This document shows, one piece after another, positions 1-64,000 of a stretch of DNA of 64,000 nt. Position 1 is the stretch's first letter. Every line of letters begins with the position of its first letter. The stretch spans positions 1,027,709-1,091,708 of the forward strand of contig OW818664.1 in the NCBI GenBank assembly GCA_942493085.1. The letters are read 5' to 3'. Origin of the DNA: an uncultured beta proteobacterium. Its GTDB lineage: Bacteria > Pseudomonadota > Gammaproteobacteria > Burkholderiales > Thiobacillaceae. The notes beneath the pieces are model-generated. The model saw nothing but the letters and a program-made list of their open reading frames with translations. It ran no database searches and was not told the DNA's origin. The translations under genes were made by a program, and so were the position numbers.

Positions 1-1
1 G

Positions 2-844
2 TTCTGGGAAGATGCGGCAGTCGATCATGGCAGCACAAAAGAAGACAGCCTGCGTTACAAGCTGACGCGCGCACTGGAAACCTGGGCGGTGAAACAGGCC
101 GATGCCGTGACCGTGATCTGCGAAGGTTTGCGCAGCGATCTGGCTGCGCGCGGCATTCCGCCCGGCAAGATCACTGTGATTCCCAATGCGGTCGATATCG
201 ACAAGTTTTCGGTTGGCGGCAAGCCGGATGCCGGACTGAAAATGAAACTGGGGCTGGGCACCAGCCGGGTGCTGGGCTTTATCGGTTCGTTTTACGCGTA
301 TGAAGGACTGGATCAGTTGATCGCGGCACTGCCCTTGATCATCAGGCAGATTCCTGATGTGAAGGTGTTGCTGGTGGGCGGCGGGCCGCAGGATACCGCA
401 CTAAAACAACAGGTGATGGCGCTCGGTCTGAAAGACCGGGTGGTCTTCACCGGACGGGTGCCACACAGCGAGATCAACCGCTATTACGATCTGGTCGACG
501 TGCTGGTGTACCCGCGTCACCCGATGCGGCTGACCGATCTGGTGACCCCCTTGAAGCCGCTGGAAGCGATGGCGCAAGGTCGATTGATGGTGGCATCCGA
601 CGTCGGTGGCCACAAGGAACTGATTCGGGATGGCCAGACTGGCGTCCTGTTTCGCGCCGGGCAAGTGGATGATCTGGCGAACAAGGTGGTGGCGTTGCTG
701 CAGGATGAGTCGAGCTGGGAGCGGATGAAACAGAACGGCCGGCATTTCGTTGAAACCGAGCGCAACTGGGCGGCCAGCGTGGCCCGTTATCGGGATGTTT
801 ATGGCGCCTTGGTGAAATCGCCGCAGGAGGCTGTCGTTGGCTGA
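2..844 (+). CDS. Glycosyltransferase family 1 (GT4), C-terminal part; the 5' end lies upstream of the window
   Basis: The frame is open from nt 2 (FWEDAAVDHGSTKEDSLRYKL...) into tracked ORF 89..844. GT-B C-terminal signature present (GFIGSFYAYEGLD; PLKPLEAMAQGRLMVASDVGGHKELI). Resembles exosortase-A-associated glycosyltransferases as I recall them. Confidence 0.85.
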   Translation, partial: FWEDAAVDHGSTKEDSLRYKLTRALETWAVKQADAVTVICEGLRSDLAARGIPPGKITVIPNAVDIDKFSVGGKPDAGLKMKLGLGTSRVLGFIGSFYAYEGLDQLIAALPLIIRQIPDVKVLLVGGGPQDTALKQQVMALGLKDRVVFTGRVPHSEINRYYDLVDVLVYPRHPMRLTDLVTPLKPLEAMAQGRLMVASDVGGHKELIRDGQTGVLFRAGQVDDLANKVVALLQDESSWERMKQNGRHFVETERNWAASVARYRDVYGALVKSPQEAVVG

Positions 845-2069
845 GCTGATTGTGTTCAGCTCGCTCTTTCCCAGCGCGGCTCGTCCGGGCGCGGGTCTGT
901 TCATCCGTGAGCGCATGTTTCGGGTTGCACAACAGCGGCCTCTGGTCGTGATTTCGCCACAGCCCTGGTTTCCCGGACAGTCGCTGATCCGCTGGCTGCG
1001 TCCCGGTTATCGCCCCAGTGCACCGGCACTGGAAATCCAGCAAGGCATACGCGTATACCACCCGCGTTTTCTGTCTGTGCCGGGCCTGCTGCGTCAGTTT
1101 GATGGCCTGTCGATGGCCTTGGGCAGCTTCTTTTTGTTGCGACGCCTGCGTCGTGACGGCGCGCGCCTCATCGATGCCCATTTTGCCTATCCCGATGGCG
1201 AAGCAGCGACGCGACTGGGCCGCTGGTTCAGGCTGCCCGTCACCATCACCCTGCGTGGTACCGAAGTGCCGCATAGCCGCAATCCGTCGCTACGCCCACA
1301 CCTGATACGCGCCTTGCAGGCTGCTTCACGCGTGTTCTCGGTTTCGGATTCTTTGCGCCGACTGGCGCTTGAGCTGGGGGTGGCGGCCGACAAGACCGAG
1401 GTCGTTGGAAATGGCGTGGATACCCGGATTTTTCAGCCGGAAGACCAGGCTGAAGCACGCACGAAACTCGATTTGCCGGCGCATGCCCGCATCCTGATTT
1501 CAGTGGGCGGATTGGTGGAGCGCAAGGGCATGCATCGCGTCATCGACTGTCTGCCCGCACTGCTGCAGCAGCATCCCAATCTGCTTTATCTCATCGTGGG
1601 CAGCGGGGGAGCGGAAGGCGACATGCGTGCCGAACTCGATACACAAGTGAGGCAGCTGGGGCTAAGCGGGCATGTACATTTTCTCGGTGCTTTGTCGCCG
1701 GAGGAACTGAAATGGCCGTTGTCGGCTTCCGATGTGTTTGTGCTGGCCACCCGCAACGAGGGCTGGGCCAATGTGTTCCTGGAAGCCATGGCTTGCGGCC
1801 TGCCGGTGGTGACTACCGATGTCGGCGGCAACGCCGAAGTGGTATGCCGTGACGAACTCGGCAGCGTTGTGCCGTTCGGCGATGGCGCGGCCCTGCAGCA
1901 GGCGCTGGATGACGCGCTCAACAAGGATTGGGACCGCGGCGCAATCCTCGGCTATGCGCAGGCCAACCAGTGGGACACGCGGGTGGCGCAGCTGCTGCGC
2001 GCGTTGGCCCCCTTGCTCGACAACGCCACCCACCCTAGACCGTCTGCTCCGTCAGTCGCCGAACGATGA
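837..2069 (+). CDS. Glycosyltransferase family 1 (GT4)
   Basis: TTG start 6 nt after AGGAGG (825-830); 8-nt overlap with the upstream gene. GT-B motifs ISVGGLVERKGMHRVI and NEGWANVFLEAMACGLPVVTTDVGGNAEVV. Confidence 0.85.
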   Translation: MAELIVFSSLFPSAARPGAGLFIRERMFRVAQQRPLVVISPQPWFPGQSLIRWLRPGYRPSAPALEIQQGIRVYHPRFLSVPGLLRQFDGLSMALGSFFLLRRLRRDGARLIDAHFAYPDGEAATRLGRWFRLPVTITLRGTEVPHSRNPSLRPHLIRALQAASRVFSVSDSLRRLALELGVAADKTEVVGNGVDTRIFQPEDQAEARTKLDLPAHARILISVGGLVERKGMHRVIDCLPALLQQHPNLLYLIVGSGGAEGDMRAELDTQVRQLGLSGHVHFLGALSPEELKWPLSASDVFVLATRNEGWANVFLEAMACGLPVVTTDVGGNAEVVCRDELGSVVPFGDGAALQQALDDALNKDWDRGAILGYAQANQWDTRVAQLLRALAPLLDNATHPRPSAPSVAER

Positions 2070-2911
2070 GCCACTCCAAGCCTGTTACCGGACACGATGC
2101 GCGCAGCCTGGTGGTACGCATTCGCCATGCCATTTGGCGTCAGGCAAAATCCTTGCGCCAGCACTTGCGGCCGCGTCCTGTCGCGCAGTATGTGTTCGTT
2201 GCCGGCATGCAGCGTTCCGGCACCAACCTGCTGATGGATGTGCTGGACGCCAGTACAGCGACCCAGGTGTTCCACGAAACCGATCCGCGCGCGTTCGAGC
2301 GTTATGAAATGCGTGATTCGGCCGTGATCCGGCAACTGGCGCAACACTGCCCCGCTCAGGTGTTCGTGATAAAGGCGCTGTGCGAGCTCGATCGCATCAA
2401 GAACCTGATGGACACCTTCAGACCCGCAAAAACCGTGTGGGTTGTGCGTGATTGGCGCGATAGCGTCAGTTCGGCGATCAAGTCCTTCGGCAATTTCGTG
2501 CCGCAATGGAGCAGACTGGCGCAGGGCGATGCCAATGACTGGCGCGGGCGCGGCATGTCGGTGGCCATGCGCGAATTGCTGACTGCGCTGTACCACCCGG
2601 ATGCCAGCGAGGCCGAGGGCGCGGCGGTTATGTGGTTCTATCGCAATGCCCTGTTTTTCGAGCAGCAGCTGGCTGCCGATCCCTGTGTGCATGTTGTGTT
2701 TTACGAGGATCTGGTGCAACACCCCGAGCGTGAGGTGAAAGCGGTATACGGTTTCCTCGGGTTGCAGGGTTTCAATCAACGGGTTACCGGGCGCATTCAT
2801 GCGCACTCGGTCAGGCATCGCAGCCCGCCGGATATCGCACCGGCCGTGGCGACCTTGTGCGACGAGCTCCTGGCGCGTTTCAGGGCTCATGCCCACCGAG
2901 GGCGAGCATGA
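2066..2911 (+). CDS. Sulfotransferase family protein (paralogue 1)
   Basis: ATGA start/stop overlap at 2066-2069. 5'-PSB-like loop GMQRSGTNLL near the N-terminus; 3'-PB-like VRDWRDSVSS. Confidence 0.8.
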   Translation: MSHSKPVTGHDARSLVVRIRHAIWRQAKSLRQHLRPRPVAQYVFVAGMQRSGTNLLMDVLDASTATQVFHETDPRAFERYEMRDSAVIRQLAQHCPAQVFVIKALCELDRIKNLMDTFRPAKTVWVVRDWRDSVSSAIKSFGNFVPQWSRLAQGDANDWRGRGMSVAMRELLTALYHPDASEAEGAAVMWFYRNALFFEQQLAADPCVHVVFYEDLVQHPEREVKAVYGFLGLQGFNQRVTGRIHAHSVRHRSPPDIAPAVATLCDELLARFRAHAHRGRA

Positions 2912-4284
2912 GCGTGCCGGCCTGGTTTGCCCGCAGCGTCTTTCACGTGCAGGAAGCGGCGATGCATCGTCCCACCTTTGCCATGCTGGCCGAACTCGAT
3001 CGCACGCAATGGCTGTCGCCTGAGGGCATGGCGGAACACCAGACCCGACAGCTCAACGGGCTGTTGCAAACGGCACTGTCTCACAGCCCCTGGCATGCCG
3101 GCCGCTTGTGTGCGGCCGGGCTGGCGGAAGTGGTCAGGGATGGGGCGGTGACGCTGGCTGACCTGGCGCGTCTGCCGACCATGAACAAACGCGACGCGCG
3201 TGACAACGTCGAGCAGCTGGTGTGGCGCGCGGCACCGGGTGGAGTGTTCAAGTACACCACCGGCGGTTCCAGCGGCGAGCCGCTGATTTTTTATTTTGGC
3301 CGCCCGCGCCAGGCCGCTGATGCCGCCGGCCGTCTGCGCGCGCGCCGCTGGTGGGGTGTGCAGCCGGGCGAACGCGAGGTGTACCTGTGGGGGGCGCCGG
3401 TGGAGTTGAACAAGACCGATCGCATCAAGACCCTGCGCGACCGCCTGGTGAATCAATTGCTGCTGAATGCTTTCGAGATGTCGCCCGCGCGCATGGACGA
3501 TTATCTGGTGTCGCTCCAGGTGTGGAACCCGAAGGCGGTCTATGGCTATGCCAGCAGCCTGGCGCTGCTGGCGGCGCACGCCGAGTCGCGCGGCATACGG
3601 CCGAAGCTGTCCGCACTGCGCGTGGTGAGCGCCACCGGCGAGCCGCTGTTTCCGCATCAGCGCGAACTCATCGAGCGGGTGTTCGGTGTGCCGGTCTCGA
3701 TCGAATACGGCGCCCGCGATGCCGGTCTGATGGCGCTGCAATCGCCGGATGGCACCCTGCTGCAAATGAGCGAGACGCACCTCATCGAGGTGCTCGACGA
3801 TGTCGGCAACCAGGTGGAAGAAGGCGAGGCGGTGATCACCAGCCTGGTGTCCGAAGCGCAGCCTTTCATACGCTACCGAACCGGTGACGTGGTCCGGCGT
3901 TCGGGGAAAGCCGATCCCGGCGGTCGCGGTCTCGAGGTGCTGGATGCCGTCATCGGGCGGCAAACAGATTTCATTGTCGCTGCCGATGGACGCATCATGC
4001 ATGCGCTCGCGGTGATCTATGTGCTGCGCGCGATTCCCGGCGTGGGCCAGTTCAAGCTGATCCAGCACGCGGTCGACCGCATGGAAGTGCAGGTGGTGCC
4101 GGACGCGCGCTGGAATGACGACGCTCGTACAGCTGTCATCCAGGGGCTGCGTGCGCGCCTCGGTCCGGCGCTGAATGTCGACCTGAAACTGCAGGATGCC
4201 ATTGCCCCTGAAGCCTCGGGCAAGCACCGTTATGTCGTCAGCCATGTTCCCATGCAGGGCGGGCTGACGCAGGCCATTGCATGA
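2908..4284 (+). CDS. CapK / phenylacetate-CoA-ligase-like adenylate-forming enzyme
   Basis: ATGA overlap with the upstream stop (ATG 2908; the tracked ORF start 2857 is probably an extension). AMP-binding motif FKYTTGGSSGEPL. Size and layout are typical of the CapK/PaaK/F390-synthetase-like family found in capsule/EPS loci. Confidence 0.8.
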   Translation: MSVPAWFARSVFHVQEAAMHRPTFAMLAELDRTQWLSPEGMAEHQTRQLNGLLQTALSHSPWHAGRLCAAGLAEVVRDGAVTLADLARLPTMNKRDARDNVEQLVWRAAPGGVFKYTTGGSSGEPLIFYFGRPRQAADAAGRLRARRWWGVQPGEREVYLWGAPVELNKTDRIKTLRDRLVNQLLLNAFEMSPARMDDYLVSLQVWNPKAVYGYASSLALLAAHAESRGIRPKLSALRVVSATGEPLFPHQRELIERVFGVPVSIEYGARDAGLMALQSPDGTLLQMSETHLIEVLDDVGNQVEEGEAVITSLVSEAQPFIRYRTGDVVRRSGKADPGGRGLEVLDAVIGRQTDFIVAADGRIMHALAVIYVLRAIPGVGQFKLIQHAVDRMEVQVVPDARWNDDARTAVIQGLRARLGPALNVDLKLQDAIAPEASGKHRYVVSHVPMQGGLTQAIA

Positions 4285-5399
4285 GTACCCTCACCATGAA
4301 ACCCTCCGGTTTGTTCGATGCGACGATCCACCACAAACCCTGGCGCCCGAGCCATCTGCGCTGGGTGATGCAGGATCTGGCCGGCGTTGCGCGCCAGCCT
4401 GAACAGGATCATCGCACCCATTTGCGCGCCACCCTGGAATGGGTGTGCCGTGCCCAGGATGCGTGCCGCAGTTCGGCTGACAGCGGCTGCGTGGCCGCCG
4501 GCTTCCGCTTCGGAATGGGCTGGATGCCCGCGAGCACCGACATCACCGGCCGGATGATCGAAACCCTGCTGCCTGCAGCGGATTATCTGGCGTGGCCGGT
4601 TCTCGCGGATCGTGCCCATGCCATGCTCGATGCGCTGCTGGTGCAAGCCGATGATGCCAGCGCGGGGCGCATTCACGGCCTGATTGCCGGCCATGTGCAG
4701 TTGGGTCACGGCGAGAGCCTGACGCGTGCTGTACAGGGCGCCCGCGCGCTTGCCGAGGCGCCCATGACCACCGCGGCCCAGCATGTGCAGGCCGCCCATG
4801 CGCTGGCGGCGGCGGGCGTCCTTGCGGGGGCGTCCGATCTGCTCGATGCGGCGCGCCGTCATCTGGAGTGTGCGCTCGCGCAGCAAACGCCGTGTGGCTG
4901 GTTTCCGGGCTCAGCCGGGCCGGCATCAAGTGGGGCACTGGCGGGCATCCTGCGCAGCCTGATCGAAACAGCCCGGCTGCTGGACGACCCGCGCGCCTGG
5001 CGGGCGGCCATGAGGACGGGACACGGGTTGCGCGGCCTGTTGCGCGAGGACCGCGGATTGGCGGGGGCGTTCGACGACGGCTGGATGCCCGCTGCGTCGC
5101 ACGCCGACCTTGCCGGCCTGACGCAACTGGCGGCGTGCTTCCTGCGTCTGGCACAACTGACGCAGGAAGCCGGTTGGCGCGACGCGGCATGGCGCGCGCT
5201 GGCCTGGATCAAGCGCAACCAGCGCACGGATGGGGACGACCTCGCGCTGCGCGATGCCCTGCCTGGAGCCGTGCCGATCTGGGCGGGCCCCGCTGCGTTC
5301 AGTTTTGATACCCTGGCAGCCAAACACTTTGCAGATGCCCTGATGATGGATATGGTGGGCATTGCCATTCCCCCTGACGCGCAGGAGACACCCAGATGA
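4281..5399 (+). CDS. Hypothetical protein, Ala/Leu-rich, function unknown (possibly alpha/alpha-toroid-like)
   Basis: ATGA overlaps at both ends (4281-4284, 5396-5399) tie it to its neighbours. I could assign no diagnostic motif. Confidence 0.6.
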   Translation: MSTLTMKPSGLFDATIHHKPWRPSHLRWVMQDLAGVARQPEQDHRTHLRATLEWVCRAQDACRSSADSGCVAAGFRFGMGWMPASTDITGRMIETLLPAADYLAWPVLADRAHAMLDALLVQADDASAGRIHGLIAGHVQLGHGESLTRAVQGARALAEAPMTTAAQHVQAAHALAAAGVLAGASDLLDAARRHLECALAQQTPCGWFPGSAGPASSGALAGILRSLIETARLLDDPRAWRAAMRTGHGLRGLLREDRGLAGAFDDGWMPAASHADLAGLTQLAACFLRLAQLTQEAGWRDAAWRALAWIKRNQRTDGDDLALRDALPGAVPIWAGPAAFSFDTLAAKHFADALMMDMVGIAIPPDAQETPR

Positions 5400-6700
5400 G
5401 AGACCTGCTGGTCACCGCCATTGTTTTCGGTGTACTGCCCTTCATTTTCAAGCGGCCGTGGATTGGCATCCTGCTGTGGTGCTGGCTGGGCTACATGAAT
5501 CCGCACCGGCAGACATGGGGCTTCGCCTACGATTTTCCGTTTGCCTCGATCTGCGCCGTCGTCACTATCGTCGCCTTCCTGTTCTCGAGGGAGAAAAAGG
5601 AAATGGTCTGGACGCGGGAAACGGTATTGCTGCTGATGTTTATCGGCTGGATGCTCGTCACCACCCTGTTTTCTTTTTACCCGGATCATGCCTGGCTGCA
5701 GTGGAACAAGGTCTGGAAGATACAGCTGATGGTTTTTCTTACGGCCATGATCATCAAGGAACGCCAGCATCTGCACTGGATGATCTGGATCATCGCCTTG
5801 TCGCTGGGTTATTACGGGGTCAAGGGTGGCATTTTTACCATCGTCCATGGCGGGCAGTTCAGGGTCCAGGGACCGGCAGGAACGTTCTTTGGGGGAAACA
5901 ACGAAATGGCGCTGGTGCTGGCGATGCTCGTTCCACTCATTCGTTATCTGCATCTGCAGGAACCCCGGAAATGGATCCGCCTGGGGTTGGCATCCGCCAT
6001 GGTGCTGTCGGGGGTCGCCGCCATCGGTAGCCAGTCGCGTGGCGGAATGCTGGCGATGGCCGCCATGGGCCTGTTCCTGTGGCTCAAGAGCCGTCACAAG
6101 CTCGTCACCGGCCTTTACATGGTCGTTGCGGTTGCGATCACGGCTGCGGTGATGCCCCAGGAATGGTATGACCGCATGGATAGCATCAAGAACTACCAGC
6201 AGGACGAGTCGGCGCTGGGACGCATCAATGCCTGGCACACTTCATTCAATGTGGCAAAGGACCGGGTCACCGGCGGCGGCTTTGAAATGTTCCAGGCCCG
6301 GACATTCCGCCAGTACGCACCCGAGCCTTTCCGGGTGCACGACGTCCACAGCATTTATTTCGAGGTGTTGGGGGAACACGGCTTTATCGGGCTCGGCATG
6401 TTCCTGCTGCTTGCGGTATTTGCCTGGCTGCGTGCCAACCAGGTGATACGCGTGTGCAAGAACGATCCGGAGAAGAAATGGGCAGCCGACCTGGCGGCGA
6501 TGATCCAGGTCAGCCTGATCGGCTACGGCACCGGCGGCGCCTTCCTCGGCCTGGCGTATTTTGACCTGACCTATCATTTGATGATTGTCCTGGTGCTGAC
6601 CGCCAAATTCTCCGGCGTTCTGGACAAACAGCTGCTGCAAACTACGCGGCAAGTGTCGGACAAGGCCCTGCCGCATCCTTCTGCACGCTGGGATCGATAG
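5396..6700 (+). CDS. O-antigen ligase / Wzy-like polytopic membrane protein (exosortase-A-associated putative O-glycosylation ligase type)
   Basis: About 10-12 hydrophobic segments. N-terminus MRDLLVTAIVFGVLPFIFKRPWIGILLWCWLGYMNPH; Wzy_C-like region GSQSRGGMLAMAAMGLFLWL. Matches my memory of the TIGR03097-type family. Confidence 0.85.
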   Translation: MRDLLVTAIVFGVLPFIFKRPWIGILLWCWLGYMNPHRQTWGFAYDFPFASICAVVTIVAFLFSREKKEMVWTRETVLLLMFIGWMLVTTLFSFYPDHAWLQWNKVWKIQLMVFLTAMIIKERQHLHWMIWIIALSLGYYGVKGGIFTIVHGGQFRVQGPAGTFFGGNNEMALVLAMLVPLIRYLHLQEPRKWIRLGLASAMVLSGVAAIGSQSRGGMLAMAAMGLFLWLKSRHKLVTGLYMVVAVAITAAVMPQEWYDRMDSIKNYQQDESALGRINAWHTSFNVAKDRVTGGGFEMFQARTFRQYAPEPFRVHDVHSIYFEVLGEHGFIGLGMFLLLAVFAWLRANQVIRVCKNDPEKKWAADLAAMIQVSLIGYGTGGAFLGLAYFDLTYHLMIVLVLTAKFSGVLDKQLLQTTRQVSDKALPHPSARWDR

Positions 6701-6751
6701 CTTTGAGCTGCCACTGGCGGTACGCAGGGCTCCGACTTTCGGAGGATGAGC

Positions 6752-8002
6752 ATGTTTGTGTTGCGATCATGGCCGCCGACCCGAAATCCAGCCCGGCATC
6801 GGATCAGGTGCGGTGTTTTTCTCGTGGTTCCCCTGCTGGGACTTGCCGCTGGCCTGCTGTTTTCGCAGCATGGCGCTGCCGAGGTGGGCGCGGGTGCCCA
6901 GCCCAAAGCGGTGGCATCCACGGGACGCGTGCTGAATCCGCGTCTGCTCGCGCTCGCGCCCAACACCTGGAGCCGGCTTGCTCAGCCCCAGCAGGCCGAC
7001 TGGCGTCGCCAAACCCATGCCGGGATCGCCTACGATTCGAAGCGTGGCACCCTCCTGGTATTCGGCTCCAACACCCACGGTCTCGACTGGGACAACGAAG
7101 TCCACGAATTCGACCCAGTGACTGCGCACTGGGAGACCCACTACCCGCGCGCACCTAAGGCAAGCTACCGTACCGATGCAGACGGCCGTGCCATCGCCGG
7201 CACCGATCGCCTGCTGCCATGGGCCATGCATACCTATGACAACATTGTCTACGATCCCGCGCTCGATGCCCTCATCGTCAGCGCGCTGCCGGAGCACAAT
7301 CCGATCCGGAAAAACGTGCCCGAAGCGACCATCCACCCTACCTGGATCTACGACCTGAAAACGCACCAGTGGCGCATCTTCGAAAACAAGGACAAGCCCT
7401 ACCCGAAGTTTTTTGCCGCCGCGTCTGCCTACGATCCCGACCGTGATGTCATCGCCGCCTACAAGTGGGGCATGTGGGAGATCGGTCCCGATCGCGACGC
7501 GTGGAAAAGGGCCAGCCGGGAAAGCCATCACGAAATTCACTACACCATGGACTACGATGCCCGGCACAGGAAATTCGTGGTCTTCGGCGACTATCGCAAC
7601 AGCGATGCAGTATGGGCCTATACGCCGGGCGCGCGCGCTGGTGACCCGGGGACGTGGGAAAAAATGCCGCCTCAGGAAGGCGCATCCTGCCCGCCCGGCC
7701 AGCATTTTCCCGTTGCCTACGACAGCGGGCACGGCGTCTTCCTGCTGGTGGTGGACAACACCCCGTTCGTCGAGAATAAGAAGGGGCGCCGCAAACGAGC
7801 GGGACGCGCCCGGTCGAGCAGCAGCTTCGTCTACGACCTCGGCAGCAACCGCTGCGTCCGCTTGCCCGATGCTGACCTGCCGCCGCTGGGGATGAACTAC
7901 ATGATGGTCTACGACCATTTCCACAAGGTCTTTCTGCTGGTCACGGGGAACCATACCAAGCCAGCTGCCGTATGGGCGCTCAGGCTGGACTGGCCGCTGT
8001 AG
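6752..8002 (+). CDS. Secreted six-blade Kelch-like beta-propeller protein, function unknown
   Basis: GGAGG (6741-6745) lies 6 nt before ATG 6752; the tracked start 6746 is the alternative. N-terminal hydrophobic signal (VFLVVPLLGLAAGLLF). Six repeats of the pattern xYDxxxxxhhhFG....W (AYDSKRGTLLVFG, VYDPALDALIVS, AYDPDRDVIAAY, DYDARHRKFVVFG, AYDSGHGVFLLVV, VYDHFHKVFLLVTG). Confidence 0.7.
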   Translation: MFVLRSWPPTRNPARHRIRCGVFLVVPLLGLAAGLLFSQHGAAEVGAGAQPKAVASTGRVLNPRLLALAPNTWSRLAQPQQADWRRQTHAGIAYDSKRGTLLVFGSNTHGLDWDNEVHEFDPVTAHWETHYPRAPKASYRTDADGRAIAGTDRLLPWAMHTYDNIVYDPALDALIVSALPEHNPIRKNVPEATIHPTWIYDLKTHQWRIFENKDKPYPKFFAAASAYDPDRDVIAAYKWGMWEIGPDRDAWKRASRESHHEIHYTMDYDARHRKFVVFGDYRNSDAVWAYTPGARAGDPGTWEKMPPQEGASCPPGQHFPVAYDSGHGVFLLVVDNTPFVENKKGRRKRAGRARSSSSFVYDLGSNRCVRLPDADLPPLGMNYMMVYDHFHKVFLLVTGNHTKPAAVWALRLDWPL

Positions 8003-8035
8003 CTCACGCGCGGCGCATTTGACTATGCTGTCAGT

Positions 8036-9307
8036 ATGTCTCGCCGCTACCCTTCGCCCGTTTTCTCGTCAGCCCGTCTGACTTGCCCGTTGCCGATCCG
8101 CCTGGCCCTGGTCCTGATTATCGTGTCGGCCGCCGCGTCTGCCGGCGACTGGCAGGCGGAACGCTGGCGCGTGGCTGATTTCACCGGCGCCCTCGGCGGC
8201 GGCCCTGACGGCGGGCCGGTGGCGCAGGCCGGCGGTGTGCCCTATGCGCTGTGCGGTGATGCAAATGGCAACCTGTTTCTTGCCCAAGGCCAGTTCATCG
8301 ACATCGTCACCCCGGACGGCATGCGCAGCCATCTCGCCGGTAGCGGCGAATACGGCTATCGCGACGGCGCCGCCCATCAGGCGGAGTTCCGCCTGGGATT
8401 GAATGCCTATTACGGCGCCCACAACCTGGCCTGCGGCCCTGATGGTTCGGTGTTTGTTGCAGACGGCGGTAATCGACGCGTCCGGCGCATCCATCGGGCG
8501 CAGGGGCAGTGGCGGGTCGACAGCTGGGCGGGCGGCGGCGGGCGGCGGCTCGGTCCCGGAGAATCGGCGCCGCCGAAAGCGGTCGCCTTCAGCGGTACCC
8601 TCGCCGTCGCGGTGACACCGCAAGGTGAAGTCACCATCGCCGACAATTACGGAGCCTACCGCATGACGGCAGACGGCCGCGAGATCCGCTACCTGGCAAG
8701 GTGGCCGGCGTCCGTCTTCTACAGCAATGCCCGGCCCGGCAATCTCAACGTGATGATGGGAGACGCCGACCGTGCGGGCAACGTGTATTTTGTTTCACGC
8801 ACCCCCCATGCCGTCATCAGGGTGACGCCGGGGGGAAAGGTGCAGCATTATGCTGGGCGCGTGACCCGGGACAGGAAACAGCAGTTGGCGGGGGATGGCC
8901 CGCCGCTGGAAGCTTTTTTTAATACCCCGACCAGCATTGCCGCGCAACCGGACGGCTCCGCCATTTATGTGTGTGGCGGCGACGAATACGACATCCGCCG
9001 CATCCCCGCCGACGGGACCGGCACCACTGCGACGCTGATGCAGAACGGGCAGTGGTACCAGGCATCGGTGCATCCCAACAAGAGTCGCGGCCCTGCCGTG
9101 GTCAAGCCGGATGCGGAGGGGAAACTCAGACCGGACGGCGATCTCACTATCCTCATGGTGAGTCATCTGCTGGGGCGCGATGCGCAAGGCAATCTCTACG
9201 GTTCGCTCAATTCCTGGTCCGGGATGACCCAGCATGTCGAGGGCGAAGGCTTGCTGGGCACCCGCGTATTCCGCCTGCAGCGCCGCACGCCGGGCGGCAG
9301 CCCGTGA
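8036..9307 (+). CDS. Secreted NHL-repeat-like beta-propeller protein, function unknown
   Basis: Signal peptide (IRLALVLIIVSAAASAG). Repeated NHL-like units GNLFLAQGQFIDIV, GSVFVADGGNRRVRRI, GEVTIADNYGAYRM, GNVYFVSRTPHAVIRV, SAIYVCGGDEYDIRRI. Confidence 0.7.
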   Translation: MSRRYPSPVFSSARLTCPLPIRLALVLIIVSAAASAGDWQAERWRVADFTGALGGGPDGGPVAQAGGVPYALCGDANGNLFLAQGQFIDIVTPDGMRSHLAGSGEYGYRDGAAHQAEFRLGLNAYYGAHNLACGPDGSVFVADGGNRRVRRIHRAQGQWRVDSWAGGGGRRLGPGESAPPKAVAFSGTLAVAVTPQGEVTIADNYGAYRMTADGREIRYLARWPASVFYSNARPGNLNVMMGDADRAGNVYFVSRTPHAVIRVTPGGKVQHYAGRVTRDRKQQLAGDGPPLEAFFNTPTSIAAQPDGSAIYVCGGDEYDIRRIPADGTGTTATLMQNGQWYQASVHPNKSRGPAVVKPDAEGKLRPDGDLTILMVSHLLGRDAQGNLYGSLNSWSGMTQHVEGEGLLGTRVFRLQRRTPGGSP

Positions 9308-10587
9308 TTGCCCGCGCGCTGTGGGTGGCATGTCTTGTCCTTCTGCTCGGGGCCACCATGGCTACGCCGGTGCTTGTCGCGGGCGAAGCGGTTGTCGCCA
9401 TGCCCCTGGCGGGCGATGCGCGGCCCCAGTTGAACCCTGCAATCGCCCACGACGGCAAGGGCACCTATCTGGTGGTGTGGCAGCAGGGCCGGTTTTATCA
9501 CCAAAGCCAGAGCGCGGACATTCTCGCCGCCCGTATCGATGCCCGCGGGCGTGTGCTGGATCGCCAGCCCATTGTCGTCTGTAACGCCGAGGCGAGCCAG
9601 GAGCAGCCGCAGGTGGTCTTTTCCGCGGGGACGTTTCTGGTGGCCTGGCATGACCTCAGGAACGGCCGCGATTGGGACGTCTACGCTGCCCGCGTGAGTG
9701 CGGACGGCAAGGTGTTGGAACGCAACGGTTTTCTCGTTGCCGGGGGGGCAGGTAACCAGGCAAGCCCGGCTCTGGCAGCGGCAGACGACAGCTTCCTGGT
9801 GGTGTGGCAGCACTACGACCAGCACTACCGTTTGCAGGCCTCGTTGATTCCGGCGGCGGGTCCGGCCGCACCGGCCCAGCCGCTGCAATTTCGCGGCGAG
9901 CCCCTGTGGGGCGGTGATCTCGCGCTGGCCCGGGTCGGCGACGGCTGGCTGTTGTCGTGGAACGATGAAAAGTCCTGGTCGCTGTCCGGCGGGGCCAGCA
10001 CCATGATCACCCGGCATTTCGCCAAGCTGGCCGTCCGCAATGGCAAGATGGCGGTGCTGGACGTACAGCGCGCGCCCGCCATCCATGTCGGGCGCAGCGG
10101 CGGACGGTTTGCCGTCGGCGGCGGGCCGTCGGCACTCTACGCTGGCTGGGCCATCGTCGGGCGCGGCAATAGGGCCGCCACCGCGGTGCTGTTCGATTCC
10201 GATGCGTCCCCGATCAGGAATCCCAATCCGGAACAGGACAAACGGGCTTCCGGCTGGAACACGGATCGCATGATGACCCTTTTCAGCCTCGACGTTCCGG
10301 TGGACGGCCCGGTCGCAGCGACCTTCGGTCAGGGCATGTACCTGGCCGCGGCGCGCGAGGCCTATTCCGGCAAACCGACCGATCGCAACCGGCTGCTGGG
10401 CTCGCGTTTGACGCCCGCCGGCGTACGCATCGACAAGGCGTCCGCCTGGCCGGTGCTGCACGAGTCTCCGCACCGCATCGCCAATCCTGCTCTGGCGGGC
10501 GGAAGCCGGCATTTCCTGCTCGCCTTCGAGCAGGAGGATGCGGACGGTCGGCGCCAGATATGGACCAAAATCCTGAAAGCCGAATGA
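9304..10587 (+). CDS. Secreted repeat (propeller-like) protein, function unknown
   Basis: GTGA overlap with the upstream stop (GTG 9304); the tracked 5' extension from 8971 overlaps the previous gene. Signal peptide VIARALWVACLVLLLGATMA. Repeated units such as GTYLVVWQ...DILAARIDARGRVLD, GTFLVAWHD...DVYAARVSADGKVLE, DSFLVVWQHYD. Confidence 0.65.
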   Translation: MIARALWVACLVLLLGATMATPVLVAGEAVVAMPLAGDARPQLNPAIAHDGKGTYLVVWQQGRFYHQSQSADILAARIDARGRVLDRQPIVVCNAEASQEQPQVVFSAGTFLVAWHDLRNGRDWDVYAARVSADGKVLERNGFLVAGGAGNQASPALAAADDSFLVVWQHYDQHYRLQASLIPAAGPAAPAQPLQFRGEPLWGGDLALARVGDGWLLSWNDEKSWSLSGGASTMITRHFAKLAVRNGKMAVLDVQRAPAIHVGRSGGRFAVGGGPSALYAGWAIVGRGNRAATAVLFDSDASPIRNPNPEQDKRASGWNTDRMMTLFSLDVPVDGPVAATFGQGMYLAAAREAYSGKPTDRNRLLGSRLTPAGVRIDKASAWPVLHESPHRIANPALAGGSRHFLLAFEQEDADGRRQIWTKILKAE

Positions 10588-13500
10588 TGCCCATGCGTGC
10601 CCTGCTGCTGATCCTGACCCTGTTTTGCGCGGCACCGGCCGCGGCCGCACTGGACGGCGACAGCCGCGCCTACGCCTGGCGCAACGGCGTCTTCAACGTG
10701 CCGCTGAAGGTGCGCGACAATTCCGGCGTGGCGCGTCGCGGCTGGCCCGTCACCACGGGCGTGCCGCTGCCTTTGGGGGTGGTGCAGGAGGCCGGGCAGT
10801 TGCGCCTGACGGACGCAGCGGGACATGAGATTCCGGCCCAGTTCACTGTCCTCAGCCGCTACGGTGCGCGCGGCAACTCGCTGCGCTGGGTGCTGCTGGA
10901 TTTTCAGGTGGACATGCCGGCCAATGGCGAGGTGACGCTGCAACTGCGCAACGACCGTCCTGCCCAAGCGGTATCTGCACCGATCCGCATCGCCGAAACC
11001 GGTGAATCCATCACGGTGGACACCGGCGGCGTGATCGCCACGATTTCCCGGCGCGATGGCAGCTTACTGCAATCGGTCAGCGTGGGTGGCAAGCAGATAT
11101 TGAAAGCTGGCGACAACGATGGCCCGGCTTTGCGCGCCGGGGACACGCGGAAGATGGAACGCTTCCGCGGCCCGGCCTGGAACACCCACGGCTGGGAGAA
11201 GTCGCGCAGCCTGGAAAACATCCACATTGCCGAATCCGTTTATCGTGGCGGTCCGCCGCGTGAAGTGAAGGTCGAGATGGCTGCACCGCTGCGCAGCGTG
11301 GTGATGATCCGTGGACGCCACCTGCCGACCGGGCGCGGTGCAGGCATGCTCAAGTCGGGACTGTATGACTATGCGGTACGTCTGCATTTCTATCGCGGCC
11401 AGAGCTATATCAAGGTCGAGTACGCACTGGAAAACGCCGACCGCGCCCAGCCGCAGTCGAGCCACCTGTTCCGCGAGGCCAGCCTGAACCACAGCCTGAC
11501 GCTGGGTTCAGGCGCCGTCGTCAGCGGGGGCGGGCTGACGGCGCAGCCGGGTGCATCTGCCATGGCCTCGTTTCCCGTGACGGCGCGGCAGGAAGGCTGG
11601 CTGGTCCAACGCGCCGGCCGCAGCGAGAAAAAATATGGCCGCCAGGTGGTTCACGAGGGTGGCTACCAGATCGGGCCGGAGACGGAAGGCGCGCTTGTCA
11701 GCCCCGTGGCCGCGGGGGAGCGGGGGCGTTTCCTCGATGTTTCCGACGGCGAAAAAGGCGTGGGGATCGCGATGCGCTATCTGTGGGAGCAGGCGCCGCG
11801 CGCCATCAACCTGTCGCCGAAGCAGCTCAGGGTTGTGGTGCAGGCCGACAGCCCCGGCCATCGTTCCGATGCTGATCGCCCCGCCTACGATCTGGATCTT
11901 GGCGAGCGCAGTCTGCACGATGTGCTGTATTACTTCCATCTGGGCGATGCACGGCAGGCGCGGGTTCAGGATGTGGCCGAGGCTTTCGAATACCCGCTGT
12001 TTGCTCGCGCCCCGCCTGCCTGGTATTCCGACGTTGGCAACTGGTATTTCGAGATTGCCCGTGATCCGGGCAAGCCCGCGCGGGGCCTTGACTCGGATCA
12101 GCACTGGATGCCATCCAGAATTGGCGTCGGGCGGCATGGGGAAAGTCGCAGCTACAATTCAGGTGGTCACCACGACAGCCAAAGTTCCGGGTGGTTGAGC
12201 TTCCTGCGGACCGGCATGCTCACAGACCTGGAGCGCAATCTCGCGATCAGTCGCTGGAGCATCGCCCACAATCCCGGCTGGGCCTACCGTGATAATGTCA
12301 TCAGCTTCGGCAACGGGGCGGAGCGCTACCGTACCGTCGACCGTGCGCTGGACGAATGGAATCGACTGACCGCTTTCGGACCCAAGGATTTCTATTTGTG
12401 GCGCAGCGATCAGACCTACACCGAAAAGGCGCCCAAGGGCGAGGTGCTGAGGTACAAGGGCGGCCGCAGCTACCTGAACGGCTACAAGGTACTGCCGGAC
12501 ATGGAGCACTATGCCCTGTTCCGCCTGTTCGAGTACTACTACCTCACGGGCGACATGCGCTCGCTGGACGCCATCCACGGTTTCGTCAACTGGGACATCA
12601 ACTTCCAGCACCGCCACCTGTTCCAGGGCAGGATGCAGCCGCTTGCTGTCACCGACCTGTTCGAGCGCGATCCTGAGGCACTGCGGCGCGGCCACTACAG
12701 CCGGGTCTATGCCTGGATGCTGTTCACCAACCTCGCCGGCTACCACGCCACCGGCAGCCCGGTATACGACGAATTTGCCCGCTGGCAGATCCGCCGGGCG
12801 CTCGCTCTGCTGCGCCACCGTCATGGCCAGCTGACCAGTTGGGACGATTCGGTTTCCGGCATGCTCAGCACGCTCTTCGGGCGAACGGCGGCCGTGCCGC
12901 AGTCCTGGGCGCAGAGCTGGATGGAGGCCATGGGGACGATTGCGCTTCACGAAGCGTACAAGACCTTTGATGACGAACGCATCCTCGATGGAATATGGGG
13001 GCAGGCCGACTATTTCAGCCATCATGTGCTGTACTACCCGCAACTGGGCATGATCAACAACCGCACCGGGATGCCCAACAGGCCGCTGGGCCACGGCAAG
13101 GACCGCGGTGCCACGCTGACCCCGCAGCGCCACGACTGGGTGATCCAGGCCTGGCCCGTTCTCTACCATTACACCGGCTGGCCGGAGGTGGCCGAGCGTT
13201 ACCAGAATTTCGAGCGTGCGCGCAAGGACGCCTGGACGCAGGACGTGTTCCTGCAAACGGCCCATTGGGAACAGCAGAACGTCGCCAAGCGCTCGTCCCG
13301 CCCGCCGGACCCAATCACTGATCTGCGCGTCCTCCGCGCCGATCGTTCCGGCATCGCCCTGACCTGGACCAGTCCCCGCGATGACGGGCCCACGGGCCGG
13401 GCCGAGCGCTATTTCGTCAAATACAGCAGCAAGCCCATCGTCGAATTCGCCCCCACCGACAATCCAGCCCGGAACGGGGACAAGGCGCGCATTGTGCAGA

Positions 13501-13862
13501 ATGTCGAGGAACGGGTCTTGTCGCGTTCCAAAGGCAAACGTCTGAAAACCAGTATTAGTCCCGGCGAGGCAGGTACCGAGCCCAACGATGTGCAGCGTGT
13601 CCATCCGGACTGGAACCGGGTCAACGCATTCTGGATGGCCGAGCACGTGGCGGGCGAACCGGCGCCGGCGCCGGCCGGCAAGACCGAAACCTTCACGATC
13701 CGCGAATTGCGCCCGCACAACGGGTTTGGCGCTCCCACGCAACCCGGGGTGGAGAGCCTGCCTGCCGGCACCTACTACGTGGCGATCTGCTCGTGGGACG
13801 AAGACCGCAACCTGAGCCACCTGTCCAATGTGGTCAAGCTGCAGCTGGGAAAACAGGATTAA
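10584..13862 (+). CDS. Large secreted protein (about 1,090 aa) with a C-terminal fibronectin-type-III domain; possible polysaccharide-active enzyme
   Basis: ATGA overlap with the upstream stop (ATG 10584). Signal peptide MMPMRALLLILTLFCAAPAAAA. N-terminal beta-sandwich-like region (GWPVTTGVPLPLGVV...LRLTDAAGHEIPAQ...LRWVLLDFQVD), helical central region (FRLFEYYYLTGDMRSLDAIHGF), and FN3-like ITDLRVLRADRSGIALTWTSPRDDGPTGRAERYFVKYSSKPI. Confidence 0.75.
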   Translation: MMPMRALLLILTLFCAAPAAAALDGDSRAYAWRNGVFNVPLKVRDNSGVARRGWPVTTGVPLPLGVVQEAGQLRLTDAAGHEIPAQFTVLSRYGARGNSLRWVLLDFQVDMPANGEVTLQLRNDRPAQAVSAPIRIAETGESITVDTGGVIATISRRDGSLLQSVSVGGKQILKAGDNDGPALRAGDTRKMERFRGPAWNTHGWEKSRSLENIHIAESVYRGGPPREVKVEMAAPLRSVVMIRGRHLPTGRGAGMLKSGLYDYAVRLHFYRGQSYIKVEYALENADRAQPQSSHLFREASLNHSLTLGSGAVVSGGGLTAQPGASAMASFPVTARQEGWLVQRAGRSEKKYGRQVVHEGGYQIGPETEGALVSPVAAGERGRFLDVSDGEKGVGIAMRYLWEQAPRAINLSPKQLRVVVQADSPGHRSDADRPAYDLDLGERSLHDVLYYFHLGDARQARVQDVAEAFEYPLFARAPPAWYSDVGNWYFEIARDPGKPARGLDSDQHWMPSRIGVGRHGESRSYNSGGHHDSQSSGWLSFLRTGMLTDLERNLAISRWSIAHNPGWAYRDNVISFGNGAERYRTVDRALDEWNRLTAFGPKDFYLWRSDQTYTEKAPKGEVLRYKGGRSYLNGYKVLPDMEHYALFRLFEYYYLTGDMRSLDAIHGFVNWDINFQHRHLFQGRMQPLAVTDLFERDPEALRRGHYSRVYAWMLFTNLAGYHATGSPVYDEFARWQIRRALALLRHRHGQLTSWDDSVSGMLSTLFGRTAAVPQSWAQSWMEAMGTIALHEAYKTFDDERILDGIWGQADYFSHHVLYYPQLGMINNRTGMPNRPLGHGKDRGATLTPQRHDWVIQAWPVLYHYTGWPEVAERYQNFERARKDAWTQDVFLQTAHWEQQNVAKRSSRPPDPITDLRVLRADRSGIALTWTSPRDDGPTGRAERYFVKYSSKPIVEFAPTDNPARNGDKARIVQNVEERVLSRSKGKRLKTSISPGEAGTEPNDVQRVHPDWNRVNAFWMAEHVAGEPAPAPAGKTETFTIRELRPHNGFGAPTQPGVESLPAGTYYVAICSWDEDRNLSHLSNVVKLQLGKQD

Positions 13863-13888
13863 AGCCTGGTTGTATTGAAAAACGACAC

Positions 13889-15715
13889 CTAGTGTTCGTT
13901 GGCCTGCAGCCACTGCTCCAGCATCATCGTCACCCAGATCATTACGCCGTAGTAACTGGCGTGCGGGCCACGTTGCATGGCCAGCATGTGATCGAGATAG
14001 GCTGGTTCGATCCAGCCGCGCTGCTTGAAGTCCGACAGGCTGTCGCCGACGAGATCGCCAAGCGGGGCGTATTGGGTGTTCCATACACCGAACGGTAGGC
14101 CGAAGCCATGTTTGCTCTTGTTAATGATCTTTTCGGGTAGCAGGTCTCGCAGCGCCTCCTTGAAGAACCAGCGCAGACTCTGGCCGCGCACTTTGTAGTC
14201 GACCGGCAGGTGGTTGGCGAAGGCGACCATGCGGTCGTCGAGCAGCGGATAGTGCACTTCGATGCCGGCCGCCTCGGTCATCGTACCGACCTTGCGCAGG
14301 TCGTTGTCGGCCAGGGTGAACTTCAGGTCCAGGTGCATCATGCGGTTGATGTAATGGTCCGATGCAGTGCGTTCATATACTTCGGTGAGCGCGGCATCTG
14401 TGATCGAAGGATCGATGGCACAATGGAAATCAGGGGTAAGGATCTGATCGAGTGGCGTACGGTGCATGAAATTGTAGCTTTCCAGACGCAACGGCAGCCC
14501 CATGTTCGCCTGGCGCACGTAGCTTTTCAGTTTGGCCAGTGGGAAGCGGTCGGATAATCCGGGCAAATGCACGATCGGCTCAACGATGCCGCGCCGGATG
14601 GACGTCGGTAGGCGAAAGTAGCTCTCGAATAGTTTTTGCTTGGCGTAGCGCACATTGCCGCCGAAGATTTCGTCGCCACCGTCACCGGCGAACATGTTCT
14701 GGAATCCAGCTTCCTGCGCAGCCTTGGCGCAGAAATAGGCTGGCACCGCCGAAGCATTGCCGAACGGCTCGTCATATTCACGCGCGATGACGGGAATTGC
14801 CGTCACGATGTCGGCGGGCTTTAGGTAATACTCATGGCTGCGGCTGCCGTAGCGTTCGGCGGCGCAGCGTGCGTATTCCATTTCATCGAAACCCTCGGCG
14901 TCGAAACCGATGGAAAACGTGTCGACCGGCGCACCGCGCGCAGCGGTGAGCGCGCCGACTACGGTGGAACTGTCGGTGCCGCCAGAGAGAAAGGCCGCTG
15001 TAGCGGGCGCATCGGCAGCGCGTACGGACTGGTCCAGTATTTCTCGAAACAGGCGGCGCTGTTCTTCGAAACCGGTTTGGATCGGAACGTAGTCGGCTTG
15101 CCAGTAGAAATCAACGTTGATTTGGCCATTGCTCAGGGTAACGATCTGTCCCGGAAGCAGTTTGTGGATGCCCTGGTACAGACTGCGCGGCGCGGGGATG
15201 GTATGGAAATACAGGTAGTCGTATATCGCCTGGGGGTCGATGGTGCGACCTACGGCAGGATGGGCCGCCACGTTTTGTACGCTGCTGCCGAATATCAGAT
15301 TGCCGCCGCGATAGGCATAACTCAACCGTTCGGTACCCATGCGATCCAGCACCAGGCAGGCTTTTTTCTTGAGGGAATCGAGCACGGCAAAGGCGAAATT
15401 ACCGTGCATCAGGGTGGGCAGTTTTTCACCGAAACGCATCCAGCCATGTGCGAGGGCCACGACCTGGCCTTGATCGCGGGCAATCAAGGCCAGGTCGTCA
15501 TCCAGAAACCGTGGCCGGCCGTATAAGGTGGCTGCAAGGCCGTTCTCCACATGGATGTCGGCTTTGCCGAAGCGTGAGGTTGCGGCCACGCCGAGGATCT
15601 GGCTGCTGTGTGCATGCAGCAGATTGTCTGTTGGCATATGAGCCGCTTGGCCCATATGCCTGATCAGGTCCTGATGTGCGCCGTGCTCGCCGAGCCAGCC
15701 AAAAATACCATCCAT
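13889..15715 (-). CDS. Asparagine synthetase (AsnB)-like amidotransferase homologue 1, lacking the N-terminal Cys nucleophile
   Basis: PP-loop AFLSGGTDSSTVVG and AsnB-type synthetase domain. The N-terminus reads MDGIFGW (codon 2 is GAT, checked on the DNA) where class-II amidotransferases have Cys2. Confidence 0.9.
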   Translation of the reverse strand: MDGIFGWLGEHGAHQDLIRHMGQAAHMPTDNLLHAHSSQILGVAATSRFGKADIHVENGLAATLYGRPRFLDDDLALIARDQGQVVALAHGWMRFGEKLPTLMHGNFAFAVLDSLKKKACLVLDRMGTERLSYAYRGGNLIFGSSVQNVAAHPAVGRTIDPQAIYDYLYFHTIPAPRSLYQGIHKLLPGQIVTLSNGQINVDFYWQADYVPIQTGFEEQRRLFREILDQSVRAADAPATAAFLSGGTDSSTVVGALTAARGAPVDTFSIGFDAEGFDEMEYARCAAERYGSRSHEYYLKPADIVTAIPVIAREYDEPFGNASAVPAYFCAKAAQEAGFQNMFAGDGGDEIFGGNVRYAKQKLFESYFRLPTSIRRGIVEPIVHLPGLSDRFPLAKLKSYVRQANMGLPLRLESYNFMHRTPLDQILTPDFHCAIDPSITDAALTEVYERTASDHYINRMMHLDLKFTLADNDLRKVGTMTEAAGIEVHYPLLDDRMVAFANHLPVDYKVRGQSLRWFFKEALRDLLPEKIINKSKHGFGLPFGVWNTQYAPLGDLVGDSLSDFKQRGWIEPAYLDHMLAMQRGPHASYYGVMIWVTMMLEQWLQANEH

Positions 15716-15744
15716 GGTGTGTTGTGCCAGTGTGATGCGGGATA

Positions 15745-16764
15745 ATGTCCGCCAATATAAACGAAGCTGCAGATTGGCACGAATCCTGTGCGTTCTGTCT
15801 CGACTGGATCAGGCATCAAATTGAAAACGGCAACCCGCGCATGAATTTGAGTGCATTTTTTGACAAAGTGACCAAGACGCTGGCGTATCACTCGCGCCGG
15901 CAGCTTCGACGCCTGCGTGAGATGTGCTGGGGTCTGTCACGCCGCCCAGCCAGCCGCCCCATCATTGTGGTGGGGTGTTCGCGTGCGGGTACCACGTTGG
16001 TCTATAAGACCTTGTCGGAATCGCGTGAAATCGGCAGTCTGCAGCGTGAAACCCACGATTACTGGACCGACCTGCATCCGCCGGTCGACAAGCACTGGAA
16101 CACCCATGCGCTGGACGCGGCCGACGCCAGCGAGCGCGACCGCGACACCGTCAGCCGCTATTTCTTCAGCTGGACCGGCCGCCGTCGCTGGGTAGACAAG
16201 AATAACCAGAACGGCTTGTGCGTACCCTATCTGCAGGCGCTGTTTCCCGACGCTGTGTTCGTTTTCGTCAAGCGCAGCCCGGGCGACAACCTCAATTCGC
16301 TGATCGAAGGCTGGCGCAAACCTGACGAATTCGCCACCTGGTCGAACGACCTGCCGGCGACGGTGGCGGTGGAAAACGGCACCCTGTCCCAGTGGTGTTT
16401 CTTCCTCGCCGAGGGTTGGCGCGAGTATGTGAATGCGCCAGTCGAGGACGTCGCCGCATTTCAGTATGTCGCCATCAACCAGGCTATCCTCGATGCCAAA
16501 GCCAGTGTGCCTGCCGGGCAATGGGTCGAGGTGTTCTACGAAGACTTTCTGCGCGATCCGGCCACCACCTTTCGGCAGATATTTGAGGGTTGTGGCTTGA
16601 GCTTCGACTCGCGTTTGCAGATGCATTGCGCCGGGGTGCTCGATATCCCTTACAACGCCTTTTCCGAAATCCGCCTGGATAAATGGAAGGACGGCCACAA
16701 CCGGGAAAAAATTGAGCGCGTGTTGCCCCAGGTGGCAGACGTGGCGGCAAGGATGGGCTATTGA
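15745..16764 (+). CDS. Sulfotransferase family protein (paralogue 2)
   Basis: 5'-PSB-like IIVVGCSRAGTTLVYKTL; 3'-PB-like VFVKRSPGDNLNSLI. The alternative start ATG 15841 (MNLSAFF) would leave a more plausible divergent intergenic region. Confidence 0.8.
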   Translation: MSANINEAADWHESCAFCLDWIRHQIENGNPRMNLSAFFDKVTKTLAYHSRRQLRRLREMCWGLSRRPASRPIIVVGCSRAGTTLVYKTLSESREIGSLQRETHDYWTDLHPPVDKHWNTHALDAADASERDRDTVSRYFFSWTGRRRWVDKNNQNGLCVPYLQALFPDAVFVFVKRSPGDNLNSLIEGWRKPDEFATWSNDLPATVAVENGTLSQWCFFLAEGWREYVNAPVEDVAAFQYVAINQAILDAKASVPAGQWVEVFYEDFLRDPATTFRQIFEGCGLSFDSRLQMHCAGVLDIPYNAFSEIRLDKWKDGHNREKIERVLPQVADVAARMGY

Positions 16765-16876
16765 TGGGTGCACTACCGACCCAAATTTCGTTATTCCGGC
16801 AGACTCCGGAATCCAGTGCCTTTATTAAACAGGTCTCCGGATTTTCCCGGAGTGACGAGACTCCGGGAGTTCCCCC

Positions 16877-18070
16877 GTGACGATGTTAGTGCTTGCTCTT
16901 GCCGCCATCCTGCTTCTGTGGACAGCCGTCCTGCTCGCTTTTGCCGGCCCGCTCGCAGCGCGCTGGCGTGAGCCAGTACTGCGTCAGCCCGTTTTGATCA
17001 TCGAGAGCGATGATTGGGGTGCAGGTCCGCTGGCACAGGCCGACGCGTTGAACCGGCTGTCTGCATTATTGCAGCGGGTGCGTGATCGCGGTGGTCATCC
17101 GGCCGTGATGTCGCTGGGTGTGGTGCTGGAAGTGCCGGACGGCAAACGAATCGCCGCGACCGGCGTGACCGAATACCATGCGTTGCCGCTTGCTGATGCG
17201 TGCTTTGACGATATACGTGCCGTGATGCGGTCTGGCATTGATGCAGGCGTGTTCGCGCCGCAACTGCATGGCCAATGCCACTACTGGCCGCCTGCAGTGA
17301 TGGATGCAGCAAAATCGGATGCCAGCGTGCGCGATTGGCTGACCGCCTCCGATCCTGTCGCTACCGAAAATTTGCCTTCGCCCCTGCAAAGCCGCTGGAT
17401 CGATGCATCCATGTTGCCGTCGCGCGTGCTGGCGCCCGAAGCGATCCGGCAGGCCGTCATTGCCGAGGCCGCATCCTATCAAGCAGCTTTTGGGAGCGCG
17501 CCACAGGTAGCAGTGGCCACCACTTTTGTTTGGAACGAGCTAGTCGAAGCTGGCTGGGCGCAGGCAGGGGTCGAGACCATCATTACGCCGGGGCACCGCG
17601 CCACCTGCCGCAATGCCGCCGGGCAGCCGGCCTGTGAGGATGCAACGATGCTAACGGGTGAACATTCACTCGCAGGGCAAACGTATCTGGTGCGCGATGT
17701 GTATTTTGAACCGGCGCTTGGACATACGCCGCAGCGTCTTGTGGATGGCTTGCTGGCGCGCACCCGGCAGGGACGCGCGTGTTTGGTAGAAACCCATCGC
17801 TTCAACTTTCTGCAGGCGCTGGACGCCAGTCTCGATGCTTTGGAAACGGGCTTGTGCGCTGCGCTGGCAGCCTGCTCCGACCTGCACTTCATTAGCCCAC
17901 TTGAATTGGCCCATGCGATCCAGAGCCGCGATCCGGCCCGGATCGAAACCCGGCTGATGCCGCGCTTCGTCGCCTGGCACGCACGTCTGGACGAGATCCC
18001 GCGTTTTCGCCGGGTGGCACAATTGAGTGGCTTGGCGCTGCCGCTGGCCTGGCTGGAGCGTGTGGCATGA
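16877..18070 (+). CDS. Hypothetical N-terminally membrane-anchored protein (tentatively YdjC/ChbG-like carbohydrate deacetylase-related)
   Basis: GTG 16877 or ATG 16883. N-terminal helix LVLALAAILLLWTAVLLAF followed by PVLIIESDDWGAGP, which resembles the (N/S)DDFG start of YdjC-type enzymes. The stop overlaps the next gene (ATGA at 18067). Confidence 0.55.
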   Translation: MTMLVLALAAILLLWTAVLLAFAGPLAARWREPVLRQPVLIIESDDWGAGPLAQADALNRLSALLQRVRDRGGHPAVMSLGVVLEVPDGKRIAATGVTEYHALPLADACFDDIRAVMRSGIDAGVFAPQLHGQCHYWPPAVMDAAKSDASVRDWLTASDPVATENLPSPLQSRWIDASMLPSRVLAPEAIRQAVIAEAASYQAAFGSAPQVAVATTFVWNELVEAGWAQAGVETIITPGHRATCRNAAGQPACEDATMLTGEHSLAGQTYLVRDVYFEPALGHTPQRLVDGLLARTRQGRACLVETHRFNFLQALDASLDALETGLCAALAACSDLHFISPLELAHAIQSRDPARIETRLMPRFVAWHARLDEIPRFRRVAQLSGLALPLAWLERVA

Positions 18071-18996
18071 ATCCGCGCTTCTCGGTCATCATCCCTGCGT
18101 TCAATGCAGCCGCCACATTGGCACGTGCAATCGAGTCAGTGCGAACACAAAGCTGGCCTGCGCACGAAATCATCGTGGTGGACGATGGATCGACTGATTA
18201 CTCTGCTGAGGTCGCACGCCAATTCGGCGACACCGTGCGGCTGATCCAGCAGTCCAATAGTGGTGTTTCGGTAGCGCGCAACACAGGCGCAGCGGCAGCC
18301 ACGGGAGACTGGCTGGCATTTCTCGATGCGGATGACTGGTATGAAGTTGATCGCATCAAACTTCATGCCGAATGGATCATCATCGACCCATCGCTGGATT
18401 TCCTGACTGGCGACTACGAGTATCGCGATGCAGAGGGTGGCCTGTTGGGTACTTCGATGGCACAGCACGAGTCGGGCCGTCTTCTACTGGGCAAAGCAGC
18501 AGGCGCGGTGCGGGTGGTGATGGAAAAGTCCGCAGAGATTAGCGCTTTCGTGGCCGATCATTTTGGCGACACCCATACGCTTTCTGTTCCACGAGCACGC
18601 TTTATCGAACTAAGCGGCTACCCCACCGGGTTCAAGGTCTGCGAAGACGTACACTTTCTGACCCGGCTGGTAGCAAAGAGTCGTCGCATTGGCGTGATCT
18701 GTCAGAGTCTTGGCGTGTATGTGATACATGATGGCAGCGCCACGCGCCGGCATCCGATTGCTGCCCAGCGGGAAAACGTGCGCACGCTGAGCGACCTGGC
18801 GCATTTGGCGGAAAACTTCCCGTTCCCCGTCAGACAAGGCGTGGCGGCGCGGATGCAAAGCGCCCGTTACAATCTCGGCTGCGCGTTGAGCAAAAGCGGC
18901 CAACGCGTCGCCGCCATCAACGCCGTGTTGCCCTCACTTGCTGCGCGCCCCGGCTGGCAAAGTCTGCGCAACGTGCTGTCGATGCTTAAAGGATGA
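18067..18996 (+). CDS. Glycosyltransferase family 2
   Basis: FSVIIPAFNAAATLARAIESVRTQSWPAHEIIVVDDGSTD and FLDADDW (DxD). Confidence 0.85.
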   Translation: MNPRFSVIIPAFNAAATLARAIESVRTQSWPAHEIIVVDDGSTDYSAEVARQFGDTVRLIQQSNSGVSVARNTGAAAATGDWLAFLDADDWYEVDRIKLHAEWIIIDPSLDFLTGDYEYRDAEGGLLGTSMAQHESGRLLLGKAAGAVRVVMEKSAEISAFVADHFGDTHTLSVPRARFIELSGYPTGFKVCEDVHFLTRLVAKSRRIGVICQSLGVYVIHDGSATRRHPIAAQRENVRTLSDLAHLAENFPFPVRQGVAARMQSARYNLGCALSKSGQRVAAINAVLPSLAARPGWQSLRNVLSMLKG

Positions 18997-19000
18997 GCAC

Positions 19001-20155
19001 GTGAATCGACTGCTGGTGCTGACAGAATTGTTCTTGCCCACCAAGGGTGGCACCGCCGTATGGGCGGCCGAGGTATACAAGCGCCTCGGCGGCAAGGAAA
19101 TCCACATCGTGACCGCGGATGTGCCGGGCGCGGAGGCAGTCGACGCGGCGCATCCGAACAGTATCCATCGGCTCGACCTCAAGCGTGTGCCATGGCTGCG
19201 CCCTGAATCGCTGGCGATGTATGCACGCTTCTTCTTCAAATCCCTGTGGCTGGCGATCACGCATCGCTTCGATGCGATCCATGCCTTCCGTGCCCTGCCC
19301 GAAGGGCTGGTGGCATGGGCCGTCGCCCGCCTGACCTTCCGCCCCGTGGTGATCTATGCTCACGGCGAGGAGCTCACCACCTGGGGGCATGGCGGCAAAT
19401 ACAAGGCGATGCGCTTTGCACTGCGCCACGCCGACCGCGTGATCGCAAACAGCGAACACACGCGTGACACGCTGTCGGAGATGGGCATCGACGCGGCGCG
19501 AATCACCATCATCTACCCGGGCGTCGATGTGTCTGTCTTCCGCCCTGGCCTCGACACCACGGGTCTGCGCGAAAGCCTCGGCATCCGCCCCGATGAAAAA
19601 CTGGTTTTTTCGGTCGGCCGCCTGTCGCGCCGCAAGGGCTTCGACCAGATGATCCGTGCCGTGGCGCAGCTAAGGGGTGAAGGCCTTCCTGTTCGGTACG
19701 TCATTGCCGGCATCGGTGAGGACGCTGACTATCTGGATGGCCTGATAAGGGAACATAATCTGCATGACGTGGCCTACCGTATTGGTGCGGTCAGCGAGGC
19801 TGACCTGCCACGCTGGATGAATGCCTGCGATATTTTCGCCATGCCCAACCGCGAAATTGATGGGGATAATGAAGGCTTCGGAATGGTGTTCATCGAGGCG
19901 GCCGCGTGCGGCAAGCCAAGCTTGGCGGGCGAAGCGGGTGGCACCGGTTCTGCCGTCCTGCATGAATTAACCGGGATACGTGTTGATGGCAAGTCTGGTG
20001 AAAAGGTTGTGTACGAGCTTCGTGAGTTACTGCTCAATCTAAACAAGACTAATGCGCTCGGGCAGGCAGGCTTGGATCGGGTTCAATCGAAATTTTCCTG
20101 GGAGCAGGTGGCGAGCGCCACTCAACAGACGATTTTGGTGGGGGATATGCAATGA
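19001..20155 (+). CDS. Glycosyltransferase family 1 (GT4)
   Basis: GTG 19001 (VNRLLVLTELFLPTKGGTAVW), about 8 nt after AAGGA. The tracked start 18938 overlaps the upstream gene. C-terminal EGFGMVFIEAAACGKPSLAGEAGGTGSAV. Confidence 0.85.
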   Translation: MNRLLVLTELFLPTKGGTAVWAAEVYKRLGGKEIHIVTADVPGAEAVDAAHPNSIHRLDLKRVPWLRPESLAMYARFFFKSLWLAITHRFDAIHAFRALPEGLVAWAVARLTFRPVVIYAHGEELTTWGHGGKYKAMRFALRHADRVIANSEHTRDTLSEMGIDAARITIIYPGVDVSVFRPGLDTTGLRESLGIRPDEKLVFSVGRLSRRKGFDQMIRAVAQLRGEGLPVRYVIAGIGEDADYLDGLIREHNLHDVAYRIGAVSEADLPRWMNACDIFAMPNREIDGDNEGFGMVFIEAAACGKPSLAGEAGGTGSAVLHELTGIRVDGKSGEKVVYELRELLLNLNKTNALGQAGLDRVQSKFSWEQVASATQQTILVGDMQ

Positions 20156-20937
20156 ATTACAGAAAACTGAGTTGGGGTTTGGCTGCCATTGTGGTGTGTG
20201 CGCATGCCGGTGCGGCTGAAAAAAGCTACCAGCCCACCGCAGCAGAGTTGCGGCGCCTGCCTGCATTCTGCCAAGTTAAACTTACCTTGCCGCGGAGTTC
20301 TCCAGAATGGAAGGCTTGGCATCAACAGATTGGCGAAAATTTTATCGATGTGCACCACTATTGCGTTGGCATTAATTTCGTCAACCGTTATTGGGGTGCA
20401 AGAAGCACCAAGGACCGTGGTTTCTATCTGCAAAACGCCCTGAACAATTTTGATTACATGGTTAAAGCGGAAAAACCGGGATTTCCCCTGGGGGCCGAAC
20501 TTTATTCATATCGAGGCGAAGTATTCAAGCTGATGCGCAGACCGGGAGAAGCGGTGAGGGATTTCAATCACGCGCTGTCCATCGATCCCCGGTTCGTCAA
20601 GTCCTATCTGCAGTTGGCGGATCTGAGCGTGGCGGGCAAGTCTTCCGCACGTGCACTGGAAATCGTTGCCGAGGGCCTGCGCCACGTACCCGATTCCACG
20701 GCTTTGCAGCGCCGCTATCTGGAACTGGGTGGAAAAGAACCTTTCCCTGAACCCATTGTTGCCAAAGCAGCCGAGCCGGAGCCGCAACCCGCTGCAACAG
20801 TACCCGCTGTCGAAACGCCGATCGAACCTGTACCTGCTGCTGTGTCCCCGCAACCCGACCCGACGGCGGCAACGGAACCGGCGCCGACGATAGGTACGCC
20901 CAGTAATCCTTATTGCCGCTTCTGCCCGCCCGAGTAA
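20152..20937 (+). CDS. Secreted TPR-repeat protein with a Pro-rich tail
   Basis: ATGA overlap at 20152-20155. Signal peptide LAAIVVCAHAGAA. TPR-like helices (YSYRGEVFKLMRRPGEAVRDFNHALSIDPRFVKSYLQLADL). Tail AEPEPQPAATVPAVETPIEPVPAAVSPQPDP...CRFCPPE. Confidence 0.7.
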   Translation: MNYRKLSWGLAAIVVCAHAGAAEKSYQPTAAELRRLPAFCQVKLTLPRSSPEWKAWHQQIGENFIDVHHYCVGINFVNRYWGARSTKDRGFYLQNALNNFDYMVKAEKPGFPLGAELYSYRGEVFKLMRRPGEAVRDFNHALSIDPRFVKSYLQLADLSVAGKSSARALEIVAEGLRHVPDSTALQRRYLELGGKEPFPEPIVAKAAEPEPQPAATVPAVETPIEPVPAAVSPQPDPTAATEPAPTIGTPSNPYCRFCPPE

Positions 20938-20949
20938 TGGCGGAGCGAT

Positions 20950-22047
20950 TCAGGGGCGGACGTAACTCAGCAGAAGTGTTTCGAATTCACGCACTGGGCG
21001 GGTCGTAAAGTCCTGTTCCACCCGGGCACGACCGGCCTCTCCTATGCGTTTGCGCAGCGCCGGGTCGGCAACCAGGGCAGCCACCCTCGCTGCCAGTGCA
21101 TCGACGTCTCCCGCTTCGACCAGATAGCCGTTCACACCGTCTTCGACCACTTCTGGAATGCCGCCTACCCGGGTTGCGACAACCGGTTTTCGGCAGGCGC
21201 CGGCCTCCAGGTTGATGAGCCCCAGCGGCTCTTGCCAGCGTGAGGGCACGACCACGATATCAGCAGTCTGGTAGACGTTTTCCACCGCCTTCACATAACC
21301 GATGTAGCGTATGCGGGTGTCGCCTTCCGCCAGGTTCTCCAGATCCAACTCGGAATACGAACCGGAAAATTTCTTCGGATCGCGGCACTCCCCCGCGATC
21401 AGGAAACGGGCACTGGGATCCGGAATTTTCCTTGCCATGGCGATGAAGTCGCCCACGCCCTTGATGTCGCGAATCTGTCCAAGGAAGGAAACGACCACGT
21501 CGGATTCGGCCAGCCCCAGTTCGTGGCGCAGGCTCTGTCCCGCGTCGAAACGGGCGAGATTGATGGGGTTGTAGATGACGGGCTTGGGGAGATCCGGCGG
21601 TCCCGACTGCTCGGCCGTATAGTGCGATACCGCAATCGCTGCGCGGCACCAGCGCATTGCCGGCGAGGGTTTATGGTTGATGACATGGTAGTGCGCAAGA
21701 ATGGGAATCCCCGCGAGCCTTGCGGCGAGCAGTTCCGCCGGTCGCCAGAAGTTCGAGCCGTTGGCATGGATGACCTCGACGCGCTCCCGGCGAAAAAAGC
21801 GCCATGCCTTCCACAGGGACCGAAGATAGGCGGCAGGTGAACCGGGTTCGGTAAAGGACGACCAGATTTCGTAGCGTAATTTGTGCGCGTCCAGCTCGGG
21901 CTCGATGGGCCCTTGGCGGGGCAGGATCAGGATGGGGTCGATTTTGCTCGTGTCGAGCTGCCATAGATTGGTGTAGAGAACGCGGCTGGCGCCGCCCCAG
22001 TCCCCTGCGCTGTTGGTGAAGAAGCAGACTACGGGTTTCGTGTTCAT
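20950..22047 (-). CDS. Glycosyltransferase family 1 (GT4)
   Basis: Real start ATG 22047 (MNTKPVVCFFTNSAGDWGGASRV). The 313-codon 5' extension of the tracked ORF overlaps the methyltransferase gene in another frame. C-terminal EPLGLINLEAGACRKPVVATRVGGIPEVV. Confidence 0.85.
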   Translation of the reverse strand: MNTKPVVCFFTNSAGDWGGASRVLYTNLWQLDTSKIDPILILPRQGPIEPELDAHKLRYEIWSSFTEPGSPAAYLRSLWKAWRFFRRERVEVIHANGSNFWRPAELLAARLAGIPILAHYHVINHKPSPAMRWCRAAIAVSHYTAEQSGPPDLPKPVIYNPINLARFDAGQSLRHELGLAESDVVVSFLGQIRDIKGVGDFIAMARKIPDPSARFLIAGECRDPKKFSGSYSELDLENLAEGDTRIRYIGYVKAVENVYQTADIVVVPSRWQEPLGLINLEAGACRKPVVATRVGGIPEVVEDGVNGYLVEAGDVDALAARVAALVADPALRKRIGEAGRARVEQDFTTRPVREFETLLLSYVRP

Positions 22048-22078
22048 TGACTCAGGTTCGGGGTGTGGGCGTGGCGAT

Positions 22079-22789
22079 TCATTGTTTGATGACGTGATAT
22101 TTCCAGGTGCATTGGGGGTGGGGCTGCACGCGTTCAGGTTTGTCGCTGAAAAACGTGTCGATTGCCTTGGTGGCGCCTGGCCAGCGTGTGTCGCCATACT
22201 CGTCGAACATGATGGCCCCGCCGGGCTGGACCTTGTCGTAGAGCGTCTCCAGGGAAAGCTTGTAGGATTCGTAGAGATCGCAATCGAGATGCAGCAGGGC
22301 GATGCGGCCTTCGTACGTGGGGAGGGTCTGGTCGAACCAGCCTTTGACAAGACGGATGCGCTCGCGGATGACCTCTTCGCCCACTCGTCCGTCGCGCAGA
22401 ACCTTGAGAACGGTGTCCGGCGGATTGGCCCAGAACCCTTTGCCCTTGATGGGCGTGATTTCGTCCTTGTCGACCGGCTCCGGGAATCCCTCGAAGGAGT
22501 CGAAGCCAAAGTAGATTCGCGGTCTTCCGACATAGTCGCTGAACAGGGTGAACAGCAGCGCGCCATGACCGAGCGAGACGCCGCATTCAACAATGTCGCC
22601 GTCAACGTCCTGCACCTTTTCCACCATGTCCTTGAAATAAAGATAGCGATCCAGCGCGCCGCGATAGACCCGTGGAAGAAACGGCGAATGGTTGTAGTCG
22701 GCCGGGATGCTTTCCTCCAGGGGGTCGATTTTCTCGATTTTGTAGCCCAGCCGGCGCAAGGATCGTTTGACGATGGATTTGAATGGCAT
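22079..22789 (-). CDS. TylF/MycF-family SAM-dependent O-methyltransferase
   Basis: GDIVECGVSLGHGALLF (SAM motif I) and LLHLDCDLYESYKLSLETLYDKVQPGGAIMFDEY, typical of macrocin-O-methyltransferase-like enzymes. Confidence 0.85.
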   Translation of the reverse strand: MPFKSIVKRSLRRLGYKIEKIDPLEESIPADYNHSPFLPRVYRGALDRYLYFKDMVEKVQDVDGDIVECGVSLGHGALLFTLFSDYVGRPRIYFGFDSFEGFPEPVDKDEITPIKGKGFWANPPDTVLKVLRDGRVGEEVIRERIRLVKGWFDQTLPTYEGRIALLHLDCDLYESYKLSLETLYDKVQPGGAIMFDEYGDTRWPGATKAIDTFFSDKPERVQPHPQCTWKYHVIKQ

Positions 22790-22802
22790 TCGACTTCTCC
22801 CG

Positions 22803-25800
22803 CTAGGCTCGCTGTTTGGCCGGCGTGTCCGGAATGCGACCGATCCATCCGTTCAACCGCTGCCACAGCATGGCAGTTATGTCCGGATGCAGGTCGACCA
22901 GATTGTTCTTGCACATGGGATCGGCGGCGACATCGAACAGCTGGAGCAATTCGCCGCTGCTCAGAGGCTGATAGGTCAGTTTCCAACGCCCATGGCGGAT
23001 CATGCGGTCCTTGGCAGCAAGGATCGCGTTGCTGTATTCCTGCTTGATCGTCAGGGTGCCGCTGACGCGGTTGGGCACTTCCATCAATTCCAGTAGGCCC
23101 GGATAGCGCAGGTGTGCGTCGGGCATGCCGGGAATGTCGGCAATCCAGATACCAGTTTCGTTGAACGCGTCGAGCTCGGGGCAGCGGGCTGTCTGTTTCA
23201 GGCAGCCTACGAGTGACACCCCGTCCATGCCGGCGGCAGACGGCGCGCCGATGAGCTCAAGCAGTGTGGGTGCGAGGTCGATCGAACGCACGACCGTGTC
23301 CACCAGACCGCACGGCGCCAGGCGCGGATCATGTATCACGAGCGGGATGCGGGGGCTCGCTTCGCCCACCGCCGAATTGCCCTGGCCCCAGGTGTCGTGT
23401 TCGAAAAACTCCATGCCGTGGTCGGAGTAGACGACGACGATCGTGTTTTCCGCCAGACCGCAGGTATCGAGATGCGCCAGCATCCTCCCCACTTCGTCGT
23501 CGAACTCGGCGACGCAGCCGTCGTACAGGTCGATGATCTGGTCGAGGTCGAATTCCTCCCTGGGCGCGCCCTGGCGGCGAATGATCTCGAAGGGGTCGGT
23601 CAGGCGCGCCATCGCAAACTTGGATTCGCCGGCATAGGCCGGGTCGGCGAAACGCGTGTACCACGGCCATTCCGAGGCGAAAGGCGGATGGGTGGTGGAA
23701 TAGAATACGTTGAGAAAAAACGGCTGCGCGCTTTCTGCCAGGCGCGACACCAGCCGCCGCGCGCGCTTGCCAAGTGGCTGCGTCAGCGGCACCCCGCCGA
23801 GGTAATACAGTTCGGGCAGCAGCATCCGCCCCAGCCGGTTGTGGGTGAACAGCGAGATGAACAGGCGCAAATCCTTGGGACCCTGGCGGATCAGGTATTT
23901 CAGGTTCCACTGGTCTTCCGGCAGGTCGGTGTAGTCGAAGCCGAATGAAAACTTGCCCATGTCGGCACCGCACCAGTCCGAAAGCGCCGCCGTGCGATAT
24001 CCCGACTGTTTCAGCAGCGTGGGTAGGGCATCCGCTTTCAGCTGCGTGTTTTCGTCGTCCACATAATTGTCGCGGACGCCGTGGGTGTGCGGCCAGGTGC
24101 CGGTCAGCATGGAAATCAGGCTCGGCGCGGTGCGCGCGCACGGAACATAACAATTGCTGAACAGCGCGCCGGCATCGGCCAACCGGTCAATGTGGGGCGT
24201 CAGCACGCGGTGGTAACCGAGTGCGCCGAGGCGGTCAGCGCGCAAGGTATCGGAGCCAACCATCAGTATGTTGGGGGGCGCACCGGCCGAGCGGGCAGGC
24301 CGCTTGCGTGGGGCACGCGCTTGCGGCTGCCATCCCGCCCAGGTGACTGTTCCGGCAAGGAACAGTGTGGCCGCCCACAGTGCAATCAGATCACCGACAC
24401 GGTTTTCGGTTGCCAATTGCCAGGATGACGCCGCCAGCAACAGCCCGATCATTCCCATTCCGAGCAGCTGCAGTTGCGATATGCGCGTCGGCGTCATCCA
24501 GTGCCACAGCCGGTACAGCCGACTCAGGCGGTAATGCATCGAGGCGACCAGCAGGCCGGGGTTGAACCGCAGCTTGCGGATAAATTGCAGTGCGAATGCA
24601 CCCAGCACGCCCAGAATGGCGGCAATGAAGGCGAGACCTCTCGACCAGGGGACACCGAGCAGCGTGTTGAGCATGAAATACAGCAGCACGCCTGCGCCAC
24701 CGGTAAACAACATCAACATGAACGTCCAGGCGGTAAGCCGTGCCAGCGCAAACAGGGTGTAACGCTGGTAATGGGTTAGCACTTCTTCGCGTATGCGCGG
24801 CCCGGTCTGCGAAAAATCAAGCAAGGATTTGGCGAGCAGTGCGGCTGCGCCGATCCCCGCCACGCCAAGCGCAGGAAGCAGGCCGGCCCAGCGTGTCTCG
24901 CCGCTGGCGAACCACGCGAGCAATCCGCTGGTAGCGGTGAGTAGCGCCAGCCCCTCCACCTGCAGCATGCCGCGGTCGGGCGGCAATGCCAGATGCTTGC
25001 CGCGATGTCCCGATTCGCTGCGTCCCTGTATCTCGCCCAGTGCCGCTGCCGTGCGCACCCAGTAAAAACGCCGCTTGGCCCATGAGAGGGCGAACAGGCT
25101 GTGGAAGCCATATTCAGCCAGTTTTCGCCACATGAACAGCGGCACACGGCCGTTGCCGAGGATGCGCGAGGTGGAGCGGGTGCGTTGATAGCCCTTTTTC
25201 AGCAGATAGCCGAGCTTGAGCCGTTCCACGTCGACGTAATGATGCTGCACCATGTCCGGGGCGTACTGGCAGCGCACGCCACGCATCATCGCGCGCAGTA
25301 CGTATTCACTGTCCTCGCCGCCGCCGAGGTCGTGTCCGTGCGGACCCAGTTCGGTGGAAAATTTGCCGGCCAGTTCGAACACAGAACGCCGCACCACCAG
25401 ATTGCCGCCGCCGGGGATGGGACCCTCTTCGGGAGTGATTGTCTTCGGCTGGCTGTCCTGGTCGTAACGCGGCACTGGCAGCGGATAAATCCGGTAGGTG
25501 CCCTCGTCATGCACCCATGCCGGCTCGCTGCCGTCCCAGTCGGGCAGGATACGGCCGCAATACAGTCCCGCATCCGGCCAGGTCTTCGCTGCCTGCTCGA
25601 TGGCGACCAGGTAGTTTTCGTCAACCCGATGGTCGTCATCGACAAAGGCGGTGAGTTCGGTGTCGATCTCGGGAATGGCGCGATTCAGCGCGTGCGACTT
25701 GCCGGGAGTGGGTACTTCGATCAACCGCAGCGGTAACCAGCCCAGTTCGGTCTGCCGAGCCTGATACGCCTGCATGCGGGCGACTGTCTCGTCGACGCAG

Positions 25801-25922
25801 GCGTTGGCCGCCACCAGAATCTGTACCGGCATGGCAGGCCGTTTTGCCGTGTTGAGCGAAGCCAGCACCCGCTCCAGCAGATCGGCCCGGTTGTGGGTGC
25901 AGATCAGGACAGTCAGTTGCAT
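22803..25922 (-). CDS. Fusion protein: GT2 glycosyltransferase + polytopic membrane region + sulfatase/alkaline-phosphatase-superfamily domain
   Basis: Start ATG 25922 (MQLTVLICTHNRADLLERVL), overlapping the upstream TGA by 1 nt. GT2 motifs FVDDDHRVDENYL and GGEDSEYVLR. At least 5 hydrophobic helices in the middle. C-terminal NILMVGSDTLRADRLG, VPCARTAPSLISMLTG, VVYSDHG. Confidence 0.8.
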   Translation of the reverse strand: MQLTVLICTHNRADLLERVLASLNTAKRPAMPVQILVAANACVDETVARMQAYQARQTELGWLPLRLIEVPTPGKSHALNRAIPEIDTELTAFVDDDHRVDENYLVAIEQAAKTWPDAGLYCGRILPDWDGSEPAWVHDEGTYRIYPLPVPRYDQDSQPKTITPEEGPIPGGGNLVVRRSVFELAGKFSTELGPHGHDLGGGEDSEYVLRAMMRGVRCQYAPDMVQHHYVDVERLKLGYLLKKGYQRTRSTSRILGNGRVPLFMWRKLAEYGFHSLFALSWAKRRFYWVRTAAALGEIQGRSESGHRGKHLALPPDRGMLQVEGLALLTATSGLLAWFASGETRWAGLLPALGVAGIGAAALLAKSLLDFSQTGPRIREEVLTHYQRYTLFALARLTAWTFMLMLFTGGAGVLLYFMLNTLLGVPWSRGLAFIAAILGVLGAFALQFIRKLRFNPGLLVASMHYRLSRLYRLWHWMTPTRISQLQLLGMGMIGLLLAASSWQLATENRVGDLIALWAATLFLAGTVTWAGWQPQARAPRKRPARSAGAPPNILMVGSDTLRADRLGALGYHRVLTPHIDRLADAGALFSNCYVPCARTAPSLISMLTGTWPHTHGVRDNYVDDENTQLKADALPTLLKQSGYRTAALSDWCGADMGKFSFGFDYTDLPEDQWNLKYLIRQGPKDLRLFISLFTHNRLGRMLLPELYYLGGVPLTQPLGKRARRLVSRLAESAQPFFLNVFYSTTHPPFASEWPWYTRFADPAYAGESKFAMARLTDPFEIIRRQGAPREEFDLDQIIDLYDGCVAEFDDEVGRMLAHLDTCGLAENTIVVVYSDHGMEFFEHDTWGQGNSAVGEASPRIPLVIHDPRLAPCGLVDTVVRSIDLAPTLLELIGAPSAAGMDGVSLVGCLKQTARCPELDAFNETGIWIADIPGMPDAHLRYPGLLELMEVPNRVSGTLTIKQEYSNAILAAKDRMIRHGRWKLTYQPLSSGELLQLFDVAADPMCKNNLVDLHPDITAMLWQRLNGWIGRIPDTPAKQRA

Positions 25923-26842
25923 CACGATCGCGAGCGGTAGCCCATCAGGGCGCCCAGGGTGTGAGAGGCATTCATGCCTTGCCGCAGCGCGCCCGGACGC
26001 TGGGCGAACTGCATGCTGATTGCCTTGATGGCCTGCCGCAGAAACTGGGCGACCAGAAAGGGTGGCAGGCCCAGCACGGTTTTTGGATAGATTGGCAACT
26101 GGTGCTGCCCGTGGCGCAGGCCCGCCCGGTAGTGCAGCTTGAGAAAATAGCTGCGCGTCAATCGCCAGGGTTCGACGGCATGCAGCACGGCCATGCCGGG
26201 GCAATAGCGGATTCGAACCTTGCGCTCGAGTAGGGTGCGAAACATGATGGCATCGGAGCCGCCGCCGACGACATTGCCCTTGCGATCATAGCGTTTGTCG
26301 AACCGCAGGCCCGGATCGTCGCGGAACAGGCGCATGTCGTAGGCGACGTTGGCTGTCCAGATGGGCGTGGCAGCATCCTCGATCCAGAAGGCATCGGGGC
26401 CGTGGTCGACCGCTGCCAGGAAGCCCAGCAGTTCATTGCCCAGCCATGCCGGACGGGGGTAATGGGAGAAGTCCATCTCGACCCTGCCGCCGGCACATTG
26501 CGCGCCTTCGTCCAGCATGGCGTGGGCGGCTGCTTCCAGGATGCCTGGCAGGGGCGTCTCGTCGTCGTCGATAAAAACCATGATGTCGCTATCGATGGAT
26601 TCCTCGATCGCGCGGTTGCGAGCGGCGACAATACCCTGAACCGGCTCGGTCACCCAGCGTAAAACGGGGCCCGGAAGCTGCGTCAGGCGGTTCAGGACTT
26701 CGACCGTGTTATCGCTGCTGTTGTTGTTGACGGCAAGAATCTCGAACGGAACCGGGCAGGTTTGCGCGCGCATGGCGGCTACCAGTTTTTCCAGCCGGTC
26801 GGCGCGGTTGTAAGTGCAAAAAGCGAAAACAAGTCGGGGCAT
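25922..26842 (-). CDS. Glycosyltransferase family 2
   Basis: LVFAFCTYNRADRLEKLVAAMRAQ, ILAVNNNSSDNT, FIDDDETP. Confidence 0.85.
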   Translation of the reverse strand: MPRLVFAFCTYNRADRLEKLVAAMRAQTCPVPFEILAVNNNSSDNTVEVLNRLTQLPGPVLRWVTEPVQGIVAARNRAIEESIDSDIMVFIDDDETPLPGILEAAAHAMLDEGAQCAGGRVEMDFSHYPRPAWLGNELLGFLAAVDHGPDAFWIEDAATPIWTANVAYDMRLFRDDPGLRFDKRYDRKGNVVGGGSDAIMFRTLLERKVRIRYCPGMAVLHAVEPWRLTRSYFLKLHYRAGLRHGQHQLPIYPKTVLGLPPFLVAQFLRQAIKAISMQFAQRPGALRQGMNASHTLGALMGYRSRS

Positions 26843-26851
26843 GGTGATCGG

Positions 26852-28672
26852 TTAGGTCGGGTTCGATGGTGAGGTGAGATTTTGACTCATCGCGTTGAGA
26901 TAGAGGTTGATCTGCATCAGACGCATCATGACGCTGATGGGGTGGATGCGGTCGGCCTGATATCGCCTGGCGGTGATTCGCCAGGTTCCGGGTAACGCCT
27001 GCCACCAGCGGGTACGCGGGATGGGGTAGGGCTTGCCGGCGAGCAGACTGTCGATGAGTGCGAACAGACTGTCGGGTCTGAACAATGCAGCCAGACGCGG
27101 ATCGAGTTGACGATGAAACTGGACTCGGATGAATTCGGCCAGAGAAGGATTGGCGGGGATGGACTGCCGGTAAGTCTGTGCCTGGGGGATTGAGTCCTTG
27201 TGGGCAAACGGAATGGCAGCCAGATCAGGATGGGCTTTTTGCAGCATTTTCTTGGCCAGGGCATTTCCGCTGCGCAAGGCGCCAGGCATTGAAATGAGGC
27301 AGTCCACCAGGTCCTCGTCCAGCCAGGGCCGTGCCTGCTCGAACCGCCGCAGATTGGCTGCGGTGAATGCATTCTGCCGGTTGAACAGCCGCTGTTCAAA
27401 ATAGATTTTGTCCCGCAAGTCCTGCGGGTCGATGTTGGTGCCCGCTGCCCGTATGTCGTTGAGCGTGTGTTCGATGCTGCTGCGGGCGTGTCGAAGAACT
27501 GCAGGATCGAACAGGTCCTCCAGCCGGCTGGCAAAGGCAAAGGCAAACACGCCGGCCTGGATGAGCGCCTCGTCCGGCGAGGCGGCATGATAGCCGTAAT
27601 AACTTTTGTCCCCCTGGATGAACTGGTCGTATGTTTCTGCCAGTTGATCCTGCAGCAATCCGAGCGACGGGGTGTCGACCGTTTCGGCACGGCAATCGGC
27701 ACGAAGCGCGGCATCGAGAAAATGGTCCTCGGGGTTTGCCGTGGAAATCGGGAGATAGGCAAACGGCAAACCGCAGTGCTGGGCGAGTTGACGGGCAATC
27801 GGGGCGTCGTCGCCTTCCTGGGTGCCGTAGGTGACCGCAGGGATGCGCAAGCCGTTTTCCCGCAGGCCACCCAGGATCATGCGGGAATCGAGCCCCCCGC
27901 TCAGGTACAGAAAGGGGCGATCGCAATGCGCCAGCAGCCTATGGATGGACTGACTGAAAAGGGAAAGCGCTTCCCCGACCCAGTTATCCTCGCTGCCGGG
28001 ATCCTTGTCCGGTTCGATCTGGATGTGCCAGTAGCGGCGGATGGCCATCGAATCTGGTCCGAGGCTCATGACCGAGGCAGGCGGCAATTTCTTGATGCTG
28101 GGAAACAGGGTCCGGTCGTTGTAATAGCTGGCGAAAATCAGAAATTCACTCACCGCCACTGGATCGATTTCCTGTAGGGGCGGCGCAGCACAAGCCAGGC
28201 CGGCCACTTCCGGGCCCGCCAGCACGGATTGGTCTGCATCCTGCCGGTAATAAAGCGGGCGGCTGGCGCGCCGGTCGTTGAACAGGTGGGCCTTGTTGTC
28301 GCGGCTGTCGAGGATCAGGCCGGTGTACGAGCCGCGCAGACCGGGCAGGAAACTGAGTCCCGACTCCAGGTAAAGTGCCAATACGGCGGCGGCAGGTGCA
28401 TGCGGGAATGCCGACTGTCCCGTGATGTGGGTCAGATAGCCTTCGACGAGAACAGTGACCCCGGCTTCGTGAACGGCGTGCGTGTACGACGGCTCATGCC
28501 GAGTGTCCGCCCGGGCCGACAGCCAGTCGCCCAGGTGCGCGTTCGACAGGTGGCGGCCCGCAGGAGGGCGCGTGACGTCTGTAAGATGGAAGCGCCCGGA
28601 TGCAAGCGTGATTCCCGGAATGGTCTGCATGGTCTGGATTCTGTTCTTGTTTTGGTGGGTGGAGTTCTTCAC
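26852..28672 (-). CDS. Asparagine synthetase (AsnB)-like protein 2 with a degenerate N-terminal domain
   Basis: PP-loop FLYLSGGLDSRMILGG and AsnB-like C-terminal domain. No Cys near either candidate start (MKNSTHQ at 28672 or MQTIPGITLASG at 28630). Confidence 0.8.
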   Translation of the reverse strand: MKNSTHQNKNRIQTMQTIPGITLASGRFHLTDVTRPPAGRHLSNAHLGDWLSARADTRHEPSYTHAVHEAGVTVLVEGYLTHITGQSAFPHAPAAAVLALYLESGLSFLPGLRGSYTGLILDSRDNKAHLFNDRRASRPLYYRQDADQSVLAGPEVAGLACAAPPLQEIDPVAVSEFLIFASYYNDRTLFPSIKKLPPASVMSLGPDSMAIRRYWHIQIEPDKDPGSEDNWVGEALSLFSQSIHRLLAHCDRPFLYLSGGLDSRMILGGLRENGLRIPAVTYGTQEGDDAPIARQLAQHCGLPFAYLPISTANPEDHFLDAALRADCRAETVDTPSLGLLQDQLAETYDQFIQGDKSYYGYHAASPDEALIQAGVFAFAFASRLEDLFDPAVLRHARSSIEHTLNDIRAAGTNIDPQDLRDKIYFEQRLFNRQNAFTAANLRRFEQARPWLDEDLVDCLISMPGALRSGNALAKKMLQKAHPDLAAIPFAHKDSIPQAQTYRQSIPANPSLAEFIRVQFHRQLDPRLAALFRPDSLFALIDSLLAGKPYPIPRTRWWQALPGTWRITARRYQADRIHPISVMMRLMQINLYLNAMSQNLTSPSNPT

Positions 28673-28682
28673 GCTGCTGCGA

Positions 28683-29513
28683 TCAGGCTGTCAGCATCCA
28701 TTCGCATTTCGTGCCGGCAAGCAGGTCTTCCACCTCCCGGTAGTTCTCGACCAGTTCTTGCAGCGTTTTGATGTTGACCCGCTTCAGAGTCACTTCCGCA
28801 TCGTGGTAAGGAAGGCCGAGATGCGTCAGGATTTCGCGATACGCGACCAGTGGATCGGCCTCGATGTGGTCTTCATAGTACAGCGGGAGGAAGTCGAAAT
28901 ACTCGCCTACCAGGTGACGGGCTTTTTCGGTTTCCTCGTTGATATGTTGGATCATCTCCAACAGCGGCGCATATTTGCCCTGAATCCGGACGCGCTGCAA
29001 ATCGATACGCAGTCGGCCCTTCAATTCGGCATCCTTGCCCTTTGCCACGTGATAAGACTCTCGCAGCCCTTGATCGACGATCTGTACCGAGATCAGCTTG
29101 CGCAGGGTATTGCGGCGATCCAGGAAAATGCAGCGGGAAAATCCGTATTCGTGAATGACATCCAGGAATTGCCTGAGTACTACGCCCAGCGTGGGCAAAT
29201 GCTGGCTCGGCAAGCCTTTGAGCTCAAAGCCCGGCAGTTTACGGCCGGATTCGATCTGCGCGTATTTGAGGTCGTCGCGGAAATTCGGTCGCGGCGTTCC
29301 GGCATCGGCATAGGGCTCATAGATCTCGCCGCGCCAGCGTATGCCAGGGTGCTGGTTGAGGATGCGGCCCAGCACCGTGCTACCACAGCGGCCGTGATGC
29401 CACATGAATACGCCCTTGCGCTTGTCGGCAGGGAAAAGCGGGTAAGCGGGTGCCAGTAATTTGATCTTGAGCTGCCTGGGTATCCGGTTCGACTGGATAA
29501 AGCGCGTCAGCAT
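28683..29513 (-). CDS. Sulfotransferase family protein (paralogue 3, Stf0-like)
   Basis: 5'-PSB-like FMWHHGRCGSTVLGRIL; 3'-PB-like IFLDRRNTLRKLISV. This is the weakest of the four assignments. Confidence 0.65.
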   Translation of the reverse strand: MLTRFIQSNRIPRQLKIKLLAPAYPLFPADKRKGVFMWHHGRCGSTVLGRILNQHPGIRWRGEIYEPYADAGTPRPNFRDDLKYAQIESGRKLPGFELKGLPSQHLPTLGVVLRQFLDVIHEYGFSRCIFLDRRNTLRKLISVQIVDQGLRESYHVAKGKDAELKGRLRIDLQRVRIQGKYAPLLEMIQHINEETEKARHLVGEYFDFLPLYYEDHIEADPLVAYREILTHLGLPYHDAEVTLKRVNIKTLQELVENYREVEDLLAGTKCEWMLTA

Positions 29514-29657
29514 TGTCGGTCATCCCCCTGAAGTCTGTTTTTCGAATTTGCCCGCCTTGAGGGCCTGTCGTGCTTGGGTATCGAACATCATACTTGAAGG
29601 TCTGTTTCTTCCACCCGCTGCGTGGAAAACACCTCCGGCGAGCAGCGTGCATTCAAA

Positions 29658-30602
29658 TCATGGTTCTTCGGTGGGCGCATCCCGGTCTCGCAGCCCGACC
29701 AGCTTCCTGTGCCACGATTCCGGCAGCCAGGCAGGCAGCATGTATTTCCAGTCGGCGAGCGTTCCATAGCCTTGTTTCATGACGACACGAAAGATGTGCC
29801 GGGCAGCGGGAAGCTCTCGTTTCCAGTAACAGATATAGCCACGCGCCAGCAGTTCGCCAAGCATCAGCGTGCGCGCCTTCCTTTTGCCGAGCAAGGCCTG
29901 GAAATCAGGGTGTCGGGCAAGATAGGCGCGTTGTGCATGCAGGTGGTGAAGCGCTGCCCGCGCCTTGTTGGCCGAAGCCTGGCCGTCATCATGAAAGTGG
30001 TAAAACGCCAGCACTTCGGGAACACGTACGATAGGTGCGTTTGTCGCAACCTGCAGCCACAGCGCATAGTCCTCGGCATTTTTCAGCCTGGCGTCGAAGC
30101 CGCCCGCAGCCAGCACGGCCTCACGCTTGACCAGCGCAGCGTGGATCGGCCAGCGGCAGCCGGCAAACAGAGTTTCGGCCTTGGCAGCGTTTTCGTAATC
30201 CGGCGGCACAAAGGGTTCTCCGCGCCCCCCGGGCAGCCCCAGGTTTTGCCAGCCGCAGTACGCCAGAACGGCTTCGGGACGGGCCTGCAGCGCAGTCTGC
30301 ATTTTCTCCAGGAAGTTCGGGGCCCAGGTGTCATCAGCGTCCAGGAATGCCACGTAGTCCCCGCGGGCGTGTGCCAGGCCGGCATTGCGTGCTGCGCTCA
30401 CCCCCCGGTTTTCCTGTGGGCAAACCCAGATGCGCGAATCAGCTTGTGCCTGCAGCCAGGCCAGCGTGCCGTCGCTGGAGCCGTCGTCGATCGCGATCAG
30501 TTCCCAACTGGCGAAGGTTTGCGCCAGCACGCTGCCCACGCTTTCCGGCAGATGCGCCGCAGCGTTGTAACAGGGCATGATGACCGAAATGACGGGATTC
30601 AT
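29658..30602 (-). CDS. Glycosyltransferase family 2
   Basis: Start ATG 30602 (MNPVISVIMPCYNAAAHLPESVGSVLAQTFASWELIAIDDGSSDGT), 7 nt after the upstream stop; FLDADDTW. Confidence 0.85.
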   Translation of the reverse strand: MNPVISVIMPCYNAAAHLPESVGSVLAQTFASWELIAIDDGSSDGTLAWLQAQADSRIWVCPQENRGVSAARNAGLAHARGDYVAFLDADDTWAPNFLEKMQTALQARPEAVLAYCGWQNLGLPGGRGEPFVPPDYENAAKAETLFAGCRWPIHAALVKREAVLAAGGFDARLKNAEDYALWLQVATNAPIVRVPEVLAFYHFHDDGQASANKARAALHHLHAQRAYLARHPDFQALLGKRKARTLMLGELLARGYICYWKRELPAARHIFRVVMKQGYGTLADWKYMLPAWLPESWHRKLVGLRDRDAPTEEP

Positions 30603-30609
30603 GGGTGGA

Positions 30610-31404
30610 TCAAATAGGCTGCAGTGTCCGAAGTGCATGACGGACGACGTCCCGCCAGCGTACGTCGTGGCTGCCGAAACAGAGCTTGCGTGCGAACCTG
30701 CCCGGCGTGTCGGTGTTGAATATGGTCAGCCGCCGTAGTTGATAGGGGGTGTTGTCGCGCAGCGCCCACCCGGTACGGGTACTGCATGCTGCGGTATAGC
30801 CAGCCTGTTTGACCGCTTCGGCACAGCGCGTATCCCATGCGCCATAGGGATAGGCGAAACTGCTAACGGTGTGCTCCGTCATGTCTTCAAGCACGGCCCT
30901 CGAGTCGGTCAACTCCTGCGCCAGGCGTGCATCGTCGACGTCGGTCAGGCGTACGTGAGTGATGGTATGAGAACCGATCTCCATGCCGCTTTCTCGCATT
31001 CCTCGCAACTCGGCTGCATTCAGCAGCCGCCCTGCGGGCCGGCCGTCCTCGGGCCATCGGGGCGGCCGGCCGACCGAGCCGGTAACGATGAACCAGGATG
31101 CGCGCATGCCGCGTTTCTGCAGTTCCTCGCACGCTGCCAGATTGTCGAGGTAGCCGTCGTCAAAGGTGATGACGGCGGTACGTCCCTGCCATTCCTTTGC
31201 AGGCAAGGCGATCAGTTCGCCCATGGTCGGCGAGGCATATCCTTCGCCGGCCAGAAAATCGAGCTGATTGCGGAACTGCTGCATGGATACGGCCCACGGC
31301 CAGGCAGGCGTACCCGTGCCCGGGGTGACGGCGTGGTACATGAGCATGACGGGGCCATGCGTGCCGGCGCCGCGATGCAGATAGCGCGAAATGGGATCGA
31401 TCAC
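30610..31404 (-). CDS. Polysaccharide deacetylase (NodB / CE4 family)
   Basis: NodB motifs TAVITFDDGYLDN and MEIGSHTITH. Position and size match the deacetylases of PEP-CTERM-type EPS loci. Confidence 0.9.
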   Translation of the reverse strand: MIDPISRYLHRGAGTHGPVMLMYHAVTPGTGTPAWPWAVSMQQFRNQLDFLAGEGYASPTMGELIALPAKEWQGRTAVITFDDGYLDNLAACEELQKRGMRASWFIVTGSVGRPPRWPEDGRPAGRLLNAAELRGMRESGMEIGSHTITHVRLTDVDDARLAQELTDSRAVLEDMTEHTVSSFAYPYGAWDTRCAEAVKQAGYTAACSTRTGWALRDNTPYQLRRLTIFNTDTPGRFARKLCFGSHDVRWRDVVRHALRTLQPI

Positions 31405-31405
31405 C

Positions 31406-32209
31406 TCAATAGCCCCATTGCTTCATTTCGCCCGACAACCAGTAATGCAGGCGCACGCGTTCCCACGTGCTGAGATGTGACTGATTCGCCGCGCGCCAGT
31501 CGACCTGACTGGTGCGGGTGAAGTCGGCGGGCGGACGGGTGCCGATGTCCAGATACTCCAGAATCCGGCTTTGCAGGGCCGGGTCGGCGATGAAATCCTC
31601 GTATCGCATGGCCAGGCCGAAATCCGCCTGGCGGAACTGCATGGAGCGCGTGCGCCAGTGTTCAGCATAGTATTTCAGGGTGGCATGTCCTGCTGTCCGG
31701 CCCATCCAGTCGCGGCGCTTGAGGGACAGCATGACGTCGAACGGATTGCGAACCAGAAACAGAAAACGGGCATCCGGGAACAGCGCCCGCAACTGCCGGG
31801 CGGTGGCGAGGTCGCAGCGCGTTTCCTTGATTCCGTAGCGCGGATAACCCAGAGACAGCGCGCGCTGCCCGTAAAGCGTGTCGAACAGTCCATATACAGC
31901 GTGGCGGATGTCAGCGTAGGGCGGGGACAGATTGGCGATCCATTGGCTGGCGTGTTCGGCCTTGGGTGAGGCGATGAATTTGCCGTAGGCGAATTCGCCC
32001 TTGCCTCCGATGCCGCTCGCAAAGCGGCGCGAGCTGTCTGCGGTGATCTGCTCCCAGCCGGCGACGGCCTCTGAGATGGCGTTGAGGGCGCCGCCCGTCT
32101 CGCCCCACACCAGCACTTCGCCGGAAGCCGTGATGAAGCGCTGCAGCAGCGTGCTGCCGGAACGCCATGAGGACGAGAAGACAAAAATGGGTTGGGCTGG
32201 AGGATTCAT
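31406..32209 (-). CDS. Sulfotransferase family protein (paralogue 4)
   Basis: ATGA overlap with the wzx stop (ATG 32209, MNPPAQPIF). 5'-PSB-like FVFSSSWRSGSTLLQRFI; 3'-PB-like LFLVRNPFDVMLSL. Confidence 0.8.
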   Translation of the reverse strand: MNPPAQPIFVFSSSWRSGSTLLQRFITASGEVLVWGETGGALNAISEAVAGWEQITADSSRRFASGIGGKGEFAYGKFIASPKAEHASQWIANLSPPYADIRHAVYGLFDTLYGQRALSLGYPRYGIKETRCDLATARQLRALFPDARFLFLVRNPFDVMLSLKRRDWMGRTAGHATLKYYAEHWRTRSMQFRQADFGLAMRYEDFIADPALQSRILEYLDIGTRPPADFTRTSQVDWRAANQSHLSTWERVRLHYWLSGEMKQWGY

Positions 32210-33675
32210 TGTCCGATAGGGTATGTCAGTCTCAGTTTCGCTTTCCAGCGCCGGCGTTCGGTCGCCAGGGCTGGTATCGGCAGGAACAGCAGGCACCCGG
32301 CATACACCAGTGCGCCGGCTATGCCCAAGACCGCGACCTTCACGAGAGCGTGTCCGAGCCAGTCAGGTGGCAGCAATTGTTCGAGTAGATACAACGAAAA
32401 AGCGAGTATGGCATTCAGCAGAACGGCTGGAACGATCGCCCGCAGTCCGCTCAGCCATCCGGCTTGAAGGCATCTCAGGGCCAGGCGGTGCATGTAAATG
32501 CCGCTGAATCCTGCGGCGCCGACGATGGCCCAGGCAACGCCATCAATACCATAGGGCAAGGCTGTGATAACGCCGAGCACAGCGATGATCAAGGTGGCAA
32601 CTTGTATTTTCAATTCATGCCCTAGCCAGTTCCGGGCGGCGAGAACGGCGCCGGACAGCTTGTTCGCCAGCCAGAACGGCCAGGCGAACGCCAGGATCAT
32701 CAATGGCCCTGCGGATGCGACCCATTTTTCGCCATAAATGCCGTGGATGAGCGGTTCGGCCAGCCACAACAGGCCAATATAGAAAGGCGTGGCGTAAACG
32801 GCAACCAGCGCGATGCTGCGAAAGAAAAGATAACGGCATTTGTCGAGGTCGTCCTGTTCGGCCGCCATGGCGCGAAACAGAACCTGATACACCGATCCGG
32901 TAATGAAGCTGTGCGGCATTCGGGCCAGGCTCTCGCCCTTGTTGAATAGGCCGACGCTGGCCGGCCCGAGCGTGCGGGACAGGATGAAGATGCTGACCTG
33001 CGTGCGCAGGTAGTTGACGATATCGTTGACCGAAACCAGCAGGCCATAGCGCGCGATGTCGCGCCCGCGGCTGAAATCCAGCGAAAAACCGGGGCGCCAG
33101 CGGGCCAGCGGAATCAGCACGGCCGCACTGTAGATCGAACCGGCGATGCCGCCCCAGATCAGGCTCCACACACCGTAGCCCAGCCAGGCCATGAAGATGC
33201 TTGTGGAACTGGAGACCAGCAGTCCGCTGATGCCGACGACGGTTTGCGCCTTGTAGCGCATGTGCCGATACAGCATGCTGGCCGGCAGGTTGACCAGCGG
33301 ACGGAAAATGAAGGAGAGGGCGGACACGCGCAGCAGGTCGGTATACAACGGGGTGTCGTACCAGCGGGCGAACCAGGGTGCGGCAAAGAAGAACCCGGCA
33401 TAGATCAGGCAGCCGATGCCGAGCTGCAGGGTGAAAACGATGTCGTAGTCCTGCTGGGTGGCAGTCTTGGCGCGCACCAGCGCCTGTCCCATGCCGCCGC
33501 CGGCGACGAAACCGGCCATCCCGGTGAAAACCTGGATGGTGAGCAGGATGCCGAAATCCTCGGGCGCCAACAGACGCGCTAGTACGATGCCGAACAGAAA
33601 GGCCAGTATCTGTTTGCCGCTGTTGCCGACAAACAGCCAGGCAACACCGTGGCGGATGTTTTGGCCGAGATTCAT
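32206..33675 (-). CDS. wzx: Oligosaccharide-unit flippase (MOP/Wzx family)
   Basis: 489 aa, about 12-14 hydrophobic helices. N-terminus MNLGQNIRHGVAWLFVGNSGKQILAFLFGIVLARLLAPEDFG, typical of polysaccharide-biosynthesis/Wzx proteins. Confidence 0.85.
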   Translation of the reverse strand: MNLGQNIRHGVAWLFVGNSGKQILAFLFGIVLARLLAPEDFGILLTIQVFTGMAGFVAGGGMGQALVRAKTATQQDYDIVFTLQLGIGCLIYAGFFFAAPWFARWYDTPLYTDLLRVSALSFIFRPLVNLPASMLYRHMRYKAQTVVGISGLLVSSSTSIFMAWLGYGVWSLIWGGIAGSIYSAAVLIPLARWRPGFSLDFSRGRDIARYGLLVSVNDIVNYLRTQVSIFILSRTLGPASVGLFNKGESLARMPHSFITGSVYQVLFRAMAAEQDDLDKCRYLFFRSIALVAVYATPFYIGLLWLAEPLIHGIYGEKWVASAGPLMILAFAWPFWLANKLSGAVLAARNWLGHELKIQVATLIIAVLGVITALPYGIDGVAWAIVGAAGFSGIYMHRLALRCLQAGWLSGLRAIVPAVLLNAILAFSLYLLEQLLPPDWLGHALVKVAVLGIAGALVYAGCLLFLPIPALATERRRWKAKLRLTYPIGQ

Positions 33676-33987
33676 GCCGGGCCAGGTGTTCCACTCGGTC
33701 GGCTATTGCGGGTGTGTATTAAATGATTGGTGCTACCGGCAGTATGGCGTTGTTGGGTGGAAGGCTGTTTACCCGGCAACGACAGGGTGCGAACCGTGCG
33801 GAATGCGGCTGGAGAGGTGTTGAAGTGGTGTGGGATGGCGTTCATGCCCCGCTATTCTAATGGCCAAAGATGAATGCAGCCATGCGTCATGTGCCATGGG
33901 CGATGCAGTGTGCGGGACGTGCCTGTCTGCATCCTTCCTGCGTACGCCTGGAATCCGGGACAGCCAGAGGATTTGGGTTTTTCTGCC

Positions 33988-34551
33988 TCAAATGTGTGCG
34001 CTCCGCCGCCGCGTGACGAAATCAACCAGATTTCGATAAAGCGCTGCGGGCAGCAGGCTGGCGACAAGGTGCTTGAGGTCAGTGGCCTTCCAGTCTGCCT
34101 TGTGAAATGCGCGGCGAAACAGACGGCGGGCTGACTCGGTGTCGTTGCGCCAGTGGCAGCGATAGGCTTCGTGCAGCAGAGGTGCGTAGATCAATTCGTT
34201 CAGGCGGATTGGGGTCAGGTGGCGGACGAATTCAGGCTGAGCGCGAGCGAAGTCCTGGCGTACGGCGACGGCATCGAACACCTGCCGCCAGTGCGGGATG
34301 TGGGCATTGCCGCGCGGATAACGGCGGTAAAACGCCAGCACTTCGGGCACGCGCACAAGTTTGGGCTGGTGCGCCAGCATGTTGAGCCAAAGGTCGAGGT
34401 CCATGGCGGTGGGCGCGCGCTCGGAAAATTCCCGCAATCCGTCGATGAGGGGGCGGCGGATCAGCACGCTGTTAATCGCCTCTTCGACAAAGGGCGCGGC
34501 GTTGTAGCAAGGCATGACGACGGTAATCAGTTCAGGGTCGAAGTGGTCCAT
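33988..34551 (-). pseudogene. Internally deleted copy of the GT2 gene at 39107..40075 (catalytic core missing)
   Basis: Hand alignment gives two colinear segments. 34022-34473 aligns to 39147-39598 (5 mismatches in about 452 nt). 34475-34551 aligns to 39999-40075 (5 mismatches in about 78 nt). A 399-bp in-frame deletion between CAGCACGCT copies removes the DxD-containing GT-A core. Confidence 0.8.
34022..34551 (-). repeat. Direct repeat copy A (truncated GT2), paired with 39147..40075
   Basis: See the alignment above; constant offsets of 5125 and 5524 nt. Confidence 0.9.
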
Positions 34552-34557
34552 AGGCCA

Positions 34558-35686
34558 AGGGAAACACTGAACAATTCACCCCGCCAGAAATGGAAACTCG
34601 CTTCTTGCGGACTTTGTCCGCGAAGTGGCTCATTTTTGAGGCAAAGGGCGGGGTTTTATGGGTCATTTTGCTGATCTTCCGTTTTCAGGACGCTCCTTGG
34701 GAGTTCTCGCCCAGCAACCACCGGCGCGCCTTGCGGTGGCGGAAGAGGTTCTTCACGACATGGAAGGGGTCTCGACCTTGGCTCGAATACTGGCCTTGGT
34801 ATGCTCCATGCGCTCCAACCGTTCACCCAGTGCCGTTTTGGGCAAGGCCTTGTGCTTGCTTGGCCGCATTGCAACATGGCAGGTGACCGGTAGTCCCAGG
34901 TTTTCTTGCCGCTTCTCGACGCCTTGGTAACCCGCGTCGCCAAATACATCGGTCGCGTCGCCGTGCAGAAGCGCCTGTGCCTGGGTCACGTCATGCGTAT
35001 TGGCGGCTGTGCCGACGACGGTGTGGACGAGTCCGGACTGGGCGTCGACACCGATATGCGCTTTCATGCCGAAATGCCACTGTTTGCCTTTCTTGCTCTG
35101 GTGCATTTCCTTGTCTCGCTTGCCTTCCTTGTTCTTGGCTGAGAGAGAAGCGGCGATCAGCGTGGCGTCGACTATGGTGCCCTCGCGAAGAAGCAGTCCT
35201 TTCTCCGCCAGATGGGCGTTGATCGCATTAAAGCTGGACTCGGTCAGTTGGCGACCTTCCAGCAAACGGCGGAATTTGAGGAGTGTGGTGGCATCCGGGG
35301 CGGCTTCGCGGCTGAGGTCGATTCCGACAAAGCAGCGGATCGCCTGGCTGTCGTAGAGGGTGTCTTCTGTCCCTTCATCCGATAGGCCAAAGCACTGCTA
35401 CGCGACAGACATCCGCAGCATTCGCTCCAAGCCAATCGGCGGGCGGCCACGGCCACCCCCGTTCGGGTAGTGCGGGGCAACCGCTTGGCACAGCAATGCC
35501 CACGGCGTCACCGCTTCAATTTCAGCCAGAGAACGATCTCGACGCGTCCGCTTCTACTTTGCCGCGAATTCCCGTTCCGAAAAGCTCGCCTGTGCCACGT
35601 TCTTCTCCGCCAAATCGCTCAACACGATTTTCTAAAATCTGGAACCGAAGGTCACCAAAACGATGGATTAAATCAGCGTTTCCCTG
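34558..35686 (-). mobile_element. Decayed IS5-family insertion sequence (transposase pseudogene)
   Basis: Imperfect terminal inverted repeats AGGGAAACACTG (34559-) and CAGCGTTTCCCT (35674-35685). The minus-strand reading frame has IS5-type transposase similarity (...RPPIGLERMLRM..., QCFGLSDEGTEDTLYDSQAIRCFVGIDL, DATLIAA, FGDAGYQG, RAKVE) but two in-frame TAG stops (35554-35556, 35398-35400) and a frameshift after ...RAKVE (about 34760). Confidence 0.75.
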
Positions 35687-35829
35687 GCTATTTAAGATTG
35701 ATCTTTATGGTTTTCTTGCGTAACGATTCCTGCGAGGTTTGGCATTAAAACCCATATTATTTCGTATGTTCCACTATCTTGAGAGTGGCTAGAGGCCCAT
35801 ATTCCGCTGCGACTCATCCGGTTGTTGCA

Positions 35830-36834
35830 TCATGATCGATTTAAATTGTTGAGTAGAATGCGTAGAAGCAGTTTTATGCTGCCTGGTTGAAAAGCCAGCT
35901 TTTGACTGGCTATCCAGGCTTTGAAGGCCGCTCTGGTATCACCTTGAAGCTGCAACTGGTAAGCCAAGTGGAACCAATGTTTCCCGGCCGATCGTTTGAA
36001 ATTCTGGCGCAATACCTGAGTGGCTGCATCTTTCGAAGACAGCATGGCGGCTAGACGTTCATGTATCTCGATATTAGAGAGCATCTGTTCCTTTTCACGT
36101 GCCGCACGAGATGAATAACCCTGGGCATCCGCACGTTGCCGGTAAAGAGGTGACTCGCACAATGCCACCTTGCCGTCGAGTGCGGCCCGCAGCGCCCAGT
36201 CGCAATCCCACAACAAGCAGAGTTCCTGGTACCCGCCAATACGCTGGAAAGCAGTTCGTCTGACCACGGGCCTCTGAAAGGCCATGGGCACTCGCTGCAA
36301 TAGAGCTGTGACCAACTGATGACCGAAGCCCAGCACGCCCGGGCCAAGGTACTTGCCATTGGCCTCGGCCAAGACCTTGTTCATGGCTTGTAGATAAGCC
36401 TGCTGACCGGATTGGGCATGCTTGCCAAACCAGTCCACAGCCATGAACAGTACGTCTATGTCCCTATGCCGTGCCAGCAGTGTAGTAGCGTGTTCCAGGT
36501 AGGTGGGTGCCCACAGGTCGTCATCGTCCAGGAATGTCATCAGTTCGCCTTGGGCTGCCTGGGCGCCTGTGCTTTTGGCAGCGGCACCGCCTCGTGTTTG
36601 CTCATGACGTAGTAACCGCAGGGGGACGCCATTGCAGCTCGCTGGCAGGCTGACTGGGGGAGCAGATGCGTCATCGACGATGATGATTTCGGCTGGTAGA
36701 AGCGTCTGATCCAGCACGCTGGATAAAGCTTCTTGCAGCAGCGCTGGACGATTGTGGCTGGGGATAATGACAGAAAACCCTGCCGTCGGCTGGTGCACAG
36801 CTGGCCATTCATTTACCACGAGGCATACTCTCAA
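35830..36834 (-). CDS. Glycosyltransferase family 2 (lower-GC cassette)
   Basis: FSVIIPSHNRPALLQEALSSVLDQTLLPAEIIIVDDAS and FLDDDDLW. Confidence 0.8.
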   Translation of the reverse strand: MRVCLVVNEWPAVHQPTAGFSVIIPSHNRPALLQEALSSVLDQTLLPAEIIIVDDASAPPVSLPASCNGVPLRLLRHEQTRGGAAAKSTGAQAAQGELMTFLDDDDLWAPTYLEHATTLLARHRDIDVLFMAVDWFGKHAQSGQQAYLQAMNKVLAEANGKYLGPGVLGFGHQLVTALLQRVPMAFQRPVVRRTAFQRIGGYQELCLLWDCDWALRAALDGKVALCESPLYRQRADAQGYSSRAAREKEQMLSNIEIHERLAAMLSSKDAATQVLRQNFKRSAGKHWFHLAYQLQLQGDTRAAFKAWIASQKLAFQPGSIKLLLRILLNNLNRS

Positions 36835-37804
36835 GGTTTTGGTTTCGCCATCTCGGCTTCAGGGCGGCGCCTAGGGCATACCATGCACGCATCGAGGTGG
36901 GCCGCAGTATCAATGCTGTGGCGGCTATTCTGCGCGCTTCAGCGTGGTCGCCCGTTTGCCGTACGGTCCAGGCGGCGATCACATATGATTCCCCGAGAAC
37001 CCATTCGAACAGGCGCTTCAAGTCCTTGCCTTGGCTGGCTTGTATGGCATCGCGAATAGCCATCAGGCCATTTAATTTGGCGCGTGCCATGTGCATTTCA
37101 TAATGTTGCTGTCTGGTGGCCTGCTGGTTGTGCCGCCGATAGCAAACAAGGGTGTCCGGACTGTAAATAAACGAACCTTGAGTGGCCAGACGTAGCCAAA
37201 GGGCGTAATCCTCATGACCGCGCATTAAGGGGGACTCGTCGAAGCCTCCTGTTTCATTGAAGGCACAGCGCCGCAACAGGACCAGCCCCGGAGTGACGAT
37301 ACAGGGGCCCAGTAGCAGAGCCCGGAGTATGTTCCCGGATGGTCGCGGGTGGGCCAGGGCCGCGCTTGACCCTAGTGGATGTCCTTGGACATCGATGGTG
37401 CGGTGATCGCAATAAACGGCCAAGGCTTCGGGGAAGCGGGCCAGCAGGTCGACCTGGCGGGCGATCTTGTCCGGATCCCACAGGTCGTCACTGTCGAGGA
37501 AAGCCAGCAATTCGCCGTGCGCTTCGCGAGCGCCGTGGTTGCGGGCAGCCGCCTGGCCGGCATTGGCTTGGTGCAAGACACGTATCCGGTTGCTATAGTT
37601 GTCCAGCAAGTGTGGCGTGGCGTCTGTGGAGCCGTCGTTCACGACAATGATTTCCAGATTTGGGTAGGACTGCGCCAGCACGCTGTCAAGGGTCTCACCC
37701 AGGAAGGTGACGGCGTTATAGGCGGGAATAATGACACTGACCAGAGGGGCGGAGACGGCGGGTGTCTGCATAGGCCGGGTGCGGGTTAGGTGCCCGACTC
37801 GCAA
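36809..37804 (-). CDS. Glycosyltransferase family 2 (lower-GC cassette)
   Basis: [40 protein letters not shown] and FLDSDDLW. The alternative start is ATG 37771. Confidence 0.85.
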
Positions 37805-38754
37805 AATCGTGAACGGAAGTAGTCGACAGTACGCATCAACCCATCATCCAGGCAGGTGTATGGCCGCCAGTCTAGAGCTTGCCCGGCCAAGGTGATATCC
37901 GGGCAGCGCTGGCGAGGATCATCCTGCGGTAAGGGGTGGAAGGCCAACTCGGATCCCATACTCACTTGGCGCAGTATGCTTTGCGCCAAGTCAAGCATGG
38001 TGAACTCAACTGGGTTGCCCAGATTGACCGGCCCGGTAAAGCCGTCGTCGGAGTTCATCAGACACACCAATCCTTCTACCAGATCGTCGACATAGCAGAA
38101 TGAGCGCGTTTGCCGACCATCGCCGTATATGGTGATGGGCTGCCCGTCCAGGGCCTGCATGATGAAATTGGATACGACTCGCCCGTCGTTGGGGTGCATG
38201 CGCGGGCCGTAGGTATTGAAGATGCGTGCTACCTTGATACGCAGGCCCATCTGGCGATGGTAGTCAAAGAATAGTGTTTCGGCACAGCGCTTGCCTTCGT
38301 CATAACAGGCGCGCGGTCCGATGGGGTTTACACGCCCCCAGTAGTCCTCCTTCTGGGGGTGCACTTCCGGGTCGCCATATACCTCGCTGGTGGATGCGAG
38401 CAGGATCTTTGCGCCCACACGCTTGGCCAGATCCAGCATGTTGATGGAGCCATGCACGCTAGTCTTGGTGGTCTGTACGGGGTCGTTCTGGTAGTGAACG
38501 GGGGAAGCTGGGCAAGCCAGGTTGTAGATCTCGTCCACCTCGACGTAAAGGGGGAAAGTAATGTCGTGGCGCAGCAGCTCGAAACGAGAGTTGCCAAGCA
38601 GATGGGCGACGTTATCCCGGGTTCCCGTGTAGAAGTTGTCTACGCAGAGAATGTCGTGGCCCTCAACCAGCAGCCGCTCGCAAAGGTGAGAGCCAACAAA
38701 GCCCGCGCCTCCGGTGATCAGGATGCGTTTGCGCGAATTGCAGCCTCTTTTCAT
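37786..38754 (-). CDS. uxs: UDP-glucuronate decarboxylase (UDP-xylose synthase)
   Basis: [42 protein letters not shown] (YxxxK), [10 protein letters not shown]. Strong overall resemblance to the UXS/ArnA-decarboxylase-type SDRs. Confidence 0.9.
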
Positions 38755-39026
38755 TGCTTTTCCTCAGTTGAGTAATCGATTTCTATGAAGCATCTGTCAA
38801 GAACCGGTTTCATTGCCAGTTGCATATATTCGCCTCCAGGCATTGGGGCCGCAGCAACGCGTGGAAGGATTGTCGAAAGCGATGACATGCGAACGTCTGT
38901 ATGGCCGGTACCTGGCCATTTGCTGGGCCATTATTCCAATACGCTGGCCAGGCGTCTAGGAGGAGGATGGGTGGTGAGAGCAGTGTTTGTATTCATGTGC
39001 GATTTTTGTGATTGTTGTTAATGGTT

Positions 39027-39042
39027 AGCAAGAGGTGTGCCA
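39027..39042 (-). promoter_or_regulatory. Candidate sigma-54 (-24/-12) promoter reading toward the uxs cassette
   Basis: The minus strand reads CTGGCACACCTCTTGCT, i.e. TGGCAC-N5-TTGC with correct GG-to-GC spacing. It lies in the 352-bp spacer between the intact GT2 (stop at 39107) and uxs (ATG 38754). Confidence 0.45.
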
Positions 39043-39106
39043 GAAAACCCGCTAAGTAAGGGCCTTCGCGCAGGCGGCTATCAAGTCCGCATTATTTGCA
39101 AACCGC

Positions 39107-40075
39107 TCAACCCCCAATTCGAACGCTGCGGCGGCGTGTAATGCGGTCAACCAGATTTCGATAAAGCGCTGCGGGCAGCAGGCTGGCGACAAGGTGCTTG
39201 AGGTCAGCGGCCTTCCAGTCTGCCTTGCGAAATGCGCGGCGAAACAGACGGCGGGCTGACTCGGTGTCGTTGCGCCAGTGGCAGCGATAGGCTTCGTGTA
39301 GCAGAGGTGCGTAGATCAATTCGTTCAGGCGGATTGGGGTCAGGTGGTGGACGAATTCAGGCTGAGCGCGAGCGAAGTCCTGGCGTACGGCGACGGCATC
39401 GAACACCTGCCGCCAGTGCGGGATGTGGGCATTGCCGCGCGGATAACGGCGGTAAAACGCCAGCACTTCGGGCACGCGCACAAGTTTGGGCTGGTGCGCC
39501 AGCATGTTGAGCCAAAGGTCGAGGTCCATGGCGGTGGGCGCGCGCTCGGAAAATCCCCGCAATCCGTCGATGAGGGGGCGGCGGATCAGCACGCTGTTGA
39601 TCGGCCACGGGCTTGACGCCATGAAATGAACGATCGCCTCGCCGGGTTCAAAGGCGGGCAGAATTTTCGGATGCGGGTCGGTCGATGCGACGCCGAAGGT
39701 TTGCCAGCCGCAATAGGCCAGGTCGGCCTGTTCGGCTTCGAGCGCGTCGTGCATCAGGCGTAATGCGTCCGCGTGCCAGGTGTCGTCGGCGTCAAGAAAG
39801 GCGATGTAATTGCCTTTGGCGTGGGTGAGCGCCAAGTTGCGTGCGGCATAGGGGCCGGCGCGGTTCTGGTAGACGAGGGTGATGCGTTTGGGCTGCTTGG
39901 CAGCCAGACGTTGCAGGATTTCGGTCGAGCCGTCAATCGAGCCGTCGTCAACCAGAATGAGCTCAATATGCGGATAGCTTTGACCCAGCACGCTCTCGAT
40001 CGCTTCTTCGACAAAGGACGCGGCGTTGTAGCAGGGCATGACGACGGTAATCAGTTCAGGGTCAAAGTGGTCCAT
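39107..40075 (-). CDS. Glycosyltransferase family 2 (intact copy of the duplicated gene)
   Basis: ITVVMPCYNAASFVEEAIESVLGQSYPHIELILVDDGSIDGST and FLDADDTW. Confidence 0.85.
   Translation of the reverse strand: MDHFDPELITVVMPCYNAASFVEEAIESVLGQSYPHIELILVDDGSIDGSTEILQRLAAKQPKRITLVYQNRAGPYAARNLALTHAKGNYIAFLDADDTWHADALRLMHDALEAEQADLAYCGWQTFGVASTDPHPKILPAFEPGEAIVHFMASSPWPINSVLIRRPLIDGLRGFSERAPTAMDLDLWLNMLAHQPKLVRVPEVLAFYRRYPRGNAHIPHWRQVFDAVAVRQDFARAQPEFVHHLTPIRLNELIYAPLLHEAYRCHWRNDTESARRLFRRAFRKADWKAADLKHLVASLLPAALYRNLVDRITRRRSVRIGG
39147..40075 (-). repeat. Direct repeat copy B (intact GT2), paired with 34022..34551
   Basis: See the hand alignment under the pseudogene at 33988..34551. Confidence 0.9.
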
Positions 40076-40395
40076 TGGTCACATGCTATAAATTGATCCT
40101 TGGTAATACGTTGCAAGGAAAAGCCGCGAAGGCGGTTTCTGGAAATCCAATAATTTTTCGGGTGCCAGCATGCTGTGGAACCGCCGCGCTGGATTTTTTG
40201 GTTCCACGAGCGATCAAGCCTCTGCAATTGAGCGACCTATTTTGCGATGGCAGAAATCCGCTCGCTTAACTTTATACCGGACGTCACCCATTTGACGAAA
40301 TCCAGGCCCAGTTCAGGCTGGATCAATAACGGGCATGTCAATAGCGGGGCGGCATTGGTTACAATCAGCGCACACGACTACTTTCCGGCTTTCCC

Positions 40396-41475
40396 ATGCA
40401 AACCCTCAGCGTCGAACTCGGCGACCGCAGCTATCCTATCCATATCGGCTCTGGTTTGTTGAGCCAGACTGATCTGATCCTGCCGCACATGGCGCAAAAG
40501 CGTGCAGTGATCGTAACCAACACCACCGTGGCGCCGTTGTACCTCGATCGTCTGACAGTAACCCTTCAGTCTGCCGGCGTGGATGTCTTCCCGGTGGTGC
40601 TGCCGGACGGCGAAGCCTACAAAAACTGGGAAACGCTGAACCTTATTTTCGATGCACTACTGACCCAGCGCGCCGAACGCAAGACCACGCTGATCGCGCT
40701 GGGCGGCGGGGTGATCGGCGACATGACTGGATTTGCGGCGGCAAGCTATCAGCGTGGCGTGCCCTTTATCCAGATCCCCACCACGCTGTTGTCGCAGGTT
40801 GATTCGTCGGTGGGTGGCAAGACCGGGATCAATCACCCGCTCGGCAAGAACATGATCGGCGCGTTTTATCAGCCGCAGGTGGTGCTGGCCGATACCGACA
40901 CCCTGAAAACCCTGCCCGCCCGCGAACTGTCGGCGGGGCTGGCCGAGGTCATCAAGTACGGCCTGATCTGGGATGCCGATTTTCTCGCCTGGCTGGAAGC
41001 CAATATGGACAAGCTGCGCGCGCTCGATTCCACGGCAATTACCCACGCGATCTTCCGTTCGTGCGAAATCAAGGCACAAGTAGTGAGCGAGGATGAGCGA
41101 GAAGGCGGCATCCGCGCGATCCTCAATCTGGGTCACACCTTTGGTCATGCGATTGAAACCGGCATGGGCTACGGCAACTGGCTGCACGGCGAGGCGGTGG
41201 CGGCAGGTATGGCAATGGCGGCAGAAACCTCGCAGCGCCTGGGCTGGCTTACCGAGGCGGACGTGACGCGTACCCGCGCGCTGATCCGGGCGGCCGGGCT
41301 GCCCGATGTGGCACCCGATCTGGGCGTGGACACCTGGCTCGACTACATGGGCCATGACAAGAAAGTCGAGGGCGGGAAAATGCGTTTTGTTTTGCTGAAA
41401 AAACTGGGTGAAGCGGTGATCACGGCCGATGTACCGGCCGATGTGTTGACCCGCGTGTTGTCCGCGCCGTGTTGA
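40396..41475 (+). CDS. aroB: 3-dehydroquinate synthase
   Basis: [62 protein letters not shown] and [12 protein letters not shown]. Confidence 0.95.
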
Positions 41476-41482
41476 GGAAACG

Positions 41483-42613
41483 ATGATGGAAACCCTGGCC
41501 AACTATGCAGCGCATTCCGGCCAAAGCCGCGGGCGCATTCATGTCGAGCCGGCCGCGGCACCGCGTTCCGAGTTCCAGCGTGACCGCGATCGCATCATTC
41601 ATTCCACCGCCTTCCGCCGGCTGGAATACAAAACCCAGGTATTCGTGAACCACGAGGGTGATCTGTTCCGAACCCGTCTCACCCACAGCCTGGAAGTCGC
41701 ACAAATCGGCCGCACCATCGCGCGCCTGCTGCGCCTGAACGAAGACCTGGTCGAAGCCGTTGCGCTGGCGCACGACCTCGGCCACACACCGTTCGGCCAC
41801 GCCGGGCAGGATGCCTTGAACGCCTGCATGAAAGAGCACGGTGGCTTTGAACACAACCTGCAATCTCTGCGCGTGGTGGATGTGCTGGAAGAGCGCTACG
41901 CCGAGTTCGATGGTCTGAACCTGACCTTCGAGGCGCGCGAGGGCATACTCAAACACTGTGCGCAACTCAATGCCGAAAAGCTGGGCGCGGTAGGCGAGCG
42001 TTTCCTGCAAAAACAGCAGCCCTCGCTGGAAGCGCAGATCACCAACCTGGCCGACGAGATTGCCTACAATAATCACGATGTGGATGATGGCCTGCGTTCT
42101 GGTTTGATTGATCTGGAGCAACTGGCTGAAGTGCAGTTGTTTGCCCGTCACCTCGCTGAAGTACGCACCAAATATCCTGCATTAAATGGCCGTCGCGTGA
42201 TCACCGAAACCGTGCGCCGCATCATCAACACGCTGGTCCTCGATCTGGTGAACACCACGCAGGCCAACATCGAAAGCAGCGGTGTGCAGAGCCTGGCAGA
42301 GATTCGCGTTGCTGCTCCGCTGGCCGCATTCAGTCCTGAATTGCTGGACGAACACCGTGAACTGAAGCGCTTTCTGCATCGTCATTTGTATCGCCACTAC
42401 AAAGTGGCGCGCATGAGTGCCAAGGCGGGGCGCATCATCAGCGATCTGTACACCGCATTTGCGGGCGATGCGCGTTTGCTGCCGCCGGAGTATCAGGCAC
42501 GCGAATCGCTGGAAGGTGCACGCGCCGTGGCCGATTACATCGCCGGGATGACCGATCGCTATGCCATGCGTGAGCATCAGCGAATTTTTGCTGTGGAAGA
42601 AATCTACAGTTGA
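41483..42613 (+). CDS. Deoxyguanosinetriphosphate triphosphohydrolase-like protein (HD domain)
   Basis: [48 protein letters not shown]. Confidence 0.9.
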
Positions 42614-42660
42614 AGCGCGCCTGATTGGAGAGGCCCCCGGAGTGAGTCGCCCAGCGTTTG

Positions 42661-43314
42661 TTAAGCGGGTGTTCCCGCCAGCACAGGAAACAGCCCCTTG
42701 ATGCCGCTGGCGATAAATTCGATCGCAATCGCGGTCAGGATCAAGCCCATGATGCGGGTAAAAATATTGATCCCCGTGGAGCCAACATGGCTTTCGATCC
42801 ACGGCGACAAACGCAACACGCCCCACACCACCACACTTAACAGCACGATGCTCAGCGCGATGATCAGATAGTGCACAATGCTGTTGGCCTTGTGGGCTGC
42901 CAGAATCACGGTACTGATCGCACCGGGGCCGGCCAGCAACGGCATGGCAAGCGGTACGATGGCGACCGATTCCTTCTCGATCGATTCGTGCGCTTCTGAA
43001 TCGGTCTGTTTGATCAGGCTCGTTTTCGCATGCAGCATGGCGATGGCCATCAGCAGCACCAGGATGCCGCCACCCACCCGGAACGAGTCGATGGTAATGC
43101 CAAAGAACGTCAGCAGATGTTCACCAAAAAACAGCGCGACCAACAGGATGATCGTTACCCCAATTGCCACCAGGTCGATTGTCTTGCGACGTTGCCTGGC
43201 GTTCTCGTCGGCCGTCATGCTGATAAATAACGGTATTGCCCCGAATGGGTTGACGATGGCCAGCAGGCCGATGAATATTTTGAGGTATTGCGCATATTCA
43301 AGCATCGGGTTCAC
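42661..43314 (-). CDS. MarC-family (UPF0056) integral membrane protein
   Basis: IVNPFGAIPLF motif and 6 hydrophobic segments, 217 aa. Confidence 0.85.
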   Translation of the reverse strand: MNPMLEYAQYLKIFIGLLAIVNPFGAIPLFISMTADENARQRRKTIDLVAIGVTIILLVALFFGEHLLTFFGITIDSFRVGGGILVLLMAIAMLHAKTSLIKQTDSEAHESIEKESVAIVPLAMPLLAGPGAISTVILAAHKANSIVHYLIIALSIVLLSVVVWGVLRLSPWIESHVGSTGINIFTRIMGLILTAIAIEFIASGIKGLFPVLAGTPA

Positions 43315-43364
43315 TTTGCAAGGGGGCTGTCGGGGTGCGGCAGTCGGGCGATAGAACGGGATTT

Positions 43365-44132
43365 TCAGTTGCCTATTTCGGCGATTACCGGCGCGTGATC
43401 CGATGGCCGTTCCAGCTTGCGCATTTCACGGTCGACCGTGCTTGAGGTACAGGCGGTGGCCAACGCCCCGGACAGCAGGATATGGTCGATGCGCAGGCCA
43501 TGATTGCGGCGGAAGCCCATCATGCGGTAATCCCACCAGCTGAACGTTTTTTCGGGTTGTTCGAACAGACGGAAGCTGTCTTTCAGACCCAGTGCCAGCA
43601 AGCCTTGAAACCGTGCACGCTCGGGTTCCGATACCAGCACACAGTCTTTCCATATCTTGGGATCGTGAACATCCCGATCATCCGGTGCGATGTTGTAATC
43701 ACCGAGTACGGCCAGTTTGTCGTGTCGCGTGAGTTCGTCCCTGAGCCAGGCGGTAAGGGCATCGAACCAGGCAAGTTTGTAGGGGTACTTGTCGGAATCG
43801 AGCGCCTGGCCATTGGGGCAGTAGACGCAGACTACGCGCACGCCGTCGACGGTGGCGGCAATCATCCGCTTCTGCTCGTCTTCAAAACCGGGGATGCCGA
43901 ATTGAATATCAATCGGCTCGCTACGGCTGATGATGGCGACGCCGTTGTAGGTTTTTTGCCCGGTAAACGCAACGCGATACCCGGCTGCTTCGAGGTCGGC
44001 AATGGGGAAATTGTCGTCAGTGAGTTTGGTTTCCTGCAGGCACACCACGTCGGGTTGGCGGGTGGCGAGAAAGTCCAGTAATTGCGGCAAGCGGACTTTG
44101 AGGGAATTGACGTTCCAGGCGGCTATTTTCAT
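43365..44132 (-). CDS. xthA: Exodeoxyribonuclease III
   Basis: [32 protein letters not shown] and C-terminal RIDHILLS...PSDHAPV. Confidence 0.92.
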
Positions 44133-44249
44133 GCCGTCGAGTGTAGCGCATACGACTCCACACGTGCTTTAGCGCGTAGTGGATCGGAGACCCTCAAGGG
44201 GGTATTGAAAACAATCCTTTAGAGCCGCCCTGTCAGGCTGCGGTGCCGG

Positions 44250-44777
44250 TTATTTGGCGGCAGGGGCCACGGGTGGAGCGGCGGGCACTTCTGCCGTTGT
44301 AGCCACGGGTTTGGCTGATTTGGGATAGCCTGCCCGGTCGAGCGCGGCATGCCACTGGCCGGATTCGAATCCATCGATCTTTTCATTGCCGACAAAGAGC
44401 ACGGGCACACGCGCCTGGCCGGTGAGTTTTTTCAATTCGGCCTGTGCTTCGGGGCTCGCTTGTGGGTCTTTTCCGCTAAACGGCACGCCGCGCTCGGTGA
44501 GCAATTGCCGCGCCTGGTCGCAGGGCGCGCCACAGGCGGTGGAATACAGGGTGATTGGATATTTTTCACGCGCGGTGCGGGTGGCGTAGGACTCACCTGT
44601 TTCTATGAGGTTGCCCTTGAAGGATTTCTGCTCGGATTGCTTGATGCTGGGCGGCGGCGGGTGGTCGCTGTAAACCATGCGGCCCTGTGCATCTTTCCAT
44701 TGATATAACTGGGCAGCACCGAGGGAGGTGCTTGCTGCTGCCAACCAAACCGCCATCAAGATGAGTCCTGATTTCAT
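44250..44777 (-). CDS. Secreted DUF4124 + glutaredoxin-like protein
   Basis: Signal peptide; LYQWKDAQGRMVYSDHPP (DUF4124-like). Thioredoxin-fold part ITLYSTACGAPCDQARQLLTERGVPF...VPVLFVGNEKIDGF. Confidence 0.75.
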   Translation of the reverse strand: MKSGLILMAVWLAAASTSLGAAQLYQWKDAQGRMVYSDHPPPPSIKQSEQKSFKGNLIETGESYATRTAREKYPITLYSTACGAPCDQARQLLTERGVPFSGKDPQASPEAQAELKKLTGQARVPVLFVGNEKIDGFESGQWHAALDRAGYPKSAKPVATTAEVPAAPPVAPAAK

Positions 44778-44958
44778 GCTGTTACATCCTCAAAAGACAT
44801 ATTCATCGCACATATCGGTTCAATCAGGGCCAAGCTTTAGCGTGAAATTCGCAAAGCGAGCCTGCGTCCCGCTCTCCCTCTGGGAGAGCGCAAGGAGAGA
44901 AGGAAACGGGCATGGCTAAGTGCTGTTTCATTATCTGGGGCGGCCTTCGCCATGCATG

Positions 44959-46998
44959 TCAGGCCATGCCGTTATGCCGCAGCAAGGCATCGATGGTTGG
45001 TTCGCGGCCACGGAAAGCCTTGAACGATTCCAGTGCCGGGCGGGCACCACCCTGGGCGAGGATTTCGCTCCAGAAGCGGTGGCCGACTTCGGGATTGAGC
45101 ACGCCGCCATAGCCTTCGGCTTCGTCCTCGAACAGTGCGTAGGCGTCGGCCGACAGCACTTCCGCCCATTTGTAGCTGTAATAGCCTGCCGCGTAGCCAC
45201 CGGCGAAGATGTGCGAGAAGTTGTTGGGGAAGCGGTTGTAGGCGGGCGGAATCAGCACCGCGACCTGTTGGCGGATGTCGTTGATCAGGTCGAGTGCGGT
45301 GCGGTTGCCGCTGGGATCAAAGTCGTCGTGCAGGTGCATGTCGAAGCTGGCGAATTCGATCTGGCGCAGTGTCTGCAGGCCGGACTGGAAGTTCTTCGCC
45401 GCCAGCATCTTGTCGAACAACTCGCGCGGCAGGGCCTCGCCGCTGTCGACGTGGGCGGTCATGTGCTTCAGTACGTCCCATTCCCAGCAGAAGTTTTCCA
45501 TGAACTGGCTGGGCAGTTCGACCGCGTCCCATTCCACACCATTGATGCCTGAGACGCCGATTTCCTCGATCTGGGTCAGCAGGTGGTGCAGGCCGTGGCC
45601 GGTTTCGTGGAACAGCGTGATGACCTCGTCATGGGTGAATAGCGCGGGCTTGCCCCCCACCGGTCCGGAAAAATTGCAGTTGAGGTAGGCCACCGGCGTC
45701 TGGATGCCATCGCTCTTTTTGCGACGGGTGATGACGTCGTCCATCCAGGCGCCACCACGCTTGGAGGCGCGTGCATAGAGGTCGAGGTAGAACTGGCCGA
45801 CGCGCTGGCCGCTGCGGTCGGAGAGGCTGTAGAACTTCACATCCGGATGCCACACCGGTGCCTGGTCTTCGCGTATGTGCAGGCCGTAAAGCGTTTCGAC
45901 CAGCTTGAACAGTCCAGCCAGCACACGCGGCTCGGGGAAGTAGGCTTTCACTTCCTGGTCGGAGAAGCTGTAACGCACCACGCGCAGTTTTTCCGAGGCG
46001 TAGGTCGTATCCCAGGATTGCAGGTCGGTGATGCCGAGCTCGTCGCGCGCAAACGCCTTGAGCTCGTCGAAGTCCTGTTCTGCATAGGGACGGGCGCGCA
46101 CGCCCAGTTCGTCGAGGAACTTCAGCACGTCGGCCGGGGTGTCGGCCATCTTGGCGGCCAGTGATATTTCGGCGTAGCTGTTGAATCCCAGCAGCACGGC
46201 CGCTTCGCGCCGCAGCTTGAGGATGCTGGCGATCAGCGCGGTGTTGTCAAAGTCGGGTTTGCCAAGCTCGGAGGCACGGGTGACGTAGGCGCGATACAGC
46301 TGCTCGCGCAAGTCGCGGTTGTCGGCGTATTGCATCACCGGCAGATAGGATGGCATGTGCAGGGTGATTTTCCAGCCGGTCTTGCCATCCGCTTCTGCGG
46401 CAGCCTTCATGGCTTCCAGCGCGTCGTCGGGTACGCCTGCGAGCTGCGCGGCATCGTCGATGAACAGCGCGTAGTCATTGGTCGCGTCGAGCAGGTTTTC
46501 CTCGAACTTGGCAGACAGCTGCGCCAGTTCTTCCTGTACCTGCATGAAACGGGCTTTCTTGTCGGCCGGCAGTTCGGCACCGCCGAGGCGGAAGTCGCGC
46601 AACTCGTTCTCGACGATTTTCTTGCGCGGGTCGGACAATGCTGCGTAATCGGGACGCGCCTTGAGCGCCTTGAACTTGGTAAACAGGGCTTCGTTCTGTC
46701 CCAGTTCGGCATAAAAAATGGTGATCTTGGGCAGACAGGCGTTGTAGACCTCGCGCAGTTCGGGAGAATCCATCACCGAATGAAGGTGCGACACCTGACC
46801 CCAGGCGCGACCCAGTTTCTCGTTCGCGTCATCCAGCGGCGTCACGAAAGCATCCCACTCGGCCGGCGTATTGGCGGCCTCAGCCCGCGCCACGGCTGCG
46901 CGGCAGTCGGCCAGCAGCTGGTCGATGGCGGGGGTAACGAACTCGGGTTTGAGTTCGGCAAAACGGGGCAGACCGGAAAAATCGAGCAAGGGGTTCAT
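44959..46998 (-). CDS. prlC: Oligopeptidase A (M3 metallopeptidase)
   Basis: Start ATG 46998 (MNPLLDFSGLPRFAELKPE). Zinc motif FHETGHGLHH. Length about 679 aa. Confidence 0.92.
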   Translation of the reverse strand: MNPLLDFSGLPRFAELKPEFVTPAIDQLLADCRAAVARAEAANTPAEWDAFVTPLDDANEKLGRAWGQVSHLHSVMDSPELREVYNACLPKITIFYAELGQNEALFTKFKALKARPDYAALSDPRKKIVENELRDFRLGGAELPADKKARFMQVQEELAQLSAKFEENLLDATNDYALFIDDAAQLAGVPDDALEAMKAAAEADGKTGWKITLHMPSYLPVMQYADNRDLREQLYRAYVTRASELGKPDFDNTALIASILKLRREAAVLLGFNSYAEISLAAKMADTPADVLKFLDELGVRARPYAEQDFDELKAFARDELGITDLQSWDTTYASEKLRVVRYSFSDQEVKAYFPEPRVLAGLFKLVETLYGLHIREDQAPVWHPDVKFYSLSDRSGQRVGQFYLDLYARASKRGGAWMDDVITRRKKSDGIQTPVAYLNCNFSGPVGGKPALFTHDEVITLFHETGHGLHHLLTQIEEIGVSGINGVEWDAVELPSQFMENFCWEWDVLKHMTAHVDSGEALPRELFDKMLAAKNFQSGLQTLRQIEFASFDMHLHDDFDPSGNRTALDLINDIRQQVAVLIPPAYNRFPNNFSHIFAGGYAAGYYSYKWAEVLSADAYALFEDEAEGYGGVLNPEVGHRFWSEILAQGGARPALESFKAFRGREPTIDALLRHNGMA

Positions 46999-47077
46999 GG
47001 CAGCAATCAAGATGGGTGGACAAGGCAATTATACTTTCGGGCTGGAAACAGAATTTCAAGGCCCTGCTGACAACCCT

Positions 47078-47635
47078 ATGACGAACAAGGTTTACGATCA
47101 TTCATTGGCACCGCATCACGGTGCAGCCCCTCAACTCGCAAGCGGCGCCTGGGTGCATCCGCGCGCGACGGTTATCGGCGAGGTCAGTCTGGGCACTGAT
47201 GCGTCGGTGTGGCCGGGCGCGGTGATCCGGGGGGATGTCAACAGCATCGTCATTGGTGACGCCAGCAATATCCAGGACGGCAGCGTGCTGCATGTATCGC
47301 ACAAGACGCCGGCCAGTCCGGCAGGCGGTCCGCTGGTGATCGGCGCACGCGTCACGGTCGGCCATACCGTGATCCTGCACGCCTGCACCATCGAAGACGA
47401 ATGCTTGATCGGCATGGGTTCGATCATTCTTGATCGTGCAGTAATCCAGAAACAGGTTTTGCTGGGTGCCGGCTCATTGGTGCCGGAAGGCAAGGTGCTG
47501 GAATCCGGTTATCTGTACCTGGGTCGCCCGGCCAAACGCGTACGCGAGCTGACCGCCGAAGAAATTGCGTATTTCAATTATTCCGCGCAGCACTATGTGC
47601 AATTGGCGCAGTCGTACCACTCATCTCAACCCTGA
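47078..47635 (+). CDS. Gamma-carbonic-anhydrase-like / left-handed beta-helix (hexapeptide) protein
   Basis: Start ATG 47078 (MTNKVYD). VIGEVSLGTDASVWPGAVIRGDVNSIVIGDASNIQDGSVLHV. Confidence 0.85.
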   Translation: MTNKVYDHSLAPHHGAAPQLASGAWVHPRATVIGEVSLGTDASVWPGAVIRGDVNSIVIGDASNIQDGSVLHVSHKTPASPAGGPLVIGARVTVGHTVILHACTIEDECLIGMGSIILDRAVIQKQVLLGAGSLVPEGKVLESGYLYLGRPAKRVRELTAEEIAYFNYSAQHYVQLAQSYHSSQP

Positions 47636-47645
47636 TTACTTTCCC

Positions 47646-48140
47646 ATGAAACTCGCCAAACCGTTACTGATCGCCGTTGCCGTGCTTGCTGTCGTGGGTG
47701 CATTGGCCTACGCGCTGATGGACAAGTCCCACGCGCCGGCTGCGACCTTCACCACACTCGAAGGCAATCCCATCGTTCTCAGTGAACTGCGCGGCAAGGT
47801 TGTACTGGTCAATTTCTGGGCAACCTCCTGCCCCGGTTGCATCAAGGAAATGCCCGGCATGATCGAAACCTACAAGCAATACAGGGATCGCGGCTTTGAA
47901 ATTGTGGCCGTGGCGATGAGCTATGATCCACCGGACTACGTAGCCAATTTTGTACAGACCAACCAGTTGCCGTTTCCGGTGGCGCTCGACGCTGATGGTG
48001 CGCACGCAAAAGCTTTTGGCGATGTGCAACTCACCCCCACCAGTTTCATCATCGGCAAGGACGGCAGCATCCTCGAACAAAAGCTCGGCGAGCTTGATTT
48101 CGTCAAGCTGAACGCCCTGCTGGACAAGGAGTTATCGTGA
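47646..48140 (+). CDS. TlpA-like thiol:disulfide oxidoreductase
   Basis: Start ATG 47646 (MKLAKPLLIAVAVLAV). KVVLVNFWATSCPGCIKEMP (CxxC). Confidence 0.85.
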   Translation: MKLAKPLLIAVAVLAVVGALAYALMDKSHAPAATFTTLEGNPIVLSELRGKVVLVNFWATSCPGCIKEMPGMIETYKQYRDRGFEIVAVAMSYDPPDYVANFVQTNQLPFPVALDADGAHAKAFGDVQLTPTSFIIGKDGSILEQKLGELDFVKLNALLDKELS

Positions 48141-48397
48141 TCAAAATACTCAGTGCAGCGCTGCTGCTATTGGCGCTGACCGCCTGCCATTCAACCGGTG
48201 CCGATGCTGAAACCCGACCGGCATCCCAACCCGCTACCGGCAAAACCCTACCCGTGGCACCGCCACCGCCACCGATGCAGGAAGAGCCCGGATCGTGTGC
48301 GGCAGACGTCAAGCAATGCGCGGATGGCAGTTTCGTCAGCCGCAACCCCACCCACAACTGTGCCTTCAACCCGTGCCCGGGTGAAGGCAAGCAATAA
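48137..48397 (+). CDS. Small lipoprotein with a Cys-rich C-terminus
   Basis: Start/stop overlap with the upstream gene. Lipobox LLALTAC. C-terminal CAADVKQCADGSFVSRNPTHNCAFNPC. Confidence 0.6.
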   Translation: MIKILSAALLLLALTACHSTGADAETRPASQPATGKTLPVAPPPPPMQEEPGSCAADVKQCADGSFVSRNPTHNCAFNPCPGEGKQ

Positions 48398-48419
48398 GCT
48401 ACTCTGGACTGATTCAACT

Positions 48420-50084
<1,665 letters not shown>

Positions 50085-50091
50085 ACGCGCG

Positions 50092-50538
50092 ATGATACTG
50101 GCTAGCCTGGCTGATTCTGGCCGTTATAGCGAGCTGCACCCATTGTTTGCAGCGGCGTTCGGTTTTTTGAACAGCACTGATCTGTACGCGCTTGAGCCCG
50201 GCAAACATACCGTTCTGGGTGAGCAGATATTTGCCATCGTCGAGGCGTGCCCTGGCCGTAGCCGGACAGAGGCCAGGCTGGAATGCCATCGCCGTTACAT
50301 TGATATTCAATTGGTACTCTCAGGCGTGGATGAAATGGGCTGGAAACCGCTGGTCGAGTGTGTGGAACCTATGACGGAGTATGACGCGGCGGGTGATATC
50401 CAGTTTTTCAAAGACGCGCCTTCAAGCTGGATTGCCACCCCGCCAGGGTCATTTTGTCTGTTTTTCCCGGGTGATGCGCATGCACCGTTGGTGAGTACGG
50501 AGCTGATTCACAAGGTGGTGGTGAAGATCGCGGTGTGA
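50092..50538 (+). CDS. YhcH/YjgK/YiaL-family (DUF386) protein
   Basis: Start ATG 50092 (MILASLADSGRYSELHPLF); ...FFPGDAHAP... Confidence 0.8.
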   Translation: MILASLADSGRYSELHPLFAAAFGFLNSTDLYALEPGKHTVLGEQIFAIVEACPGRSRTEARLECHRRYIDIQLVLSGVDEMGWKPLVECVEPMTEYDAAGDIQFFKDAPSSWIATPPGSFCLFFPGDAHAPLVSTELIHKVVVKIAV

Positions 50539-50548
50539 ATTCGGACGA

Positions 50549-50752
50549 TCAGTAATGCGGCGGTAGTTCGTCGCGCAGGGTCCGCGTTTCGTCCGGACGT
50601 GCATCCTTGATCTGTTGATGCAATAGCCGAATTTGCTGTTGAAGCAGATCGATCTGCCCCTGCTGACGGACCACTGTCTGGTTGAGTGTTTCGATCAGGT
50701 CTTCGGCAAAGACCATCTTGGCTTCGAGTTCGTTGAGGCGTGCTTCCATCAT
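50549..50752 (-). CDS. slyX: SlyX-family protein
   Basis: 67-aa coiled-coil MMEARLNELEAKMVFAEDLIETLNQTVVRQQGQIDLLQQQIRLL. ATGA overlap with the upstream redoxin stop. Confidence 0.8.
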   Translation of the reverse strand: MMEARLNELEAKMVFAEDLIETLNQTVVRQQGQIDLLQQQIRLLHQQIKDARPDETRTLRDELPPHY

Positions 50753-51279
50753 TGTGCCGACGCGCGTAACAGCGGCGTCACCAGTTTCTCCAGCCGGGGA
50801 TAATGAACCTGACCGGCGATTTTGTGGCGGATATGACCATTCGTGTCGAGGATGAACGAGGTGGGCACGCTGCCGACATGGCCGAATGCAGCCGTCACGG
50901 ACGGGTTGGTAGGCGCGGCCATGAAGGCATAGTCCTTGTCCTTCATCCACGTGGCGATTTTTTCCGGCGTGTCGTCGATGCTGATCGAGATGACTTCAAA
51001 GCCCTGGTCACGATAGTCCTGCCAGAACGAATCAATTGCGGGCTTTTCCTTGCGGCAATAGGGGCACCAGGTCGCCCAGAAGTTCACCAGCACGACTTTC
51101 CCCTTGAGGCTGTCGCTGCTTAGCGCCTGGTTGTCAGGCAGGGTGACTTGCCAGGCGGGCACTTCGCGGTTTTCCTCGCTGACATCGGCGGGCGGACGAA
51201 ACCACAGCCAGGCGATCAAACCCAGTAAAATCAGGGTCAGCGGACTTGGTGTCCATTTCTTCAAGGTTTGTTTATCCAT
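50749..51279 (-). CDS. TlpA/ResA-like thioredoxin-fold protein
   Basis: N-terminal anchor LTLILLGLIAWLWF; KVVLVNFWATWCPYCRKEKP. Confidence 0.85.
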   Translation of the reverse strand: MDKQTLKKWTPSPLTLILLGLIAWLWFRPPADVSEENREVPAWQVTLPDNQALSSDSLKGKVVLVNFWATWCPYCRKEKPAIDSFWQDYRDQGFEVISISIDDTPEKIATWMKDKDYAFMAAPTNPSVTAAFGHVGSVPTSFILDTNGHIRHKIAGQVHYPRLEKLVTPLLRASAQ

Positions 51280-51691
51280 GTTGTGGCTGAAATCGTTTCA
51301 TATCGTGATGGTGGTGAGCTGGTTTGCCGGCCTGTTCTATTTGCCGCGCTTGTTCGTCAATCTGGCGATGGAGTCGAATGACGCCGCTTATGACCGCCTG
51401 CTGTTGATGGCGCGCAAATTGTATCGTTTTGTTTCACCCATCATGTGGCTGACGCTGATTACGGGCACGTGGCTGTGGCTGGCGTACTTCCCGCTCAGCA
51501 TGAACTGGATGTGGGCCAAGCTCACGCTGGTGGGCGGGTTGGTTGGCTATCACCTGGTCTGCAAAAATCTGCTGCGTGCGTTTGAGGCCAGACAGAATAC
51601 CAAGTCACATCTCTGGTTCCGCTGGTTCAATGAAATTCCGGTGATCGTTTTATTGATCGTCGTGCTCCTGGTTGTATTGAAGCCCTTTTAA
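51278..51691 (+). CDS. hemJ: Protoporphyrinogen IX oxidase HemJ
   Basis: Start ATG 51278 (MLWLKSFHIVMVVSWFAGLFYLPRLFVNLA); 4 TM segments, about 137 aa. Confidence 0.85.
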   Translation: MLWLKSFHIVMVVSWFAGLFYLPRLFVNLAMESNDAAYDRLLLMARKLYRFVSPIMWLTLITGTWLWLAYFPLSMNWMWAKLTLVGGLVGYHLVCKNLLRAFEARQNTKSHLWFRWFNEIPVIVLLIVVLLVVLKPF

Positions 51692-51702
51692 GAAAGCTCT
51701 GC

Positions 51703-52929
51703 TTGAAACCCGAATCCCGTCGTAAGCCTTCGCATCCTGTTCGCCCTGAGCGCGAGGCGTTACCGCCTGCCAGTCATTTTGCCACCTGCCCGCGTGGACT
51801 GGAGGGCTTGCTCGAAGCCGAACTCCAGGCTGCAGGCGCAACCATTGTGCGCCAGGTGCCAGCAGGCGTGCTGTTCATGGCGGATGCCGCCTCTGAGATG
51901 CGGGCCAACCTCAGCTCGCGTATCGCCACCCGCATTCTGCGCAAGGTGGGTTACACCCGCTATCACAAGGAAGAGCACATCTATCGTGCCGCGCTCGACC
52001 TGCCCTGGCCCACGTGGTTCGATGTGAAGAAAACCATTGCGGTGAAAGTCGGCGCGCAGAATGCGCCGCTGAAAAGCCTGAATTTCATCACGCTCAAGAT
52101 CAAGGACGCGATTTGTGACCGCTTTCGCGAGGAAACGCGCGAGCGCCCGAGCGTGGATACCGAGTCCCCCGATGTGCCGGTGTATGCATTTTTTACTTCG
52201 GATGCAGTCACCTTTTATCTCGACACTTCCGGCGAGCCACTGTTCAAGCGCGGCTTCAAGCGTGAAGCCAGTGCGGCATCGATCAAGGAGAATCTGGCAG
52301 CAGGGCTGCTGATGCTGTCCGGCTGGGTGCCGGGAACACCCTTGCTCGACCCGATGTGTGGGGCCGGAACCATCCTGCTCGAAGCGGCGGACATGGCGCT
52401 GAACCGTGCGCCGGGCCGCGGGCGCCACTTTGCATTCGAGCACTATCGTGATTTTGATGCGGCATTGTGGAAGCGCATCAAGAAGGAAGCGCAGGCCCAG
52501 GAAAAGCCGCTGGCGAAGCTGTCGATTTTCGGCGCAGACCAGGATCGCTGGGTGCTGGACAAGGCGCGCAACAACCTGGCAACTGCAGGTTATGACGAGG
52601 TGATCGACCTGCAAGTGTCGGATGCACTTGAGCTGAAAGCGCCGACGCCTGAGGGCACCATTGTGACCAACCCGCCTTACGGTGAACGCATCGGCGAAGC
52701 TGAAGAGCTGGCCGAGTGGTATCCGCAACTGGGAGACTGGCTGAAGAAAAATTTCAGTGGTTGGGAGGCATGGATCATTTCCGGCGATCCCCTGTTGCCC
52801 AAGTTGTTCGGTCTTAAAGCCAGCCGACGCATCCCCTTGTTCAATGGCCCAATCGAAACCCGCTTCCTGCAATACAAGATCGTTGCGGGCCAGATGCGCC
52901 CAAATAAAACCACGACCCCCGCGGCCTGA
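51703..52929 (+). CDS. THUMP-domain class I SAM-dependent RNA methyltransferase (RlmL-like)
   Basis: FATCPRGLEGLLEAEL, DPMCGAGTILLEAA, TNPPYGERIG. Confidence 0.85.
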   Translation: MKPESRRKPSHPVRPEREALPPASHFATCPRGLEGLLEAELQAAGATIVRQVPAGVLFMADAASEMRANLSSRIATRILRKVGYTRYHKEEHIYRAALDLPWPTWFDVKKTIAVKVGAQNAPLKSLNFITLKIKDAICDRFREETRERPSVDTESPDVPVYAFFTSDAVTFYLDTSGEPLFKRGFKREASAASIKENLAAGLLMLSGWVPGTPLLDPMCGAGTILLEAADMALNRAPGRGRHFAFEHYRDFDAALWKRIKKEAQAQEKPLAKLSIFGADQDRWVLDKARNNLATAGYDEVIDLQVSDALELKAPTPEGTIVTNPPYGERIGEAEELAEWYPQLGDWLKKNFSGWEAWIISGDPLLPKLFGLKASRRIPLFNGPIETRFLQYKIVAGQMRPNKTTTPAA

Positions 52930-52940
52930 AAACGACGAGC

Positions 52941-53210
52941 ATGCTTACCGCCTCGCTTCGGTTGACAGGGATTCTCGGCAAGGGAACCGAGGTGGCTCGC
53001 AACTACTACCTGATGGCTGATTTCGGTGCGACAGGCAGTGGAATGGTGTCGATCATTCCGATGTCGCTGGGCGCACCGATACCAGATGATGATCATCTGG
53101 CTGTGGAATACGCGAGCGAAGAGGATGCACTGAAAGCCGCGGCGGAGGTGATCAAGTCGCTGCCGGGCAATCAGGGCCTCGCAGTCAGGGTCGTCATCAA
53201 TCCGGAGTAG
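52941..53210 (+). CDS. Hypothetical small protein (weak call)
   Basis: 89-codon ORF with no recognisable motif. It occupies otherwise non-coding space. Confidence 0.3.
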   Translation: MLTASLRLTGILGKGTEVARNYYLMADFGATGSGMVSIIPMSLGAPIPDDDHLAVEYASEEDALKAAAEVIKSLPGNQGLAVRVVINPE

Positions 53211-53419
53211 TCCTCCGTGTCGCAGGACGTAAGGCCATCCACCTGGTTGGCCTTTCCGGGCAGACAAACCCCGCCGGCAAGAATATTTAATCAAATTTAA
53301 CAATTGGGATCGGCCAAGCTGGGGCCGTTCGGATAAAGTTTCGCCCGGAATAACCGCAATGCCGGTGATGTAATTGCATTGCGCGCCGTTCGAACGATAA
53401 CAAAACCCAGGGATGTCAC

Positions 53420-56400
53420 ATGTTGTTTGCCATGATTACGCGCGTTCGCGCTGCCGCAGGTTGGATGCGTTTTGTCTTGACAGTAGGGTTGTTGCTCCCC
53501 GGCTTCGCGCTGGCGGATCTCAGTACCTCGGTCACCCTGGTAAGCGGACAGCCCACCAATATCTATCCTGGCGAAGTCACGCAACTGCAAATCACGCTGT
53601 CGAACAACAATGCGATGGCGCCCATCACGTCGGTCGGCTTCGGCAATGATTTCCCCGGGACGCTGCCGAACGGGTTGAGGGTGGCGGGCGCCGCAACCTA
53701 TACCTGCACCGATCCCGCCGGTCCCACGACCCAGCCCGGAGGCGGAGCGTTGACTGCGGCATTGGGAACCCAGGCCATATCGCTGGCTGGCGGCACGATC
53801 CCCGCCCGTGCCAACAATATCGACGGCACCTGCACCATCACGCTGCCGGTCACGGCAGGCACCTCGACGGGCAGTGCGGCCACCTATGCCTACACCATCG
53901 CCAGCGGTGCCGTGACAGGCAATGATGGTGCCGCGGTCGCCAACTTGGGCGCGGTGAGCCAGAGCATCAACGTGCAGGCACTCAACCAGCCGACGATCAG
54001 CAAGTCGTTCAGCAACTCGACGGTTGTGCTGGGCGGGGCAGCGCGCACCTTGACGATTACGCTGAACAACACGAACCCGGTGGCAATCCCCGGGTTTTCA
54101 ATTGCCGATGTGTTCCCGCAACTGAGTGGCCAGGCAATCATTCGCGTTGCCAATCCGCCGGCCGCCACTGCCAGTTGCAACAACGGCGGCGCAGCCCCTG
54201 TCTTTGCCCCGTCCTCCGGCGATACCAGCGTCAGTGCCACCGGCACCATCCCCGCCAGAACGGCAGGGGTCAACGGCAGTTGCACGCTGACCATGAGCAT
54301 CGAGGCCGCCTATACCAACGGCAGCTACACGACCGGCGCGCGTGCGAACACCATCAACGCAACCTCCCAGTTCAGCAACGACCTGGGGATACGCGCAGCG
54401 GCCAATGCCAGCGCAAACATCACCGTGACCTCGCCGCTGCGGGTGAGCAAATCGGTGAATGCCAGCAGCCTGGCTACCAGCCAATCGGGCTTCTTCACGC
54501 TGACTTTGTTCAACGATGGCAGCACGCCACTCAGTGACACCAGCCTGACTGACAGCCCCATCGACGGCGTGACCGGGGGCAGTTATGGTCTGACCGTGAC
54601 CGGCAGCTCGACCACCTGCACAGGCGGCAGCACTGTGTCTACTGCCAGCAATGAAGGCGTAACGCTCAGCGGTGGAACGATTCCGGCCAACGGTAGCTGT
54701 ACCGTGACGATCAATTTCACTGGCACGGTCCAGAACCCCAATACGCCCAGTTCGTATTCCAATACGCTGGCGCAGGGCGCGGTCGACGTAGGCAATCCGG
54801 CGATCGTTAGCCAGTTGGCTTCCGCCGCGGTGACGGTGTACGAAAACCTTAACATCATCAAGAACGTTTCCCCGGCCAACGCTGCACCGGGCAACCCGGT
54901 GCGTTACCAGGTGACGGTGCAGAACTGGTCTGCTGCCGATATCAACAACGTCGACATCAGCGAGTCGCTCGCCAGCGGTCAGACCTTTCTCACCGGCATC
55001 ATCAACGGAATTGATTTCACGCCGTCCCTTTCGGGAGCCGGCTGTAGCGGCTTGAGCGCAAGCGGCGCGCTGGGTGACACCGCATCCGTATTCACGATCG
55101 GAACCCTGCCGCAACGGAGCGGAATCAACTCGCCCGGCGCTTGTACGGTTACCTTCTGGGCGATGACTGCGACCGCAGCGGCCAATGGCAGCAGCTACAC
55201 CAACAATCTGCCTGCAGGCACGGTGTGCTATGCCGGGACGACTTGCAATGGGGGGGCTTCCAATACGACCAGCGGTTCGGTCAATACCGCCGTACTGTCT
55301 GTGGCCAAGAGCTTCAGCCAGGGCGGCACGACCAACCCGCCGAGTGCGTTGGCACGACCGGAAGGCACGATTGTGCGGATGACGCTGACGCTGTCCAATC
55401 TGTCGGCCAACGCATTGACCAGTCTGGCGATCAGCGACACCTTGCCGACCTCGGGCAGCAACCAGCTGCGAATCGCCAGCCCGGCCAATGCCGCCAGTAC
55501 CTGCGGCGGCAGCCCGACCATCACCGCGGTGCCGGGATCGACCTCGCTGTCGTTCAACAACGGCACGGTTCCGGCGCGCGCCGGAACCGGAACCGGCACG
55601 GCAGGCAGCTGCGTGGTCCAGGTGGACGTGATCGGCGCCGCCGGTACGTACAACAACACCGCGACAGCTACCGCGACGGAGACCTATGCAAATGGCAGTA
55701 CGCACCCGGTCAACGCCACGTCCAATACCGCGACCGTGACCTATACGTCGGCGCTGTCGGCAACGAAAAGCTTCAGCCCGGCCGCCGTGTCGTCGGGTGG
55801 CCGCTCGACCGTCACGCTGCGCCTGAACAATTCAGGGGCGGTTGCCCTGACGAACGTCGCGGCCACCGACCCGCTCCCCACCGGCATGACGGTGGCCAGC
55901 CCGGCAAACGCCTATACCACCTGTGCGGGGACAACCGCGATAACGGCGGTATCCGGTTCGGGCAGCGCATCGCTGTCGGGGGCCGACATCGCGGGCGGCG
56001 GCAGTTGCGATTTCATTTTCGATGTCGTCGCCACCGGCGGCAGCAACTGGGTCAACACCATCCCGGCGGGCAACATCACGGCTGATGGTGGAATTACCAA
56101 CCAGACTGTGGTGACGGGAACCCTTACCAGTAGTCCAGCCACCGGGCTCACTGTCGCCAAGGCGACCAACCCGAGCACCCTGACTTTCCCCGGCCAGGTG
56201 AGCCAGCTCACGATTACCATCGGCAGTGGTGCGCAGGCGGTCAGCGGCCTGGCGCTGACCGATTACTTCACTGCGGACGGCAGCGCGGGCGCCGCCGCGA
56301 ACGGCATGGTCATCGCCGCCACGCCGGCGGCATCGACTTCCTGCCCCGCAGGCAGTGTGAGCGCTGCGCCGGGGGGGACGCGGATTGCATTGAGCGGCGC

Positions 56401-59400
56401 CGCGCTGTCCGCCAACGCTTCCTGCACGGTGTCGGTCAACGTGACATCGACCTCGATCGGCGGTGTCACTAACTACATTCCTGTCGGTGCGATAAGCACG
56501 CAGCAGGGCCTGACCAATAGCGGCCAGGCTTCGACCAGCCTGACCACCCAGAGCAACGTCGGCATCACCAAGCAATTCATGCCGAATGTCGTCAAGCCGG
56601 GCGAGCGTTCGCGCCTGCGCATCACACTCTACAATCCGATGCCGCAACCTGTCAGCAGCCTGTCGATTCTCGATACCCTGCCGGCCGGCATGACCGTACC
56701 GAGCGGCGCAAACCCGACGATCACCTGCTCCGGTGCGACGGTCAGCACGCCCGCCACGAACCAGGTACAGATCAGCGGTGGTTCGCTGGCAGGTGCTTCA
56801 GGTGGCGTCACCGCGACCTGTTATGCCGAGATCGACGTGCTGGTCGCGGGGCAGGGGGATTACGTCAATACGATTTCAGCCGGTGCAATTTCCGCCACCT
56901 CGGGTGGCGTGCCGGTGACCAACTCGCAGCCGACGAGCGACATCCTGCATGCCAAGTCGCCGCTGGTAGTGAACAAGGCCATTGCCGGCCAGACGCTGGA
57001 TGCGGGCAATCCCGGCGGCTTCACCACGGGCACGGCATCACGCGCACCCGGCGCGGCAGCCACGCTGACCATTCGCCTCGCCAACCCGAATGCCAGTGCG
57101 CTGACCGGTGCGGTGTTTACCGATGTCCTGCCATCCGGCCTGGTGGTGGCAACCACACCGAATGCCGCGACCACCTGCGCAGGCGGCACGGTGACGGCCG
57201 CAGCATCTGCCACCCAGATCCGTCTCAGCGGCGCCACCATTCCGGCGGCTGGCGCCTGTACGGTCAGCGTGGACGTGTTGTCCAACATCTCGGGCAGCTA
57301 CACCAATACACTGGCAGCAGGCAGCGTCTCCAGCTTTGAAGGGGTCGTCAACGAGGAGCCGACGAGCGCGACTTTGTTGGTTTCCACGCCACCGACTGTG
57401 AGCAAGCAGTTTTCGCCTGCGGTGATTCAACCCAACGGCGTGTCGCAGCTCACCATCGTGCTCGGCAACGATAACGCCAGCGCGATCACGCTCGGTAGCA
57501 TATTCACCGATACCTTGCCGACGGCCCCGGGAGCTATGGTCGTGGCGACGCCGAATGGCCTGACCAAAACCTGTCCGGGCGCGGTGACAGCAACGGCGGG
57601 CAGCGGCAGCGTCAGCTATGCCAGCGGCGCCTCAATTCCGGCAGGCGGATGCAGCATCAGCGTGAACGTCACCGCTGCCACGCCGGGCGAACACACCAAC
57701 AATATCCCGGCGGGCGGATTGCAGACCAATTTCGGCAACAACCAGCAGCCGACCAATGTGGTGTTGAAGGTCAGCACCCAGGGATATGTGTCTGGGCGGG
57801 TATTCGCGGACAACAACGTCACGCCCAACGGCGTCTACGATGTGTCGATCGATGCGCCGCTCGCCGGCAGCGCGATCGAATTGCGCAGCGGCGCCAGTTG
57901 CGCCGGCGCGCTTGTTGCCAGCGCCACGACCGACTCGCTCGGCAACTACCTGTTCGCCGGCCTTGCGGCGGGAACGTACTCGGTATGTCAGTTCGTGCAA
58001 CCTGCGGGCACGACCAACGGAATCACGACTGCAGGCAGCGTGAATAGCGTCAACGGCAGCACCGGCAGCCCAGGCACGGCATCGAATCCCGGCACCACGA
58101 CCAGTCAGGCCATCGGCATCGTGCTGAATGGCGACGGTGCGGATAGTGAAATCAGCGGCTCGGCCAACAACAACTTTGCAGAAATCCGGCCTTCCAGCAT
58201 CGCCGGCATGGTTTTCCTCGACCAGAACAATAACGGCATGCAGAACGGCGCCGACACGCCGTTCGTCGGCGAGACCATCGAGTTGCTGGATTCGAGCAAC
58301 AACGTGATCGCCTCCATGACGACCGATGCCTCCGGACAATACAGTTTCGGCGGGCTGCAGCCAGGCACCTATTCGGTACGCCAGCCGAACCCGCCTGCCT
58401 CAAGCTCGAATGGCATCGCGACCGCGGGCGCGGTGGGCAATGGCGGCACGGCCGGAACGGCCACAGGCGTGATGACTGTGCCCAGCCAGATCAGTGGCAT
58501 CGTGCTGCCTCCGGCTACCGTGTCGACGGACAATAATTTCGCCGAAATTGCGAATGGCCGCACGCTTTCCGGCCAGGTATTCCTCGATTACGACAGTAAT
58601 GGCGCACTGAATGGCGTTGACTACGGGCTGGGCGCGCAAACGCTGAATCTCGCCGGTATCGACATCAACGGCAATGCCGTGAGCGCGACGACACTAACGG
58701 CAAGCGATGGCCGCTACAGCTTCAACGGCTTGCCAGAGGGCACATACAGCGTGACCCAGCCCGCGCAGCCGACTGGCACGACCAATGGCACGACTACGGT
58801 GGGCAGTACAGGAGGCAGTGCCTCCGCAGTAGGCACGACTCCGTCGGCGATCTCGGCGATCAGCCTGCTCGGTGCCAATCTCGTTTCCGGGGACAACAAT
58901 TTCGCCGAAGTGCCCGGTGCGGTGCCCGATCTTGCGATTGCCAAGACACATGCGCCGTCGAGTTTTGCGGCAGACTCCAGCACCGGTGTATTCACCCTCA
59001 CGCCGCGCAATGTCGGTACGGTGCCCACCTCGGGCAGCATCACCGTGATTGATATGCTGCCGGCCGGCATGAGCGTCGCCGCGCCCGCCAGCGGCACGGG
59101 ATGGGTTTGCAACGGCGCAATAGGCGCCAGTTCAGTGAGCTGCAGCACGTCGGATGTCACCGCGGCGGGCAGCACCGGCAATCCCATCCTGCTGCGTGTT
59201 GCGGTAGCCATCGGCCAGACCGGACAGATTCTTGTCAACACGGCGACGGTCTCGGGCGGTGGCGAGCCGCCAGGGTTCGACGGCAACAATACCGCAAGCG
59301 ACAGCGTGCCGATCGCGGATGCCGCGCAGGTCAGCGGCACGGTCTGGACCGACACGAATCATGATCGCGTGCTCAGCCCTGGCGAGCCGCGCATGGCAGG

Positions 59401-59543
59401 CTGGTTGGTCGACCTGTTGCTGGGAGGAAGCCAGGTCGCCACGTCGACGACCGATGTGAACGGGGCCTACCAGTTCACCGGAATCGCACCGAGCAGCGGC
59501 TACTCGATTCAATTCCACGATCCGGACAGTGGCCGGATTTGGG
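53420..59543 (+). CDS. Giant repeat adhesin (DUF11-like two-Cys Ig-like modules + SdrD-B/CnaB-like domains), 5' portion, interrupted by IS30
   Basis: Signal-like N-terminus. About 10-11 tandem modules, each with a ..TC...C.V pair (e.g. NAATTCAGGTVTAAASATQIRLSGATIPAAGACTVSVDVLS). Then SdrD-B-like units (SGRVFADNN.., IAGMVFLDQNNNG.., LSGQVFLDYDSNG.., VSGTVWTDTNHD..). The native frame ends at W (59540-59542); the last 19 codons of tracked ORF 53420..59602 are IS-derived. Confidence 0.85.
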
Positions 59544-60772
59544 TGCGGATTCAACTGATCGACGCAACAGATTGGTTAAATCGTTCAGCGGGTGTTTCGT
59601 AGTTTAGTGTTTTTCTTGGGCGTTCATTCAATCGCCTCGCAACGGCATTGAGTTTGGCTTGCGAGTAGACCGACAGGTCGGTTCCTTTGGGGAAATACTG
59701 CCTTAACAGCCCGTTCGTATTCTCATTCGTTCCGCGCTGCCATGGATTCTGAGGATCACAGAAGTAGACCTTTATGTCGGTCGCCAAGGTGAAGTGCTTG
59801 TGGTTGGCCATCTCTTTGCCCTGGTCCCAAGTCAGCGATTTGTATAGTTCCAGCGGCAATTTGCGAGCGTTTTTGATCAGCGCGTTGGTGACCGTCTCGG
59901 TATCCTTGCTGGCGACCTTCACCAGCATTACGTAGCGTGTATGGCGTTCGACGAGGGTTGCAATCTGGCTGGTCGTGGTTCCACAAAGTAAATCGCCTTC
60001 CCAATGGCCAGGTACGGCCCGATCTTCCACCGCAGCTGGGCGCTCGCTGATCGATACCGCGTCAACGATTCTGCCGTGATCATCTGTCTTCTGTGTGTAA
60101 TGGCGCGAACGGCGCATTGCGCGTGTGCGCCGCAAATGTGCCAGTAGTTCCTTCTTCAGGGCGCCACGGGCCTGAATGAAGAGGCTGCGATAGATGGTCT
60201 CGTGTGACACCTGTAATGTCTCGTCGTCGGGGTAAGTATGCTTGAGCCACCCGGCAATCTGCTCCGGTGACCACTGCAATTGGAGCCTGCCTGCCACGAT
60301 GCGCGCCAGCGTTCTGTTCTCGGCAAGTTTACATATCTTGGGGCGATGCGCCCGATCCCAGGCAGCCCGGTCGGCTTGAGCTGCTCGATAGGATTCATGG
60401 CCACCGTTGCGCTTGATCTCTCGGCTAATGGTAGATGGCGTCCGTCCGAGCAGCGAGGCTATCGAACGAATCGAGTGACCCGCCACCACGGCACGCGATA
60501 TTTCTTCCCGTTCAGCCAACGTCAGGGCCAATCTAGAACGACGTCGTTGCGCAGGACGTATCCCGCCGGTCTCAGCCAGAATGCCTTGTACTGATGAATG
60601 ATTCCGATCAAACAACTGGGCGATCTGTTGAAGGGACTCACCCTTCTGCCAGCGCTCCCACATCAACGCCTTCTGACTTTCCGTGTAATAGATTCGAGGT
60701 CTTTGCTTCATTTGCAACACTCCTTCTGCTTGCGCAGTCTCTAGTGTGTTGCATCCACCGGTTGAATCCGCA
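59544..60772 (-). mobile_element. IS30-family insertion sequence, apparently intact
   Basis: Terminal inverted repeats TGCGGATTCAAC (59544-59555) and GTTGAATCCGCA (60761-60772), extending imperfectly to about 28 nt. G-run flanks are compatible with a 2-3 bp target duplication. The element encloses a full-length transposase ORF. Confidence 0.88.
59551..60720 (-). CDS. IS30-family transposase
   Basis: 389 aa with N-terminal HTH (YTESQKALMWERWQKGESLQQIAQLFDRNHSSV) and a DDE region (HWEGDLL..., LTWDQGKEMA..., RGTNENTNGLLRQYFPKG). Confidence 0.92.
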   Translation of the reverse strand: MLQMKQRPRIYYTESQKALMWERWQKGESLQQIAQLFDRNHSSVQGILAETGGIRPAQRRRSRLALTLAEREEISRAVVAGHSIRSIASLLGRTPSTISREIKRNGGHESYRAAQADRAAWDRAHRPKICKLAENRTLARIVAGRLQLQWSPEQIAGWLKHTYPDDETLQVSHETIYRSLFIQARGALKKELLAHLRRTRAMRRSRHYTQKTDDHGRIVDAVSISERPAAVEDRAVPGHWEGDLLCGTTTSQIATLVERHTRYVMLVKVASKDTETVTNALIKNARKLPLELYKSLTWDQGKEMANHKHFTLATDIKVYFCDPQNPWQRGTNENTNGLLRQYFPKGTDLSVYSQAKLNAVARRLNERPRKTLNYETPAERFNQSVASIS

Positions 60773-60773
60773 G

Positions 60774-62405
60774 GGGAATGCAGTCAGCAACGAGCAGGGA
60801 GTCGTCCCGAGCAGCGGTACCCGCGACACCGGCACGATCGCGAACACCGGTTCCAACAGCGGAAATCCAGCGGGCGCGGTCTTCAGCAGCGGGTCGCTGA
60901 CGGGCCTCACTCTGGTTGCGGGCGATAACATCGTCGAGCAAAGCCTGCCGATCGACCCTTCCGGCGTGGTGTACGACGCGATCACGCGCAATCCGGTGCC
61001 GGGCGCGCAGGTCACGCTTGTGAACGGCGGCGCGGCCGTTCCCGATGTCTGTCTGGTCGGCGGCACCAATACGCAGACGACCGGTGCGAACGGGCTGTAT
61101 CAGTTCCTGCTGCTCAACCTCGCACCTCCGGGATGTCCGGGATCGGGAACCTACACGCTGCAGATCGTGCAGCCGGGCAGCTATCTGCCGCCGGCCTCGA
61201 CGATCATTCCGCCGACCACCGGGCCCTATGTGCCCAGCACGGGGGGCGTGGATGCCATCCAGGCCCAGCCGGGCGCACCGACGGGCGCTGATCCGACGGT
61301 GTACTACACCAGCTTTGCGCTGACGCTGTCCGGCGTGCCGGCCACCAGTTCGAGCAATGTGGTCAACAACCACATTCCGCTCGACCCGGTGCTGGGCGGC
61401 GCGATCGTGCTGACCAAGACCTCGCCGCTGGTGAATGTGAGCGTGGGCCAGCTGGTGCCGTACACGATCAGTGCGCGCAATACGCTGGCGGCGAACCTGA
61501 CCAATATCGATATCCGTGACATCGTGCCGCCGGGGTTCAAGTACAAGTCGGGCAGTGCAAGCGTCGACGGGGTGATGGCCGAGCCATCGGTCAATGGCCG
61601 CAACCTCGCCTGGCCCAATCTGACCCTGGCTTCCGGTGCCACCCGGACGGTAAAACTGCTGCTGCTGGTCGGTGCGGGCGTACAGCCGGGCGAATACGTC
61701 AACACCGCGCAGGCGTTCAACAATCTGGTGCCTGCGCCCAACCCGAACGCCGTATCGAATGTTGCGACGGCCACGGTGCGGGTGATTCCGGATCCCACCT
61801 TCGATTGTTCCGATCTCGTCGGCAAGGTATTCGACGACAGGAACGCCAACGGCTACCAGGATGAGGGCGAACCCGGCATTCCCAACGTGCGCCTTGCCAC
61901 CGCGCGCGGCTGGTTGGTGACGACTGATGCCGAGGGACGTTTCCACGTCGCCTGTGCGGCGATTCCGGATGCCGAGCACGGCAGCAATTTCATCATGAAA
62001 CTGGACGAGCGCACCCTGCCGACCGGCTATCGCGTGACCACTGAAAACCCGCGCGATGTACGCCTCACTCGCGGCAAGCTGTCCAAGCTCAACTTCGGCG
62101 CAACCATCCACAAGGTGGTGCGCGTCGACATGAGCGATGCGGCGTTCGAGGCCGGCGCGGTCGTACTCAGGGCGGATTGGGCGAAGCAGCTTGTTGGCCT
62201 GGAGGACAGGCTGAAGGCACGGCCGACGGTCTTGCGGCTGGGCTACAAGGCCGGTGCCGACGGCGAAGCCCTGGCGCGCGAGCGCCTGCACGCCGTCAGC
62301 CGGCAACTCAAGGATGCATGGCAGCAGCATGACTGTTGCCACACGCTGTTGATCGAGGAAGAACTCTTCTTGCCTGCCAAAGCGGCGAACAAGGAGGGCA
62401 AATAA
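60774..62405 (+). pseudogene. 3' portion of the IS30-split adhesin gene (SdrD-B-like + DUF11-like domains)
   Basis: The frame continues GNAVSNEQGVVPSSG... directly after the right IS end. The tracked ORF start 60594 lies inside the IS. Contains VLTKTSPLVNVSVGQLVPYTISARN (DUF11-like) and GKVFDDRNANGYQDEGEPGIPNV (SdrD-B-like). Confidence 0.8.
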
Positions 62406-64000
62406 TGCTAAACAAAAAACTACTTGCAAGCGTCATCGCTGCGATGTTCTCGGCCCCCATCGTCGCTGCCGAGCCCTGTGATTCTGGTGTCGGCTGCACC
62501 GTGCCGGAACAGCCCGGCACGACCTGGCAGGACAGCCTGGTTTTCACTCGTGAAGACGGTAAGCTTGCCGCCAGCGTGGAGTACCGTCGACCCGATGAGA
62601 TCGTTGTACTTGGTGCGCCCGAGTCGGCGCCGGCCACCCGCGAGGTTCCGGTATTCGGCAGCCGGGCCGAGACGGTGCCGGCAATCCTGTCGCAATTCCC
62701 GTCGGGGCAGGATCTGCTGGGCGCAGACGAACGCGAGGCACTGGCCGCATTGGCACGGCGGCTCGCCGGCAAGCCGGGGCTGAAGCTGCGTCTTACGGGC
62801 CATGCCGATGCGCAGCGTCTGGCGCGGGCCGGGCAGAATCGGTACGGCAACAATCAGGGCCTGTCGGAGGCGCGTGCACGCGAAGCTGCGGCGTTCCTGA
62901 AGGCGCAGCCCGGCATGACGGGCGTGCAGATGGAAACGCTAGGCAAGGGCGATACGCAGCCGGTCAAGGACTGCGACCCCATGCGGGCCCATGACGGAAG
63001 TATGAGAGACATGGCGACATACCAGGCCTGCCTTGCGCCCAACCGGCGGGTCGAGATTGAAATCTGGTATGACCAGCCTGTCGGCGTGAAAACCGAGGTG
63101 ATGGCACATGCCGCGCCCAAAGCCGTGGCGGGGCCATGCAAGGATCAGCCGGGAGGCGACGCTGGCCTGCCATTCCGTATTTCTGTCGATGGCGAGCCGC
63201 TGGCGAGCGATGATGTGCCCAACAGCGCCGACACGATGCGCTGCACCGACGTTGCCTTGGAGAAAGCCGATGTTCAGGTGCGTTTCGATGGGCTCGAGGC
63301 GACGCCAGCGTTGAACGTCACCGTCTTTCCGGATGGTGCCGTGCGGGGCGAAACGGTGCGTTTCTCACCCTATGCGAACTACGCTTCCCAGATCAGGAAA
63401 GCCGAGGTTCGGGTGTTCGCGGCGGGCGAGTCGACGCAGCAGACGCCGCTTGCGGTGATTGCGCTTGACCCGTATGCCGACACCGCCGCCGAATGGACGG
63501 CCCCAAGGGAAGGCGAGGCGGTGCAGTACCTGCTGCGTGTGTACGACGCACAAGGCCGCTTCGACGAAACCACGCCGAAGATGCTCAAGCTGCTTGATGC
63601 CAGACGCCCGTCCGGGGACGAGGATACCGCCGCGCGGGAGGCACGCATCGGATATGGCGAAAACCATCGCGGGCTGGCCAATATCCCGGTCGAGGGCGGT
63701 ATGGTCACGGTCAACGGCGAGAAACTCGTGCCGGGCAGCACCGTCACCGTGCTGGGGCGGCAGGTGCCGGTTGACGCACAGGGGAAATTCGCGGTTCGCC
63801 AGATACTTTCGCCGGGCAATCACCGCGTCGATGTCGCCATGGAAAGCCCTTCCGGCCAGCGTGCCGAATTCAGCCGCAACCTGTACATACCGCTCAACGA
63901 CTGGTTCTATGTTGCGTTGGCGGACCTGACCCTGGGCCAGAACAACGTCAAGGGTCCGGCCAGCCTGGTGACAGGCAGCGACAGCAAGCGCTACAACGGG
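62405..64000 (+). CDS. OmpA-domain outer-membrane-associated protein, 3' end beyond the window (not in the supplied ORF track)
   Basis: Hand translation from ATG 62405 (TAATG overlap with the adhesin stop) is open for 532 codons to nt 64000. Signal peptide MLNKKLLASVIAAMFSAPIVAA. OmpA-C-like LRLTGHADAQRL...NNQGLSEARAREAAAFLK...GKGDTQPV...NRRVEIEI. Confidence 0.8.
   Translation, partial: MLNKKLLASVIAAMFSAPIVAAEPCDSGVGCTVPEQPGTTWQDSLVFTREDGKLAASVEYRRPDEIVVLGAPESAPATREVPVFGSRAETVPAILSQFPSGQDLLGADEREALAALARRLAGKPGLKLRLTGHADAQRLARAGQNRYGNNQGLSEARAREAAAFLKAQPGMTGVQMETLGKGDTQPVKDCDPMRAHDGSMRDMATYQACLAPNRRVEIEIWYDQPVGVKTEVMAHAAPKAVAGPCKDQPGGDAGLPFRISVDGEPLASDDVPNSADTMRCTDVALEKADVQVRFDGLEATPALNVTVFPDGAVRGETVRFSPYANYASQIRKAEVRVFAAGESTQQTPLAVIALDPYADTAAEWTAPREGEAVQYLLRVYDAQGRFDETTPKMLKLLDARRPSGDEDTAAREARIGYGENHRGLANIPVEGGMVTVNGEKLVPGSTVTVLGRQVPVDAQGKFAVRQILSPGNHRVDVAMESPSGQRAEFSRNLYIPLNDWFYVALADLTLGQNNVKGPASLVTGSDSKRYNG

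Follow-up and report, generated by a model that had tools for sequence, protein, structure and literature searches.

Four consecutive genes, here called P1 to P4, lie in the window, the 64,000-nucleotide stretch of Thiobacillaceae DNA analysed here, and may form a conserved accessory module of exported proteins that serves a Wzx-dependent pathway for a probably sulfated exopolysaccharide (EPS), without being partners of the exosortase or ligase as such, a description that we hold to be evenly balanced. We give equal weight for and against the more specific proposal that the module processes a sulfated EPS in the periplasm or at the cell surface. P1 (6752..8002, plus strand as for all four) encodes a divergent Kelch-type beta-propeller of 416 aa with a predicted signal peptide or N-terminal anchor, P2 (8036..9307) a predicted exported NHL-repeat beta-propeller of 423 aa, P3 (9304..10587) a predicted exported beta-propeller of 427 aa without a curated family, and P4 (10584..13862) a predicted exported protein of 1092 aa that resembles PcRGLX of polysaccharide lyase family PL26. 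By their locus, their heuristically predicted export and the fold of P4, the four would belong to the exported EPS-locus proteins with a carbohydrate-active fold.

The open reading frames follow one another on the plus strand with the coordinates given in the earlier note on this DNA. For P1, the ATG at 6752 is preferred over the start at 6746 because a GGAGG (6741-6745) sits 6 nt 5' of it. Between P1 and P2 lie 33 nt; the overlaps described in that note were found as GTGA (9304-9307), which unites the P2 stop with the P3 start, and ATGA (10584-10587), which does the same for P3 and P4. Among the loci used for comparison, which carry L numbers, the 4-nt overlaps of P2, P3 and P4 recur in L001, L003 and L062, and L060 has the P2/P3 overlap with the P4 start within a few nucleotides. 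The neighbours were also correctly named: directly 5' of P1 lies a TIGR03097 Wzy_C-type 'putative O-glycosylation ligase' gene (5396..6700, plus strand; 602 bits versus a cutoff of 188) and on the 3' side an AsnB-like gene (13889-15715, minus strand), convergent with P4. A promoter/terminator scan of positions 5000-16000 returned no promoter-like sites, and terminator-like sites did not exceed their frequency in shuffled sequence, which fits co-transcription with the upstream genes and proves nothing. P1-P4 are real, conserved genes with orthologues of 40-90% identity in many genomes. In line with the statement that the module is uncharacterised, all sources name the homologues 'hypothetical' except for the homology-based 'exo-rhamnogalacturonan lyase family protein' for those of P4. 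The view of P1-P4 as an operon-like set of exported proteins is supported.

As had been noticed, all four proteins start in the manner of Sec substrates. The Kyte-Doolittle heuristic detected a single hydrophobic segment in each, at the N-terminus, and no other membrane segment. The hydrophobic 12-mer (KD 2.7-2.9) follows basic residues, and candidate cleavage sites lie between ASA and G in P2 and between AAA and A in P4. Conservation of the segment was scored by the same heuristic in the homologue sets of P1, P3 and P4, to which this comparison was confined, and it is retained in 96/112, 73/95 and 56/65 homologues, respectively. P1-P4 are predicted on this basis to be Sec-exported; in P1 the segment could be a signal anchor. 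Export as lipoproteins or through Tat was rejected, as the N-termini contain neither a lipobox nor a twin-arginine motif, and no autotransporter part or other secretion signal past Sec was found in the four proteins. Their C-termini (P1 ...RLDWPL, P2 ...TPGGSP, P3 ...ILKAE, P4 ...LGKQD) do not combine a PEP motif with a hydrophobic helix and a basic tail. Because a hydrophobic C-terminal segment is absent in all four, they have no PEP-CTERM tail, as previously reported.

P4 had been described as a giant FN3 protein, which is misleading, since residues 30-900 are homologous to PcRGLX and an FN3-like part is confined to about residues 905-1090, where it stays below threshold (E 0.014-0.026). With its three domains, P4 proved homologous to the exo-rhamnogalacturonan lyase PcRGLX (PL26), and a small FN3-like tail follows them. 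In Foldseek searches the only full-length matches to P4 were PcRGLX chains (E 3e-20 to 8e-18, about 1000 columns), and the P4 family profile matched PDB 5xq3 with an E of 2e-18 over P4 residues 55-562. The Pfam model PF21345 (PcRGLX_2nd) scored 33.0 bits versus a cutoff of 23.5; the PcRGLX_1st and PcRGLX_3rd models were not detected in P4 of the window, and PF19501 is precomputed for only few P4 homologues. The PL26-homologous multi-domain fold comprises two beta-sandwich domains similar to PcRGLX_1st and PcRGLX_2nd (residues about 30-455; 10671..11948, plus strand) and a helical (alpha/alpha)-barrel-like domain (residues about 461-900; 11964..13283, plus strand), the latter assigned from secondary structure and the full-length PcRGLX match and showing weak matches to cellobiose 2-epimerase (E 0.04-0.08). 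The tail (residues about 905-1090; 13296..13853, plus strand) has sub-threshold matches to FN3 domains in the PDB (E 0.014-0.09) and no match to Pfam fn3, and residues 915-1088 are modelled by AF2 as a beta-sandwich with an inserted helix. A Foldseek search of viral structures returned one protein (E 2e-7) and no link to depolymerases.

The PcRGLX of Penicillium chrysogenum (5xq3, 5xqg, 5xqj, 5xqo) and P4 thus share beta-sandwiches followed by a helical barrel at only 11-12% identity. In contrast to the fungal enzyme, P4 is bacterial, predicted to be Sec-exported and extended by the FN3-like C-terminal domain, and its gene stands in EPS biosynthesis loci and not in pectin-degradation loci. The two also differ in a loop. 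Compared with wild-type PcRGLX, the 5xqo substrate complex has Y changed to F in 'LEITYEDWEPGF', and from this variant sequence the tyrosine is presumed to be catalytic. It lies inside a stretch of 26 residues that PcRGLX has in excess of the P4 family profile and is not conserved in the P4 orthogroup; the loop of P4 (residues 424-433, 'PGHRSDADRP') is short, variable and devoid of the PcRGLX tyrosine loop. Since the orthogroup is without the 26-residue loop that bears this tyrosine, lyase chemistry cannot be assumed for P4. The orthogroup has 72 invariant polar/aromatic residues.

For P1, the evidence on the Kelch-like six-blade architecture proposed earlier was mixed. The alignment shows six 'YD...G' blade motifs, and the family profile matched the Kelch domains of LZTR1 (E 1.7e-3) and KLHDC2 (E 5e-3), but the Kelch models of Pfam scored under the curated cutoff of 50 (PF24681 30.5 bits, PF24981 29.9 bits) and the assignment is weak. 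A PDB search with the single sequence returned nothing, nor was sequence similarity to PL families detected. The family has 36 invariant polar/aromatic residues, seven of them histidines (H89, H109, H118, H160, H182, H260, H263), which might form a possible metal site and which we take to be reminiscent of metal-assisted propeller lyases. Of the functions offered in the earlier note, that of processing or editing enzymes gains support because P4 is homologous to a polysaccharide lyase over its full length, in structure as well as in sequence, and because invariant polar residues are dense in P1 and P4.

Of the other two propellers, P2 matched the teneurin-like NHL domain 9ifo (E 4.6e-15), and 9ifo and 9pt5 were hit at an E of about 5e-15 in 3 stretches, with other NHL matches weaker; the Pfam scores fell just under the cutoffs (TEN_NHL 25.5 versus 27.1 bits, NHL 18.4 versus 20). 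The suspected NHL-like repeats are borne out by this homology to solved domains, and P2 is classed on sequence evidence as an NHL-repeat beta-propeller, the conservation of which consists mainly of NHL structural motifs. P3 is a beta-propeller in its AlphaFold2 model (pLDDT 90.5), as had been suggested. Neither the single sequence (nothing found) nor the profile (nothing meaningful) identified a relative of P3 in the PDB, and no sequence similarity to PL families was detected. Foldseek matched P3 alike to sialidases, GH43 enzymes, Kelch proteins and the ulvan lyases Uly1 (7drq) and LOR107 (6byt), with a TM of about 0.5. These matches, at 8-12% identity, show generic propeller similarity, also as regards beta-propeller lyases (PL22 oligogalacturonate lyase, PL24/PL25 ulvan lyases), and a family assignment from them was dropped. 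An NCBIfam scan of P1-P4 gave noise only. The 9 invariant polar residues of P3 are all repeat-structural. Its N-terminal blades (about residues 40-190) consist of a very widespread, uncurated repeat common to about 39,000 representative proteins, the best-scoring of which are mostly multi-repeat proteins of 600-4,700 aa; of four large ones scanned, three contain Ig/cadherin-like or cysteine-rich (disintegrin, ephrin-receptor-like) modules.

The near absence of invariant polar residues from P3, the company that its repeat keeps in large proteins, the structural conservation of P2 and the FN3-like tail of P4 would all suit structural matrix proteins or lectins, in which the propellers bind EPS and cross-link it to the surface while P4 remodels the matrix. 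The secreted matrix proteins of the Vibrio cholerae rbm cluster, which lies between vps-I and vps-II, are RbmA (FnIII), RbmB (putative lyase) and the beta-propeller lectins RbmC/Bap1. Like P1-P4, this cluster places exported propeller, FN3-like and lyase-like proteins inside a polysaccharide locus; the likeness is one of gene content, and no sequence homology is expected. We nevertheless consider a matrix role unlikely. It sits badly with the enzyme-like conservation of P1 and P4, and a further export route would be needed to reach the matrix because no PEP-CTERM, lipobox, autotransporter part or other signal beyond Sec was found. In addition, a stoichiometry coupled to that of a protein with enzyme-like features is more in keeping with a complex than with bulk matrix proteins.

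Synteny was compared in about 30 loci and shows two travelling pairs, P1+P4 and P2+P3. Both are fused as one block in Thiobacillaceae, Thiohalobacter and several MAGs. The order P2-P3-P4 was found in 10 Thiobacillaceae loci, 3 Aromatoleum species, Thiohalobacter and the MAG loci L017, L060, L062, L067 and L068, P1+P4 stand alone in L002, L064 and L066, and Planctomycetota and other phyla have P2+P3-like pairs by themselves. The genes are kept together in related loci, as the earlier reading required, with the pairs or the block recurring in sulfotransferase-rich EPS loci of several groups.

The link that had been drawn between the block and the O-glycosylation-ligase-like gene did not hold across lineages. 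Direct adjacency is confined to Thiobacillaceae, where the block stands directly 3' of this gene in all long-enough loci, and L064 has a Wzy_C/DUF5935 gene three genes upstream of P1-P4. These arrangements are what dedicated substrates of the TIGR03097 'O-glycosylation ligase' would lead one to expect, and P1-P4 had been proposed as such substrates. In Aromatoleum the adjacency is lost, with P2-P4 about 5 kb from the ligase-like gene and five genes between, and with P1 about 20 kb away next to Wzx. Aromatoleum and L064 have a TIGR03097 homologue within 10 kb of the block, whereas none was found up to 10 kb on each side, as far as the contigs permit, in Thiohalobacter, L001, L002, L060, L062, L066, L067 and L068. 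The TIGR03097 protein may, moreover, simply be the polymerase, because the locus has a Wzx flippase and no other polytopic protein of Wzy_C type turned up among those of its proteins that were tested. With adjacency not conserved, the proposal is unsupported and we regard it as extremely improbable; one piece of apparent support for the glycosylation of secreted neighbours by TIGR03097 proteins is lost. The EpsH locus type of T. denitrificans has been confirmed in a study that is silent on P1-P4 genes (Haft 2006, PMC1569441).

The recurrent partner of P1-P4 is not the ligase; it is a Wzx/sulfotransferase/deacetylase/GT2/GT2-sulfatase cassette (22803..33675, minus strand in the window) with 41-59% identity across lineages. 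It consists of Wzx (32206-33675), a sulfotransferase (31406-32296), a deacetylase (30610-31404), a GT2 (29658-30638), a weak sulfotransferase match (28683-29513), an AsnB-like protein (26852-28672), a second GT2 (25922-26842) and a GT2-sulfatase fusion (22803-26204), all on the minus strand. The cassette accompanies the block in the window, L001, L014, L062, L063, L065 and L067, sulfotransferases are present in L064 and L066, and PAPS-synthesis genes stand beside it in Azoarcus and Aromatoleum. Two PF13469 sulfotransferase genes are found on the plus strand of the window, one (2066..2911) in the same gene string as the block and the other (15745..16764) just downstream of it. Judging from this gene content, the polymer is probably sulfated. 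Rhamnose or uronate precursor genes were sought as a clue to the substrate, and the search yielded a generic NAD-dependent epimerase/dehydratase (37786-38754) and nothing else.

In L060 and L002, the block or P1+P4 stands without EPS genes within 10 kb, and only one relative of P4 has been characterised, an exo-lyase with a catabolic role. Both points would agree with a catabolic module that breaks down acidic or sulfated glycans of foreign origin, much as PcRGLX acts on pectin, its proximity to EPS genes being incidental. However, no sugar transporter or sugar-catabolic gene adjoins the block in any locus examined, the block is embedded in biosynthetic loci in most lineages, and some of its carriers belong to Thiobacillaceae, which are known for their autotrophic sulfur oxidisers, so we think catabolism decidedly unlikely.

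Under the favoured reading, that of a module processing a sulfated EPS, synthesis and sulfation of the repeat units would take place in the cytoplasm, Wzx would flip them, and polymerisation would follow. The polymer would then be the target of the Sec-exported P1-P4, either in the periplasm or on the cell surface. P4, with its PL26-related fold, and P1, the His-rich Kelch propeller, would be a catalytic pair that cleaves or chemically modifies the chain, for example in length control, clearing of mis-localised polymer or release. P2 and P3, the NHL and the repeat propeller, would serve as a binding or scaffold pair made in a fixed ratio with P4 through translational coupling. Periplasmic glycan-cleaving enzymes inside EPS operons are represented by AlgL (PL5), PslG (GH39), PelA and BcsZ (GH8). 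Like these, P4 is predicted to be exported, has the fold of a glycan-cleaving enzyme and is encoded in an EPS gene string, apparently co-transcribed. It differs from them in its unrelated fold family and in travelling with three propeller proteins; unlike in those systems, the polymer would be Wzx-dependent and sulfated.

P4 could instead be a polymer modifier with a lyase fold and no depolymerase, e.g. a periplasmic uronyl C5-epimerase, that tailors the sulfated EPS with P1 and a P2-P3 scaffold, which we think very doubtful. Such a P4 would remove the C5 proton that a lyase also abstracts but would have lost the eliminating residue. Animal GlcA C5-epimerases and DS-epimerases have lyase-like folds and would be its analogues. 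If this were true, proteobacteria would have in this module a machinery that tailors a glycosaminoglycan-like sulfated EPS after its polymerisation.

Descriptions of sulfated exopolysaccharides from bacteria concern mostly cyanobacteria, together with a few isolates of marine origin (PMC8205485, PMC7356697, PMC11766843). The enzymes that tailor or turn over such polymers are essentially unknown. The P1-P4 module goes with EPS loci rich in sulfotransferases, and it does so in sulfur oxidisers (Thiobacillaceae, Thiohalobacter), in degraders of aromatics (Aromatoleum, Azoarcus) and in several uncultured lineages. Its definition as a conserved module of two pairs, with a PL26-related predicted enzyme and a His-rich propeller, flags in the N-terminal blades of P3 a very widespread beta-propeller repeat without a curated family and provides candidates for new enzyme families on sulfated polysaccharides in cultivable hosts.

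The window, an exopolysaccharide (EPS) region with a G+C content of 58-66%, contains four consecutive plus-strand genes, P1 (6752-8002), P2 (8036-9307), P3 (9304-10587) and P4 (10584-13862). An ORF scan with translations placed them exactly where the earlier note had put them. The start of P1 is most likely 6752, with GGAGG at 6741-6745, 6 nt 5' of the ATG. As had been noticed, the P2 stop and P3 start share GTGA (9304-9307) and the P3 stop and P4 start share ATGA (10584-10587). These 4-nt overlaps recur in distant lineages, which suggests stoichiometric co-production of the three proteins. In a heuristic scan, the only hydrophobic segment in each of P1-P4 was the expected one at the N-terminus. 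Most homologues of P1, P3 and P4 retain it; textbook cleavage sites were found in P2 (between ASA and G) and P4 (between AAA and A), and the P1 segment may be an uncleaved anchor. All four proteins lack a C-terminal hydrophobic tail, in line with the earlier note, and hence none is a PEP-CTERM protein. The closest relatives are Thiobacillus, Thiobacillaceae and Hydrogenophilales MAGs.

The gene upstream (5396-6700) is a clear member of TIGR03097, 'putative O-glycosylation ligase' (602 bits). On the other side, an AsnB-like gene on the opposite strand (13889-15715) is convergent with P4. This gene and a second AsnB-like amidotransferase gene (26852-28672, minus strand) score 289 and 66 bits against the TIGR03108 cutoff of 817. 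The former product starts with MDGIFG and is probably glutaminase-dead, since it has Asp in place of the Cys2 nucleophile of class-II glutaminases.

P4 had been taken for a giant FN3 protein. This label was wrong: only a C-terminal appendage is FN3-like, at sub-threshold level, and homology to PcRGLX, the exo-rhamnogalacturonan lyase of Penicillium chrysogenum (CAZy PL26), spans residues about 30-900. The PF21345 score exceeded the Pfam cutoff, a P4 profile matched the PcRGLX structure 5xq3 with E 2e-18, and the sole full-length structural match of the AF2 model (pLDDT 89.9) in Foldseek was PcRGLX (E about 1e-20). NCBI already calls a Thiobacillus P4 homologue 'exo-rhamnogalacturonan lyase family protein'. 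In the PDB sequence of the PcRGLX substrate complex, 5xqo, a single residue departs from the wild type, a Tyr to Phe substitution within 'LEITYEDWEPGF'. This Tyr belongs to a 26-residue loop inserted in PcRGLX relative to the P4 family. The corresponding loop of the P4 orthogroup is short and variable ('PGHRSDADRP') and precedes a conserved 'RPxYDLDFGER' motif; P0071, a distant, more PcRGLX-like homologue, retains a long Tyr-rich loop. P4 is thus PL26-related in fold but fails the test for the presumed catalytic residue. Its 72 invariant polar or aromatic residues still speak for a specific site of catalysis or binding, and its chemistry could be that of a hydrolase, an epimerase or a lyase that uses another base. 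A role as a lyase-derived enzyme that epimerises or otherwise tailors a glycosaminoglycan-like sulfated EPS at the polymer level seems doubtful.

Pfam Kelch matches of P1 were all sub-threshold. A P1 family profile found the Kelch domains of LZTR1 and KLHDC2 (E about 2e-3 to 5e-3), and six 'YD...G' blade motifs are visible in the alignment. Across 19 sequences, down to 48% identity, 36 polar or aromatic residues are invariant, including seven histidines, a pattern more suggestive of an enzyme or a metal site than of a scaffold for interactions. P2 is an NHL propeller (teneurin-like NHL domain, E 4.6e-15) whose motifs are kept across 14 orthologues. P3 had no sequence match in Pfam, NCBIfam or the PDB, profile search of the PDB included. 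From a 36-sequence alignment it was confidently predicted to be a beta-propeller (pLDDT 90.5, pTM 0.90), for which Foldseek returned generic propellers only. P3 has only nine invariant polar residues, each one of the W/Q/D/R that recur from blade to blade. Its N-terminal blades (residues about 40-190) represent a very common uncurated repeat, '..LVVWQ....D(I/V)YA(A/Q)R....G', present in 39,031 representative proteins (profile search, E <= 1e-3). The top-scoring of these are mostly 600-4,700 aa long with 7-19 matched stretches, and some of the large ones scanned have Ig/cadherin-like or cysteine-rich modules. No proper Pfam model for the repeat was found, with weak DUF3659 matches only (proteins P0197-P0345). 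Conservation appears scaffold-like in P2 and P3, as would suit structural matrix or lectin proteins like those of the V. cholerae rbm cluster, and enzyme-like in P1 and P4; such a role for the set is conceivable at a fairly low probability.

Synteny was compared in about 30 loci recovered via P4, P3 and P1 homologues. All long-enough Thiobacillaceae loci have the order ligase-P1-P2-P3-P4-(AsnB). P1-P2-P3-P4 is found in Thiohalobacter sp. IOR34 (L001), L062, L060 and L068, and with a sulfotransferase inserted after P1 in L067. Three Aromatoleum species and L017 have P2-P3-P4; in Aromatoleum, P1 is found next to Wzx at a distance of about 20 kb (L063). P1 and P4 occur alone in L002, L064 and L066, and pairs of a P2-like with a P3-like gene alone in Planctomycetota, Thermodesulfovibrionia and others (L061, L027, L029, L031, L048, L053, L054). 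Since each pair is found alone, gene order indicates that the block is two older pairs joined, P1+P4 and P2+P3. In a T. denitrificans MAG (UBA4768, L011), P1 and the ligase-like gene are about 1.3 kb apart (6037-7396), and this stretch matched none of the window genes searched; the gaps in other Thiobacillaceae loci are about 40-130 nt. A trypsin-like protease plus ScmC, an NTP_transf_5 nucleotidyltransferase and a small gene (PqqD-like in L067) recur near the block in three unrelated lineages (L001 839-6160, L067 481-3566, L068 17245-21584).

The earlier note had proposed either polymer-processing enzymes, or else glycosylation substrates or matrix partners. This interpretation holds in part, with the processing arm favoured. 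The ligase-substrate arm, suggested by the gene directly upstream of P1, is unsupported, as adjacency of the block to TIGR03097 is confined to Thiobacillaceae among the loci compared, and we consider it very improbable. Moreover, the locus proteins tested include no Wzy_C-type polytopic protein other than that of TIGR03097; as the locus also has a Wzx, this protein may simply be the polymerase.

The recurrent partner is a cassette that combines Wzx, a sulfotransferase, a polysaccharide deacetylase and a GT2-sulfatase-domain protein with two or three GT2s; in the window it occupies 22803-33675 (minus strand). At 41-59% identity it adjoins the block in Thiohalobacter, L062 and Aromatoleum. It adjoins P1 in Azoarcus sp. 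KH32C, and a like-ordered Wzx/deacetylase/GT2 string (Pfam only) lies 3' of the block in L067. In the window, at least three genes are clear Sulfotransfer_3 members and a further one is a weak match (2066-2911 and 15745-16764, plus strand; 28683-29513 and 31406-32296, minus strand). Genes cysNC, cysD and cysQ and a sulfate symporter adjoin the Azoarcus and Aromatoleum loci (L063, L065), and an exosortase gene is immediately 3' of P4 in L068. From this gene content we infer a sulfated, partly de-N-acetylated heteropolysaccharide as cognate polymer. L064 and L066, with P1 and P4 only, are likewise sulfotransferase-rich; a large gene without Pfam family just 3' of P4 (L064 15561-18254, 897 aa; L066 5838-8363, 841 aa) may replace P2-P3 there. 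EPS genes are absent within 10 kb of the block genes in L060 and L002; catabolism of foreign glycans, for which such loci might speak, is improbable.

The window's GT2-sulfatase protein (22803-26204, minus strand; 1133 aa) joins a GT2 glycosyltransferase, four predicted membrane segments and a sulfatase/alkaline-phosphatase-superfamily domain, a topology suggesting a domain on the periplasmic side with transferase or esterase function, as in LtaS or EptA. It is kept at 51-56% identity in Aromatoleum and L062, there split into two genes, and Azoarcus KH32C has the same domain fusion (Pfam). Between Wzx and the next GT2 genes, a degraded stretch (33700-35830) holds an IS5-like transposase fragment (34753-35265, minus strand) and a truncated GT2 (33988-34551, minus strand). 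An IS30-family transposase (59551-60720, minus strand; 300 bits) adjoins a 2060-aa ORF (53420-59602, plus strand). Two conserved EPS-locus genes (4281-5399 and 16877-18070, plus strand) have no Pfam or NCBIfam family; one, orf397, has a single N-terminal hydrophobic segment and 43% identity to the Aromatoleum gene at the same relative position.

In the best-supported model, to which we give about an even chance, P1-P4 would leave the cytoplasm via Sec and work on the polymer once it has been flipped and polymerised, with P4 and P1 performing the chemistry and P2 and P3 holding or guiding the chain. With AlgL, PslG, PelA and BcsZ as analogues, the module could control chain length, clear stray polymer from the periplasm or serve in release. 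Exported glycan-processing proteins encoded by EPS loci are known in general; this module is uncharacterised, with its two-pair structure, its association with sulfation cassettes and a PL26-like protein without the presumed catalytic loop. The Sulfotransfer_3 genes in an XrtA-type EPS locus would imply that a sulfur oxidiser of the Thiobacillus type makes a sulfated exopolysaccharide.

Follow-up and report, generated by a model that had tools for sequence, protein, structure and literature searches.

To our knowledge, every characterized membrane-anchored enzyme of the Thr-type PF00884 class carries its catalytic domain outside the cytoplasm, as is the case for OpgB, BcsG and MCR-1, and we know of no precedent for one that faces inward. 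At the cytoplasmic face, multidomain glycopolymer enzymes that join a glycosyltransferase (GT) to a modifying domain include the WbdD-type terminators and the TagF/TarL-family polymerases, none of which, as far as we know, has a sulfatase-fold domain or a polytopic anchor of the kind described below. The catalytic domains of YejM, LtaS and EptA are likewise extracytoplasmic (PMC7576196). In the window analyzed here, a stretch of 64,000 nucleotides, a gene cluster for slime polysaccharide (exopolysaccharide, EPS) encodes one 1,039-aa membrane protein in which a GT2 glycosyltransferase, a transmembrane (TM) region and a sulfatase-fold domain are fused.

22803..25922, minus strand: whole gene, GT2 - 6TM - sulfatase-fold (Thr-type) fusion of 1,039 aa (intact ORF, ATG/stop overlap, AF2 model, collinear orthologues)

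The reading frame runs through all 1,039 codons with no interruption. Taken mechanically, the ORF would begin further 5′, with a TTG at 26204. The ATG at 25922 shares one base with the stop codon of the upstream GT2 gene (TGATG), and M-x-LTVLICTHN, the start of the product from this ATG, is the start at the same place in orthologues too. The single frame with three parts given in a preliminary description of this DNA is borne out by the intact ORF, the Pfam domains and the TM helices, and all of the peptides quoted there are present in the protein. No stop or frameshift divides the ORF into two genes, as that description had considered, and the GT2-TM-sulfatase architecture is collinear in 120 out of 120 best database matches and in nearly all of the 80 genome loci fetched, which rules out an assembly artefact as the source of the fusion. 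The AF2 model of the whole protein has a mean pLDDT of 91.5 and a pTM of 0.89.

A search for the spread of the fusion, which had also been proposed, returned 275 relatives in GTDB genomes of Thiobacillus, Ca. Nitrotoga and Sulfuricella. Between 35 and 56% identity, most relatives are stand-alone TM+sulfatase-like proteins of ~700 aa that cover query residues ~346-1030, and two of their loci (L004 and L005) have, directly upstream of the TM+sulfatase-like gene, a 311-314-aa GT2 that is 48-50% identical to the query GT2. Comparison at this level shows the gene to be a fusion of a conserved adjacent pair, an orthologous GT2 of ~312 aa followed by a TM+sulfatase-like protein of ~700 aa. The TM+sulfatase module in two further loci (L079 and L080) has 77-78% identity to that of the query and follows an N-terminal region unlike the query GT2; in L079, Pfam identifies this region as a different GT2. 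The GT partners of the sulfatase-like module vary, comprising two GT2 types, GT4 and a TagF-like domain, and this variability is as compatible with a generic role as with one specific to a repeat unit. Databases already name the fusion 'sulfatase-like hydrolase/transferase' or 'arylsulfatase A-like enzyme/GT2 family glycosyltransferase'. The remark that no characterized enzyme of this architecture was known still stands, but the architecture is not rare: it is common and already catalogued in databases, though uncharacterized.

The N-terminal half of the protein and its connection to the C-terminal domain comprise the following features.

25233..25922, minus strand: GT2 (GT-A) glycosyltransferase domain, aa 1-230 (PF13641 and PF00535, both exceeding the Pfam cut-off)
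25632-25640, minus strand: DxD of the GT2 domain, D95-D96-D97 (sequence motif)
25305-25322, minus strand: GGEDSE of the GT2 domain, aa 201-206 (sequence motif)
25011..25229, minus strand: three amphipathic/interface helices linking GT2 to the membrane, aa 232-304 (AF2 secondary structure; K/R-rich)
24333..24974, minus strand: six transmembrane helices, aa 317-530 (hydropathy and AF2 helices)
24273..24332, minus strand: basic linker, aa 531-550, WQPQARAPRKRPARSAGAPP, from the last TM helix to the catalytic domain (five K/R within 12 residues)

The GT2 match at aa 3-228 is well above the Pfam cut-offs (PF13641, 48.7 bits vs 27; PF00535, 47.3 bits vs 23.3), and both this match and the DxD motif, the two marks of the GT2 (GT-A fold, inverting) family, are present. 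The best NCBIfam match is HpsE-like at 95 bits, under that model's cut-off, and in the PDB only a remote relative was found (6yv7, E 1.5e-4). Between the GT2 domain and the membrane, the AF2 model places helices at 237-255, 262-277 and 281-304; hydropathy and the model together give TM helices at 317-339, 344-372, 379-422, 428-453, 478-505 and 509-530. The first of these (helix A) is specific to the fusion, and helices B-F form a five-helix core common to the stand-alone relatives. No Pfam family matched the TM region, whose conserved residues are found in loops B-C and D-E on the cytoplasmic side rather than in the TM helices.

With an even number of TM helices (six) after a cytoplasmic GT2, the chain returns to the cytoplasm, and so would the sulfatase-fold domain. 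The five K/R in 12 residues directly after TM6 put the linker in the cytoplasm by the positive-inside rule, and the +5 linker QARAPRKRPARS and the K/R-rich loops lie on the same side as the sulfatase-like domain. Counts of K+R in the fusions were 13-19 on the catalytic-domain side vs 0-3 on the opposite side, and about 10-13 vs 0-1 in the stand-alone forms, whose N-tails are without K/R, consistent with an N-out/C-in arrangement; the subfamily total was 524 vs 120. In addition, homologues with 51-77% identity carry a GT4 or TagF-like (CDP-glycerol) domain directly after the sulfatase-like domain: P0124 is TM+sulfatase+GT4, P0123 is TM+sulfatase+TagF-like, and P0087, from Ca. Nitrotoga, is GT2+6TM+sulfatase+TagF-like. 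None of these three proteins has a hydrophobic segment past the catalytic motif (maximum 19-residue KD of 1.19-1.29, compared with 2.15-2.45 in their TM regions), and enzymes of the GT-B and TagF types depend on nucleotide-activated donors, which only the cytoplasm contains. The even TM count, the K+R bias and the direct GT4/TagF-like fusions together argue for a sulfatase-like domain in the cytoplasm, and we predict with high confidence that it faces the same side as GT2. The earlier idea that sugar transfer in the cytoplasm is linked to decoration in the periplasm is contradicted by this predicted placement of both domains, the very outcome that its authors had set against it.

The C-terminal domain and its active site are made up as follows.

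22833..24272, minus strand: sulfatase-fold (alkaline-phosphatase superfamily) domain with C-terminal subdomain, aa 551-1030 (Pfam, PDB phmmer, Foldseek)
24249..24251, minus strand: D558, first metal ligand, in the motif D-T-L-R-A-D (alignment to the first metal-site Asp of sulfatases)
24117..24131, minus strand: T598-A-P-S-L602, within C-A-R-T-A-P-S-L, where Thr takes the formylglycine (nucleophile) position and Leu that of the motif Arg (phmmer alignment to 4upi, 4upl and 5g2v)
23976..23978, minus strand: D649 (S-D-W-C), Asp for the sulfate-binding Lys of G-K-x-x-H (alignment to 5g2v)
23418..23423, minus strand: D834-H835, metal ligands, in the SDHG motif (aligned with sulfatase DHG/DQG and E. 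coli EptA SDHG)
23376..23384, minus strand: Q847-G-N849, subfamily signature (hhalign vs EptA, alignment to 5g2v, signature table)

Pfam assigned aa 550-892 to PF00884 Sulfatase (161.9 bits vs a cut-off of 25, E 3e-47) and aa 854-911 to SGSH_C, together with a match to the NPP family PF01663 (56.2 bits vs 23, E 6e-15), a related family that overlaps PF00884. The best PDB phmmer matches were S1 sulfatases and phosphonate monoester hydrolases (PMH; E 1e-26). The top Foldseek match was likewise a PMH (4uph, E 3e-20), and the listed top 50, with target-normalised TM-scores (TMt) of 0.57-0.73, were all sulfatases or PMH, with neither EptA nor LtaS among them. As judged from sequence and modelled fold, the domain is nearest to S1 sulfatases, phosphonate monoester hydrolases and choline sulfatase, not to LtaS/EptA, so that the kinship with the EptA/LtaS/OpgB/BcsG branch put forward in the preliminary description does not hold. 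NCBIfam models for that branch scored very low (LtaS, 24.2 bits vs a cut-off of 970; YejM, 21.2 vs 825; CptA, 18.3 vs 404).

Within the active site, alignment indicates that one metal site is kept (D558, T598, D834 and H835). T598 is invariant in 114 out of 114 aligned relatives, D558 is kept in 112 of the 114 with Glu in the remainder, and D834 and H835 are invariant wherever the alignment column is occupied. Among the aligned relatives, conservation reaches at least 97% for H745, D649, R561 and D563, and H614, R597 and E922 are also invariant. The C/S-x-P-x-R motif is absent from the query protein and all of the ~110-114 aligned relatives, with Cys or Ser followed by Arg found at the motif position in 0 of 114. 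The sulfate-binding residues are each replaced, the Arg by L602, the Lys by D649 ('gyrtaalsdwc' against 'gyqtamigkwh' in 5g2v), the His by C651 and the distal Lys by Q847-G-N849. At position 847 the query has Gln, where His stands in EptA and in the more distant subfamily; sulfatases have a Lys near this position, and the region after SDHG of the query domain contains no Lys. Pfam scans of the window genes identified no formylglycine-generating or anaerobic sulfatase-maturating enzyme. An S1 formylglycine-dependent sulfatase was rejected: the fold and metal ligands are present, but the nucleophile motif and the cationic sulfate-binding residues are gone. The doubt voiced earlier about such an enzyme was well placed, as was the suggestion of a Thr nucleophile like that of Thr-type members of the superfamily, T598 aligning to the formylglycine site. 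From this pattern of conservation the domain is predicted to be catalytically competent, which we consider likely, and we lean slightly toward phosphoryl rather than sulfuryl chemistry.

The genes immediately flanking the fusion are these.

25922..26842, minus strand: upstream GT2 gene, translationally coupled, 306 aa (Pfam; TGATG overlap)
22079..22789, minus strand: downstream TylF-family O-methyltransferase, 236 aa (Pfam; gene context)
20950..22047, minus strand: downstream GT4 glycosyltransferase, 365 aa (Pfam)

The window locus also includes Wzx, Wzy_C (Wzy_C/DUF5935), at least 10 GTs, four sulfotransferase-family genes, a deacetylase and AsnB-like amidotransferases. In the sampled part of L079, TylF and GT4 are neighbors as in the window; the TylF family is also present in L004, and a GT4 domain is fused at the C terminus of the sulfatase-like domain in P0124. 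The four loci of more distant subfamily members (L001, L003, L004 and L005) are EPS loci that each have one to three sulfotransferases, one of which is directly adjacent in L003, and one of the four loci has the exosortase EpsH. The gene pair belongs to Wzx/Wzy-type, sulfotransferase-rich EPS loci. The locus of relative P0155 carries Exosortase_EpsH/EpsI; no exosortase was found in the window, where an AsnB-like protein scored 288.6 bits against TIGR03108, whose cut-off is 816.9. The window showed no donor-synthesis genes from which the substituent could be named.

We tentatively propose a Thr/metal phospho(sulfo)esterase or transferase that is anchored in the membrane, faces the cytoplasm and acts on lipid-linked repeat units of sulfated EPS. 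With GT2 in the cytoplasm, the sulfatase-fold domain would be held at the inner-leaflet surface beside the conserved amphipathic loop helices, and a metal-activated Thr598 would attack a phosphate ester (a sulfate ester being less likely) to form a covalent Thr intermediate, to be resolved by water or a sugar hydroxyl. A charged substituent would in this way be added, removed or trimmed on an undecaprenyl-PP-linked repeat unit, which would be built by the fused GT2 and neighboring GTs and modified before Wzx flipping.

A cytoplasmic GT2 paired with a periplasmic Thr-type domain that moves phosphoethanolamine or phosphoglycerol from an outer-leaflet phospholipid onto the exported polymer, like EptA, BcsG, OpgB and LtaS, would agree with a polytopic region that leads into a PF00884 domain having a Thr nucleophile and a metal site of the D/T/D/H kind, with the alignment of the SDHG...(H)G segment to E. 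coli EptA (hhalign, 95% probability), and with the five-TM core of stand-alone relatives, the TM number of LtaS and EptA. We consider it very improbable given the six TM helices after GT2, the K+R distribution (524 vs 120), the N-tails free of K/R, the GT4/TagF-like domains with no TM helix between, the family-model scores of 18-24 bits against cut-offs of 404-970, and the absence of EptA and LtaS from the listed top 50 fold matches. Sulfate chemistry in the cytoplasm, in which Thr598 instead of formylglycine would hydrolyse or relocate sulfate esters on the lipid-linked repeat unit and so edit the pattern laid by the PAPS-dependent sulfotransferases of the locus, draws on the nearest sequence and fold relatives, the T-x-P-S remnant of the sulfatase motif, and the sulfotransferases in every locus examined, four of them in the window locus. 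The sulfotransferase link may simply reflect the EPS locus type, however, and none of the four cationic residues that bind sulfate is retained (Leu stands for Arg, Asp for Lys, Cys for His and Q-G-N for the distal Lys). A Ser/Thr sulfo-enzyme intermediate has no elimination as with formylglycine hydrate, as in sulfatase Cys-to-Ser mutants, and we know of no sulfatase that uses Thr, making this route unlikely.

Instead of modifying the glycan, the domain may serve the assembly line as a housekeeping helper. It could be an NPP-like phosphodiesterase/phosphatase at the membrane that clears nucleotide by-products with inhibitory effect (UDP, GDP, CMP, PAP), or an undecaprenyl-pyrophosphate phosphatase that faces the cytoplasm and supplies Und-P. 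The module occurs fused to four kinds of enzyme that use nucleotide donors, namely two GT2s that are not orthologous, GT4 and TagF-like, which suggests a role independent of which sugar is added, and the PF01663 match (56 bits, E 6e-15) and the conserved cytoplasmic-interface loops of the anchor point the same way. That Pfam match, though, comes from a family overlapping PF00884, distant relatives outside EPS loci exist but are in the other (His847) subfamily, and we know of no such helper in bacteria. As for the NPP bimetallic site, D649 and H745 are invariant, but the Gln at 847, a position that is His only in the distant subfamily, suggests from the sequence alignment that the second (Zn1-type D/H/H) metal site may be missing from the subfamily; we hold a helper role to be doubtful. 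A pseudoenzyme scaffold, whose part would be to hold GTs at the membrane or to bind anionic glycan, would account for the lost canonical sulfatase catalytic residues and the swapping of GT partners around a constant module. Pseudoenzymes normally lose nucleophile or metal-ligand residues, while here the Thr, the metal ligands and ~15 further active-site-region residues are invariant down to 33-35% identity, and we give a non-catalytic anchor little credence.

Compared with S1 sulfatases, PMH and dimeric arylsulfatases (4uph, 4upi, 4upl, 2vqr and 5g2v, with choline sulfatase 6fny), the query domain has the same fold including the C-terminal subdomain, with a TMt of 0.6-0.7 to the named entries, and keeps the metal ligands D...D-H, the x-P-S remnant and the His of T-H-x-P. 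It differs in having a Thr nucleophile rather than a Cys/Ser converted to formylglycine, Leu for the motif Arg, Asp and Cys in G-K-x-x-H, and Q-G-N for the distal Lys, and in carrying a membrane anchor of five or six TM helices and glycosyltransferase fusion partners. With LtaS, EptA/MCR-1, OpgB, BcsG and YejM (PMC7576196) it shares a polytopic N-terminal five-helix core before a PF00884-fold domain, the Thr nucleophile and the D/E-T-D-H metal site, and the SDHGE..E.G..HG segment of EptA can be aligned in the wider family of the query; like that group, it may plausibly modify glycopolymers of the envelope. Unlike that group, the query has a catalytic domain predicted to be cytoplasmic, a TM domain without detectable homology to any Pfam family, scores far under the family-model cut-offs, and fusions to GT2, GT4 or TagF-like domains, with Gln in place of the EptA His at 847 in its subfamily. 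Like the WbdD and TagF/TarL types, it would place catalytic modules that act in turn on one lipid-linked intermediate in one polypeptide at the cytoplasmic face.

The open reading frame at 22803..25922 on the minus strand runs to its 3′ end at 22803 without interruption, and the product length of 1,039 aa claimed in the preliminary description was confirmed by an ATG at 25922 that overlaps the upstream GT2 gene's stop codon by one base (TGATG) and by orthologues that start at the same M-x-LTVLICTHN. The mechanical ORF reaches back to a TTG at 26204, a longer form that we rejected because it would run 283 nt into the upstream GT2 gene and because orthologues start at the ATG. All peptides quoted previously were found in the translation, and collinear orthologues in nearly all of the 80 fetched loci ruled out a frameshift or assembly artefact. 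Pfam assigned the following domains to the protein:

aa 3-228, GT2 domain
aa 550-892, Sulfatase PF00884 (E 3e-47)
aa 854-911, SGSH_C subdomain

A PF01663 match overlapped that of PF00884, and the transmembrane (TM) region matched no Pfam family at E values up to 10. The AlphaFold2 model, for which a 124-sequence alignment was the input and from which we used secondary structure and confidence values, was confident throughout (mean pLDDT 91.5, pTM 0.89). It comprises a GT-A domain, three amphipathic helices within 237-304, six long helices (317-339, 344-372, 379-422, 428-453, 478-505 and 509-530) that coincide with hydropathy peaks, and an alpha/beta domain spanning 551 to about 1030.

This fusion architecture is not rare: all 120 of the 120 best database matches (75-98% identity) share the GT2-TM-sulfatase-like order under names such as "sulfatase-like hydrolase/transferase" and "arylsulfatase A-like enzyme/GT2 family glycosyltransferase", and the protein itself is already catalogued and uncharacterised. 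Among GTDB species genomes we found 275 relatives, of which 80 loci were kept, mostly from Thiobacillus and otherwise from Ca. Nitrotoga, Sulfuricella, Sulfurimicrobium and other Hydrogenophilales/Nitrosomonadales; the window was closest to an uncultured MAG (94% identity), followed by Thiobacillus (~85%). Cultured strains carrying it include Thiobacillus thioparus DSM 505, T. denitrificans RG and Sulfuricella denitrificans skB26. In an exhaustive representative search, relatives at 35-56% identity were mostly stand-alone proteins of about 700 aa, with five TM helices and a sulfatase-like domain covering query residues ~346-1030, and stand-alone GT2s of about 310 aa covered residues 1-305 at about 50% identity. 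Given these stand-alone forms, and an orthologous GT2 (48-50% identity) directly upstream of the TM+sulfatase-like gene in two loci (L004 and L005), the protein represents a conserved gene pair that has been fused, with an extra TM helix A (317-339) as the joint. The glycosyltransferase partner of the TM+sulfatase-like module is exchangeable. Two Thiobacillus MAG loci (L079 and L080) carry a module 77-78% identical to that of the query behind an N-terminal region unlike the query GT2; in L079, where both points were checked, this region of the fusion gene (4900-8223 of that locus, plus strand) is a different GT2 by Pfam and the downstream TylF and GT4 genes are kept. This looks like a serotype-like cassette replacement of one domain. 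Other relatives carry a partner at the C-terminus, a GT4 in P0124 and a TagF-like CDP-glycerol glycerophosphotransferase domain in P0123 and P0087 (the latter from Ca. Nitrotoga).

In phmmer alignments (E ~1e-26), T598 occupied the formylglycine position of the solved sulfatases 4upi, 4upl and 5g2v, and the surrounding motif read T-A-P-S-L versus C/S-x-P-S-R in sulfatases. At the sulfatase G-K-x-x-H signature the query has S-D649-W-C651, as seen in both the sulfatase phmmer alignments and the hhalign comparison with EptA, and Q847-G-N849 replaces the Lys that comes after D-H/N-G in sulfatases (phmmer, hhalign); metal ligands D558 and D834-H835 are kept. With Thr at the nucleophile position (T598-A-P-S-L) and the sulfate-binding residues replaced, a true formylglycine sulfatase was rejected, upholding the earlier doubt on this point. 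Across 114 relatives T598 is invariant, and conservation is 95% or higher at D558, R561, D563, D649, H745, D808, D834, H835 and E922, a pattern of substitution and retention that argues for an active enzyme with re-tooled chemistry over a decayed pseudoenzyme.

The preliminary description had cited the LtaS/EptA branch, to which this domain does not belong. NCBIfam scores were 125 bits for arylsulfatase and 117 for choline sulfatase versus 24 for LtaS, 21 for YejM and 18 for CptA, and the best 50 Foldseek matches were all sulfatases or PMH (first 4uph, E 3e-20); sequence and fold searches agree in assigning the domain to the S1-sulfatase/PMH branch of the alkaline-phosphatase superfamily. The SDHGE.L.E.G..HG signature of the wider family aligns with E. 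coli EptA SDHGESLGENGIYLHG (hhalign). Signature comparison separated the relatives cleanly into two subfamilies, one defined by T-A-P-S-L with Q847-G-N849 (the Gln847 subfamily), which reaches down to about 33% identity and includes every relative found in exopolysaccharide (EPS) loci, and the other by T-[FL]-P-S-W with His847, which holds more distant relatives. The loci of His847 members (L086-L088) are not EPS loci, and for that reason their contexts were left out of functional inference.

A cytoplasmic GT2 coupled across the membrane to a periplasmic decorating domain had been proposed for this protein, but three independent lines place both domains in the cytoplasm, the arrangement that the preliminary description had itself named as counting against its proposal. 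Hydropathy and AlphaFold2 both give six TM helices (A-F) after the GT2 domain, which has to be cytoplasmic, and an even number brings the chain back to the cytoplasm. K and R are plentiful in the loop preceding helix A, in the B-C and D-E loops and in the linker that follows F (QARAPRKRPARS, +5), and the A-B (ETR), C-D (PWSR) and E-F (ATENR) turns are short. Residues were counted per sequence, replacing alignment-based counts because TM helices were misaligned in relatives at about 30% identity: the fusions have 13-19 K+R on the catalytic-domain side versus 0-3 on the other, the five-TM stand-alone relatives about 10-13 versus 0-1, and the 46 subfamily members 524 versus 120 in total. Short N-tails, mostly without K/R, in the stand-alone relatives fit an N-out/C-in arrangement. 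In P0124, P0123 and P0087, no hydrophobic segment separates the sulfatase-like domain from the GT4 or TagF-like domain behind it (maximum 19-residue hydropathy 1.19-1.29 there versus 2.15-2.45 in their own TM regions); since GT-B and TagF-type enzymes require nucleotide-activated donors, which are present in the cytoplasm only, the sulfatase-like domain should lie there as well. Taking helix count, the positive-inside rule and fusion partners together, we strongly infer that both catalytic domains are cytoplasmic, and the predicted position of the sulfatase-like domain on the same side as the GT2 is very probably correct. Conserved residues of the membrane region fall in two cytoplasmic loops, B-C and D-E, of which D-E is modeled as two short amphipathic helices; this suggests a putative substrate site at the membrane interface on the cytoplasmic side. 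His847 relatives (P0178-P0270) are TM+sulfatase-like proteins of about 700-750 aa. Their subfamily had 472 versus 477 K+R, with no net bias in a crude hydropathy-based count, and on that crude count may face the opposite way, which would amount to a topology inversion within one family.

The gene is part of a roughly 40-kb polysaccharide locus, in a minus-strand operon ordered Wzx flippase, sulfotransferase, polysaccharide deacetylase, GT2, sulfotransferase-like, AsnB-like, GT2, the fusion gene, TylF-type O-methyltransferase and GT4. Other parts of the locus encode two additional sulfotransferases, a second AsnB-like amidotransferase, an epimerase, a Wzy_C/DUF5935 protein and more glycosyltransferases of the GT2 and GT4 families. 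The sulfotransferase-family and amidotransferase genes are:

2066-2908, plus strand, sulfotransferase-family gene 1 (PF13469/PF00685)
15745-16761, plus strand, sulfotransferase-family gene 2 (PF13469/PF00685)
28686-29513, minus strand, sulfotransferase-family gene 3 (PF13469/PF00685, weak match)
31409-32296, minus strand, sulfotransferase-family gene 4 (PF13469/PF00685)
13892-15715, minus strand, AsnB-like amidotransferase 1, resembling XrtA/PEP-CTERM-system TIGR03108 (288.6 bits, below cut-off)
26855-28672, minus strand, AsnB-like amidotransferase 2, much more divergent (Asn_synthase match over residues 237-322 only)

Four sulfotransferase-family genes in one Thiobacillus-like EPS locus point to a heavily sulfated exopolysaccharide; sulfated extracellular polysaccharides have been described, in a study of synechan, as unique to cyanobacteria among bacteria (PMC8205485). 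Four subfamily members at 35-51% identity (L001, L003, L004 and L005) lie in EPS loci of the same kind with one to three sulfotransferases each, and in L003 a sulfotransferase directly follows the TM+sulfatase-like gene and exosortase EpsH/EpsI is present; no exosortase gene was found within the 64-kb window. In the Wzx/Wzy route, repeat units are assembled on undecaprenyl-PP at the cytoplasmic face, and from its gene content the locus probably makes a sulfated, methylated, partly de-N-acetylated and amidated EPS by this route. Further features of the window are:

34756-35265, minus strand, DDE_Tnp_1 transposase fragment of 170 aa within the EPS locus, flanked by the Wzx gene and a further GT2/epimerase block at 35833-40075
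10560-13859 and 6746-9304, plus strand, in the EPS locus, a 1,100-aa PcRGLX-like (rhamnogalacturonan-lyase-like) beta-sandwich protein and two Kelch/NHL beta-propeller-like proteins
53420-59599, plus strand, 2,060-aa repeat protein (nine DUF7933, four SdrD_B and three DUF11 repeats)
60594-62402, plus strand, 603-aa paralogue-like protein following it
2857-4281, plus strand, EPS-locus ORF of 475 aa, no Pfam match
16877-18067, plus strand, EPS-locus ORF of 397 aa, no Pfam match
33991-34551, minus strand, EPS-locus ORF of 187 aa, no Pfam match

The transposase fragment may mark the junction between two cassettes, the PcRGLX-like and Kelch/NHL-like proteins may be EPS-processing or secreted partners, and the 2,060-aa and 603-aa proteins resemble large surface adhesins. 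Genes comparable to the Pfam-less ORFs, unannotated and about 400-430 aa long, recur in L003-L005.

We propose that the GT2 would add one sugar onto a lipid-linked repeat unit and that the neighbouring Thr598/metal centre, positioned at the surface of the inner leaflet, would capture a phosphoryl (less likely sulfuryl) group as a covalent Thr ester and hand it on to water or a sugar hydroxyl, so that a charged substituent would be installed or trimmed before Wzx export. Phosphoryl chemistry is favoured, with modest confidence, because every Thr-type superfamily member known to us acts on phosphate esters, the sulfate-binding cations are gone and D649 is invariant; the last could accommodate a cationic moiety of the substrate (e.g., an amine) or a second metal. 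Set against these points, the sulfatase ancestry of the domain and the constant presence of sulfotransferases alongside speak for cytoplasmic sulfate editing through the Thr, which we consider unlikely. Similarly improbable is a generic helper that disposes of by-product nucleotides or, at the cytoplasmic face, dephosphorylates Und-PP, a role consistent with the interchangeable glycosyltransferase partners and the PF01663 match. The invariance of the catalytic residues argues against a non-catalytic anchor, to which we give very little weight, and the topological evidence leaves the periplasmic decorating model just as hard to credit.

The Gln847 subfamily descends from the true-sulfatase branch, and both gene order and at least four independent fusions link it to glycosyltransferases. 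It is a tentative and rather doubtful possibility that the subfamily is the first cytoplasm-facing ("inverted") counterpart of LtaS/EptA-type enzymes, a membrane-embedded Thr/metal transferase acting before the flip on undecaprenyl-PP-linked repeat units of sulfated EPS, with a phospho-head group (e.g., phosphoethanolamine or phosphoglycerol) from an inner-leaflet phospholipid or by unprecedented Thr-based sulfuryl chemistry. A conserved inward-facing subfamily, if real, would add a new step to the Wzx/Wzy route, modification of the lipid-linked unit at the cytoplasmic face by an alkaline-phosphatase-fold enzyme, and would offer a natural case of a sulfatase scaffold in which formylglycine has given way to Thr, with bearing on how chemistry evolves in the superfamily; if the domain is a simple phosphatase or anchor, the outcome would be a routine annotation refinement only. 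From the host loci, the EPS of Thiobacillus, Nitrotoga and Sulfuricella would be heavily sulfated, methylated and amidated; these organisms matter for sulfur and nitrogen cycling and for the formation of biofilms or flocs, and their EPS chemistry is, to our knowledge, essentially unstudied. Our literature searches found no description of the GT2-TM-sulfatase-like architecture, of an inward-facing (cytoplasmic) Thr-type sulfatase-fold enzyme, or of a sulfated EPS from Thiobacillus.

All characterised membrane-anchored Thr-type members of the sulfatase/alkaline-phosphatase fold that we know of (LtaS, EptA/MCR-1, OpgB, BcsG and YejM) act outside the cytoplasmic membrane. YejM, for example, has a periplasmic domain whose active site has been compared with those of LtaS and EptA (PMC7576196). 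Like the LtaS/EptA branch, the protein described here combines a Thr nucleophile with a D/T/D/H metal site and has a polytopic membrane domain ahead of its catalytic part; unlike those enzymes, its catalytic domain is predicted to be oriented oppositely. The corrected picture offers a specific, testable and unprecedented placement for a Thr-type sulfatase-fold enzyme, and the protein is best classed as a combination of a sulfatase scaffold, a Thr/metal site like that of the lipid-headgroup transferases, an opposite predicted orientation and hard-wiring to glycosyltransferases.
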